Shown: in pieces, positions 1 to 64,000 of the stretch | Layout of the letters: each line of letters begins with the position of its first letter | How positions within the stretch are numbered: the stretch's first letter is position 1 | DNA from: Octopus vulgaris | Taxonomy: Eukaryota | Direction of reading: 5' to 3' | NCBI GenBank assembly: GCA_951406725.2 | Contig: OX597819.1 | Coordinates: 99,076,001-99,140,000, forward strand | DNA length: 64,000 nucleotides | Notes under the pieces: model-generated | The model's database searches: none | Told to the model about the DNA's origin: nothing | The model's input: only the letters and a program-made list of their open reading frames with translations | Translations under genes and position numbers: made by a program

Positions 1-13
1 AACGTAAATCAGT

Positions 14-410
14 GCAGGCGTGGCTGTGTGGTAAGAAGCTTGCTTACCAACCACATGGTTCCGGATTCAGTTCCACTGCGTGGCACCTTGGGAAAGTGTT
101 TTCTACTATAGCCTCGGGCAGATCAAAGCCTTGTGAGTGGATTTGGTAGTCGAAAACTGAAAGAAACCCGTCGTATACATGTGTGCGTGTGCGTTTTTGA
201 GTCTATTTGTACCCACATCATCGCTTGACAACCGGTATTGATATGTTTACGTCCCCGTAACTTAGACGGTCGGCAAAAGAAACCGAAAGGATAATTACTA
301 GGCTTAAAAGATAAGTCAAGAGATCGATTTGTTCGACTAAAAAGCCCTTCAAGGCGGTGCTCTAACATGACCACTATCAAATGACTGAAATAAATAAAAG
401 ATTAAAAGAA
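14..410 (+). mobile_element. tRNA-derived SINE, family A (octopus-type)
   Basis: A/B-box-like head (gtggctgtgtggtaag...ggttccggattcagttcc); body and tail shared with copies at 32638, 53789 and 54845. Confidence 0.85.
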
Positions 411-859
411 TAGTCATTTGTTCACTCTCTTTTCAAATTTCAATCATCCAAAGGAATGGGCCTGCTCTTCCCCTATAAGAAACACCGCAATAGAGGCCAT
501 TTGACTATTATTTCTCTTTAAATGATTAAGGAGAACGTAAATTGTTTTTACGCGACTTTGTCAGAAAAATAAAATGAGTGGCGATACTGAGAGGAAAGAG
601 AAAAAGTTATTTTAAGACCGAAGATCTGGTTCAATGTGTGCAACAGAGTGGACAACATCAAAGGTAGTCAAGTTCCAGATGTTGCTGTTACATCACAAGA
701 ATGAGAACTATTCCTCCGACCAGTTTTCATATAGTTTCCGTCCATCAAATTTCACTCTCAAGGTTTTGGTGAATCCAAGGCAATAGTAGAAAATACTTAC
801 CCGTGGTACCAGGGAGTAAGTTCGAACTCGAAGCCATGCAACTGGGAAGCAAACTTACA

Positions 860-1800
860 AACAACAATCCTGTACTCGTTTCAGATATGTGGCCGGAAAG
901 ACACCGCCGTCATTTTCATTTTTCATTCGGTAGGGTACATTTAACTTGCTGGCCATTTGATGGCAGTCTATATGCCAGGCCCTCTGCCACTGTTTATGCA
1001 TGATCCAGAAATGCAACTCTTTCAGAGAGCCGAGCTGCAGAAAAGTGCATCTAGCAAACGACAACCATACCTGCTCACTGTCAAGGATACGCTGAAGATG
1101 ACGTAACCTCAGTGCATGCGTATGTTTCATTAGCCATAGCATGCTCAGTTCCTCATTCAGTAGACGTTCACGGAAAATGGAAGTTTTCCATTCTTGATAG
1201 CCATGAAGCGGAGAATGGAACGGTATGAGATGACGAATGTTATGTAGGCATTGCCCACTTTCACTCTAATGTTCAATAATAGTTTTCACTCGATCCATTT
1301 CTGAGTGAGACTAGCTATTTTGCTCGTTACCTCTTCGCGGTTCTTGTTCACCTGGAGATCTGGAACAAACTAGAGCTTGAGCAATTTTGGTGGTCCATCC
1401 ATCCAGTGTCTCACGACGCTGTTAGAAGGCACGGGCCTGCCTCTCCAGGCCCGACGACTTCTGGTTAATTTTTGCTCCTCCTGTTACGGTCTCGTATTCC
1501 CTTAAGGCAGTTTCGATTACCTCGATGTGTTCGATGTCTGACAGCATTACGGTGACGCCGTCTACATATGCATATACGAATCTTTCGCATCGTAGTTCTG
1601 GAGTCGTGACTCTCGAGAGAGGGAGCACCCTTGACAGACCGAATAATTATGACAGGTGCTCGATTATGCGGACCACCAAACTGATGTTACTCTCTGTTGC
1701 AGCGATCGATCTGAAAACGGGGTGGAAACCAACCGCCTTGAGGACAGATACCAAGTATTGATGGTCGACCTTACCGAAAGCTTTCAATTGATCGTAATCA
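860..1800 (-). mobile_element. Degenerate L1/Tx1-clade LINE RT fragment
   Basis: Minus-strand translation gives DQLKAFGKVDHQYL (RT motif 3-like) and YAYVDGVTV...REYETVTGGAKINQKS (YADD/motif 5-7-like); frameshifted. Confidence 0.7.
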
Positions 1801-2234
1801 GAACCCCGCTGATATCTTCTTCTTCTTCTTCCAATCAGGACTCACGCCATTAGCCACAAAGAATAATCTCTAATTCGAGCCTACTCTAAGCTACTAAGAA
1901 TCCACCCACTAAGAATCCATACTAAGATCCACCCACCACACGCGATAGACTGGTGGTTGCACGGGCGCGAAAGCTACGTCGTTATCCTCATTCCGTAAAC
2001 GGTGGCTTTTAACAGCAGGTGGAGAGCTGAACCATCCTGGGGTAGAGAGGATTCGCAATCTAGACTAGAGTCTGAAAGTTTACCACACCATAGTGGGTTA
2101 CACCATGGTTCCTCTGCTTTGTGGCAGAAGTAGGAAGAAAGAGTGAGAGAAAGTCGTGGTGAAAGAGTACAGCGGGGTTCACCACTCCTCGCCGCCGGAG
2201 CCCTCCCCGCCGGAGCACTCCCCGCCGGAGCCAC

Positions 2235-2331
2235 GTGGTGTTTTTGCTCAATAATGCTCGGTCTGGGAATCGAAACCGCTTTCTTACGACCGCGAGTCCG
2301 TTGCCCTAACCACTGGGCCATTGCGCCTCCA
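2235..2331 (-). mobile_element. tRNA-derived SINE head, family C
   Basis: Reverse complement reads ggaggcgcaatggcccagtggttaggg...ggtttcgattcccagacc; related heads near 24885, 51885, 52500 and 56835. Confidence 0.7.
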
Positions 2332-2793
2332 CCCCGCTGATGTTGCTGCTTTTTTGTTATAGTTGTGCTTGTTCTCGTATTCGTTTGCTCCATCATTGCT
2401 ACTGGTGGTAGTTAAGCAGCTGAGTTTAGAGCTGAGGTACGTGGAATCGCCGCTGTTTAGTATCGTAGCCATGGGTTTCGTTTCACTGCCTATCACTTCA
2501 TACCGTGAAGTGGGCGTGCGTGCTGATGCCGTCATGATTTTAAACATTAAAATTTACGATTATGGTGAAGCTTTTATTATAAGAAACGTGCTCCTTAGGG
2601 CTCACAATTACTGCCTCCCTCTTTACGCTGTGAAGTAGAGTCTTTGCTTAACAAAATGCCCAAAAGTCTTTTTTTAACAAAACCAGAAGCTATTTCCAAC
2701 AAAAACAACTAACTTTTTACGAGCCGAAGCGAAGCACATCGAATACAGAACAATGACGACCACGATGACGATGTAAGATGATAATGATGAGGT

Positions 2794-2845
<52 letters not shown>

Positions 2846-4052
2846 GAAGAAACGAAATTGGGATCTTTTCAGTTTGAAGGCCAGATTTTCCTAGTTAACT
2901 AAACAATTTGAAACTTCGTATACTGGTAGAATGTGTCAAAAGAAAACATAATTGTAAACCAAAATGAAAACGGAATTGTAATTTCTAAGTTTAACGTTGT
3001 TTAATAATTCGAATTTTAACCAATGGTATTCTTTCTTTCGACCTCATATTATTTAATGCCTCTCAAAATATTGTTACTGTGACGTAAACAGCTATTTTGT
3101 GACGTAGTTAACGTAAACATGTAAACAGACCTAGAGATTCGTTTGTAACGTAAACATCCGCTCATCGTAAATAGCTAAATTCGCTTGGCATCGTACACAG
3201 CTTTTTCAGTTCCCTAGAATTATATTTGAAAGAAAATAAAAAGAAAAAGATTCATACGCCTAAATATCCATCCTTAGACATCAGAAAATGAGTGTTTAAA
3301 TTATTTTCCATTGTTTGCATTGCTTACACACACACACACATACATACATACATACACACATACTAAAATTACATCGTTGGAGCAGTAATTTATTTATGTA
3401 TTTTTTGTTATACAATTTATTTTAAAGCTGAATCCCTATCCTGCCATTAACCCCTTTCTTATAAAATAGTTGAAGAATCTGGGGTGTAGGTATTGGGCCA
3501 GTATTGGAACTTTTAACTTCTTGCTCTCTATCTTATGATCTCCGAAATTTAAGAATCTTGTGTTAACTGGGCTCTTATTATTTACTCTGACTCTGCCACC
3601 ACCTCAATGCAAAGACTATCAATATCAGAATCATCTTCACAACCACCACTACAACCATTACTACAACCTCCAATGCCACCACCACAACCATCTTCTGCAA
3701 CCACAACCCCAAGATCAATACCAGCATCATATTCAAAATCACCAATTTCACCACCACTACACTCAGCAATGTCTTCAACACTACCATCCATGAGATATCC
3801 TAACATAATCAATGCTACTACTACTATCATCATCATTATCATTATCATCCACTGCCGCCGCCACCACCACCACCTCTACAAAAACACCAACACTATAATT
3901 GCTGCCATCATACACATCCACTGTCACCACTACACCACCACCACCACTGCCATGATAACCACATCTACCACCTCCAACACCATTGCCACCACTATCTATG
4001 AGACATCCTAAGTTAGATACTACTTTCACTTTCTAGTTGCTCTTTGAGTTTA

Positions 4053-4438
4053 TCTTTATATATAAAAGAGAGGTTGTGTGTCTGTCTCCTACGATTTAGA
4101 TTCCTAACTACTCCCACATTTTGCGGTGCAGTTTAACCAAACCGGGTATCTTATAGTCGTGATTCATATCGAGCCCTTCTGGGTATTAGCGCGTCTACGG
4201 TGAGTCTACGATTTAAAAAAACATTTACCATCATTTTTTTTTCCATTTTAATGCATTTTTTTTTGCTATTATATAAGGGAAGTAACTCTCTAAAAATGTC
4301 TACGATGAGTCAACGATTTAAAAAAAATTTACCATCATTTTTTTCCATTTTTAATGCATTTTTTGGCTATAACTCTCTAAAAATGCTTATATAGTTATTT
4401 CCCTTACAAACCCGAGCAACGCCGGGCGATACTGCTAG
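4053..4438 (+). mobile_element. Non-autonomous Helitron
   Basis: A|TC start, subterminal hairpin CCCGAGC-AAC-GCCGGG, CTAG|T end; internal ~105-bp tandem duplication. Confidence 0.8.
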
Positions 4439-5251
4439 TTATATCTAATCTATCTCTCTAAAAGATGCAAAGCAAGTAGCATTAAATGGTGAATGGATGT
4501 GAGCAGAAAGAGAGTAAGTTCCATTCCAGTTTACAACAATTATAGAATTATTCTCAAACCATAAATGAAGGGTGGAGAGGAGTGAAGGAGGAGTCATGTT
4601 TCCTCTGAGAGGTTACAGAAGTAATAAGCACTGAAAAGTGGAGTTTGCGTTATTATTTTTGTTTCAAAGTTTACAATTATTTCTACAAATTCATTTTGAC
4701 TTATCTTCAATCATGTTTATAAACGTGACCGCTGTGCCGTCCACTATAAACATTGATTAATGTCCTATATTTAAGCGGTAGACAAACACTTCAGCATATT
4801 ATTTTTTGTAGAGAGTTGTGAGGGATCATTTCTATGAACGGGGTATCTGTACAACGGATTTGACTACATCATTAATTGTGGAGTCGTTTAAAAACACAAT
4901 GCAAGATTAAGTCAACATGGAATTTTTGAAACAATCATAAATTGTTCTATATTTTAGAGATGAGGAATTCTGTACAATATTTACATTTTTTACATCTTGT
5001 TTATTGCTACCACAAAATTTCGGCTGATTTACTCTCCAGCCTTCATCAGGTGTCCTGGTAGAATTTTGAATCCAACCCTAGGTTCTAAGGTGCCACGCAG
5101 TGTGAATGAACCCGAAACTATGTGGCTGGTATGGCCTGTCAGGGAGTCACCATTGCTTTCGTGCCTTTTACGTTCTTAGCAGTGGGAGACGTCTATATTG
5201 CTAAGAGTATAAATAGTTCTCTATGTAATTAAAATTCTTCCTCTCCTTCAG

Positions 5252-5357
5252 AAGCCAAGCCAAGCCAAGCCAAGCCAAGCCAAGCCAAGCCAAGCCAAGC
5301 CAAGCCAAGCCAAGCCAAGCCAAGCCAAGCCAAGCCAAGTCAAGCCAAGCCAAGCCA
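5252..5357. repeat. (CCAAG)n pentanucleotide microsatellite
   Basis: About 20 near-perfect units. Confidence 0.95.
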
Positions 5358-5381
5358 CCTGTGTATAGTGGTAAGACCAAA

Positions 5382-5515
5382 GCCATAGCGCTCACTGTGG
5401 TCTCGTAGCCGTGGACAGTGAGCCCAATGGTGCCCAGAGCGAGCTCTGGTCGCCATAGCGCTCACTGTGGTCTCGTAGCCGTGGACAGTGAGCCCAATGG
5501 CGCCCAGAGCCCAGC
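5382..5515. repeat. 70-bp tandem repeat x2 with internal hairpin
   Basis: Units start at 5382 and 5452; GCTCACTGT...ACAGTGAGC stem in each. Confidence 0.9.
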
Positions 5516-6539
5516 TCAACACACTCCTTATACCCTAAGTAAGTCATGTGTAAAATTTGAATGAAATTGGTTGTGTAGTTCTCAAGTTTTAGGGAAACAC
5601 ACAGACAGACAGACACACATTCTCAGATACATAAAAGAATGAGAGTGGGTGATGTTTTGTTTGTTGGACCAATGTATTAAGGTAGTATTGTTTAATTGTT
5701 TTAAAACGAAAGAGGCAGTGTGTTTGTTTCAAAAATAAAAAAGACAAACGTCCGCCAATGGGAAGACAGTTCATATTCGATTAGAGCACTCTGGGTATAA
5801 TCATAAAAGTGAAAAATGGAATTTTTAGGCAAATCAAACAGTGAAAAAACAAAAACATTAAAAAAAATATAATATAGAAAATATAAAATTGATAAATTTA
5901 AATTAAATTGAAAATAAAAATTACTAAATTATATTTATAATTTGTTTAAAAATATACATAACTATGAAAAAGTATGAAAAAGTTTAATATACATAAATAC
6001 AGATATATACACTTTGTATATATACATTATATATACATATTTATATATAGAACACACACACACATACATTATATATACATATTTATATATAGAACACACA
6101 CACACACACACATACATTATATATACATATTTATATATAGAACACACACACACACACACACATACATATAAATGAACGCAAGAATATCTGATTCATAATA
6201 TTTGTTCTCATGCTCGTGTGTTGTTGGTGACAGACAGATACGTAAAAGAACGCCGATGTAATGGGAAGGTAAAAAACAGAGTGAGTGAAAAAGAGAGGAA
6301 ATAGCGAGAGTGACAGATACTTTAAATAACGGTAGTGGAATTATCAAAGTTATAGATGAAGGGGAGTGAGAGGGTACTGGAGGAAATAGCGTGAGTGAGG
6401 AAGATGGCCCCTAGCAACCACACCTTTTAAGATAGGGATTTCTAAGGTAGCCCACGAGCTTCGTCACCTATTTCTACATGTCCCTGTAAATTTTGGAGCG
6501 AATCGGACGGGACGTAGTGGTATTGAAAGCGATCCAAGC

Positions 6540-6588
<49 letters not shown>

Positions 6589-7563
6589 CTGAAGTTGTCT
6601 GGATATATGTATGTATGTATGTGTGTGTGTGTATACGTATGTATGTGTAGAGACCTCTTTTGGCTCCACCTGAGTTTTGAAACTGAATGGGTAAATTTCC
6701 CCCTAACTTTTGAGCCTTATTGTTCTGTTGAGGAACAATGTTGTTTTATTCAACCGATGGCCTTCCCAACATTTGATTGATGTATTTTCCTCTTGACCCA
6801 TAACCCTTCTAATTTGTAAAGGGTTTAAATAAATAATATAAGGGATCTTTACCCTTTCAACGGCAGATCGAGAAATATATTTTTTGTAACTAAACACTTT
6901 CAACCTTCGGACACTAACCCTAACCCTAATGTGTCATATAAAACATATTTTACTTTTAATGTTACTCTTGACCGCGGCCATGCTGGAGCATCACCTTTAA
7001 TCGAGCAACTCGACCCCGGGACTTATTCTTTTTGTAAGCCCAGTACTTATTCTATCCTTAACCAATCATATTTTCTGTTTTCATTTGAAATTATTAGCTG
7101 CATAGTGTTAATGTGACGTAGATAGCTATTTTGTGAGTGGGTAAGCAGTAATCTGTGGTAGATGTGGTTATCATGGCAGTGGTGGTGGTGGTGACAGTGG
7201 ATGTGTATGATGGCAGCAATTATAGTGTTGGTGTTTTTGTAGAGGTGGTGGTGGTGGTGGTGGCGGCAGTGGATGATGATGATAATGATGATGATAGTAG
7301 TAGTAGCATTAATTATGTTAGGATGTCTCATGGATGGTAGTGTTGGTGTGTGTGTGTGTGTGTATGTATGGATCAAAACAGTTTGATCCAAATTCTGTGG
7401 TACTTATATATTCATACATACATATACATGTAGATGTATATAACATATATATATATTGTATGTAAACATCTTTTATATATATATATAATGTATGCATCTA
7501 TAATACTCACACATTATAAATATATACACATATATGCATATGCATTAGAATATGTGTGTATAG

Positions 7564-7624
<61 letters not shown>

Positions 7625-8265
7625 TATGTTTGTATACATGTGTGTGTAGCTATTTAGGATCTACACAAATTTTATATATACTCCACGAAGTTTATGATAA
7701 GCGGAGATGTTTACATTTTAGTTAGCTATTTACATGTTTACGTTAACTACGTCACAAAATAGCTGTTTACGTCACAGTAACAATATTTTGAGAAGCAGTA
7801 AATAATATGAGGCCGAAAGAAAGAATATCATTGGTTAAAATTCGAATTTTTAAACAACGTTAAACTTAGAAATTACAATTCCGTTTTCATTTTGGTTTAC
7901 AATTGTGTTTTCTTTTGACACATTCTACCAGTATACGAAGTTTCAAATTGTTTAGTTAACTAGGAAAATCTGGCCTTCAAAAAGAAATGATCCCGAAATT
8001 GAAAGCACTTGTGTTTTAATCATACACTCACACACACAAACATACACACACACACACACCACACACATGCACTCACACATACACACAGACGTGCACATAC
8101 ATACACTCTTATTACGCACATCTACACGATCATTCACACGCATTCACTATTAAATACATTAATTCGAGCATAAGCGGGCATTCACATGAACACGCATATA
8201 CCCAAAGGCACGCACACATTCACGTACACATACACACACACATGCACACACACACACACACACAC

Positions 8266-8332
<67 letters not shown>

Positions 8333-8968
8333 AAGTGACAGTAAAATCAACATTGATTCATTTCATTGGTGTCATCATATGAAAATTCTCTGAGACTAAT
8401 TTCCGCTTGCCATATTATATGAATATAATTGGTCAAACCTGTCGTTAGACAATAACAAGAAGCAGGAATGGCTGCATTTGGAGGACAGATATAGAAGGTA
8501 TGGGGTTGGTAATTGTTTGTTACAAGAAAACTTTGTAGGTTTTCTCTCAGAAATGGCAAATTTGAATTACTTTTCTCGGTATTGAAAACCGATCCAGGTG
8601 GAAATTAATTTTTATTTCTTTATGTTATCAACAACGACTTCTTCAGATATTGTTGTATATGATGATAAACGTGAGAAACGTTGACTTTAGATGTATAGTT
8701 TTGCAGCAAATATTTCTGTATTTCAACTGTCAAATGTAAATCTGCTCAGGTGTTTATGAAGTTGAAGGACCTTCAATGTTGCAGTTGTTGTTGTTGTTGC
8801 TAACGTTATTGCTACTTCTGTTAGTGTTGTTGTGATGTAGGCGTTTAGCTGTACACCACCACTGATCTGGAAGACTTATGGACAAAAATGTTCCGACCCA
8901 AATATCTAAGACTATTACGCAGTGTCCTTAATCTTTTAAATGGTAGGCTAGAAAGAAGATTCTAACGA

Positions 8969-9026
<58 letters not shown>

Positions 9027-9098
9027 CATATATATATATAAACGCATATATATATATAAACATATATATATATATAAACACACATATATATATATATA

Positions 9099-9144
<46 letters not shown>

Positions 9145-9228
9145 CATATGTATATATATATATATGTATATATATATGTATATACATATGTATGTATATA
9201 TATATATATATATATATACATATGTATG

Positions 9229-9512
<284 letters not shown>

Positions 9513-9524
9513 TATCTATATATA

Positions 9525-10280
9525 TGCCCTATCAGTATTTGTGAAGGGAAGTCATCCTTCCCGTCTTCAACTCATGATACACACGGACTCGAATTTCAAG
9601 GTATTGACCTATCATCGGCGTGTGACAATCATAGTTGTCGACGAGAAGTCAGCTCTCTTCACAAATACATATACTTTTTCCAGTATCGATTGACACTGAT
9701 ATTGAAAAAGTGAAATCAAACAATGATAAATCTCAGAGCGAGTTATAAACAGTAGCGACAACACGTGACGTATATTTGCCATTTGAATATGGCTAACCCC
9801 TAAGGGTGGATGCTACTGTAGTTTGTAGCCCCAGGAAGACACCTCCATAGGGCTTAGCCATATTCAAATGGCAAATATACGTTATGATGTGTTGCCGCTA
9901 CTGTTTATAACTCGCTCTGAGATTTATCATTGTTTGATTTCACTTTTTCAATATCAGTGTCAATCGATACTGGAAAAAGTATATGTATTTGTGAAGGGAG
10001 CTGACTTCTCGTCGACAACTATGATTGTCACACGCCGATGATAGGTCAATACCTTGAAACTCGAGTCCGTGTGTATCATGAGTTGAAGACGGGAAGGATG
10101 ACTTCCCTTCACAAATACTGATAGGGCACAGAAAATGTGTCTACAGCCAGCTGGAGGAGGTGTCTTCCTGGGTCTACAAACTACAGTAGCATCCACCCTT
10201 AGGGGTTAGCCATATTCAAATGGCAAATATACGTCACGACGTGTTGCCGCTACTGTTTATAACTCGCTCTGAGATTTATC

Positions 10281-10283
<3 letters not shown>
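9525..10283. mobile_element. Penelope-like/retrozyme-like unit: inverted plus partial tandem copies of a 352-bp monomer
   Basis: Arms 9525-9802 and 9848-10128 are reverse complements; the + strand monomer restarts at 10200 (period 352); duplicated at about 17450-18207. Confidence 0.7.
10029..10073 (+). ncRNA. Minimal type I hammerhead ribozyme candidate (U4C core)
   Basis: CACACG-CCGATGA-T-AGGT(CAAT)ACCT-T-GAAAC(TCGA)GTC-CGTGTG; stem I extends with bulges to 9985/10118. Confidence 0.6.
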
Positions 10284-10345
<62 letters not shown>

Positions 10346-10632
10346 GATACTCTCTCATTTGATTCCCAGTCCTAATAATTTTTGTGATATTGTCTGCTGT
10401 CGTGCCTTTGCTGCTAAATGTCCTTTTACAGTAGCATATTTTGGCATTCTTTTGGTTGAATCCGCAGAAATGCCAAAATGAACAACTGGTTTTGTTTGAT
10501 AATTTCTGTAAAAAAACTGTTATTTATTTACTTTTGTTTTAAAGTGAAAGAGAGGAGAAAGTGAAGGATGTACGTACGTACGTGTATCTGAAATGGACGT
10601 GTGTGTGAGTAAGTGAGAGAGGGAGAGAGAGT

Positions 10633-10673
<41 letters not shown>

Positions 10674-10857
10674 GGGTGTATTGTCATGTATACTTACATA
10701 CATAAATAAATATGCATACAACTTTTGGTATGTATGTGTGCATGTGTGTGTGAGAGAGAGAGAGGGGGAGAGAGAGAGTGAGTACTACTTAGACATCACT
10801 CTTTCTTTCTCTCTCTGTCTCTCACACACATACGTACACATACAAAAAGATGAGTGC

Positions 10858-10888
<31 letters not shown>

Positions 10889-12557
10889 TGTATTTATGTA
10901 TGCATGTATGTATTCATGACAACACACCCCTTCACTCACTCTCTGACTCTCTCTCTCACGCTCTCTCACCCCTCCACACACACACACACATAAATGTTTA
11001 CAAACGCACATACAAAAACACACGTGTGCGTGTGTAACTGACAGCAAATACATAGAGCTGAAAACGGCGCGCAAAAAGTAAACGAATAAAAAAATTTTAC
11101 GGAAATTAACGAAGTGTGTAGGTTCAAGCGAAAGAATGACCATATTTTTTTGTATACCTCATGTTGAATTGCAAAATTTTAATGTGGTATTTGTGTAATA
11201 AAGAAATCAAACCTGAAGCGTGTGTGTATGTGTTTATATTACAGAAACAGTGTGTGTGTGTATAAGAGAGAGAGAGAGAGACAGACAGAGAGAGACAGGC
11301 AGACAGAGAGGAAGGGAACATGGCAAACAATGAATGAAATAAACATGAAATGAAAAAATCGTATAAATAAAAGCTCGTTAAAAACAGTCTTGTACTGAAT
11401 ATTTAAATTTGTGAACTCGAAATATTTAATAAAAAAAAGGAAGTTTCAGAAAGTAAATTTTCTTGAAAACTTTAATTTATAAAAAATCTCACTTGCTTAG
11501 TAAATATTTCTTTCAATAATTTATCGTAGTTGTTTGCAAATAGCGGATTAAAACTTGAAATGTAAACATTGAAGTAGAGAGTGAGAGGTTTCGCAAATAA
11601 AAACGAAAAGTTTCGCCTGCAACGGTTGCTACGTTAACACCGGAAGATGACATTGAAAATCCTTGAAAGAAGTAAATCATATATATAAAACAATATTATT
11701 TATTTTTAATGAAAAAATGAAATGAAACCCTATTATGTATCCAAGATCAAATTATTCATGCACCCCAGCCGTTTTCGTGTGAAAAGCGAATACACACACA
11801 GAGGTTTTATATATATATATATATATATACATACACACATGCATTTATGCATACATATATGTATATATGTGAGTGTGTGTCTGTACTTACAATAACGCAC
11901 ACATAGGGAGGGACAAGACATGTTAAAAGGAAGTTAAAGAAACCTGAAAGGGTGAAGATGTAAATGTAAAGAAGAAGGAAAAGAAAGCGGAGAGGAAATA
12001 AAAGAAAATATGGAACTTATGAGGGTCTTTCACAACTCTCCATGATAGATACCATTCAGGCGTCCAGTGTAACATTTGGGCGAGTGTCATTTTCTATAGT
12101 CACGGATCAACCCATTCCTTGCAAGTGAAATCGTGAAAACTGAGTTGATAGAATTTGTTTTTGAAGCTCTTTGGAGGGATTGTACTTGTAATTCAAAGGA
12201 ACACACTTGTCCACACGGTATCATACTGATCTTGCTTGAGAATTACGGGAAGGGCACACGAGTTTGTGGAATGCTCAGTTGCTTACACGCTAATTTTAAG
12301 AGCTGTTAATTCAGTTTCTTTTAGTTGATCGAATAGCAATTGAATCCTCATAGTCAAAACCAAAGTTGAAAGGAGTGAAATTAACGGAAGACAGCAGAGT
12401 TTCACATCCTCGTGGTTAAAAAAAATGTTAGGGGATGTTAAGTTAATCGATTTCAGGAGTGGCATTTATTTTATCGACTTCGAAAGAGTGAAATGCAAAG
12501 TCGACCTCGGCTGAATTTCGACTTAGAAAGTAAAAACAGACGAAATGCCGTTAAACG

Positions 12558-12793
12558 TTTCTTATTTCTTTATTTCCCACAAAGGGCTAAACACAGAGAG
12601 GACAAACAAGGACAGACAAACGGATTAAGTCGATTATATCGACACCAGTGCGTAATTGGTACTTATTTGATCGACCTCGAAAGGATGAAAGGCAAAGTCG
12701 ACCTCGGCGGAATTTGAACTCAGAACGTAACGGCAGACGAAATACGGCTACGCATTTCGCCCGGCGTGCTAACGCTTCTGCCACCCTGCCGCC
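12558..12793 (-). mobile_element. tRNA-derived SINE, family B (Meta-domain-like)
   Basis: Reverse complement has a tRNA-like head plus gtcgactttgcctttcatcctttcgaggtcgat...agtacc; duplicate at 20467-20702. Confidence 0.8.
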
Positions 12794-13467
12794 TTAATTA
12801 TGGTGGTAGTTATAATAACGCGTAAGATAATGTTGAAAATGATGATGACAGTGATGGTGGTTGCGATGTAATAATGACAATAAAATAGAATGACGACAAA
12901 GACGACGACAATGATTATGAAAGCGATAGTGGTAGCGGCGACGACAACCACGACTATGATGAGGATTACTATTTTTATGAAAAAGAGGTAGAAACAGAAG
13001 AGGAGGGTACTATTGATGACTACGTATCTAAACATGAAATTGAGGATGAAAAGAAAACCTAATTTGAATTTCATGTACCTATTTTGCTGTTTCCGAATGT
13101 CTTTGGAATGAAACGGAAGTTGACACTTATTCGACATGGTTTCTACCTAACCTGACTTCCGGTATTCTCCACAAATGGCCGAAATAATTTGGTAAAATTA
13201 GAATATTTGTGCAGTCTTACACCACTATATTCGTCACTTATAATGACGTCTGCAACAACAACATCAATAACAAATATAACAACATAGAAGACGATAGAAG
13301 CACTTTACAAATGTAGAAACGTAAAGAAGTATATTATGTGTGTGTGGGTGCATGCGCGTATACTACGAACACACACGTGTACACATATGCACACACACTT
13401 ACACACATCCACACGCATTTGCGCACATACGCACACATTTGCGCACATACACACACACTCATATCCA

Positions 13468-13525
<58 letters not shown>

Positions 13526-13612
13526 CCTTCGTATGTGTGTGCATGTATGTATTTGTATATATGCATGTGTGTATGTTTGTCTGTATATATGTGTGTATGT
13601 CTTTATATATGA

Positions 13613-13650
<38 letters not shown>

Positions 13651-13811
13651 ACGTGTGTGTACGTGTGTGTGTAAATAGATGTGTGTTTGTCTATATATAT
13701 GTACATGTGTGTGTGTATGTGTGTATGCATGTATATATGCATGTATGTATATATGTACAGAGCATTATGAGGAAGTATAAAATAAAAATAATACCGACAA
13801 CCAAATTTAGC

Positions 13812-13843
<32 letters not shown>

Positions 13844-13892
13844 CGGACACAAAGGCTGAAAGATAAAATACACATTTAAATAATGATGACAA

Positions 13893-13961
<69 letters not shown>

Positions 13962-14586
13962 AAATGATGATGATGATGATGATGATAACCAAGTCCAAAA
14001 GAAATGAGTTTGAGCGTGTTGATCACGTCATGCCTTGTAAAAGAAAATAAACAAGAGACGACAGATTTGGGAAAAAGCTTTTGATTCGGAGATTGTATGA
14101 AATAAAAGACGTTTTACATGACAACAGAGAAAAATTTCGTTTGAGATTTCCAGTGATAAACATTGTTATTAAATCAAGGTGGAAGTTGTGTTATGTGGTC
14201 TGTTTATAGTGTCTGGCCCACGACTCACCACAACATCAAAGAGATTTTATAAGAAGTTTTCAGCTTGATTTACTCATAAAATTGTATTTATGAGCTAGTG
14301 TCATATTGGATTATAATTTTCGTTTTCGAATAGAAATCAAAATGACAGGTTTTTTTATTGCACTCACATGCAAACTAGTGCAGAACTGTGCAAAGTATTG
14401 CAGAATTATTAATGTATACGGTATTGTGTGATAAATGGCGTGGAATCTTTTTCTCTTTACATGGAACAGTCATTAGACTGTGGCCATGCTGGGGCACCGC
14501 CTTGAAGAATATTTAGTCGAATCAATTAACCACAGTAGTTATTATTTTTTTTTGTTAAGCCTGGTACTTATTTTATCGGTCTGTTT

Positions 14587-14686
14587 NNNNNNNNNNNNNN
14601 NNNNNNNNNNNNNNNNNNNNNNNNNNNNNNNNNNNNNNNNNNNNNNNNNNNNNNNNNNNNNNNNNNNNNNNNNNNNNNNNNNNNNN
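14587..14686. other. Assembly gap (100 N)
   Basis: Exactly 100 N. Confidence 1.
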
Positions 14687-22556
<7,870 letters not shown>

Positions 22557-22699
22557 TGTCGAACCGCTAAGTTATGCAGATGTTAACATACCAACGCCGG
22601 CTGTCAAGCGGTGGTGGGAGACAAAGACAGATGAAGACACACACACACATACACACACACACACATACACACACATACATACATACATACATACATACA

Positions 22700-22731
<32 letters not shown>

Positions 22732-23167
22732 AATGGCAATAAAACAAGAGTATAATGTAAAGAGTAATTTATGTAAAGTAAAGAGAATGCCAAGAGCATT
22801 CATAATTTAAAAAATTACTATTATAATCATTTTCTGAATAACTTTCACTCGTACGAGACTCGCGTACACCGTCACTACTAGAAGCGATCACCGATTCACA
22901 AGCACTCGTACATGGACTTGTAGATTTCTTTTTTAAAAACAAGTCCAATCTTGTTTTCGCTCTCTATAAATTTCTCAGTAATAAGCAGAAGCATTTGTTG
23001 TGGTAGTAGAACTTTTGCATTTCGCTCAAAATTTGGATCTTGTGCTTGAAACATTTCAGCTTACCCTACAAAAGTGAGCTGAAAAATAAAAATCGTAAAC
23101 CAGGAGTCTCGCAAAGTGGGTCCTCGAAAAGTGAAGTATTACTGTGTATATCTATATGTATATGTAT

Positions 23168-23253
<86 letters not shown>

Positions 23254-23315
23254 CGTTTTAGGATTTGGTTTGCAAGATTCTTTATATGAGTTCGTGTGTT
23301 GAAGCATATTCTGTT

Positions 23316-23570
23316 GTGTCTGGGTAGAGTCATTTTCTTTTTGTACCTTATAATATAACACACTCACAGGTAAAATTTCCACTTATTTCTTATTTTTATT
23401 TTCCTAAAATTGTCGTTGCGTCTTGCAACCTTTTGTAAGTCAAGTCTATTGAAAAGGTTGCAAGACGCAACGAAAATTTTAGGAAAATAAAAATAAGAAA
23501 TAAGTGGAAATTTTACTGGTGAGTGTGTTACATTATAAGGCACAAAAAGAAAATGACTCTCCCCAAACAC
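23316..23570. mobile_element. Penelope-like palindrome (~119-bp arms)
   Basis: 23316-23434 is the reverse complement of 23452-23570; flanked by (TA)n; related fragments near 24370 and 34625. Confidence 0.65.
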
Positions 23571-23575
23571 GACTG

Positions 23576-24024
<449 letters not shown>

Positions 24025-24282
24025 TGACGCTTCGGCATTGCGATACTAATAAGCCGATGTAGAACTCAATATTCGTATGTTTCAGAACGAAGTGTTGGGT
24101 GTGTATAGAGTGGTAATAAGAAAAAAAGGAATAAATTGCACTTCATATTCGAGGCTTCGATGAAGCACTAAGGTGATATTCAGGCACTCAACTATGAGTC
24201 CGCTGCATCTTATAGCAGAAACAGATGTAAGCTAATGAAGTGCATAAGATAATCATTTACTTCTTTGTCATCATCTCTCTTC

Positions 24283-24320
<38 letters not shown>

Positions 24321-24446
24321 TGTTCGTGCTTGTGTGTATTTATATATATATATATATATATATACTTCATTTTTGCATCTGGTTTGTAAGATACTTTATG
24401 TGAATTCGTGTGTTGAAACAAATTTTACTATGTCTGGGGAGAGTCT

Positions 24447-24830
24447 CTTTACTCTCTTTTTACTCTTTTACTTGTTTCAGTCATTTGACTGCAGCCATGC
24501 TGGAGCACCGCCTTTAGTCGAGCAAATCGACCCCGGGACTTATTCTTTGTAAGCCCAGTACTTATTATATCGGTCTCTTTTGCCGAACCGCTAAGTGACG
24601 GGGACGTAAACACACCAGCATCAGTTGTCAAGCGATGTTGGGGGACAAACACAGACACAGAAACATATACACACACGTACATATAAATATACATATATAC
24701 GACGGGCTTCTTTCAGTTTCCGTCTACTAAATCCATTCACAAAGCTTTGGTTGGCCCGAGGCTATACTAGAAGACACTTGCCCAAGGTGCCATGCAGTGG
24801 GACTGAACCCAGAACCATGTGGTTAGTAAG
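24447..24830 (-). mobile_element. SINE family A
   Basis: Reverse complement of the 32638 copy. Confidence 0.85.
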
Positions 24831-25174
24831 TATAGTCGTTAATTATATTGACATAATGACTCTCCCTAGGCACAACAATATATATATGGCTCAGTGCTTA
24901 GGGTGTTGCACTCACGATTACGAGGTCGTGGGTTCGATTCCCAGACCGGGTGTTGCGTTGTGTTCTTGAGCAAAGTACTTCATTTCACGTTGCTCTGCGA
25001 CCATTTCGCCATCTGACGTGTGGCACCCATTGCACATGTAGAGGTAATGTCGATTTGATGGAGGGAGTGAGCTTATGTCTACGCAAACATTTGATCATTA
25101 TAAACAAATCATCTGTGTGGCTGTTCGATAAGAAATTGTCGAACTCTCATACGTTGAATAACGACGGGAGGGTC

Positions 25175-25228
<54 letters not shown>

Positions 25229-25252
25229 TACTATTATTATTATTATTATTAC

Positions 25253-25294
<42 letters not shown>

Positions 25295-26338
25295 GTGTGT
25301 GTGTGTGTATACGACGGGCTTCTTTCAGTTTCCGTCTACCATATCCACTCACAAGGATTTGGTCGGCCCGAGGCTATAGTCAAAGATACTTGCCCAGAGT
25401 GTTTACGCAGTGGGACTGAACCCGGAACCACGTTGTTGTGAAGCAAGCTTCTTACCGCACAGTCACGAGAATAGATAGATAAATAAATAAACAAATAAAT
25501 TAAACTTCTGATAGACAGAATCCATAATCTAGCTTTCAATACCCGCCTGTATCGATTCTACTTCACTTATGTTCTTTTAATTTTTACTTGCTTCAGTAAT
25601 TGGATCGCGGCCATATTGGGCAGTGGGAGGGGGGGTACTATCTTGAAGGGTTTAATCGAACAAATCGATCCCAGTAGTTATTTTTAAAGTATGATAAGAT
25701 ACTTATTGTATTGGTCTCTTTTGCTGGCCCGCTAGATTACGGGGATGTAAACAAACTAACACTGGTTGTGAAGCGGTGGAGTTGGAGTGGAGACAACACA
25801 AACGCAAAGACACGCCGTAGAGGAGGTAGTTTAACGGGATTACTGTCAAGAACCCTGACCAATACAGTAAGTAAAAAATGGTTGAGAATTCCAGCGTTAG
25901 AGGTACACATGTCTGTGGAATACTTAGTCAGGTCATGCATTAATTCATCAAGTCAGGTGTTCAGGTATTTTTGCAACTGAGTACTCATCGTCTGAGAGTT
26001 TGCAGGATCTGCAATAAACAGAAACACATTTATGATTACTGTATTGATACATGAACTTCAGTTACAAAATGATACCTTGCAGCTGTCAAGAGATGTCATT
26101 TAAATAAGAGTTCTGTGAATTTCAGAGGTTTATATTGGGTTTAAATTTTAAGGCATAAGTAAATAAAAGACAAGCATATGAAAGCTCAGTTTCGTTGCAA
26201 TGGTCCATTAAAAGAAATGCATTACTTGTGCAACATCCTGTTTTCACTATTCGAGAAATTTTATGGATTCTGAAGCTGGCCAACAAAAATAATTTATATC
26301 ATAGCCTATAATGCAAACTGTGCGTTTTACTTACTTAT

Positions 26339-26572
26339 CTATTTCTTTATTACCCACAAGGGGCTAAACACAGAGTGGACAAACAAGGACACACAAACGG
26401 ATTAAGTCGATTACATTGATCCCAGTGCGTAACTGGTCCTTAATTTATCGACCCCGAAAGGAGGAAAGGCAAAGTCGACCTCAGCGGAATTTGAACTCAG
26501 AACGTAGCGGCAGACGAAATACCGCTAAGCATTTCGCCCGGCGTGCTGACGTTTCTGCCAGCTCGCCGCCTT
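26339..26572 (-). mobile_element. SINE family B with 16-bp TSD
   Basis: CGTTTTACTTACTTAT at 26323-26338 and 26573-26588. Confidence 0.9.
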
Positions 26573-28395
26573 CGTTTTACTTACTTATGTTACTTATTTC
26601 CAGTTAGATGAAAGAAATGAGAGAAATGTATTGTTTGCTGGGGGAGTGGAGACAGCATAGCATAAACGAAAGTTGCTCAAAGATATATTTTGGCTTCAGG
26701 TTCTCAGCTGCATTGTCTCCTCTCTCAGCCTTTTCTGCCGTTGCTGTAATGATCGCTGCTCCTCGGAGCTGGCTGGGCACATGCTGCATTTATGGTATTT
26801 CCGATCCATTCGTCTATCCTTTTCTCATCTCTCTTCTTGTGTCCAGCCTTCCACGCTCCGCACTAATCACTCCACCTGGTCCATTCTTCCCAGGAAGAAA
26901 TTACATGAACAGGGGTATTCTCTCCCACTTCATGTCATTCCTGAAAGTAATGCCTTGCAACTGTTTAAGCGAAGTATTCATTAGAATCAGTACCACCGGT
27001 CTCGAACGCTTACAAATGCCCCAGACACTACTCGTTCCTTTAAGCCCTGCAAGTAGAGAAAAGATTTCCTCCATCAGTTGAAACTAGCTACTAAGCAGAA
27101 TTAGAAACCTTTACTTTAAAATAGATATTATTCAATCTGAATTGCAATCATGCTGTTCTAATTAAATCTGGACTTGAAAAGATAGCTCAGCTAGTATCGT
27201 TATATTGAAAAGGATAAAAGTTTAGATCTAAAATTCTTGGACAAAAATTATAAATCAAAAATTGTAAATATACTAAATAAATATGAAATTATAAATGTAC
27301 TAATTGAATTAAAAAATGAAAACGCTTATGAGGGCTTTTGTTATAACTAATGTCAACAATATTGAACTAACCAGTAATATTTTAAACGTTGTTTATTGTT
27401 TAGTAAGAAAAACAAACAACCATTGTTAAACATGGAGGTCGAAGTCGAGCGCTTGATTAAATATACAATACACTTAGGGAATTGTTGGCATTCATGGTTT
27501 TACGTAACTCTTGTTGGTGTATGTCCCTCCACCCCACGAAAATATGTAATTTTCGATAAAATTACCGAAAACAAGTAAAATAAGATGCATTTTTATTGAT
27601 TCATCTTCATTAATTACAAGGAAGTCTGTACTTATAATTTTGGTAAAATGATTGTTCGCCAACAATATTTCTTGATTTCGTAGAATTAGAAGCAACAGGA
27701 AATATTTATAATATATGTTATAACGAATGTTAAATGATGTAAGGATTGATAGAGAATATATAAAATTTGATTGGATTTTATTCTGATGGAGCGAGTACTG
27801 GACCTAGACTCGAGTTGCTACAAGATTAATTCAAGAATTTCCAGACGTTATAATTTGGCTATGTTTTGAATCATCGATTATAAGTTGTGTTAGATGATAC
27901 TATATGGGAAATCAATGAAATAGACCATTTCAAGTGATTTTTTTGCCAAGAATTTTGCTATTTTTCCTCGGTTTAATAAAAGCCAGATGCAGCTTAAAGA
28001 AAAAAAATTGCTGCAGAATTATTTATCGAAATAGTAAAAATCTGCTATGTTTTTTTTTTTATTATTCTATTTTTACTTTCATTTATTTATGTATTTATTT
28101 ATTTTGGTCCACGGTGAGCTTCCCTTTAGCCTCAGATCTACTAGAGTGATATGAAATGCTTATTCAGCTCCTTACATATGATTCTCTAAAGGCTTCTGAC
28201 ATGGAAATTTGGAAAGGGTTAAATAAACAATATATTTATAAGACACTTGGCTATAATGATTGACATTAGGGATGAACTTACATAATTATCAAATGCTCTG
28301 ACAGAAAGGCAATCAGTTTCATAGGAGAACATAAAATCATAAGTGCACAGCAATTTCTTTTTCCTTTTACCTTTAAAATATAGTTTTAGTAAGTA

Positions 28396-28927
28396 CTAGC
28401 AGAAATACCTGTCGTTGACTGGGTTCAATAAGTGTCTTCAAAAATTACACCCCGATTTATGAAAGTTACTGCTTCGATATTATTCAATGTTTTTCAGTGG
28501 AATATCCGCAAGCTCTTATTGCCAGGTTTCGGCCCAAAAAGTTATAATATTTCACTAATGGTTCTTCTGATAGTCAGTCTCTTCAGGTCTTTCTCTTTTC
28601 CTACGCTGAGATTGCTTAGGTAGTCCAAATCTAATTTTTTTCGGAGGCATTGTAGTAGGGTGAATTAATCTATAAGACAGTGGACTTAACTCATGTTAGC
28701 AAACTCACGGAAGTCACCGACGTGAAAATTGGTAAAAGTAATGATTGAAAAGCTATTTTTACCACTATCCGGGGGTGCCTCGAGAAAAATAAGTTGACAA
28801 AAGCACAGCCATGATTGTGACCAATGTCCTCCTAAAATTGGAGCGACATGCGTGCTAATTTGAGGACGTGCATAAAGTACATTCACGTACACACACACAC
28901 ACACATCCTGCCTTTTATAGATATAGA
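28396..28927 (-). mobile_element. Non-autonomous Helitron
   Basis: Minus strand A|TCTATATCTATAAAAGG...(GT)n...CCCAGTC-AAC-GACAGG hairpin...CTAG|T. Confidence 0.75.
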
Positions 28928-29800
28928 TGAACTAAGATTAACGTACTAATGCAAGGTGGTACATTCGAACGTATAGATTTTGAACGAAATGTATTTTCAG
29001 TCACTGCTGTGAGAAATGGTAGCAGAATACTTAATTAACAAAATGAAAGTAAGTGATGGACATGTTACGTTTTAAAGGATAATTTTAGTTTTAAAAGGGA
29101 ATGTGGGTAGAACAATCCTTTCAGCTCTTTTACTGTATGCAAGCATTACGGACCTGATACATTTCCTTGGAGCAGAAGGAAAAAAATTATGTGCAGTTAT
29201 AGAAGTCATCTGCCCTGAATTGATAATTTTTTTTTTTTTTTTTTTCAAAATATTGAGAAGGAGGATATGTAGGTACAGCTACTTCGAAATCTACAGTTTC
29301 TCTATTCTGATTATAAATACACATTTTTTACCAAAAATATTGGTGTATTTGGCTACTGTATTAAATATCTAAGTGACAAACTCGAAAAGATGGTGATTTT
29401 AGGCAAAGGATGTAATCAGTTAACACGTATTTCGTAAATACAATCTGTAAGCGCAACAAGAGCAAAATTATACAAGATTTTCCTGAAGTGTAAAATCGTA
29501 TAATTCTCCACTTCCTTTTTTGTCCAAATTCTGGTGAGAAGGCTTCGCTTCCTTCTTAGGAACCAACTCTTTCCTTATAAGAAGAATTCAAATAAAGTAA
29601 ACAGTAAACATAAAAATTAGAACAAGGGTCAATTGGTTCGACCAAACCCTTCATGACAATACTCCAGCGCGGCCACAGTTCAATGATTGAAACAAATAAA
29701 ATGCAAAAGAAAATAAATTTTGGTTAACTGGTCGTGACTAACCAAGGTGTGATGGCTGGCGTGTAACCAAATGGATTATGTTTATCCCTCACACAAATTA

Positions 29801-30012
29801 CAAGAGGGTGCTGAACAGTTCCTGGCTTTGGGTAAAAGCAAATACAAGAGGACCAGTTATGATTTTATTCAACATATTTCCCTCTCAGATTCACATTCAA
29901 ATGCAGCGATCCTTCCGCTTTTCTAAGCCCTGTAAAAGAGCTCAGAAATTTGGGCCTCCAACCAAGCCTTTCACAACAGCCTTAAAGTCAGGACCTTTTC
30001 AGCTCCCCCTCG
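29801..30012. mobile_element. Tc1/mariner-derived MITE
   Basis: TA|CAAGAGGGTGCTGAACAGTTCCTGGCTTT...AAAGTCAGGACCTTTTCAGCTCCCCCTCG|TA; imperfect TIRs, TA TSD. Confidence 0.75.
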
Positions 30013-30634
30013 TATGTATCTTACCTTTATCTCCCCTCTAACTTCCTCGAAGTCCTTAATTCTCTACCCCTTTACCTTATACTTCTTTCTGTTTCTCCAC
30101 TTTCCTCTTCATCTCCCCCACTTCCTTTCTCTCCTACATTCGTCATCTTCTCCTCCACTTGCTATAAAATTTTATTTTCCTTACCACAGCCATCACTTAC
30201 ACACCCAGACATTTATACTCTCACACAAGATGACTTTTAAACTCCCCATCTCCCTACCCAATCTCTTTCATTTGCTTTCTCTCTATATCACTTCCTCTTT
30301 CTTTCTCTCCAACACCCTTACCTTCACGTTTCTGTACTCGCATACACACCTGGGAGACAGTTTTTCCCTTTAGCCTGGTCCTTAGGACAAAAACAGATTC
30401 AAGGGAAATAGATCTTGAGGGGCTAAACCCGTGTTTCTTCCCTGTTCTCAGTCTTCTATTGTCTCGGGTGCTGTACATCCTCCTCTGATTTTTCTTTCTT
30501 CTACATCAATGCTTATTTTTTAAAGTTTGGTGCTGGTTCTATCGTATTTTTTTTCTTTTCCTTTTTAGCCTAACCACTTATCAAGCGGCGTGAGACAAAC
30601 ACGCGCGCATGCGACAGGTTTCCACTCACTTTTT

Positions 30635-30866
30635 TATTTCTTTATTGCCCACAAAGAGCTAAACATAGAGGGGACAAACAAGGACAGACAAACGGATTAA
30701 GTCGATTACATCGACCCCAATGCGTAACTGGTACTTAATTTATCGACCCCCGAAAGGATGAAAGGCAAAGTCGACCTCGGCGGAATTTGAACTCAGAACG
30801 TAACGGCAGACGAAATACTGCTAAGCATTTCGCCCGGCGTGCTAACGGTTCTGCCAGCTCGCCGCC
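30635..30866 (-). mobile_element. SINE family B
   Basis: Near-identical to the 26339 copy. Confidence 0.85.
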
Positions 30867-31337
30867 TTTCTGTTTACCTAACTCACTTACAAGCGCCTTG
30901 ATCAGCCCAGGGTTATTGTAGAAGACACTTGTCCAAGGTGCCTCAGAGTGGGGCTGAAACTGAATCTATGTGCCTATAGCCCTAAAAAAAAAGCATTAAT
31001 TTTCCTAAATCAAACGCTAACGTCTTAAGTAGAGTACATAAAGGAACATAGACCTATGTACCTCTAGAAAGATGGGATGGCTACAGTTGGAACGTCTCGT
31101 CGTAATTCAAATGGACAGGAACCAGTGTGAGCGAAACGTTAAGCGACTGTTCAAACTTGTGGAGCCAAATGACCCTCAAATCACACTCTATCGGATAAAA
31201 AGACGAAGGGCAACTTATGTAATATGGTCATGAATAAAAGGTGGGAAAGTCACAGACGGAGCGACTTTGAAGAAAGGTTCACTCAAACAAGCTGTCAGGG
31301 AGTTATATTACTACTACTACTACCACCGCCGCCGCCA

Positions 31338-31382
<45 letters not shown>

Positions 31383-31527
31383 GCAGCTGCAGCAGGGCAC
31401 GATATAGTTCAGAGTGGTGATACGAAGGAACAAACCAGAATAAACGCTGCTGCTTTTCTTAGTCGTCTATAAACAAAGGTTATTTCCCTTGTTCAAGGGA
31501 GTTAACATAGGATAACCTAAAATATTG

Positions 31528-31577
<50 letters not shown>

Positions 31578-31805
31578 CTATCTATCTGTGTGTGTGTGTG
31601 TGTGTGTGTGTCTGTTTGTGTGTGCATGCATATGTATGTGTTTGAGTGCATTTGCATTTGTGGGAACGTTTTTTTGATGTCCTGTACCCATATATGCGTG
31701 TATATATATGTAGGTATGTACATTTTATATATGTATATATGCATATATTTATATATTACATATATATATATATATATATATATACGTGTGAGTGTGTGTG
31801 TGTAT

Positions 31806-31850
<45 letters not shown>

Positions 31851-32238
31851 TTTATTCTCTTATTCTTTTATTTGTTTCACTCATTTGACTATGGCCATGC
31901 TGGAGCACCGTCTTTTTTAGTTGAAGAAATCGCCCCCTGGACTTATTCTTTGCAAGCTTGGTACTTATTCTATTAGTCATTTTTGCTGAACTGCTAAGTT
32001 GCAGGAACGTAAGCACATCAACATTGGTTTTAAGTGATGGTGTGTGTGTGGGGGGGGGGGGCAAACACAGTCACAAAGACACACACATAAATATATACAT
32101 ATATTACAAATTAATAATAACTGAAATTGTATACAGTGCTCAAGTGCTGTACCACACACACACACATACACACACACATATATATATATATATATCATCA
32201 TCATCATCATTTAGCGTCCGCATATATATATATTCTTA

Positions 32239-32295
<57 letters not shown>

Positions 32296-32298
32296 GTC

Positions 32299-32344
<46 letters not shown>

Positions 32345-32590
32345 GAAAAAATAAAAGGGGCAAGCTAAAAAAGGCTAAAAATAATTTTATAAAAAACATT
32401 TTAGTACCGGTTTCAGTCACTGAGACTTTTTCAACTATAAGAATGGAAAACAATTAAATTTGGGAAAAATTTAAAAGAAAAGTTTTTTTTAAAGAATATT
32501 TGTATTGTGTTCAAATACAAGGGGCATTTTCCTTATTTCTGTTTGTTTCTGTCTCTCTTGTTTACTCTTGTGGGTTCGAGGTCGTTGTGA

Positions 32591-32634
<44 letters not shown>

Positions 32635-32637
32635 CAT

Positions 32638-32809
32638 AGGCGCAGGAGTGGCTGTGTGGTAAGTAGCTTGCTTATCAACCACATGGTTCCGGGTTCAGTC
32701 CCACTGCGTGGCACCTTGGGCAAGTGTCTTCTAGTATAGCCTCGGACTGACCAAAGCCTTGTTAGTGGATTTGGTAGACGGAAACTGAAAGAAGCCCGTC
32801 GTATATATG

Positions 32810-32842
<33 letters not shown>

Positions 32843-33050
32843 ATATGTTTGTGTGTCTGTGTTTGTCCTCCCAACATCACTTGACAATCGATGCTGGTGT
32901 GTTTACGTCCCTGTAACTTAGCAGTTCGGCAAAACAGACCGATAGAATAAGCACTAGGCTTACAAAGAATAAGTTCTGGGGTTGATTTGCTCGACTAAAG
33001 GCAGTGCTCCAGCATGGCCACAGTCAAATGACTGAAACAAGTAAAAGAGA
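32638..33050 (+). mobile_element. SINE family A, full length
   Basis: tRNA-like head, central (TA)/(TG) tract and tail ...caaatgactgaaacaagtaaaagag. Confidence 0.9.
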
Positions 33051-33733
33051 ATATATGTATACACCTGTTTATCAACAAACCTATTTACCTAGCTAGTTTG
33101 GCCTTAGTGTCTATACTTATATGCTGTTAAATATAATTATAAATCTGTACAGATAATCCAGCTTAACTAGATACATTTTTCCCTAATAGTGTATTGATTT
33201 TTAAAAACTTGTCTATTTGTTTGTGTACCTGTCTCTTACTGTCTCATAACTTACCTGACAGACTCGTTAGTTCGCCGGAAAAAATGCTTGGAGGCATTTC
33301 GTCCGGCTTTATGTTCTGAGTTCCAATTCCGCCAAGGGTGACTTTGCCTTTCATCCTTTCGGGGTCGATAATATAAGTGCCTGTTGAGCAGTGGGGTCGT
33401 TTTAATCGATTTACTACCTGCCCTGAAATTGTGCCAAAATCTGAAATCAATATTTTACTTCACAATAAAGCATATCTATACTTCAACCTCTTTCTCTCTC
33501 TCTCTCTCCCTGCCTATTTGTCTGGCTCTATCAATCTGTCTCTCTATCTAGTTATTTGTCTATCTGTCTACTTACTACCTCCATATTGTCTGTCCATATT
33601 TATTGGTTGATTCCAATTTTAGTGTCTTATATATATAATATAATTTTTTCTGAATCTTCAAATTTTTCAATATGCTAGACCACTGGTTTTAAATTGATAT
33701 TAATCAAATTAGTATTCAAATTTTCACCCTTAT

Positions 33734-33778
<45 letters not shown>

Positions 33779-33886
33779 TATACATATATATATATATATA
33801 CACACACACACATATATATATATGTATATATATACACATACATATATACACGACACACACACATATATATACATATATAATATATG

Positions 33887-34001
<115 letters not shown>

Positions 34002-34041
34002 ATATATATATATGTATATATATATATTGTATATATATATA

Positions 34042-34104
<63 letters not shown>

Positions 34105-34903
34105 CGATCGTCACTAAATCATAAATCCGAAAAAGAAGCGGACACTCTAAGTTATAGAGCAGTAGAGTATATAGATAAAGATAGATATGGCCAGTCTACA
34201 GAGTTCCCTTGGGTTTCACGTCCATAAAGGGCTTATCTTTACAGCGTTTCTCCAGACCCTAGGCCTATAGCTTTTCTAGCAAGTGGTTTCTCTAGAAAAA
34301 ATGTCTCTCCCTTTCTCTCTCTTTATGTGTGTGTGTGTGTGTGTATCTGAGCGCGTGTATGATACAAATGCTGAAAGCCAAATACGTTAATTGTTGAATA
34401 TTTTGGTTTATAACAGTCATTCAATAACTCGAAGTAAATAATCTCACTCCCCCCATTCCCAGTATTTATTTTATCTTTCAATAAGTTATTGAGTGTGGCA
34501 GATACAGCAGCTAAATTTCACTGCTGCAGTACAATATATTCAATAACAAACTTCGCAGAAACAGGCTATTTGTTGACTACTTTGTGTAACTGACAGTTCT
34601 TTATTCACGTCTTATTGGCATAACAACAAAAATGACTCTCCCCGGACACAACAGAAATAAAATTTAGTGCTCCAGCACACATCTTTGCTGATTGTATTTC
34701 TTCTGTTAATGAGTTTAGTATCAATTGCGTGTGTGTGTGAGGGAGAGAGAGAGAGAGAAATATATACGGAGTCAGGCTATCGTTAGGGGCCTGCGAAACT
34801 TGAAGTAGCTTGGAACCGAATCAAACTGTTTTATATAATATATATATATGTGTGTGTGTGTGTGTATGTGTGTGTGTGTGTGTGTATGTATATATATATA
34901 TAT

Positions 34904-35099
34904 GGTACTATTTAAGAAGAGTGGTCCCAGTGTGCATACTCTCGTACTCGCGCTAGCTAGTTGTGACTAGTCGATCCTACAACGACTACCTAGCAAAGTA
35001 AATAAAACTCAAAAATACAAAGTAAGGATCGACTAGTCACGACTAGCTAGCGCGGATGCGTGAGTACACGCACCGGGACCACTCTTCTTAATTAGTACC
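34904..35099. mobile_element. Hairpin MITE with GGTAC termini
   Basis: GGTACTATTTAAGAAGAGTGGTCCC...GGGACCACTCTTCTTAATTAGTACC; arms ~75 bp; TSD obscured by microsatellite. Confidence 0.75.
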
Positions 35100-35119
35100 G
35101 ATACACACACACACACACA

Positions 35120-36221
35120 CATCATCATCATCATCATCATCGTTTAACGTCCGCTTTCCATGCTAGCATGGGTTGGACGGTTCAACTGGGGTCTGGGAAG
35201 CCCGAAGGCTGCACCAGGCCAGTCAGATCTGGCAGAGTTTCTACAGCTGGATGCCCTTCCTAACGCCAACCACTCCGTGAGTGTAGTGGGTGCTTTTTAT
35301 GTGCCACCGACACAGGTGCCAGACGAGGCTGGCGAATGGCCACGCTCAGATGGTGTTTTTTTGTGCCACCGACACAGGTGCCAGACGAGGCTGGCGAACG
35401 GCCACGCTCAGATGGTGTTTTTTACATGCCACCGGCACGGAGGCCAGGCGAGGCTGGCACGGCCACGATTGGATGGTGTTTGTTACGTGCCCACAATCAA
35501 TGCAGTACTGGCTACGGCCACGTTTGGATGGTTTTCTTATGTGCCACCGGCACTGGTACCACAAAAATACAAATTTCATTGATGTTCATCGATTTTGATT
35601 TGATTTGATTTTCACTTGCCGCAACAGGTCTTCACAAGTAGAGCTATGTGTCCCAAGAAGGAAGGTATGCACAGGTCGACTGACTACGTCCCAGGTAGGG
35701 GCCATGGGTTATGGCCTCACATGTCCTGCCGGGTCTTCTCGCGCACAGCATACTTCCAAAGGTCTCGGTCTCTGGTCATTTCCTCGGTGAGACCTAAAGC
35801 GCGAAGGTCGTTCTTCACCACCTCGTCCCAGGTTTTCCTGGGTCTACCTCTTCCACAGGTTCCCTCAACTGCTAGGGTGTGGCACTTTTTCACACAACTA
35901 TCTTCATCCATTCTTACTACGTGTCCATACCAGCGTAGATACCTCTCTTGCACACCACATCTGATGCTTCTTAGGTCCAACTTTTCTCTCAAGGCACTTA
36001 CACTCTGTCGGGTATGAACGCTGACATTACACATCCAACGGAGCATACTGGCTTCATTTCTTGCGAGCTTACGCATATCCTCAGCAGTCACGGCCCATGT
36101 TTCATTGCCATGTAGCATGGATGTTCGCACACATGTGTCATACAGTCTGCCTTTTACTCTGAGCGAGAGGCCTTTTGTCACCAGCAGAGGTAAGAGCTCT
36201 CTGAACTTTGCCCAGGCTATT

Positions 36222-36223
<2 letters not shown>
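35120..36223 (-). mobile_element. 5'-truncated RTE-clade LINE
   Basis: ORF 35717-36181 ends LRWYGHVVRMDED...GRGRPRKTWDEVV; 3' UTR with ~58-bp tandem repeats and a (GAT)n tail. Confidence 0.9.
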
Positions 36224-36256
<33 letters not shown>

Positions 36257-36610
36257 GTGTGAGTGTGAGTATGTCTGTGTGTATATATATATATATAGAC
36301 TTGTATTCTCTTATTCTTTTATTTATTTCAGTCATATGACTATGGCCATGCTGGAGCACTGTCTTTTTTAGTTGAAGATATCGCCCCCAGGACTTATTCT
36401 TTGCAAGCTTGGTACTTATTCTATTAGTCATTTTTGCTGAACTGCTATATATATATATATATATATATAATTTGTTTACGGGAAACGTTTTGAATATGCA
36501 AATAACGCTCATATTCCATTATGCCGGCTACAGTCTAATGATGTAGACAAGTGAACCAGTTTTTTGCATTAAAATATTCATGAATTTCATCCAAGGATTA
36601 TTGATATTAT

Positions 36611-36682
<72 letters not shown>

Positions 36683-37477
36683 CTCTCTTACACACACACA
36701 CACATATATAAGCATGCATACTTGTTCACATATACATATAAAAACATATATGTGTCTGTGAAAATGTTGTTGTCGTGAGTGTGAGTAATGGTTTTTCAAT
36801 TGACCGTGTTGTTTTCCAAAGAGACTGCCAATGTTATCATATAACATATGAAAATATTCAACGAAAGTTACAAACAAATAACAGTAATAGTATTATGTAG
36901 CTGAATGTTTTCATTTTAAATTTTTTAAAAACGGAGAAAAGAAACAATCTTAAGAATATCTATTTATATATTTACAAGTTTATTGATTTATTTGATGGGT
37001 CTACTCTTCTCTCCCTAATTGCCTACCAATCTATTTATTTATCTACAGTAATATGATAATGAGCTAATCTGTGTATCAACCCATCCGCAAATCTTGTATT
37101 CTACTTTTTTTTTTTTTTTAATCTTTCTCTCTGCTCACTGTAAATGTCTGATTAATTACATGTGTATTTAATTATATATTTAATATTGTAACAAATTATA
37201 TAGACATGCAACAGATACTAATCCGGTGTCTCAACGCTAAGTTACCGAAATATATTTAATCCAAGGGAGACTACTTTATTGATAACAATTTCTTTCTGGC
37301 GTTTAAATAAAATTATTATTCGAAATAAATTAAACTTATTTAACTGGTTAAAAGGTTATATGCTATTTTATTTAAATTTTAGTAGCATTAGTAAATAATT
37401 TAATGTCAAATATTGAGAAGTAGATACATAGTTTGTTACTTCCGAGTATTGGTGATGTGTCCATGTAGCCGGTGTAA

Positions 37478-38215
<738 letters not shown>

Positions 38216-39149
38216 TGCCTTCTTAAATGTTTTTTTTTAGTCACTTTGTACACTCATTATTGCTGTTATTATTGTTGATATTCCCTCCAATTAGTAGAAG
38301 AATGTTTGAAATATGTAACCGAAGGAATAGCTATTTAATGTGAACGTGTCACAGATTATTTGTTAATTCCACATTTGCAATACATTTATATAAAACATTA
38401 ACTTGCAATGACTTATAAAAGATATTGTCATATATGTTTTTATTTCTGTCAAAATGTTATACCATATCTTTATCTCATAAAAATATGTCAGTATTTTGTA
38501 AACAGCTGTCTGTTTATTTCTTACCTATAATATCTCTGGTTTCCAGTGCACCCTGTGATCATAAGTTTAATTTAATTACAGTATTAAATTCATGCTGTAT
38601 TTACAACATAACTGCTGTTTTAATATATGCAAGCACTTACATTTATGTGTGTGTGTGTGTGTGTGTGTTGCATACCTGTGTTTCAGTATGTGCTAATAAC
38701 CATGTGTATATGTATTAACAACTACGTGAATTTGCTTTGAGTTAATAGTTCTTATGATATAGAATAGACACAAAGCAAAAACATTGGCCTGAACAAAATG
38801 TGTGAGGCTTGAAGAGTAGCAACAGTTTACACTTCTTCCAAAGGAGGTGGGACCTTATAAATATTATAGGGAAATCTTTTTTTTTTTTCCAGCTTTTGTT
38901 GGATTTCAGAAAGTTAGCAGAACATTGAGCAATTAACTGCAGAGAATGCTGGGTTATAGATATCGTAGAGAAATCTAATAGATCTAGACTGTTATAAATC
39001 AAAATAGATGTTGCATAGTTGGTTACTGTAAAAACAAAATGTCAAAGAGAGAGAAAGATATGTAGTACCAGAGCTGGTTCACACAGCTCAAGACAACCAT
39101 ACCATTGGAAGTGGTGAAACCTGTTGATAAATAATGAGATATCCTGTGG

Positions 39150-40015
39150 CTGAAGCTTGTAGGTAGGAACAATTAAACCACATGCTTACATAGACCTATA
39201 GGCCTTAATATAGTCCCTTAAAACTGGCCGTCCATGGGGACTCCTATGTGTGATGATCTTGTTCTCATAATGGAATCAAGAGAGCAAATGCTTGACTGAG
39301 AGATTTTAAGGTTAACTTAGCAAAGAAGATTTTAGTGAAAAGTCAAGAAGACTGGACCCTAGTATCTTCAGGAAAATAGCTTTGTTCAGTATGCAGAAAA
39401 GGAGTAGATGTAAACTCTATGTGTTCTCATTGTAAACTATGAACAGACCAGAGGTGTAGTGGAATCACAGGCAGACTAACAGAGAATGTAAGCTTAGTAT
39501 GTGGTACATGCACTGGAGTGGTATGTGCTATGAACATAGTAGAAGCAGATTCTCTTGAATACCTGGATGGCTAACTAGAAATAGTTGATAGCTTTTGTTA
39601 CCTAGAAATGTAGTTAGTAGGGGAGCTAGTTGCTCTGAAAGTATAGTAGCTTGTGTAAGAATGAGTTAGAGAAAGTTAAGAGAACTACTACTGCTGCTTG
39701 CAACAGAGTGAAGGGTAGGTTGTATGAGACTTGTGTTTGAACTGTGATGCTGTATGGTAGTGAAATATGGATATTGAATGCAGAGGACTTTAGAAGACTG
39801 GAAATAAATAAAAGTAAGCATGCTCTATTGGATGTGCAATGTAAGTGTCCATGAATGACAATACAAATGTGCTGAGAGAGAGAAAAACTGAGCACAAAAG
39901 AATCAGATACATTATGCAAATAAAAGAAGACTTTACTGATAAGGACATGCAATATGTAAGTTGCATAAAGAAATGCTGATCCCTGTAGGTGGATGGAGTT
40001 TGTGGAAAAGAGAAG
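39150..40015 (+). mobile_element. Old RTE-clade LINE fragment
   Basis: Diverged homology to 43045-44000 (agagtgaagggtaggttgtatga, gaaatagttgatagcttttgttaccta). Confidence 0.7.
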
Positions 40016-40019
40016 ACAG

Positions 40020-40460
40020 TCATCATCATCATTGTTTGACCGTGGTCGAAATAATGGAATTTACTATGCTACGCCAGACTTCACAGTCCATCATAGCACT
40101 ACGGAGGTCCTGTTGCTGGATGCCTGTATCCCTCAAGATTACATCAGGGTAGGAGAGTGTGTGCTCTCTGGTATTGCGAGTAGATGGCTTCCAGAGGAGA
40201 AGAGTAGAAATTGCCTCGTTTTCAGCTCTACAACAATGTCCAGCGAACTGGACTCTCCTACCTTTCACAAGAGATGATACAGGTGGTAGTTTCCCATATA
40301 TTTGTACTTTGGTTGGATGATGCCTCCACGAGAGATTTTGAGCTCTCATAAGGATGCGAGTGTAAGTTCCATTCAACCGCCTCTCAAGCTTTTTTGATAA
40401 CATCCAGGTTTCTGAGCCATATAGTAGAATTGGTTCGACTGTGGTTTTGAAGACAGTGGA
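40020..40460 (-). mobile_element. RTE-like LINE 3' end, second family
   Basis: VEPILLYGSETW...RRVQFAGHCCR, followed by an (ATG)n tail. Confidence 0.8.
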
Positions 40461-41439
40461 TGAAGTGGTGAAGTCTAATCTCAGGATTTTGACCCTTATG
40501 GAGGAAATGACCAGCAACCAGTAATATGTGGTTTTCAAGAAGATCTGCCCATATCAGAAAAACTAAGCTCTAGAAGCAGTGTGTGTGTGTATACATATGC
40601 ACCAGTTTCCTTTCACCCAATATTCTCCTCAAGACACCCCTACAACCAATCATCTTTCTAATTGTAGCTTTTCTTTGATATCACTTATCTTTCTTACTGC
40701 CTGGAACTGTCTCACTTGATACCCCACCACTATATATCTCTCAGTTTCTCCATGCACTATGCCTGCCTCTTTCTCTCTCCATCAACCCTGACAACCTACC
40801 CCATCACATATCATCTCTCATTCTCACACTCTCAACTGTATCTACATTACTATTCCACTGCTCTTCATTCTCATGCATCATTGGACACTCTCTACCCCTT
40901 ATCCATCATTCACTACATCCAATCATCAATTCTTGTTTTTCATTTATTGTATTCATACCTGATGAAAGTGCATGGCTCACAGTCATGAGGTAGTGAGTTC
41001 AATTGCCAAACTTGGCTGTGTGTTGTGTTCTTGAGCGAGACACTTTATTTTATGTTGCTCCAGTTTTATTTTTTATATTGCTCAGCTGTAGCAGTGATTC
41101 ATGAAGTGCCCCAGCATAGCTGCAGCCTAATGCCTGAGACAGGTAAAAGATATATAGACACATGCATATATATATATATGATGGGCTCCTTCCAGTTTCT
41201 ATCTACCAAACCTGCTTGCAAGGCTTTGATCAGCCTGTGGCTCTGGTAGAAGGTCCAAGGTGTTACACAGTGGATTGAACCTGAAACCATGTGATATAGT
41301 TGTGAAATGAATTTTTTAATCACACAGTCATAGTTATGTGTGTATATGTGTATATATATTTATATATATATATATATATATACACACTCACATATAAATA
41401 TGACTGTGATTAAAAAATTCATTGTATATATAATATATA

Positions 41440-41473
<34 letters not shown>

Positions 41474-41621
41474 TAGCAGAGATACCTGCCTTTGCTTGGA
41501 ATTAAAATGGTATAGTTTTTTTATTGTTTTACTTGTTTCAGTCATGTGACTGCAGCCATGCTGGAGCACTGCTGTTGGTCGAACAAATTGACCACAGGAT
41601 TTATTCTTTGTAAGCCTAGTA

Positions 41622-42848
41622 TTAGGTTGTCAAGAAAGTTCTTGCAGTTTTTAACCTTTAAATTCAGATGCACATATCTCGGCTCAACGGAATAAATACC
41701 ATCAGAATCAACACACTTTTGCCAACACGAAACAAGTTTATTTATGTCAGTAGCATAAAAATTCTGTGTTCTGGTGGCAATGAAGTCATTGAAGGCGTGT
41801 TTGGCATCATCTTGGTTTTTGAAGCATTTCTCACGCAGGAAGTTGTCAAGATGCTTGAAAAAGTGATAGTCGGTAGGTGAGAGGTTTGATGAGTATGGCG
41901 GATGAGGCAGAGTTTCGTAGCCCAATTCGTTCAACTTCTGCAGGGTTAGTTGTGTGACGTGCAGCCGAGCATTTTCATGGAGAAGAATTGGTCCTTTTCT
42001 ATTGACCAATGCCAGCTGTTGTCGGAGTTTCTTATGCATTTCATCCATTTGCTGACCGTATCTCTCTGCCATAATGGTTTCGTCTGGATCCAAAAAGCTG
42101 TGACGGATGAGACCGGCGACATTTGGTGCAACTTTGGCCTTGGTAAGTGCCGTGAAGCTTAATTGGCATCCAACCACTGAGCTGAGCATTGCTGGTTCTC
42201 GTAAAGAATCCACTTTTCATCACAGGTCACAATCTGGTTGAGAAACGGGTCATTCTTGTTGCTTAAAAGAAGGGAAGACGACACTTCAAAACGGCGTTTT
42301 TTGGTTGTTGTTCAATTCATGCGGCACCCATTTCTCAAGTATTTTTGTTTTCCTAATCTCTTTCAAGTGGTTGTCATATACATTATGTGTAATTCAGAAG
42401 CAAGCTCTCAAACAGTTGTGCATGGATTGGCTTCCACTAAGGCTCCTAGTTGATCGTTGTCAACATCCGATGACTGACCACTATGCTTATCATTTTCAAG
42501 ACTCTCGTCACGGCTACGAAATTTCTTAAACAACCATTGTGCTGTACGTTCATTAGTGGTTCCTGGGTCATATGCATCGTTGATATCGTGAACTGTTTCA
42601 GCAGCTTTTCAGCCTAGCTTGAACCGGAATAAGAAAATTGTGTGAATTTGCTTTTTGTCCATGTATTCAACGTTCCAGAAAAAATGGCCTAATTATTCAA
42701 AAAGAAAAAGAGTAACACGATTCCATAGGGTGAAAAACAGGCTTTAAAATGATATATATAGTCAAAGTAATTTAACGAAAATTAATTTGAAAATACATAA
42801 TTTAAAACCAAAATTTAAAATTCCATAAGAACTTTCTTGACAACCTAA
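41622..42848 (-). mobile_element. Full-length defective mariner (Hsmar1/cecropia-like)
   Basis: TIRs TTAGGTTGTCAAGAAAGTTCTT; TA TSD at 41620-41621 and 42849-42850, inside a family A SINE; IVTCDEKW and LPHPPYSSNLSPTDYHFFKHLDNFL; frameshifted. Confidence 0.93.
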
Positions 42849-43044
42849 TACTTATTCTATCAGTGTCTTTTGCTGAACTGCTAAATTATGGGAACAGAAG
42901 CACAGCAACATCGGTTGTCAAGCAATGGTGGAGGTACAAACACACACACACACATGTACGAAATCCACTCACAAGGCTGTATATATATATATACGCAAGT
43001 ATATATATACATATATACATACATGTATGTGTATATATACCTCA

Positions 43045-44637
43045 AGCAATAACAGAGGAATTGAGGTAATAATGGAAGAATTCAGGCAATAACAGAGGAA
43101 TTCAAGACAGGTTGCTCCTGGGAGCTCTTCTATGCTGATGACCTGGCCCTCATGGCAGAATCACTACCTGAACTAGAAAAGAAATTTCGGATGTGGAAGC
43201 TAGGTTTAGAATCAAAAGGCCTTAGAGTCAATGTAGCAAAGACCAAAGTTAAAGTAAGTCAGAAGGTGAACTCATCACACACCTCTCAGGTAGGTAGCCC
43301 TGCTTGATCTGTAGAAAAGGTGTAGGTAGAAACTCTACATGATGTACCCAGTGTAAGCTATGGATGCATAAGAGGTGCAGCAGCATCAAAGGAAAATTAA
43401 CCGAGAAGATAGTTTTTGTGTGTGGCAGATGCACAGAGGCAATAGACACCACTGATACTCAGAAAACAGATTCCATTATACTCCAGGAGAAGAAACTAGA
43501 AGTAGTTGATAGTTTCTGCTACCTAGGTGACCAAGTTAGTAGTGTAGGTGGATGCTCAGAGAGTTTTACCACTAGAATAAGAATAGCCTGGGCAAAGTTT
43601 AGAAAGCTTCTATCCCTACTGGTGACAAAGGGTCTCTCTCTCAGAGTAAAAGGTAGATTGTACGACGCATGTGTGTGAACAGCCATGTTTCATGGCAGTG
43701 AAACATGGGCTGTGACTAGAGGACATGCGTAGGCTTGAAAGAAACGAAGCTAGCATGATCTGCTGGATGTGTAATGTCAGTGTCCATGCATGACAGAGTG
43801 TAAGCGCCCCGAGAGAAATGTTGGACATAAGAAGCATCGGATGCAGCGTGCAGGAGAGACGTTTGCGTTTGTATGGTCATGTACTACGGATGGATGAGGA
43901 GAGCTGTGTGAAGAAGTGCCTCTCCCAAATTGTTGAAGGAATCTGGGGTAGAGGTAGACCCAGGAAGACATGAGATGAGGTGGTCAAGCATGACCTTCAT
44001 ATGTTGGGCCTCATAGAGGCTATGAAGAAAGACCAAGATCTCTGGAGATATACTGTGACTTCGAAGACCCGACAAATGAAGTGAGTTCATGGCTCACAGA
44101 ATGGCCTGCTGTGCTAACCTTGGTTGATAGGGCAACACACTGTGCTTGAGGAGACCTATTGTGTCAAGTACATCAACATCAAAATAAAAATCAGAGGGAT
44201 ATTGTAGTTGTGATACCTGTGCCGGTGGCACGTTGGGCCTCACAGAGAAAATGATGAAGACCGAGACCTCCGAGATATGCTGTGACTGCGAAGACCCGAC
44301 AAATGAAGTGAGTTCATGGTTCACAGGACAGCCTGCTGTGCTAATCTGGATCGTAGAGTGACCCGCTGTTCTTGAGGAGACCTATTGAGTCAAGTATGTC
44401 AACACCAACATCAAAAGAAAAGTCAAGAGGAAATTGTAGTTAAGATACCCGTGTTGGTGGCACATAAAAAGCACCCACTACACTCATGAAGTGGTTGGCA
44501 TTAGGAAGGGCATCCAGCTGTAGAAACTCTCTCAGATCAGACTGGAGCCTGGTGCAGCCTCCTGGCTTCCCAGACCTTGGTCGAACTGTCCAACCCATGT
44601 CAGCATGGAAAACGGACATTAAACGATGATGATGATA
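43045..44637 (+). mobile_element. 5'-truncated RTE-clade LINE
   Basis: LLYADDL motif near 43125, KLEVVDSFCYLGD, stops and frameshifts, ~230-bp duplication near the 3' end, (GAT)n tail. Confidence 0.9.
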
Positions 44638-44647
44638 TGTATGTACG

Positions 44648-44680
<33 letters not shown>

Positions 44681-44979
44681 AGGCTAGGTTCGGTTTGGTT
44701 AAAATTCTTAATTTGATCGGTGACTCAAAGTAAGGGGGAAAAAAAGAAACAGTCACAGTCAGAAGTCATGATGTACATTATATTGTTTACCAAAACCCAT
44801 AGTTAATATTTCTAAAGAAAATAGAAAATGTGAGGTACCTGAAGTAGCTTTTGAGTTTGCTGCTCTCTACCCACCCTCAAGGCCTTAAGCCTATACATGC
44901 TTATACAGCTGACCCAAAAGTTCTGCCTCCACAAAAATATCACCTATACAGAATGTACCCTTTTTCCCATCCTGACTAC

Positions 44980-45450
44980 GTTATTAACCATGGTAATGTC
45001 AAATATGCCTGTTAAAGTTACCAGCAGTGATAATGGGGTCAGTAATTATTTTTATGAAGGTAGTCTGCAAGAGGGCCTCATAGACCTGTCCTCTTGTTCA
45101 TCTGTCTGTTCTGATTGTGGTGTGTATGCTGACAGTGTACTGTTGCTTTCATATCCATGACTAGTCTAAACTTAATCATTCTTACACTTACTTTGACTAC
45201 TTCACTTCATCTAGTTATCTCTGCCAAAAATATATGTATTTCACCTATCCCAGCACCGTTTTCTGTTTTGATTTTTTTGGTGAGAAGAATTTTTCATCTG
45301 TGTTCGTTACTTGTAAGGAGTCTGGCTGAGGCTACCGATCTTTATCACATCACTTTACATAACAATCATCTACTCACCTCCACAACTGTACTTCATAATC
45401 TCTCCAGGTCTCTAGCACTCATCAATATGACATTGATGGTAGCAGCTCAA
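44980..45450 (-). mobile_element. Decayed RTE-type APE endonuclease fragment
   Basis: Minus strand SAYTPQSEQTDEQED and PIITAGNFNRHI (YAP/GDFN-like motifs). Confidence 0.55.
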
Positions 45451-46184
45451 GTTTTATACCTGACAGGAAAAGAAATGTTTTGGGCAATATTTCGGTTGTT
45501 TGGTGTTTATTTTCTGCTTTTGAAAGCAAGTTGGTGAAATTATTTGATGGTATTCAAAAATTTCTCATACATGGCCACTTCTTCCCACCTGATCTTCTTA
45601 CTGCTATGCACAGCACTAACATGCTATTTTAGCCTTGTATACAAAATTAAGGTTTCTCATTGTTTTGACCCGCTTGCTTGTATTTATTATGTCAAGAAAC
45701 ACCTTCCTGACACAAACCACTTTACAATATGTGTGAGAGCATTTTGCTACCCACATGTTATTTAGTCTTAGATCAATCTTCATTGAGCTGAACTATGATC
45801 AACAGCATTCCCGCCATGACCACCCATATTATTCTGATATATAGAGCATCAAGAACTACATCCTTTATTGCATTCGTCCTTTCTGAAATAGGGTGGAATT
45901 TGAGGGAAATTTGGCTACTACTTCTAGCATATAAAGCAACTATTCAGAGGTTACATTGTTATCTTTTATATTTCAGTTGTTTCATACATTAGACTGTGGC
46001 CATGCTGGTGTACTGCTTTGAAGACTTTTTAGTCAAATTAGTTTTCTTTTTTTAAAACCTGGTACTTATTCTATTGGTCCTTTTTCTGAACTGCTAGGTT
46101 ATGGGGATGTAAACAGACCAACACTGGTTGTCAAGTGGTGCTGGGAGACAAACACAGACACAAAGATTATATATATATATATAT

Positions 46185-46572
46185 CTAATTACCAGCATCG
46201 CCTCACTGGCACTTGTGCCCCGTATTAGTAGGGTGCTAAGAGCACCATCCGAGCATGCATGTAAAAGGCACCATTCGAGTGTGATCATTACCAGCGTTGC
46301 CTTACTGGCACTTGTGTCGGTGGCATATTTAAAAACATTCGAGCGAGATCGTTGCCAGTACCGCCTGACTGGCCCCCGTGCCGGTGGCACATAAAAGCAC
46401 CCACTACACTCTCGGAGTGGTTGGTGTTAGGAAGGGCATCAAGCTGTAGAAACTCTTCCAGATCAAGATTGGAGCTGGGTGCAGCCATCTGGCTTTCCAG
46501 CCCTCAGTCAAATCGTCCAACCCATGCTAGCATGGAAATCGGACGTTAAACGATGATGATGATGATGATGAT
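46185..46572 (+). mobile_element. RTE 3' UTR fragment
   Basis: Shares its tail with the 35120 and 43045 elements; (GAT)n. Confidence 0.8.
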
Positions 46573-46585
46573 ATATATATATATA

Positions 46586-46624
<39 letters not shown>

Positions 46625-47724
46625 ATGTAATATGTGTGTGTAACAGGCTTCTTACAGTTTCCATCTGCCAAATCCACTCACAAGTCTGGTCAGGCCAAAG
46701 CTTTGGTTGAAGACACACAGTGGAACTGAACCTAGAACCATGTGGTTGGGAAGCAGACGTCATACCGCGCAGCCATTCCTGCACCTGTGTTAGCTTATTT
46801 TTTCTAATATTTTACAGATAGACAAACTACATTACTACCTTCCCTTAATCCAGTTAGGATTAATCTGGTACAAGATTTTGAAATAATCCCCACGTCATGC
46901 TGCAATCATGTTTATATGAATTTTCTATCTGTTATGATGTAGTTGTTGTTATTGTCCCTCGTTTGAAAGTCGTATTTCATAGTAATTAGCTGTATCTTGG
47001 TTGTTGATAAATTATGAAGGAGATTTTTAATTCTTTCATTTGTATTGATAATTACTGTAATTAAGATTTTATTTTCAGAAATTAGCATTTTGTGTAAAAT
47101 CTAATTCACAGAAAATACAAAAACAGAGAAATATTTAATAATTGTTATTATTATTTTAAAATAAAATGTCCTTCTGTAAAAGTGGTGGTGGTGGTGGTGC
47201 TAGTGACAGTAGTTGTAGTGTTAGTGGTAATGGTGGTGGTGTTAGTAGTGGTGATGGTGGTGGTTGTAATTAATTGCGGTGGGAGCAGTGATGGATGTGG
47301 TATTTTTGATATAAATTAGTTTATCATATTAATTTCAGTTGTCATCATCATTATCATCATAACCAACACTATTATTCATTTCCTTGTTGTTGATGTCGCC
47401 ATCATCATTATTATTATTCTTGTCATCAGTATCATCATAATCACCATTATCTTTGTCATCATAAATTTAATCTTTATCTTTTGATTGTTTCACTCACTGG
47501 ACTACGGCCAAGCTGGGGCACTGCCTTCAAGAGTGTTAGTTGAATGAATGAACCCCAGTTCTATTCTTTTCTTTTTTTTCTTTCTTGTAAGCCTTGTACT
47601 TATTCTATTGTTCTCTTTTTGATGAACTACACTGTAAGAAATAATAAATAACTAACACTGGCTGTCAAGCAGAGGTGCAGGATAAATGAAACACACACAC
47701 ACACACACACACACAAGGGATATG

Positions 47725-48773
47725 GACATGCTTAATCACTCATCAATTAAGACTATTCTGCAGAGACCTGAATAAGTGGAAATCCGAAGGAGCAATATCT
47801 GATGAATATGGAGGGTGGGGTAACACAACCCAGCTGAGCTGCAGCAATTTTTGTCTGGTTCATAAAGAAACGTGTGGTCTTGCATTATCATATTGGAAAG
47901 CAGCACCCTTCCTGTTGGCCAATTCTGGATGTTTCTTTTGAATTGCTGCTTTTAACTCTTCCAGTTCATTGCAGTATTTCTCAGAATTAACTGTCTGGTT
48001 ACTTGGGAGAAGCTCATAGTACAGAATTCTTTTCCAATCCCACCAGACACAAAGCAAGACTTTTTTAGGGTGAAGATCTGCTTTTGGGTTGGCTGAGGGT
48101 GGTTCATGTCACTTACTCCAGGAACACTTTCTCTGAACATTTCAGTAGATAATCCATTTCTCATCACCTGTCACAATTTGCTTTAAGAAAGGTGCGTTTT
48201 CATTCCGTTTATAAAGTGAATCACAAATGGAAACATGATCCAAAAGGTTCTTCTCACTCAACTCATGTGGTACCCAAACATTGTGCTCATGAACAAGAGA
48301 TTTTGATAGGTTGAGGCTTTCTGCTGATTCTCGCGTCGTGCAATGTGGGTTATTCTCAATTAATGACTTGATTTGGTCATCATCTGTAGTGGATAGTCTG
48401 CCTGATCGCTCTTTATCAATAAGGCTACAATCTCCAGCTCGGAACCTTGCGAACCACTTCCATACAGTTCTTTCAGATAAAGAAACATCACCATAAACTG
48501 CAAATATTTCTTTGGTTGTTTGTGAGGCATTTTTCCCTTTATGGAAAAAGAAAAGTATCAAGTGCCGAAAATGAACTTTCTTACCTTCCATTTTAAAGGG
48601 TTACAGAATTAACACAGGTTATAGGAACATAAACCTTCTTCCATGAAAAGATAGCTTAAACTGTGCTGTAAATGGAGGTGTAGTCAAATCCTATTTTATG
48701 GACTCAACCATGTTCTAAAATAAGTCGAAAGGTAAGCTACTATAAATCAGCATGAACTTTCCGGACAACCTAG
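47725..48773 (-). mobile_element. Defective mariner (mellifera-like), 3'-truncated
   Basis: MEGKKVHFRHLILFFFHKGKNASQ, WVPHEL, IVTGDEKWI, YDNARPH, LPHPPYSSDIAPSDFHLF; one TIR ending ...GGACAACCTAG|TA. Confidence 0.92.
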
Positions 48774-49457
48774 TATTTACAATTCACTGTAGCACCATGC
48801 TTTGGCTGTCTGGGAGTTGTGAACTGTGTGATGATTTCCATTCCATTCTCTTATATGAAGTAGCAGGTCAGTACAGAGCATAATATTGGTTTCAAATTTT
48901 GACACACGGTCAACAGGTTCAAGTCTGTAATTGTTACATATCTTATTGACCTCCACAAAAGGCATAATTTGAACTCAGAATGTAGAGATGGATGAAATGC
49001 TACTAAGTATTTTGCCCTGTGTGCTAATGGTTCTACCTGCTCACTGGTTTAGTACAGAACATAATATCAAAAAATAAATGTATGACAAAGGGTTGGGTGT
49101 TACATGATCACCATCATTAGCTTGCTATTTTGACTATAAAGAAATTGTGCACCAGCAGATGAATGTCAATGTGAGATCTTACAACTTTCTCAAAATCATT
49201 TTGATGAAGTACTTAATTTTTTTCAATGAGGAAAGCATTTTAATAAATTAATGACAAAAGAACAGGAATTATGAAGTCAACTTCATTGGCTTACAGGTGT
49301 TTCTGTTGTAAGGACTAGTACACTTAGAGCTGAGTGCTAGCGCAACATCTTATAACTTCCACAGAGCCATTTCAATGAATATTTATTGAGGAAAGCATTT
49401 AAGTATATAGCTGGGCACTTATAGACACACCTATAATATAACACAATTAGATAGATA

Positions 49458-49504
<47 letters not shown>

Positions 49505-49519
49505 AAGTAGTAAATAAAT

Positions 49520-49965
49520 GGCACAACTAAGTACCGATATTTACTGGAAATAGCGAACGTAAAAATACGTACCGATATTTACTGGAAATAGCGAACGTAA
49601 AAATACGACGCTAATGTATAGCTTCACCGCGTATGTATTAGTAAAAATGCGTGTGTGCAACAAACTAGAGAAAAACGTCTTACCTCCAGGGAGAACATAT
49701 ATACATATACACCAGAGTAAGCACATAAATGCGAAACAAGGTGGACAAAATAGTACTCGAATACCAGAGGTAGAGTAATATGCTTTATTAAAAAGCAGCA
49801 AAAATATCACAAAAACTGTTACTCAGAGTTTTATGTTCCCGTTTGTTGAACAGTGTTGTTTAGGATGGAGCCTTATTTTTGTTCCATTCTAAACATAACT
49901 GTCCAACAAACGGGAACATGAAACTCCGAGTAACAGTTTTTGTGATATTTTTGCTGCTTTTTAAT
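49520..49965. mobile_element. Penelope-like fragment with terminal palindrome
   Basis: Arms ~49787-49870 and 49881-49965; 39-bp tandem duplication at 49531; decayed hammerhead-like motif. Confidence 0.6.
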
Positions 49966-49968
49966 TAA

Positions 49969-50002
<34 letters not shown>

Positions 50003-50719
50003 ACAAAAGACGAAGGCAGGTGGAGTACAAACAAACAATGTATTAGTATGGCGCTGAGGAATAGAAATAAAACAAGTCTTTTACGTTTCGAGCCTACGCT
50101 CTTCGACAGAAAGATACACAGAAAAGAAACAAGGAGAGAAAAAAATTGCATGTAGGGGCTAACGATTCAACATGGTGTTCTGATTTCAGAAGTCAGAGAT
50201 CGGAGGTCAAATGTTAGAGGTCAGACGTTAGACACTAGAGGGATAGTAGGGGAGATAACAGATATATATATAGGGAGAGTTCACGAAAAAAACAAAAGAT
50301 GAAGACAGGTGGTGTACAAAACAAACAGATGTATTAGTATAACGCTCAGGAATTGAAAAAGTCTTTTACGTTTCGAGCCTACGCTCTTCTACAGAAAGGG
50401 ACACAGAAAAAAACAAGGAGAGAAATAAAGAGAGATTGTTTTTCATTCTTTTGGAGTTACTAAAAAGAAGGGAGGTCCAAGGTAGTGAAATTGAGGAAAC
50501 TGTCAAAGAATTGGATCATATGGCTTATGATATCTGTTATAGCTCTGTGTATTCTGTACAAATCCCAGCTTCTCTCACCAGGATAAACAGGCCATTTGGG
50601 ACCTGGCAAAATTGACAAGTCCATATGGAAATGTATGTACATCCATCCATCTATCCATACATACATACATGCATGCACACACACATACATACATGCATAC
50701 AAGTATGCATACACACATC

Positions 50720-50974
50720 TCCAGTCTTCAAAATTATCTGGATGGAAAAAATAGGAATTCTGTAGGTGAGGGCAGGACAGTACTGGAGGAGTATTTTTCA
50801 TCACATATAAGTGAATTTTGGAACAGTGGCCTTGTAAGTATACCAGATAGATGGAAGAGCATTGTAGAAAATGAAGGAGAGTATATTTTAGATTAAAAAA
50901 GGACTTTGTTTATTTTAATTTTGAAAAGTAATAGAAGTATAAAAAAAAAAACCATTATTTATGGGATGACCCAA
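50720..50974 (+). mobile_element. Mariner 3' end fragment
   Basis: SLQNYLDGK...IPDRWKSIVENEGEYILD* followed by a TIR-like ...TTTATGGGATGACCCAA|TA. Confidence 0.8.
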
Positions 50975-53788
50975 TATTATACCTTGGTTGTACCTAAGCA
51001 TGGAGTCAATTGTAAGTCTGCAGAAAAGAGAAAATTTGAATCAAAAACAATATTTTAGTTGAAAGCCATAATGGCACCTTCAAATGGTCATGGGTCTGTG
51101 ACAGACAAGAAGTTAGGAATATTATATAAACTGGATTTATGAACTAAAGCAAAGATAAATGCAATCTATTTTAAAATCTTTGAATATATTTTCTAATCTC
51201 TGAAAATCCTGCTGTAATCTTGATTTTATGTTTAAGGAAATCTTCTGATAAATTTTCCAGTCGGTTTATTTTTGCAACTAATCTCAGGAATTATCAGCTA
51301 TTGGAATAAGTGAATGGAAAGCTGAAAAGTATTCCCTGAAAGGAAATATCACTTTTGACCTTCTAAGGCTGACGAATAGCAAAAGGAAATCCAAAATAAT
51401 ATGATTATTTATTAATGAGAAATCTTTTGTGAAAGATTACTTTAAATTAATAATTAAAAATTTTTTAAAGATTTTAATCTCTTACTTTAGAAAAATAAAA
51501 GATATAAAAATGAATTTAAAAAATGTGTTTTGAAAAATTCCAGTAAAAGAATTTCTAATTTTTTCCCTCATTAATTTAAGCCAGGAATCCACTTTTGAAT
51601 CTCAACTGAAGCAAATTTTTTTATGTCACTGGGACTGGCATGATTCTCGTTCACCTCTTCCCTTAACTTTGCATCATCATCATCATCATCATTGCCATCA
51701 TTATCATTGTTGTTATCACCATTGTTGTTATCCTCTTCATCATTATCATTTAATATCTATATTCCATGCTGGCATGGGTTTGATGGCTTGACAGGATGTG
51801 ATGGGTCTTAGGACTGCATTGTGTTCCTGTCTATGTTTTAGCATGGTTTTTTTTGAAAGCTGCACCCCCTTCCTAATGCCTATGGTGGTGCATGGCTTAG
51901 TGGTTAGGGTGTTGGACTCATGATCATGAGATTGTGGTTTCAGTTCCTGGACCAGGTGACGCTTTGTGTTCTTCAGGAAAACACTTCATTTCACATTGCT
52001 CCAGTCTCCTCAGCTAGCAAAAATGAGTAATCCTGTGTTGGACCAGCATCCTGTCCCGGTGAAGAAAACATACACCATGGAAACTGGGAAACTGGCCCTT
52101 ATGAGTTCGCATGTCTCAAGAAAGCAACTTACTTCCTAATGCCAACCCCTTCACAGAAAGTACTGGGTACATTTTTTTTCATGCCACCAGCACTAGTAAA
52201 GCCATCATACAGTTTGCAAGACTATGAACTATGCAGTTTTGGGGGAACAATTTTATGCTAGGCGATGAAGGACAGAAGATGGATAAAAGCACAAGAAGAG
52301 GGGCCAAAGCAGATCAGGTTTGTTGCTGTAGTGGAGCTATTTGACTACTCACATCTTAGAACAGAGGGTTGGAGTAATTGAGTAGAGCCAATGATTCCTA
52401 AAAGTCCTATTCACTTTAAGTTAAATATTTCAAACTATTTTAGTTTAGGAACACTTGACATAAGACAATTTACAGATAATATGAAGCTTGAAATAGGTGT
52501 TAGGGTATTGGACTGATGATCATGAGATTGTGGTTTCAATTCCTGGACCGGGTGACGCTTTATGTTCTTGAGCAAAACACTTCATTTCACATTGCTCCAG
52601 TCTCCTCAGCTGGAACAATGTGAAATAAAGTGTCTTGCTCAAGAACACAATGTGTTGCTGGGAATTGAACTCATGACCTTGCGATTGTGAGATGAATACT
52701 TTGGCCTTCATGTTTCGTAATAATACTTAATAGATATCTTTTATCTTAAAGCGAATAGGACTTTTAGAAATCATTGGCTCTACTCAATTACTCCCAACCT
52801 CTCTTCTAATATGTGAATTGTCAAGTAGCTTTAAATGATTGGATTGTTTGTGAGATTTTCATTAGATCATACTGAGGTGGCTTCGATTCATCTCCTGATC
52901 ATTACTATTTCTTGTTAAAAAAACTAGCACTCCATCGGTTACGATGAGAAGGGTTCCAGTTGATCTGATCAACAAAACCCACTGCTCATGAAATTTACAT
53001 GCATGTGGCTGAGCACTCCACAGAGACATGTACCCTTAAATGTAGTTCTCAGGAAGATTCAGCCCAACACAGTGTGACAAGGCTAGCTCTTTGAAATACA
53101 GGTACAACTCATTTTTGCCAGCTGAGTGAACTGGAACAACATGAAATAAAGTGTCTTGCTCAAGGACACAATGCGTTACTGGGAATTGAACTCATGACCT
53201 TGTGATTGTGAGGCGAATACCTTGGCCTTCACGTTTCGTAATAATACTTAATAGATATCTTTTATCTTTTTTTTTTTTCTTTTACTTGATTTGGTTACTG
53301 GACTGCTACCAAGCTGGAGCAGTGCTTTGAAGGGTTTTAGTCAAATAAATCAACACTAGTACTTATTTTTTAAAGTCTGGTACTTATTCTATCTGTTTCT
53401 TTTGCTGAACAGCTAAGTTATGAGGATGTAAACAAGCCAACACTTCGTTGTCGAGTGATGGAAAGAGACAGACAGACAGATACACACACAATGGTCTTCT
53501 TTCAGTTTCTATCTACCAAATTCACTCACAAGGCTTTGGTTGGCCTGGGGCTATAATAGAAGACACTTGCCTAAGGTTCATGTGGTGTTATTTGACCTGA
53601 AACCATGTGCATGGAAGGAAACCTCTTGCCACAGAACTATGCCTTATATAATCTGTATTTGGGAGAAAACATAAAATAAATGATGAAGCACAGAAAATGG
53701 CAAAAATTAAGGGAGGTTTTATTAGACACCATGTGCAAGAGGAAACTGAAATATTTGGACACTTATTTAAAAATGGTTGACATGATAT

Positions 53789-54205
53789 AGGCGTAGGAGT
53801 GGCTGTGTGGTAAGTAGCTTGCTTACCAACCACATGGCTCCGGGTTCAGTCCCAGTGCGTGGCAACTTGGGTAAGTGTCTTCTACTATAGCCTCAGGCCG
53901 ACCAAAGCCTTGTGAGTGGATTTGGTAGATGGAAACTGAAAGAAGCTCGTCGTATATATGTATATATATATATGTATGTGTATATGTTTGAGTGTCTGTG
54001 TTTGTCACCCCAACATTGCTTGACAATCGATGCTGGTGTGTTTACGTCCCCGTAACTTAGTGGTTCGGCAAAAGAGACCGATAGAATAAGTACTAGGCTT
54101 ACAAAGAATAAGTCCTGGGGTCAATTTGCTCGACTAAAAGGCGGTGCTCCAGCATGGCCACAGTCAAATGACTGAAACAAGTAAATGAGTAAAAGAGTAA
54201 GAGTA
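53789..54205 (+). mobile_element. SINE family A, full length
   Basis: Matches the 32638 copy. Confidence 0.9.
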
Positions 54206-54844
54206 TGTAATGAGAAGAGGGAAAGAATATAACCAAGATTTACGCAAATGGATGATATGTAAAAATGGGAAAACTTAAAATACTTGTATAGTGATATATA
54301 AGGACTGCAGAAGAAGGACTGAGATGGTGATTCATTACATTAAACCTGCTTTGAGTGAACAACACCTAGTGGTGATAGCATCAATATCTTTTTTTAAGAA
54401 AAATATGAAGTCCACTTTCTCATTAATTCTTTGCTTCACATCTTTGGGACTTTGTGCTTGTGTAAGAAATCATCATTATTGTTTTGGATTGGTTTGTATG
54501 GCTGGATGCTCTTTCTAACACCAACCGCTCTACAAAGTGTAGCAGATGCCTTTTATATGTCACTGGTACAAGTGGCTTCTATGTGTCACTGGCATGAGTG
54601 CTTTTCACGTGTCACCAGCACTTTTGTGAATGAAATCTCATAGACAGAAGCTGGAAGCCTGACACAGGAATTACACCTATAATTCAAATGGATTATACCT
54701 GTAATACAAAGGTCTATTCCTATCACACACAGGGACACAGATTCTCTAAGGAAATTACACTTAGAAATTTAGAGAAAGTAATTGCAACTATTGAAACATA
54801 AGAAACCAAAAGTTTTATGTGTTTATATTTGGAAAAGTTAAATA

Positions 54845-55280
54845 GGCATAGGAGTGGCTGTATGGTAAGTAGCTTGCTTACGAACCACATGGTTCAAGGT
54901 TCAGTCCCACTGCGTGGCACCTTGGGCAAGTGTCCTCTACTATAGCATTAGGCTGACCAAAGCCTTGTGAGTGGATTTGGTAGCCGGAAACTGAAAGAAG
55001 CCTGTTGTATATATGTATGTATATATATGTATGTATACATATATATATATATATGTATATATGTGTGTGTATATGTTTGTGTGTTTGTGTTTGTCCCCCT
55101 CAACATCGCTGGTGTGTTTACGTCCCCGTAATTTAGCGGTTCGGCAAAAGAGACTGATAGAATAAGTACTAGGCTTACAAAGAATAAGTCCTGGGATTGA
55201 TTTACTTGACTAAAAGGCAGTGCTCCAGCATGGCCACAGTCAAATGACTGAAACAAGTAAAAGAATAAGAGAAAAGAGTA
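54845..55280 (+). mobile_element. SINE family A, full length
   Basis: Matches the 32638 copy. Confidence 0.9.
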
Positions 55281-55910
55281 AGGTTAAAGCTTAGAAGAGG
55301 AAGGACAGTATCTCTGACGTTTACAAGGTTTTCAAAACTGCTTTGAAAGTGAGAAGAAATTATGAGTTGGTCCAACTCACATACTTAAACACTGTGTTTG
55401 TTTAACAAACATTGACTCAAAAAGCTTGGGCTGCTCCGAGCCTGTGACAGAAAACACCTCAGTTGTTATTCAGTACACTAGAGCCTGGAATCACATGATC
55501 CAGAGCTAATTTTTTTCTTTTCTTTATAGTATTAAGTGGATGCAAAATAAATGTCTCAGGATAGTATGTTAGTCTATTTCAGGTAACTTCCCAGGAGGTG
55601 TGGTGCCTACAGCTGGCAGATAATTGAAGGGAAAGAAAGAACGTAGAAATAGAACCTTGAGCTCAGAAATACATCATACCTACCATAGATTCGAACCCTT
55701 GACCATTAAGGTCATCTCTAGATGTAAACATTTAGAATAATGTTAATGTTGTCACTGCTTAGTCCCAGGTTAACCCCGACTGAGCAGAAGGTATAAGATC
55801 AAAGCTAGTACCATCCTGCACATCTCTCGTGTATTGTATATTACGGTCTACATGATACAATACATACCCCACTTTAAGGATAGCAAAGCATCATTTGAAG
55901 TAAATTTGGC

Positions 55911-56326
55911 GAATCTTTTCAGTTTGAATGGCAGTTTTCAACATAATTTCTAGGTAACTAAAAAATTTTAAACTTCGTATACTGGTAGAATGTGTTTATA
56001 AAGCATCTTTTTCTCTTGGCTTTATTGAGAAAATTCTATAGTTTGTAAGATATTTGTTGTTTTTTTTTCTTCAATTTCTTCAATTTCAAACAATCACTGA
56101 CGTCTATTGAGGTAAAAAAACATTCTGTGCCGTATGAATATGTCCCTCGTTTAAGAAACAGATTGGGTTTATTTACAAGAAAAAAAATACCCTTTCCCCC
56201 CCTCCTAACCTTAACCCTAACCCTAAAACAGATTGAAATGCAATAGATCGATACTAGGGTCATAATTATTGGTGACAATTTCATATGACACCGCTAGAAA
56301 AACTGTCGTTCAAACCGAAAAGATCC
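55911..56326. mobile_element. MITE of the GGATC-terminus, 8-bp-TSD family
   Basis: ~28-bp TIRs GAATCTTTTCAGTTTGAATGGCAGTTTT / AAAACTGTCGTTCAAACCGAAAAGATCC; TSD AATTTGGC/AATTTGAC. Confidence 0.85.
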
Positions 56327-56834
56327 AATTTGACTAGTATTTCTAGCAGGTCGGATATCTACATAAAATTTTTTTCTGTCACTAATTCGTAGACTTTGTG
56401 GTTTGTTTGGAGGAGGTGGTGGTGGTGAAATCTACGCCTGGAAAATATATTGGAAAATATTTAAAAAAAACAATTATTTCAGTTACCTCCCTTTAATAGT
56501 ACATAATCCCACAAGTTATCTCCCTTACACTTAACACTATTCTTTAATAATAATCCTTTTTTTCTGTAGGTGCAAAGCCTGATATTTGTGAGGATGGGGC
56601 TTGTTGATTACATCTAGAGATGACCTTAATGGTCAAGGGTTCAACAGGTGAGGCCAAGAATTTTTAAGAATGGCTGAGTTTGTCAATACAAACGACACAG
56701 TATTTGACGGTGACATTATTTTATCGATATCGAAAGAGTGACCTAAGTGAGATATGACTTCCGAACGACAGAATCGATCTCTGCAGGATTCGAACTCTGT
56801 CTTGAGCTTTTTATGTATTACAATATGTGATGAT

Positions 56835-57155
56835 GCGTGGCGTAATGGTTAGGGGGCATTCGGCTTATGATCGTAAGGTCGTACTTTCGATTCCCGGCTG
56901 CGTGTTGTGTCCGTGAGCAAGGCGCTTTATTTCACGTTGCTTCAGTTCGCTCAGTTGGCAAAAATGAGTTGTTCCTGTAATTCAAAGGGCCGGCGGCCCT
57001 GTCACATTCTGTGTCACGCTGAATCTCCCCGAGAAAACCACGTTAAGGGCACGCGTGTCTGTGGAGTACTCAGCCACTTGAACGTTAATTTCACGAACAG
57101 GCTGTTCTGTTGGTTGGATCAACAGCAACACTCGTCATAACCATCGGAATGCCAG
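56835..57155 (+). mobile_element. SINE family C (CORE-like central region)
   Basis: tRNA-like head plus tgtgtccgtgagcaaggcgctttatttcac; related copies at 24885, 51885 and 52925-53225 (-). Confidence 0.75.
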
Positions 57156-57344
57156 AATATATTTCATTAACTGAAGCCTATCGGGCATTTCACATAATTG
57201 GCGCAGGCATGGCTGTGTGGCTTAGTTCGCTTTCCAACCGTAATGTTTCAGGTTCAGTCTTACTGCGCAGCGCTTTTTGTAACCCTTGGTTGGCCAATGC
57301 CTTGTGAGTGGATTTGGTAGACGGAAACTGTGCGGATGCCAGTC

Positions 57345-57388
<44 letters not shown>

Positions 57389-57542
57389 AGAATTCACGAA
57401 AAAAAAAAGACGAAGACAGGTGGTGTAGAAAACAAACAGATGTGTATGTATAACACTCAGGAATTTAAAAAGTCTTCTACGTTTCGAGCCTTCCACAGAA
57501 AGAAACAAGGAGAGAAAAAATGTGTAGTGGCTACCGTACATT

Positions 57543-57544
<2 letters not shown>

Positions 57545-57607
<63 letters not shown>

Positions 57608-57633
57608 CCACCACCACCACCACCACCACCACC

Positions 57634-57715
<82 letters not shown>

Positions 57716-57747
57716 TGACGATGATGATGATGATGATGATGATGATG
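57545..57747. repeat. Compound microsatellite (CA)n-(CAC)n-(GAT)n-(GAC)n
   Basis: Directly visible. Confidence 0.95.
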
Positions 57748-57897
57748 GACCGTTGAACTCTACACGTTTATTTTTTTCATTCTCTCTGTTTATTATTTTT
57801 TATTTCTTTCTATTGAAGAGCGTATGCTCGAAGCGAAAAAAACTTTTTCGTTTTTCCCGACCGTCAAACTAACACACTTGCTTCTTGTTCATACACC

Positions 57898-57953
<56 letters not shown>

Positions 57954-57956
<3 letters not shown>

Positions 57957-59294
57957 GCAATATCACCCGGCGTTGCCGGGTCATAGTGCTAGTTTTGTGC
58001 TAAATCCCTTTCTTTGTTTTCGGAAATTATGTTCGCCTTTCCATCGCATATGATTTTTAACGCGTTTGACTGAGCCGCTGTAGATTCTGAGCCCACCCAG
58101 AGGTGCAGCTGCATTGGGTAATTAATCATCGCAAATTTGGTGGCTTTGTTGAAGATGAAGGGGGAGCATGTTAGAAAATCGATAAAGACCACCATGAAAG
58201 CAAACCTTCACCAACAAAATGAAATGAATAATCAGGGCTGACAAAGTTTTCAAATTTCCTAGCGAGCGGAAAAAAAGGGACTGGAAATTAATTAGCATCT
58301 CAGTTTTCACTCGTATCTCAAAACACAAAAGCATGAAATCCCACTTAAGAAAATCTTTGTATCTTAGGTCATTCGTACCTGAAGTTAGGGCTAAAAGAAA
58401 AGGTGGCAGTCAATTTAAATGCGGAAACCCGCAAGGAATAGTTTTTATTGAGTTTCCACTAATTGATTGGCAATTTTGGTAAACTCAAATCAAATTAAGA
58501 TTTCTTGCACTAAAAGGATCACCCTGATAACCCTATGCCCCAGCTGTGAGGGTTACTAATGATACAATCTTAGGCTGAATGCAAACAAATAAACGTTTTT
58601 TATTAAAATTCCTTGGTGTGGGGTGGGTCAACTTGCCCATTTTTCATTTTTAATCCAACTTGAATAAAACATCCTGGGCTCTCGCTGGATAACTTTAATC
58701 AACCGAAAGCATAAAAGTAAAGCCCTTCCTAAACAGATTCCTTCAATAGGTTCCAACTCTTTGATGGCATACTTAAGGAATGATAGCATATCAGGCATAT
58801 TTGGTCTTTCGTGAAAATCCCGGCTCTCTTGTCATTCACTTGGTCTAACTCGTTAATTATTCCCTGCATTTCTCAAATTAAAAAAGCGTGCACCTTTGGA
58901 AGCCAAAACACATGATAACGCGTCTTCGCAAAGCACAAAAATGCGCTGAGTCATACAGACTGTCTACAAAAGCGCACGCGCATTCAACTGTGAAGGGTTA
59001 AATTATCTCAGTCCAGTCAAAAAACAGCTGGCAGTCTATTGGCGTATCTAGCTGTACGCACGCACCGTGTACAAATTTCTATGTTTTAGTGATTTTGAAT
59101 GGATATGCCCATAACTTATGGGCATAAGGGGTCGGTTTATCGATTTTTTAAATGGCTTTCTGGGGTGACTGGGGAAATGAAAAGATCTTCACGACCACTC
59201 TCAGACAGTTTTGAAAGGCCATATAAAATGCGAACTTTTTACGTGAAAAAATGTGGATTTGTATAAAGGACACAGACAGTTTGTCGTTTATAGA
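57954..59294 (-). mobile_element. Non-autonomous Helitron, ~1.3 kb
   Basis: Minus strand A|TCTATAAACG start; CCCGGC-AAC-GCCGGG hairpin and CTAG|T end resembling the 4053 element. Confidence 0.7.
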
Positions 59295-59624
59295 TATAGC
59301 GATTTCAACTATATAATTATATATATATATATAGAGAGAGGTGGGGAGGGAGAAAGCAAAGATATTTTGTTCCACACAAGGAGACATCTCTGGCGCTACC
59401 TGGATGGTAGCTTTCCACAATTGACGTCTCCTGTGACGGAGACCTAGAATGGAAGAATGGCAGAAGGAGTGCAGACAAGCACTCACTCTGTTCTCCCGGA
59501 CGAGCAATACCGACTGCGAGGCTACCACTGCGGATTTTTATAGAGGGTTGTTAGAGCATGAGTCCGACGACGTTCTAGGGGAGGCTCTAGGCTTCGATGA
59601 GGAACAACTAACATGCCTATTCGG

Positions 59625-61100
59625 AATGACATTTGGGCCATTTGGTGTATGAGGGAGTTTGATTCTACTGCCCTCGTCTGTGTCTCATGCCAGACCGTTG
59701 GTTCATCTAGTATTGTGGAGAGTGGGATGTCTAGTTCGTTTATGAAGACATCTACATCCACATTTCTTAATTTTTGTGGCAGGGCATTGAAGTGCTGTGG
59801 GCCTTTGAACCCTAGGCTATTACAGAACCTGTTTCTGAATTTAGACGGCGTAAATGACATCTTTGGTGCAACACAATGACGTACAGTTCTGGCATTTGTA
59901 TAACATTTAATGCCTAAATTTGGTACTAGTTCTTCTAGAGTTTTCCATATATAGATTGTTACATATCTGTCGTGCCTTCGCTCCTGGGAGTAAAGTCTTA
60001 GTTATTTCAGCGCCAGTGTTAGTTTTGCACTATGTGGTGACCAAAGCTGAGAGCAGTAGTCCAGGCGGCTGAGAACAAAGGTCCTCCACAGGGTCAACAT
60101 AACTTCTTGGTTTCTTGTCTTGAAGGACCTTAGTATCCATCCTGCCAGTTGTCTGCCCTTCGTTGCCATCTTGGTAATGTGCGTATAAAATGATGCATCA
60201 ATGCAAATACCTTTGACTTTTACAACCTGTGACTCTGGTTTTGCAGTGCCTTCAGGACCTGTATATACAGGCTGTTGTCATTCGTGAGTTGATAGTGCAG
60301 TGCTTGAAATTTTCCAACATTAAGCTGAATGTTGTTTACTTCAGCCCACTTGTATATTTCATGCAGGTCCTGTTGTAGGCTTGCGACGTCAGCTGAATTT
60401 TTTATTGCCTATGATTTTATATAATCGGTGTAGCTAGAGACAGTGGTTGTCCGAATGACCATGGGCATGTCTAAGGTTTTGTTTTTATGTTTTCTACAGC
60501 TCTATTCTTTCTCTCTGCTCTTTCCTTTTTATGAGAGATTTCTAGGAGTGTTCGTATTAAAATAGACTTCTTCCTATTCTTCAGTTGCCTATTCAAGCAT
60601 TTTATCTGCATCTCAGTATTTTCTGCCCTTGGGAATCATGTTTGTCGGTATACTGGTCTTTCTTTCTGGTGTGCATTTAGTGCATATAGCTTGCACTGCT
60701 GACGTAAACTGATCGAGTTTCAAGTCGTGTTTTGCGTACATAGAATGCTGGACCACTTTCGTTTGTGGATCTCTTTGTTTTATTGAAATTGAAGTTGGAT
60801 ATGGCTCTAGTCCTCCTGATGGGGTAGGTATCTGCAGTTCGCTTAGGACCATACATACTTAGTTCAACAATGTTGCGGTCTGCGAGTGCTGTTAGCGTCA
60901 CATTCACATTATGGATAATGTCCACATTATTTGTGGAGCAGGTCCAAGATGTTGTTTCCCCTGGTTGGTTTGAGTATCATTTGTTCCATGAACAACGTAT
61001 TAACAAGTTCAAGTAATGACTCTACATGCTTTTGTTCATGCAGTGACATCCCAAAGAGGATGTTGCCTTCAGGCCATTTAACATATGGGAGGTTGAGATT
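59625..61100 (-). mobile_element. Internally deleted CR1-group LINE
   Basis: Endonuclease end (LNLPYVKW...PTRGNNILDL), RT end (LQQDLHEIYKWAEVNNIQLN) and C-terminus (NSLGFKGPQHFNALP...SNSLIHQ). Confidence 0.8.
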
Positions 61101-62829
61101 AAGAAGTTAATTGTTTATTATTAACAGCAAATTGGTCATCTTCGCTTCTTACAGCCGTTTCAATTAGTACTCAATAATTTAATTACAAATTTGTACATTA
61201 AATTTACATTTATGTGACATGAGAATAATGTCACCAGACGGAAAAAGGTGCACCTTTGGATGTTATATATGGGCTTATCAATTCATTTTTGCTGAACGAC
61301 CAAGTTACAGTGACGTAAACACACAAACACCGGTTGTTAAGCGGTGGTGGGTGGTAAACACAGACACAGACTGACAAACAGACACATACACACACGTGTA
61401 TATACATACACACAGTGGTGTTCCAACATGACCGCAGCTGCATGGTTGAAACGAATAAAAGAACATGTACGATCTCAGCCATGTCAGGCGAAGTTCAAAT
61501 GGACAGGAGTTGATCTATTTAGGTAAAACTTTGCTGCAGTATATCTGTCCTTCAATCTACCACGATTATTATAAATACGGTGGTCAACAAACAGACGGTA
61601 GGAGAAAGGCCAAGCAGGCAAACGAGAAAGGTTTACGACGACAGGTTTTGAATGACCGTAGAGACTTGAGAGAAATGTTCGAAGTTCCACGGTTGACTAC
61701 TGATCTCAGATGAACTACGCACATACACACACATACAAACATATTCAGAGAATGGACCAAGTGCTGTGTCGCGGGCCAAAAAGCGGAAATCTACCGGCAC
61801 ATAAAATCACCAATCGGTTCCTTTTCGCAACATATAGCTCACATGACTGCATCACCCACATACAAATCCAAAGAAATCAACGAATATTTTTTTATACATA
61901 AAGAAAAAAAGGAAATCAAAAAAACATTGTTCCACATCAACGAAAATCTTTCTGTATGAACACTTACTGAACATTTCACAAGCGAACTTTCTCGATGAAC
62001 ATTTCTTTCTTTTTTCGTATGCACATGTTTTGCTTTCTTTTAAAACTGTTTTGCCTTCTTGTAAAATATATTTTGCTTACCTGTATGCTTACACACACTT
62101 ACAACAGTCACATTCTCATGTGTGCTACCATTTGATCTTTTGCGCCACTGAACGACACCTTGCCTCTATTAGACCTCTAGTGGGTCGAGTAATCAATAGA
62201 CGCACATCTCTTTCAACACGCCAACATGTTTCTGCCTGGGCACATATATATGTATTGCCCACCATATAGCACACACCAACAGTAAACCTTTGCTTCATAT
62301 TTTTATATCCCATGTTTTTGACATATATTCATTTGTCACTTACACTTTGTAAATTTTTTCTGCATACACACAAAAAATAACATTTCCAATATCGTTCGAC
62401 CTCTGTAGCTTTCTCAGTAGAAGGCGGGGAGGGTAGTGTAAAAATTAACACTTCCTTTTCCAAGCCTAGATTCGAAACCGAATCTAAGAATTCTCGGTCG
62501 TCCAAACCATGACGATCAGCAGGCGCGAAAAGAGGTTTTCTTTGTCCTGTCAAAAAGTGATTGGTCATCTCCCTTTGACCTATGACCTCAGCCATGTCAG
62601 GTGAAGTTCAAATGGACAGGAGCTGACCTATATAGGTACAAACTCTGCTGCAGTATGTCTGTCCTTCTAGCTGCCATGATTATTGTAAATACAATGGTCA
62701 ACAGAGGGACTGACAGGAAGAAAGGCCTAGCAAGCAAACGAGATACGACACGACAGGTTTTGGCAGACCGCAGAGACCGAGAGAAAGGTTCGAACTTCCA
62801 CGGTAGACTACTGATCTGAGATGAACTAT

Positions 62830-62909
<80 letters not shown>

Positions 62910-63153
62910 TCATTTCTGACATATCACTTCCACAGATGTACCCTGTTTCTGTTTCTAGCAACTCGTAGCAGTTGCCAACATTTTGCATGTAGTGAAGAAT
63001 TGTGTACCAATAACAAATTAAGTCCAGTGAATAAATTATTTTTAACTATGAATCGATTCACTCATTTGTTTACTTGAACGACATACACATTCCTTTTGCA
63101 TCTGTTCACCATGATGCACATTTAACCACTACATATGTATGTATGTATGTATG

Positions 63154-63187
<34 letters not shown>

Positions 63188-63209
63188 TGTATGTATGTAT
63201 GTATGTATG

Positions 63210-63243
<34 letters not shown>

Positions 63244-63248
63244 TGTCA

Positions 63249-64000
63249 GGTCACCTTCGAGTGCTACTGGTAACATGTAACCCAGTACAACCTGTTGCAT
63301 GGTCGGGTCGTCGGCGACTAAACTGGCAACCCCACCAAGCTTGCTTGGTGAGGAGGGTGTTTATTGGACACCCTGCGGGATGGAAAACAAAACCCGTCAA
63401 AGGGCGGAGGACCTCTTGAGAGTCAACGGCCATCCAATAAATGATATAAAACCAGATATGCAGGGAATGGCATTGAACATTTTGGGGATCTTTGGTTTGT
63501 GATAAAGATCACGGCGCTCCCACATCCCTGAGCCTGCGACTCATATTGGCACCAGACATCTTGCTCCGGCTTGTCTCTGGATAATGTCAACAGAGTGGAG
63601 AAGGTCTGTGAGGTGTTGTGCAAGCCTTATTGGGCCTAAAACTCTGCACAGGCATTGCCGACCTCGTTTATTTTCTTATATATATATCTATCTTATTTTT
63701 AGTATATATTTTCTTCATTTTTAGTATTTTATTTATTTATTTATTTATTTATTTATTTTATTCGGAAGTCCTGCGGCGATGGAAAGGTGGTGAAGCATGC
63801 AGACCTGACGGGTTGGAAGCTTGTAGTCAGCGACCTGCACGTAGGCGGCCCATGCTAGATATAAAGTCGTCTCCTTGTCGCCCAAGACAGCGGTAGGATT
63901 CGGTTGCTGCATGGGTGTCTGAGCAGCTCCATTTGGGGAGGGCACTGCTCACCTGGAGACCGGGGAGGTTCTAGAAAAGGTGAACCAAAAATTGCCTGTC
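63249..64000 (+). mobile_element. Probable 5' UTR of an RTE-like LINE running off the window
   Basis: GC-richer structured block starting right after (GTAT)n with an HDV-like fold at its start; no ORF visible in the window. Confidence 0.4.

What the first reader, a model, noticed from the sequence alone, without database searches (positions are those of the whole stretch)
2853..8001. 5.1-kb composite TIR transposon with perfect 8-bp TSD carrying cargo
Seen: the layout is A(2861-3170)-B(3775-3970)-[~3.2 kb]-B'(7150-7345)-A'(7690-7993), with GGATC...GATCC termini and CGAAATTG duplicated on both sides. The interior holds a Helitron, SINE pieces, microsatellites, a hammerhead remnant and a diverged third TIR copy (6843-7140), but no transposase. 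Knowledge: GG termini with 8-9 bp TSDs typify Merlin; long TIRs with cargo typify Pack-MULE/foldback elements. Inference: two inverted MITE-like units moved together with the DNA between them. Some cargo may have inserted later.
Basis: partly seen in the sequence, partly recalled or inferred. Interest (0 to 1): 0.75.

Follow-up and report, generated by a model that had tools for sequence, protein, structure and literature searches.

The report
Octopus long-armed transposon holding repeat debris
A 5.1-kb stretch of an octopus genome has matching inverted ends and an exact 8-base insertion footprint but no detectable gene, so it is likely one non-coding cut-and-paste transposon, probably Merlin-type, that likely filled up with ordinary repeat DNA: a real but familiar kind of element.

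Summary
The anatomy is real. The arms 2861-3128 and 7726-7993 match at 258 of 268 bases. They start GGATC and end GATCC, and CGAAATTG flanks both (chance 2.5e-5 to 4e-4). A second inverted pair (3776-3971 / 7155-7345), a Helitron-like piece, SINE-like pieces, a decayed hammerhead core and a diverged third arm lie inside. No transposase or gene fragment was found. The host is an octopod.

The reading 'two MITEs moved together' is not supported. Neither arm has an inner terminus, and the DNA between A and B is unrelated to that between B' and A'. The simpler reading is one non-autonomous element with 268-bp terminal inverted repeats, inserted once by a transposase encoded elsewhere. A related 416-bp MITE in the window also has GG-type ends and an 8-bp duplication (7 of 8). 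That fits Merlin, but MULE is not excluded, since no transposase was linked.

Whether the interior arrived before or after insertion is untested: no genome, donor locus or empty site could be examined. Long-TIR, multi-kb, repeat-laden Merlins and animal Pack-TIRs are published. Interest is low.

The parts
2853..2860 (+). left target-site duplication CGAAATTG
2861..3128 (+). left terminal inverted repeat (A), starts GGATC; repeated TGTGACGT / GTAAACA motifs in its inner third (binding sites inferred)
3129..3171 (+). ragged inner extension of the left arm, partly matching 7691-7725 with indels
3590..4010 (+). CAC/CAT-rich low-complexity tract, weakly tandem (period about 180), containing B
   Evidence: upstream unit vs B reached by 8 of 300 shuffles
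3776..3971 (+). B, likely donor of the inner inverted copy
4053..4438 (+). non-autonomous Helitron-like insertion (TC...hairpin-CTAG, A|T site)
   Evidence: hallmarks recalled
4670..4941 (.). old small inverted-repeat remnant (57-nt arms, 75%)
5018..5049 (-). decayed hammerhead core, likely from a Penelope-like repeat
   Evidence: no Rfam match; architecture compared with passages of PMC4209133
5087..5131 (+). piece of a dispersed SINE-like repeat
   Evidence: 5 other copies in the window; SINE label recalled
5252..5357 (+). (AAGCC)21 microsatellite
5382..5510 (+). 70-nt direct duplication (98%)
6843..7154 (+). diverged solo third arm (A3), same direction as A; motif block best kept (37 of 43)
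6948..7056 (+). SINE-like piece inside A3
   Evidence: 98 of 107 to copy 24458-24571; SINE label recalled
7155..7345 (-). B', sharp-edged inverted copy of B, abutting the end of A3
7346..7690 (.). TA/CA-rich spacer, unrelated to 3172-3775
7726..7993 (-). right terminal inverted repeat (A'), ends GATCC
7994..8001 (+). right target-site duplication CGAAATTG
55911..56326 (+). related 416-bp MITE outside the finding: about 27-nt TIR, left end similar to A over 76-84 nt, 8-bp flanks match at 7 of 8

Best explanation
The 5,133 bases between two exact 8-base repeats are bounded by 268-bp inverted arms and hold no detectable gene, so they are likely one non-autonomous cut-and-paste transposon, probably Merlin-type, likely inserted once by a transposase encoded elsewhere and likely swollen with host repeat DNA by template-switching repair. 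SHOWN: arms, TSD, no coding content found, patchwork interior, inner inverted copy B'. INFERRED, step by step: (1) a DDE transposase acting in trans bound the arms and made an 8-nt staggered cut, giving the duplication; (2) the family's own middle was replaced by host DNA through break repair with template switching, as in animal Pack-TIRs; B' would be one such copy, taken from the left part of the same element in inverted orientation; (3) the Helitron-like piece and microsatellite growth likely came on top. The arms differ by 3.7% (95% CI 1.8-6.8%), about 5 My at the octopus rate of 0.0036 per site per My used in PMC13282606. Whether filling preceded or followed insertion here is open; I put it near even.
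For: - Exact 8-bp flanking repeat, unique to that length; chance 2.5e-5 to 4.4e-4.
- Arms 258 of 268, then similarity decays with indels, as expected for natural left and right ends.
- No inner right-facing terminus.
- The related MITE 55911-56326 has an 8-bp duplication at 7 of 8, and its outer bases are C and A. That favours GG...CC ends with 8 bp over GGG...CCC with 6 bp.
- Host is an octopod: the window's DPM1 is 93% to Octopus bimaculoides and 91% to Argonauta.
- Merlin is abundant in O. bimaculoides (191 sequences; PMC8101967) and recently active in O. vulgaris (2 families, 11 insertions, 28,998 bp; PMC13282606).
- Repbase Merlins with long TIRs and long repeat-rich interiors exist: Merlin-1_DR (TIR 1000 bp, repeats listed to position 10,335), Merlin-N5_DR (no domain, TIR 1000 bp, repeats to 4,284), Merlin-1N1_LVa (TIR 325 bp) (supplement of PMC8101967).
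- B/B' (4 of 188) and A/A' (10 of 268) do not differ in age (Fisher p 0.41). B sits in a wider tract of like sequence while B' has sharp edges.
- The interior resembles surrounding DNA in GC and microsatellite load.
Against: - No donor copy of the interior was found. The window holds none apart from the gap duplicate, but only 2.8 kb could be checked on the left.
- 'Interior older than arms' is weakly supported. The SINE-like piece differs from its closest copy at 7 of 87 vs 10 of 268 for the arms (Fisher p 0.14), and A3's 66-68% may reflect another subfamily rather than age.
- At about 4.5 kb the filler exceeds the largest human Pack-TIR (3,585 bp; PMC8277862).
- MULEs also have long TIRs and 8-11-bp TSDs (PMC6446971), and no transposase ties these ends to Merlin.
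- No family member with a 268-bp arm was available: 0 matches in five collection scans.
Confidence: 0.65

Rival explanations
1. Composite transposon: two separate MITEs of one family flanked a piece of host DNA in inverted orientation, and the transposase used their outer ends to move everything.
For: Exact TSD around the whole unit. In the related 416-bp MITE only the left end resembles A beyond about 27 nt, so A and A' look like two 'left ends'. The interior looks like ordinary host DNA.
Against: No inner termini found. The spacers next to the arms are unrelated (37 of 300 shuffles). Both units would need to have lost their inner ends at about the same arm position. TIRs of this length are normal for Merlin.
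Confidence: 0.12
2. No capture: an older long-TIR element sat here and collected nested insertions one at a time (Helitron, Penelope, SINE, A3, microsatellites), with the arms kept alike by conversion between them.
For: The Helitron-like piece has intact insertion hallmarks. The age gap between interior pieces and arms is not significant for the one piece tested (p 0.14). Nearly all of the interior is repeat-derived or low-complexity.
Against: An intact 8-of-8 TSD has probability 0.73 at 3.8% divergence but 0.17 at 20% and 0.06 at 30%. The SINE-like, hammerhead and A3 pieces are truncated or decayed, which would need much decay after insertion. No terminus or TSD partner was found for A3.
Confidence: 0.17
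3. Same structure, but the family is a MULE/Foldback (Pack-MULE-like) rather than Merlin.
For: MULE TIRs are commonly hundreds of bp and TSDs are 8-11 bp (PMC6446971). MULEs with a solo internal TIR are described in tomato (PMC3310237). O. vulgaris has 55 Mutator vs 18 Merlin families.
Against: GG termini plus 8 bp is the Merlin signature. The related MITE has a short 27-nt TIR with the same terminus and 8 bp. Most MULE groups in the table seen list 9 bp or more where a length is given.
Confidence: 0.2
4. Chance or artefact: two independent insertions with coincidentally equal flanks, or a chimeric assembly joined through the repeat.
For: The assembly is imperfect here: a 7.8-kb duplicate across a 100-N gap begins inside the element.
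Against: Flank identity has chance 4.4e-4 or less. A chimeric join would be expected to give unequal flanks. Arms differ at 10 sites, unlike a read fold-back. Bases 6750-8269 are identical in the second contig.
Confidence: 0.03

Closest known systems
Non-autonomous Merlin elements with long TIRs (Repbase Merlin-N5_DR, Merlin-1N1_LVa; superfamily as described in PMC8101967)
   Same: GG termini, 8-bp TSD, TIR of a few hundred bp, multi-kb size, internal tandem repeats, no transposase domain.
   Different: No transposase partner was linked, and no sequence similarity to a named Merlin was tested. The interior here is a patchwork of other repeats, with a solo third arm and a second inverted pair.
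Animal Pack-TIRs (Tan et al. 2021, PMC8277862): single-copy gap-filling and multicopy FoSTeST types
   Same: Both ends of one TIR element with a TSD enclose 0.1-5 kb of non-family sequence; B' looks like a short cis-templated copy.
   Different: Their definition needs an identifiable parent copy at 90% or more, which was not found here. 87% of theirs are hAT or TcMariner. 'Merlin' occurs in their 12 text-held supplements only as a column header and 'octopus' not at all. No gene fragment here.
Plant MULEs with additional or solo internal TIRs (Ferguson and Jiang 2012, PMC3310237)
   Same: Outer TIR pair with a TSD plus one internal TIR copy without its own TSD.
   Different: Those are tomato, maize, rice and Arabidopsis MULEs; here the internal arm is only 66-68% alike and is interrupted by a SINE-like piece.
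Composite or macro-transposons formed by two nearby elements
   Same: Host-like DNA between two inverted related ends, one TSD around the whole.
   Different: No inner ends of two complete units were found.

Membership tests
Merlin superfamily | Termini 5'-GG...CC-3' | tested here: met
   GGATC...GATCC; definition in PMC8101967
Merlin superfamily | 8- or 9-bp TSD | tested here: met
   8 of 8 here; 7 of 8 at the related MITE 55911-56326. Only two insertions seen.
Merlin superfamily | TIR length within the described range (24-462 bp; up to 1000 bp in Repbase) | tested here: met
   268 bp; ranges
Merlin superfamily | Autonomous partner with DDE_Tnp_IS1595 transposase sharing these ends | not testable with these tools
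   No genome held. No such domain in 39 of 57 element frames or 119 of 167 outside frames scanned. The arm motif has 0 hits in the 11 supplements of PMC8101967.
MULE / Foldback | Long TIRs and 8-11-bp TSD | tested here: met
   268 bp and 8 bp; definition in PMC6446971
MULE / Foldback | MULE transposase in a partner with these ends | not testable with these tools
   None in the window frames scanned; no genome held
Pack-TIR (Tan et al. 2021) | Both flanking ends from the same TIR element, interior 100-5,000 bp | tested here: met
   Arms 96% alike; interior about 4.5-4.6 kb; criteria
Pack-TIR (Tan et al. 2021) | Unique parent copy of the interior elsewhere (90% or more, 80-120% of length) | tested here: inconclusive
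   None within the 64-kb window; the rest of the genome is not available
Pack-MULE / gene-carrying Pack-TIR | Captured host gene fragment | tested here: not met
   0 of 39 frames reach a Pfam cut-off; the longest frame (152 aa) has no relative at E 1e-8 among 77 candidates. Short exons or UTR pieces would be missed.
Composite transposon of two MITEs | Each flanking unit has or had its own inner terminus | tested here: not met
   No minus-strand terminus inside the element at up to 8 mismatches in 24; deleted ends cannot be excluded
Composite transposon of two MITEs | Empty site with a single CGAAATTG in other individuals or species | not tested
   No read-level or orthologous-site data were obtained

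The most novel reading that the evidence does not exclude
The whole 5.1 kb jumped as one piece and belongs to a multicopy family of Merlin elements that carry kilobases of host DNA around octopus genomes. B' would then be a snapshot of arm lengthening by fold-back template switching. No Merlin Pack-TIR and no octopus appear in the text-held supplements of the main animal survey, and paper searches (listings only) showed no such cephalopod case.
Probability: 0.2. Interest if true: 0.45.

Novelty: new member of a known kind. Interest (0 to 1): 0.2.

Why it matters
As it stands, little: a young non-coding TIR element in a genome about two-thirds made of repeats (PMC13282606 for O. vulgaris). It matters for annotation, because pipelines would split it into many pieces and miss the 5-kb unit. 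If the filled unit proved to be multicopy, it would add Merlin and cephalopods to the short list of animal DNA transposons that move captured host DNA (4 multicopy Pack-TIRs in 100 reference genomes in PMC8277862). It would then offer a concrete route for local DNA shuffling in octopus genomes.

Tried and rejected
- Whole-genome search: no genome is held for this window.
- Pattern scans for arm motifs gave 0 matches each: viral contigs, metagenomes, prokaryote genomes. That is expected for an octopus repeat and says nothing about the family.
- Sequencing runs: 19 of 24 listed runs hold part of 1500-8900, 8 hold half or more of its words, under 4 organism labels. No read or contig alignment was obtained, so this is not used as evidence, and empty site, copy number and donor stay open.
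- Rfam: nothing at gathering score in the window; 3 chance-level matches and no hammerhead at 4850-5250.
- Pfam: two sub-threshold hits in the element (TrpP E 0.006, AKAP28 E 0.036) rejected as noise. Outside the element, only DPM1, mariner and RT remnants.
- Gene cargo in the 152-aa frame 3553-4008: no relatives.
- A 6-bp TSD with GGG...CCC ends is formally possible; rejected because the related MITE has C and A at those outer positions and an 8-bp match.
- A-B and B'-A' as long arms or twin units: the spacers do not align inverted (37 of 300 shuffles). The direct comparison (10 of 300) is between two microsatellite-bearing spacers and is not taken as homology.
- A3 as the partner of A' in a smaller element: A3 is far less alike than A, and its upstream 8-mer does not match the right TSD.
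- The second right arm at 15663-15930 as another insertion: rejected; it is part of the 7.8-kb duplicate across the gap.
- Earlier findings of this scan: three look-ups were empty and one returned 8 unrelated notes; none used.
- The TE consensus library of PMC13282606 is on Zenodo and could not be seen; it may already name this family.
Full report
OBSERVATION. The outer arms 2861-3128 and 7726-7993 match at 258 of 268 positions without gaps. Likeness then continues with indels to 3171/7691. The element starts GGATC and ends GATCC, and CGAAATTG lies at 2853-2860 and 7994-8001. Among flank lengths 2-12 only 8 gives identity. The chance is 2.5e-5 from base composition, or 4.4e-4 from the window's 8-mer counts, and the 8-mer occurs 2 times in 56,030 non-redundant bases. 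Because the 8-mer begins with C and ends with G, it could also be read as 6 bp plus GGG...CCC ends. A related 416-bp MITE at 55911-56326 argues against that: its flanks match at 7 of 8 and its outer bases are C and A. Its left end aligns with A over 76-84 nt, while its own TIR is only about 27 nt.

INTERIOR. B (3776-3971) and B' (7155-7345) are inverted copies with 184 identities, 4 mismatches and two indels. Their divergence does not differ from that of the arms (Fisher p 0.41). B lies in a wider CAC-rich tract that is weakly tandem (8 of 300 shuffles), while B' is a sharp-edged excerpt abutting the third arm, so I infer B is the donor. The third arm (6843-7154) is significant in both pieces (0 of 300 shuffles each) but only 66-68% alike. 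A SINE-like piece (6948-7056) replaces part of it, and its best-kept block (37 of 43) is the repeated TGTGACGT/GTAAACA motif region, which I infer to be transposase binding sites. A Helitron-like piece at 4053-4438 has TC and CTAG ends, a hairpin and an A|T site (hallmarks recalled). A hammerhead core lies at 5018-5049 on the minus strand. It resembles the minimal Penelope hammerheads in passages of PMC4209133, lacks a palindromic helix III (my reading) and has no Rfam match. The SINE label is recalled; the calls show only a dispersed repeat. Of 57 frames of 40 aa or more, 39 were scanned and none reaches a Pfam cut-off. The longest has no relative among 77 candidates. GC (0.356 vs 0.374) and microsatellite fraction (8.3% vs 6.0-11.9%) match the surroundings.

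CONTEXT. The window's single-frame DPM1 gene is 93% identical to that of Octopus bimaculoides and 91% to Argonauta, so the host is an octopod. Bases 6750-14586 recur at 14687-22556 across a 100-N gap, with 29 mismatches and 16 gaps, mostly in microsatellites; 6750-8269 is identical. I read this as an unmerged assembly overlap or a second haplotype. It shows the right arm and right flank a second time but is not another insertion. No Merlin or MULE domain was found in 119 of 167 outside frames of 75 aa or more.

TEST OF THE COMPOSITE IDEA. Two MITEs moving together should each have an inner end. A scan with three 24-nt terminus variants at up to 8 mismatches finds no minus-strand terminus inside the element; the only clear inner hit is the third arm, which points the same way as A. 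The spacers beside the arms do not align inverted (37 of 300 shuffles). One point favours the composite: in the related MITE only the left end resembles A beyond the short TIR, so A and A' look like two left ends. Deleted inner ends cannot be excluded. I give the composite 0.12.

MECHANISM. I commit, at 0.65, to one non-autonomous element with 268-bp TIRs. It was likely inserted by a DDE transposase acting in trans that cuts the target with an 8-nt stagger, and its middle was likely replaced by host repeat DNA through template-switching repair, with B' as a small visible product of such copying. Arms, TSD and the lack of detectable coding content are shown. The transposase, capture, the direction B to B' and the order of events are inferred. 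The evidence that the interior predates the arms is modest. The SINE-like piece differs from its closest copy at 7 of 87 against 10 of 268 for the arms (p 0.14). A 45-nt piece differs at 5 sites from the majority of five copies that differ at 1-3. A3's distance may be a subfamily difference. The intact TSD favours a young insertion (probability 0.73 at 3.8% divergence, 0.17 at 20%). Piecemeal nested insertion therefore remains a real rival (0.17). The arm divergence gives about 5 My at 0.0036 per site per My, if the arms were not homogenised.

COMPARISON WITH KNOWN SYSTEMS. Merlin is defined by GG termini, 8-9-bp TSDs, 24-462-bp TIRs and an IS1595-type transposase (passages of PMC8101967). The first three are met and the fourth could not be tested. 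That paper counts 191 Merlin sequences in O. bimaculoides. Its table of Repbase families (part 1 of 2 read) lists long-TIR, multi-kb, repeat-laden members, including domain-less Merlin-N5_DR. PMC13282606 (parts 1-2 of 3 and a supplement search) reports 18 Merlin and 55 Mutator families in O. vulgaris, with 2 Merlin families recently active. MULEs share long TIRs and 8-11-bp TSDs (passages of PMC6446971), and MULEs with a solo inner TIR are known (passages of PMC3310237), so MULE stays at about 0.2. PMC8277862 (abstract, part 1 of Results, sections 8, 9 and 14, passages, supplement search) describes 370 animal Pack-TIRs. Most are single-copy and made by gap filling, 57% lie within 15 kb of the parent, and 4 are multicopy. 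This element works like a Pack-TIR, but the parent copy that defines membership was not found within the window. Other papers were seen as listings only.

LIMITS AND VERDICT. No genome was held, five collection scans found no family member, and no read-level data were obtained. Copy number, donor, partner transposase and empty site are all untested. The finding is a real, fairly young TIR insertion of a familiar kind with no gene cargo found. Novelty: new member of a known kind. Interest 0.2. The boldest reading left open is a multicopy Merlin family moving kilobases of host DNA in octopus (probability 0.2, interest 0.45).

Noticed in passing
window 6750-14586 and 14687-22556: 7.8-kb duplicate across a 100-N gap, differing mostly in microsatellites; likely an unmerged assembly overlap or second haplotype that begins inside the element.
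   Followed up: partly
window 55911-56326: Related 416-bp MITE with GA/GG...CC ends and an 8-bp duplication (7 of 8). It sits between a separate 38-nt inverted pair (55693-55730 / 56605-56642, 97%).
   Followed up: partly
window 7370-7389: 20-nt hairpin that begins GGATC and ends GATCC and matches 13 of the first 17 bases of arm A; may be chance or a scar of the same ends.
   Followed up: no
window 37487-38212: DPM1 (dolichol-phosphate mannosyltransferase 1) encoded in one uninterrupted 242-aa frame, 93% to O. bimaculoides; possibly an intronless or retroposed gene.
   Followed up: partly
window 9525-10283: Nested palindromic element: 240-bp arms at 99% (9525-9764 / 9889-10128) overlapping a second inverted pair (9722-9846 / 10156-10283) and an 87-nt direct repeat.
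   Followed up: no
window 23306-23580, 34904-35099, 49783-49969, 52335-52830: Further palindromic MITE-like elements of other families; no 8-bp duplication seen at the ends as aligned.
   Followed up: partly
window 41545-42216 and 47863-48600: Broken Tc1/mariner transposase remnants (Transposase_1, HTH_48).
   Followed up: no
window 43065-43304; 35727-36223 and 43580-44074: Reverse-transcriptase remnant (RVT_1) and a 497-nt repeat pair (78%) that look like LINE pieces.
   Followed up: no
window 5382-5517: 70-nt direct duplication whose units are partly palindromic; origin unexplained.
   Followed up: no

Follow-up and report, generated by a model that had tools for sequence, protein, structure and literature searches.

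Background

What is the repeat that lies, at once tandem and inverted, at positions 9525..10283 of a 64,000-nucleotide window of the Octopus vulgaris genome (the whole stretch analysed; positions without another label are those of the window), and why does the hammerhead motif within it have an irregular core? We suggest, with a probability of roughly 0.8, that a non-LTR retrozyme has inserted here as two inverted arms, and that a Penelope-like reverse transcriptase/endonuclease acting in trans likely copied it into a (TA)n tract. Judged by its sequence, the locus appears to be a retrozyme insertion of an ordinary kind whose variant core is heritable. More interesting is its family, in which the core variants form a dated series and the insertion ends pair by a near-strict rule.

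The inserted element

The original prediction described palindrome arms of ~280 bp and a head-to-tail restart after 352 bp. Both observations are confirmed: 9525-9805 matches 9845-10128 at 274 of 284 positions, and 10197-10283 repeats the preceding unit with 82 of 87 positions identical at a period of 352. The 3' ends of the two arms face outward and their 5' ends meet at 9845/9846. The minus arm (9525..9846, 322 bp) is 5'-truncated, and its 3' end lies off both of the sites where family members usually end. The plus arm (9845..10283, 439 bp) consists of a single 352-bp unit (9845..10196) followed by the first 87 bp of another; it terminates at site B (~10283). Between site B and the other usual end, site A (~10239), lies a "tail" (10240..10283). 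We infer that A and B are start sites of reverse transcription. The right flank is a (TA)n target tract (10283..10345); a short (TA)n tract also stands on the left (9517..9525).

The plus arm amounts to 1.25 units and there is one ribozyme per strand, so the locus by itself can form no dimer in cis and release no circle. The expectation of a dimer or a ~352-nt circle thus fails for this particular locus. With one ribozyme on each strand and a long fold-back, it is unlikely to lead to circles.

A second copy of the element (17452..18207) is 99.7% identical to the first. It sits in a tandem duplicate of 7.9 kb (6750-14586 and 14687-22556, 98.5% identical), whose two members are separated by a gap of 100 N. 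Since this near-identical duplicate abuts the gap, it is likely an assembly duplicate, that is, an uncollapsed haplotype, and we treat the second copy accordingly.

The ribozyme and its fold

The plus-arm hammerhead (10029..10073) is of type I. Stem I is formed by 10029-34/10068-73, the core occupies 10035-41 with C at position 4 (10036), and stem II has 4 bp; the predicted cut falls after C10067. Rfam Hammerhead_1 (RF00163) aligns exactly there, but with 17.8 bits (E=0.071, gathering 34) in a search of 181 bases. It is absent from the Rfam matches of a 3-kb search around the locus, where the miRNA matches are below gathering and reflect repeats. The minus arm carries a hammerhead at 9580..9624, with C4 at 9617 and a C15.2>U change. 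As predicted, the core reads CCGATGA in both arms (10035-10067 on the plus and 9618-9586 on the minus strand). A T-T mismatch closing stem II had also been noted; it is present in the plus-arm hammerhead as U10.1·U11.1 (10042/10055), and such closure has precedents, as U10.1·U11.1 occurs in nature (PMC3088659). The subfamily of this copy thus does not have the canonical core, U4 with G10.1-C11.1; it has C4 and U·U instead.

The hammerhead had been called minimal, which we would not retain. Its stems of 6 bp (I), 4 bp (II) and 2 bp (III) are those of canonical type I geometry. In minimal hammerheads of Penelope-like elements helix III is absent, helix II has 7-8 bp and helix I has 4-5 bp, and a geometry with a short stem III is treated as canonical (Cervera & de la Pena 2014, PMC4209133). 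The enclosing interrupted stem of ~50 bp holds up better: in the predicted fold of 9985..10118 (plus strand) all four of the segments originally listed are paired. The stretch 9980-10125 folds at -61.9 kcal/mol (z=-7.75), and none of 200 shuffled sequences folds equally well.

Stem and loop III contain a self-complementary 8-mer (10059..10066, plus strand), for which an 8-bp dimer helix of -10.7 kcal/mol is predicted. As a monomer, the RNA is predicted to reach a lower energy in another fold: the hammerhead lies 5.3 kcal/mol above the minimum for this copy and 6.1 kcal/mol above it for a canonical sister. Dimer formation through the 8-mer may be the route to the hammerhead fold.

Conservation of the stems was assessed in 51 copies, chosen from 105 candidate rows to span the subfamilies. 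Stem I is 96% paired; in stem II, G-C is found in 31 copies and A-U in 16. The third pair of stem III, which exists only in a dimer, is U-A in 33, U·G in 16, C-G in 2 and broken in none, in a region partly constrained by the sampling patterns. The palindromic loop III is maintained under change. An additional tally of palindromes (145/151) was set aside because the regular expression behind it favoured palindromes. The covariation check that had been proposed gave a divided answer for the structure as a whole. Double-change cells numbered 42 vs 18.7 and beat all 500 shuffles; the count of pairs showing double change, 6 vs 6.1 in the shuffles (335/500), does not. A control structure slid by +1 gave 37 double-change cells against the 42 of the true structure. 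Whole-structure covariation is weak.

The family

A first look at the 2.8-Gb genome gave 2,298 candidates for the 352-bp unit. Patterns for the core gave 650 and 532 genome matches, and a 23-mer just 3' of the cut gave 963; the reversed controls gave 0 throughout. The family comprises about 1,000 hammerhead-bearing units genome-wide. Some units stand head to tail in arrays, 2-9 at a time with a period of 352-353 bp, and consecutive units carry the ribozyme. The nine-unit array (L141:3400-6544) has C4 in all nine and is a possible source of multimeric transcripts. Contigs from sequencing runs that we guess to be RNA cover the unit and its canonical form; they show neither strand, ends nor circles.

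Non-LTR retrozymes are characterized as non-coding units of 150-450 bp and low GC, with type I hammerheads, that occur as head-to-tail repeats (PMC7229834; bioRxiv 10.64898/2026.07.22.740005). By sequence the present family would belong with them. The unit has 352 bp, 42% GC and no Met-to-stop frame around the circle longer than 57 aa, its hammerhead is of type I by the Rfam alignment and the pairing of stem I, and ribozymes recur along the arrays. The closest likeness is to axolotl Rtz_353/HHR_Amex2 and the mussel repeats of 350-390 bp, which are likewise non-coding, have type I hammerheads and GC below 50% and measure ~350 bp. Metazoan non-LTR retrozymes also share the 2-bp stem III with a tetraloop, the U·U at the base of stem II, tandem copies and strong self-pairing (PMC7229834). 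The axolotl retrozyme of 350 bp, whose ribozyme has the U·U, cleaves to 22% as a monomer and better as a dimer (PMC7229834). Unlike these elements, the octopus family has U4C fixed in three subfamilies, and it consists mostly of dispersed insertions of one to two units with inverted arms.

The core variant

Is C4 simply a mutation of this copy? When positions 4-7 were left free, 88 genome matches were obtained, namely 51 CCGA, 35 CTGA and 2 CCAA (hand count). Almost all of the CTGA copies sampled fall into a subfamily of their own, set apart from the C copies by 29 linked diagnostic sites. In the subfamily of this copy, C stands in 12/12 exact matches among the matches listed (the first 100 of 650). 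Because the T copies differ at linked sites and the subfamily is uniformly C, U4C is not a product of decay. We rejected the idea of a single mutated copy, and also the idea that CpG decay after insertion had divided the copies into C and T; CCAA, which would be its mirror change, is found in 2/88 matches and in 5 of the first 100 listed. U4C is therefore an inherited state of the subfamily, as the original prediction had it.

The prediction that canonical searches would miss the family does not hold. Its youngest and commonest subfamily is fully canonical, and only the C4 subfamilies would escape; searches requiring CUGA overlook several hundred copies. Among the first 100 listed of the 532 matches to the canonical pattern, U4 is present in 100/100 and G10.1-C11.1 in 93/100. 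The canonical sister subfamily reaches 32.2 bits (E=1e-6) with Hammerhead_1, and relatives at ~80% identity carry U4.

The subfamilies can be ordered in age by the median divergence of copies from their own majority sequence. The oldest by this measure is an old U4 group (9.4%, n=6). A C·A group, mostly C4 and sampled by the C4 pattern, stands at 4.7% (n=21), two U4/U·U groups at 4.2% (n=6) and 1.5% (n=13), C4/C·U at 3.1% (n=11), the subfamily of this copy at 2.3% (n=43) and the canonical subfamily at 0.8% (n=21). A tree of copies was built with FastTree. A tree of eight subfamily majority sequences, with position 4 excluded and 11 unassigned rows dropped, places the young U4 subfamilies within the C4 ones (bootstrap 76-100), and monophyly of C4 is rejected (AU test, P=0.0006). 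The simplest reading of this subfamily tree would be a single gain of U4C, its spread to three subfamilies and two or more reversions. The subfamily sequences have mosaic columns, and recombination could mimic this pattern of gain and reversion. For the other core bases 0.64 changes are expected on the C4 branches, so their conservation has no power.

Same-strand multimers occur in 7/16 canonical vs 3/57 insertions (P=6e-4), and by hand count in 18/53 canonical vs 2/48 loci (P=1e-4); this excess is confounded by age and by the bias of exact matching. In U4/U·U copies such multimers are also few (1/12), so that position 4 alone is insufficient to explain the excess.

U4C and U10.1·U11.1 have each been found separately among natural hammerheads, with reduced or retained activity (Perreault 2011, PMC3088659). 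In the octopus family, unlike in those variants, the two stand together and have been amplified to hundreds of genomic copies. Our literature search found no cephalopod retrozyme, no retrozyme with U4C and no twin-priming account for Penelope elements, although Lunse et al. 2017, Ambros & Flores 1998 or the supplement of PMC7229834 may list cases of U4C or of cephalopods.

How copies are inserted

Our tally, over loci L001-L186 without nine array loci that overlap, comprises 140 distinct insertions; the loci were found through ribozyme patterns, which biases arm length. Two arms are present in 77 of the 140, with 3' ends outward in all 77. The 3' ends cluster at sites A and B, ~45 nt apart. 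At one or both ends (TA)4 is found in 105/140, against a background of 6-8% per 35-bp stretch. Fourteen of the 77 two-arm insertions, including the one at 9525..10283, have an end off both sites. In the 63 scorable cases, with both ends at these sites, the pairing is A/B in 60, A/A in 3 and B/B in 0 (P=4e-15), which fits twin priming. At the junctions of the 60 A/B insertions the 5' breakpoints of the two arms are 14-173 nt apart in 53, and 27 overlap by 1-7 nt.

Two fixed 3' ends, variable 5' truncation, an inverted arm and a microsatellite target are the marks of Penelope-type mobilisation. Together with the arrays and the non-coding 352-bp unit they bear out the idea of a retrozyme-type element linked to Penelope. 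Penelope-like elements with an endonuclease have, downstream of the ribozyme, two 3' ends separated by 40-50 nt; they also show a tail at one end, head-to-head inversion, (TA)n targets and no ends at the cut site (Arkhipova 2013, PMC3846280; Craig 2021, PMC8557442; Frangieh 2024, PMC11167929). The octopus unit differs from them in lacking an ORF and in having a ribozyme of canonical rather than minimal geometry. In qualitative terms, a one-ended tail and an inverted copy were already known for Penelope elements (PMC8557442, PMC3846280); here the tail follows a near-strict rule, which turns a long-noted feature into a testable model of twin priming. With purified anole Penelope protein, both strands are cut and then extended, the two start sites on the RNA lying at either end of the tail (PMC11167929).

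No 5' end lies at the predicted cut in the first 100 listed of the 963 matches to the 23-mer. Foreign DNA stands just upstream in 4/100 of them, each retaining 3-8 nt of the ribozyme; the pattern loses about one quarter of foreign flanks. As none of the 100 begins at the cut, the templates would be uncut multimers or circles. In 6 of 30 old-family loci (L161, L164, L166, L167, L169 and L181) the 5' truncation coincides with the start of the GAAA box that immediately follows stem II, which may mark a pause of the reverse transcriptase.

The following mechanism may be suggested. A multi-unit or circular RNA would serve as the template. A helper protein would cut both target strands and prime a cDNA at each of the two sites, A and B, and joining of the two 5'-truncated cDNAs would create the palindrome. 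The ribozyme would cut only as a dimer held by the palindromic loop III. Its U4C/U·U form would be weak yet tolerated, spreading from mostly uncut multimers, and the fully canonical form would produce circles better.

Alternative explanations

It is quite possible, if somewhat short of an even chance, that the C4 ribozyme is effectively dead. The C4 subfamilies would then be passengers from read-through multimers and the returns to U4 would be neutral CpG transitions or the result of recombination with U4 templates. C4-G5 is indeed a CpG, so that C>T is the easiest change, the subfamily sequences look mosaic, and the listed 5' ends avoid the cut. Ribozyme mutants of anole Penelope leave insertion in vitro unreduced (PMC11167929), and 8/9 Xenopus retrozyme dimers showed no cleavage (bioRxiv 10.64898/2026.07.22.740005). 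Yet the youngest subfamily also gained G10.1-C11.1, two changes at the sole non-canonical pair (rough chance 0.002), and it is the one richer in same-strand multimers. Found in the literature searched only for a viroid, U4C considerably reduces activity in vitro (PMC3088659, citing Ambros & Flores 1998), but the viroid variant retained enough of it in vivo (PMC3088659). A bolder version of our own reading treats the family as a natural experiment. A crippled U4C ribozyme would have spread through hundreds of insertions, and selection would then have restored U4 and G10.1-C11.1, boosting circles, rolling-circle multimers and copy number; the A/B pairing would reflect a Penelope dimer that primes each target strand at a separate RNA start site. 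We offer this tentatively and would expect it to fail in some part. If true, the spread of U4C would mean that cleavage is unnecessary for mobility.

The inverted arm could also come from self-priming, by fold-back of the first cDNA or by priming on antisense RNA, as suggested for rotifer Penelope elements (PMC3846280). Symmetry within 5 nt at 7/60 junctions, and arms more alike within than between insertions in most subfamilies, agree with this. Fold-back of a cDNA started at B, however, demands that the A arm always be shorter, and it is the longer in 33/60; two separately templated cDNAs fit better. Self-priming is unlikely, though the argument from arm length does not reach the version with an antisense template. 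We consider it most improbable that the copies are truncated pLTRs of an autonomous Penelope element rather than a separate non-autonomous retrozyme. Insertion architecture is the same in autonomous elements, and one copy has ORF sequence directly upstream. Nevertheless, arms continue into the previous 352-bp unit and not into an ORF, arrays reach nine units, and in tblastn searches with two pieces of Penelope ORF 4 of the searched loci matched, only 1 of them with a direct join. The ORF of an autonomous Penelope-like element (RT and GIY-YIG) is absent from the unit, and tblastn was empty in the window.

For the retrozyme reading, the broader question is why Penelope elements and retrozymes retain hammerheads. 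Their role in Penelope elements is called unclear (PMC8557442), and the ribozyme is dispensable in the one in vitro Penelope system (PMC11167929). Sister subfamilies in the octopus family are 80-95% alike and are distinguished at defined positions of the core; their relative age, copy number and multimer frequency are known. Such a series allows cleavage rate to be compared directly with genomic success, and so would show whether the ribozyme makes a difference to transposition.

Helper and neighbouring repeats

A helper sharing the sequence of the unit was not found; the Penelope-type family that we tested has an unrelated end (30 loci). As a candidate place for a helper, the interval between two old-family matches 3.3 kb apart was rejected, as it contains no ORF. 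The tested family (L189:4190-6909, frameshifted, and L191-L220) is abundant, encodes RT, a zinc-finger linker and GIY-YIG (PF01541), and terminates in (TA)n at two sites ~50 nt apart. A canonical hammerhead was not found in its end. In one of the 140 insertions, L188:2535-3457 (minus strand), ~620 bp of Penelope-type ORF run straight into an old copy of the retrozyme at its 5' end, and the continuation of the ORF is missing on the other side. This chimera looks like a template switch to the mRNA of a helper.

An old, unrelated hammerhead family (L221-L234, 14 matches) shares only the palindromic stem III with the unit, and a linked ORF was not found for it. With this stem common to both, ribozyme dimers across families are conceivable.

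Another repeat family directly adjoins the element (9345-9515, motif 9463-9438 on the minus strand) and recurs at 17388, 50109, 50394 and 57498. Its motif resembles a minimal hammerhead with a 4-bp stem II and no loop of stem III. U replaces A at position 6 in 20/20, and position 7 is free (A3, C4, G4, T9). The motif is likely a hammerhead core changed by A6U, within the terminal repeat of a Penelope element. Finally, yet another repeat has inserted as a palindrome at L189:3607-4135, and the middle of this insertion resembles a hammerhead core.
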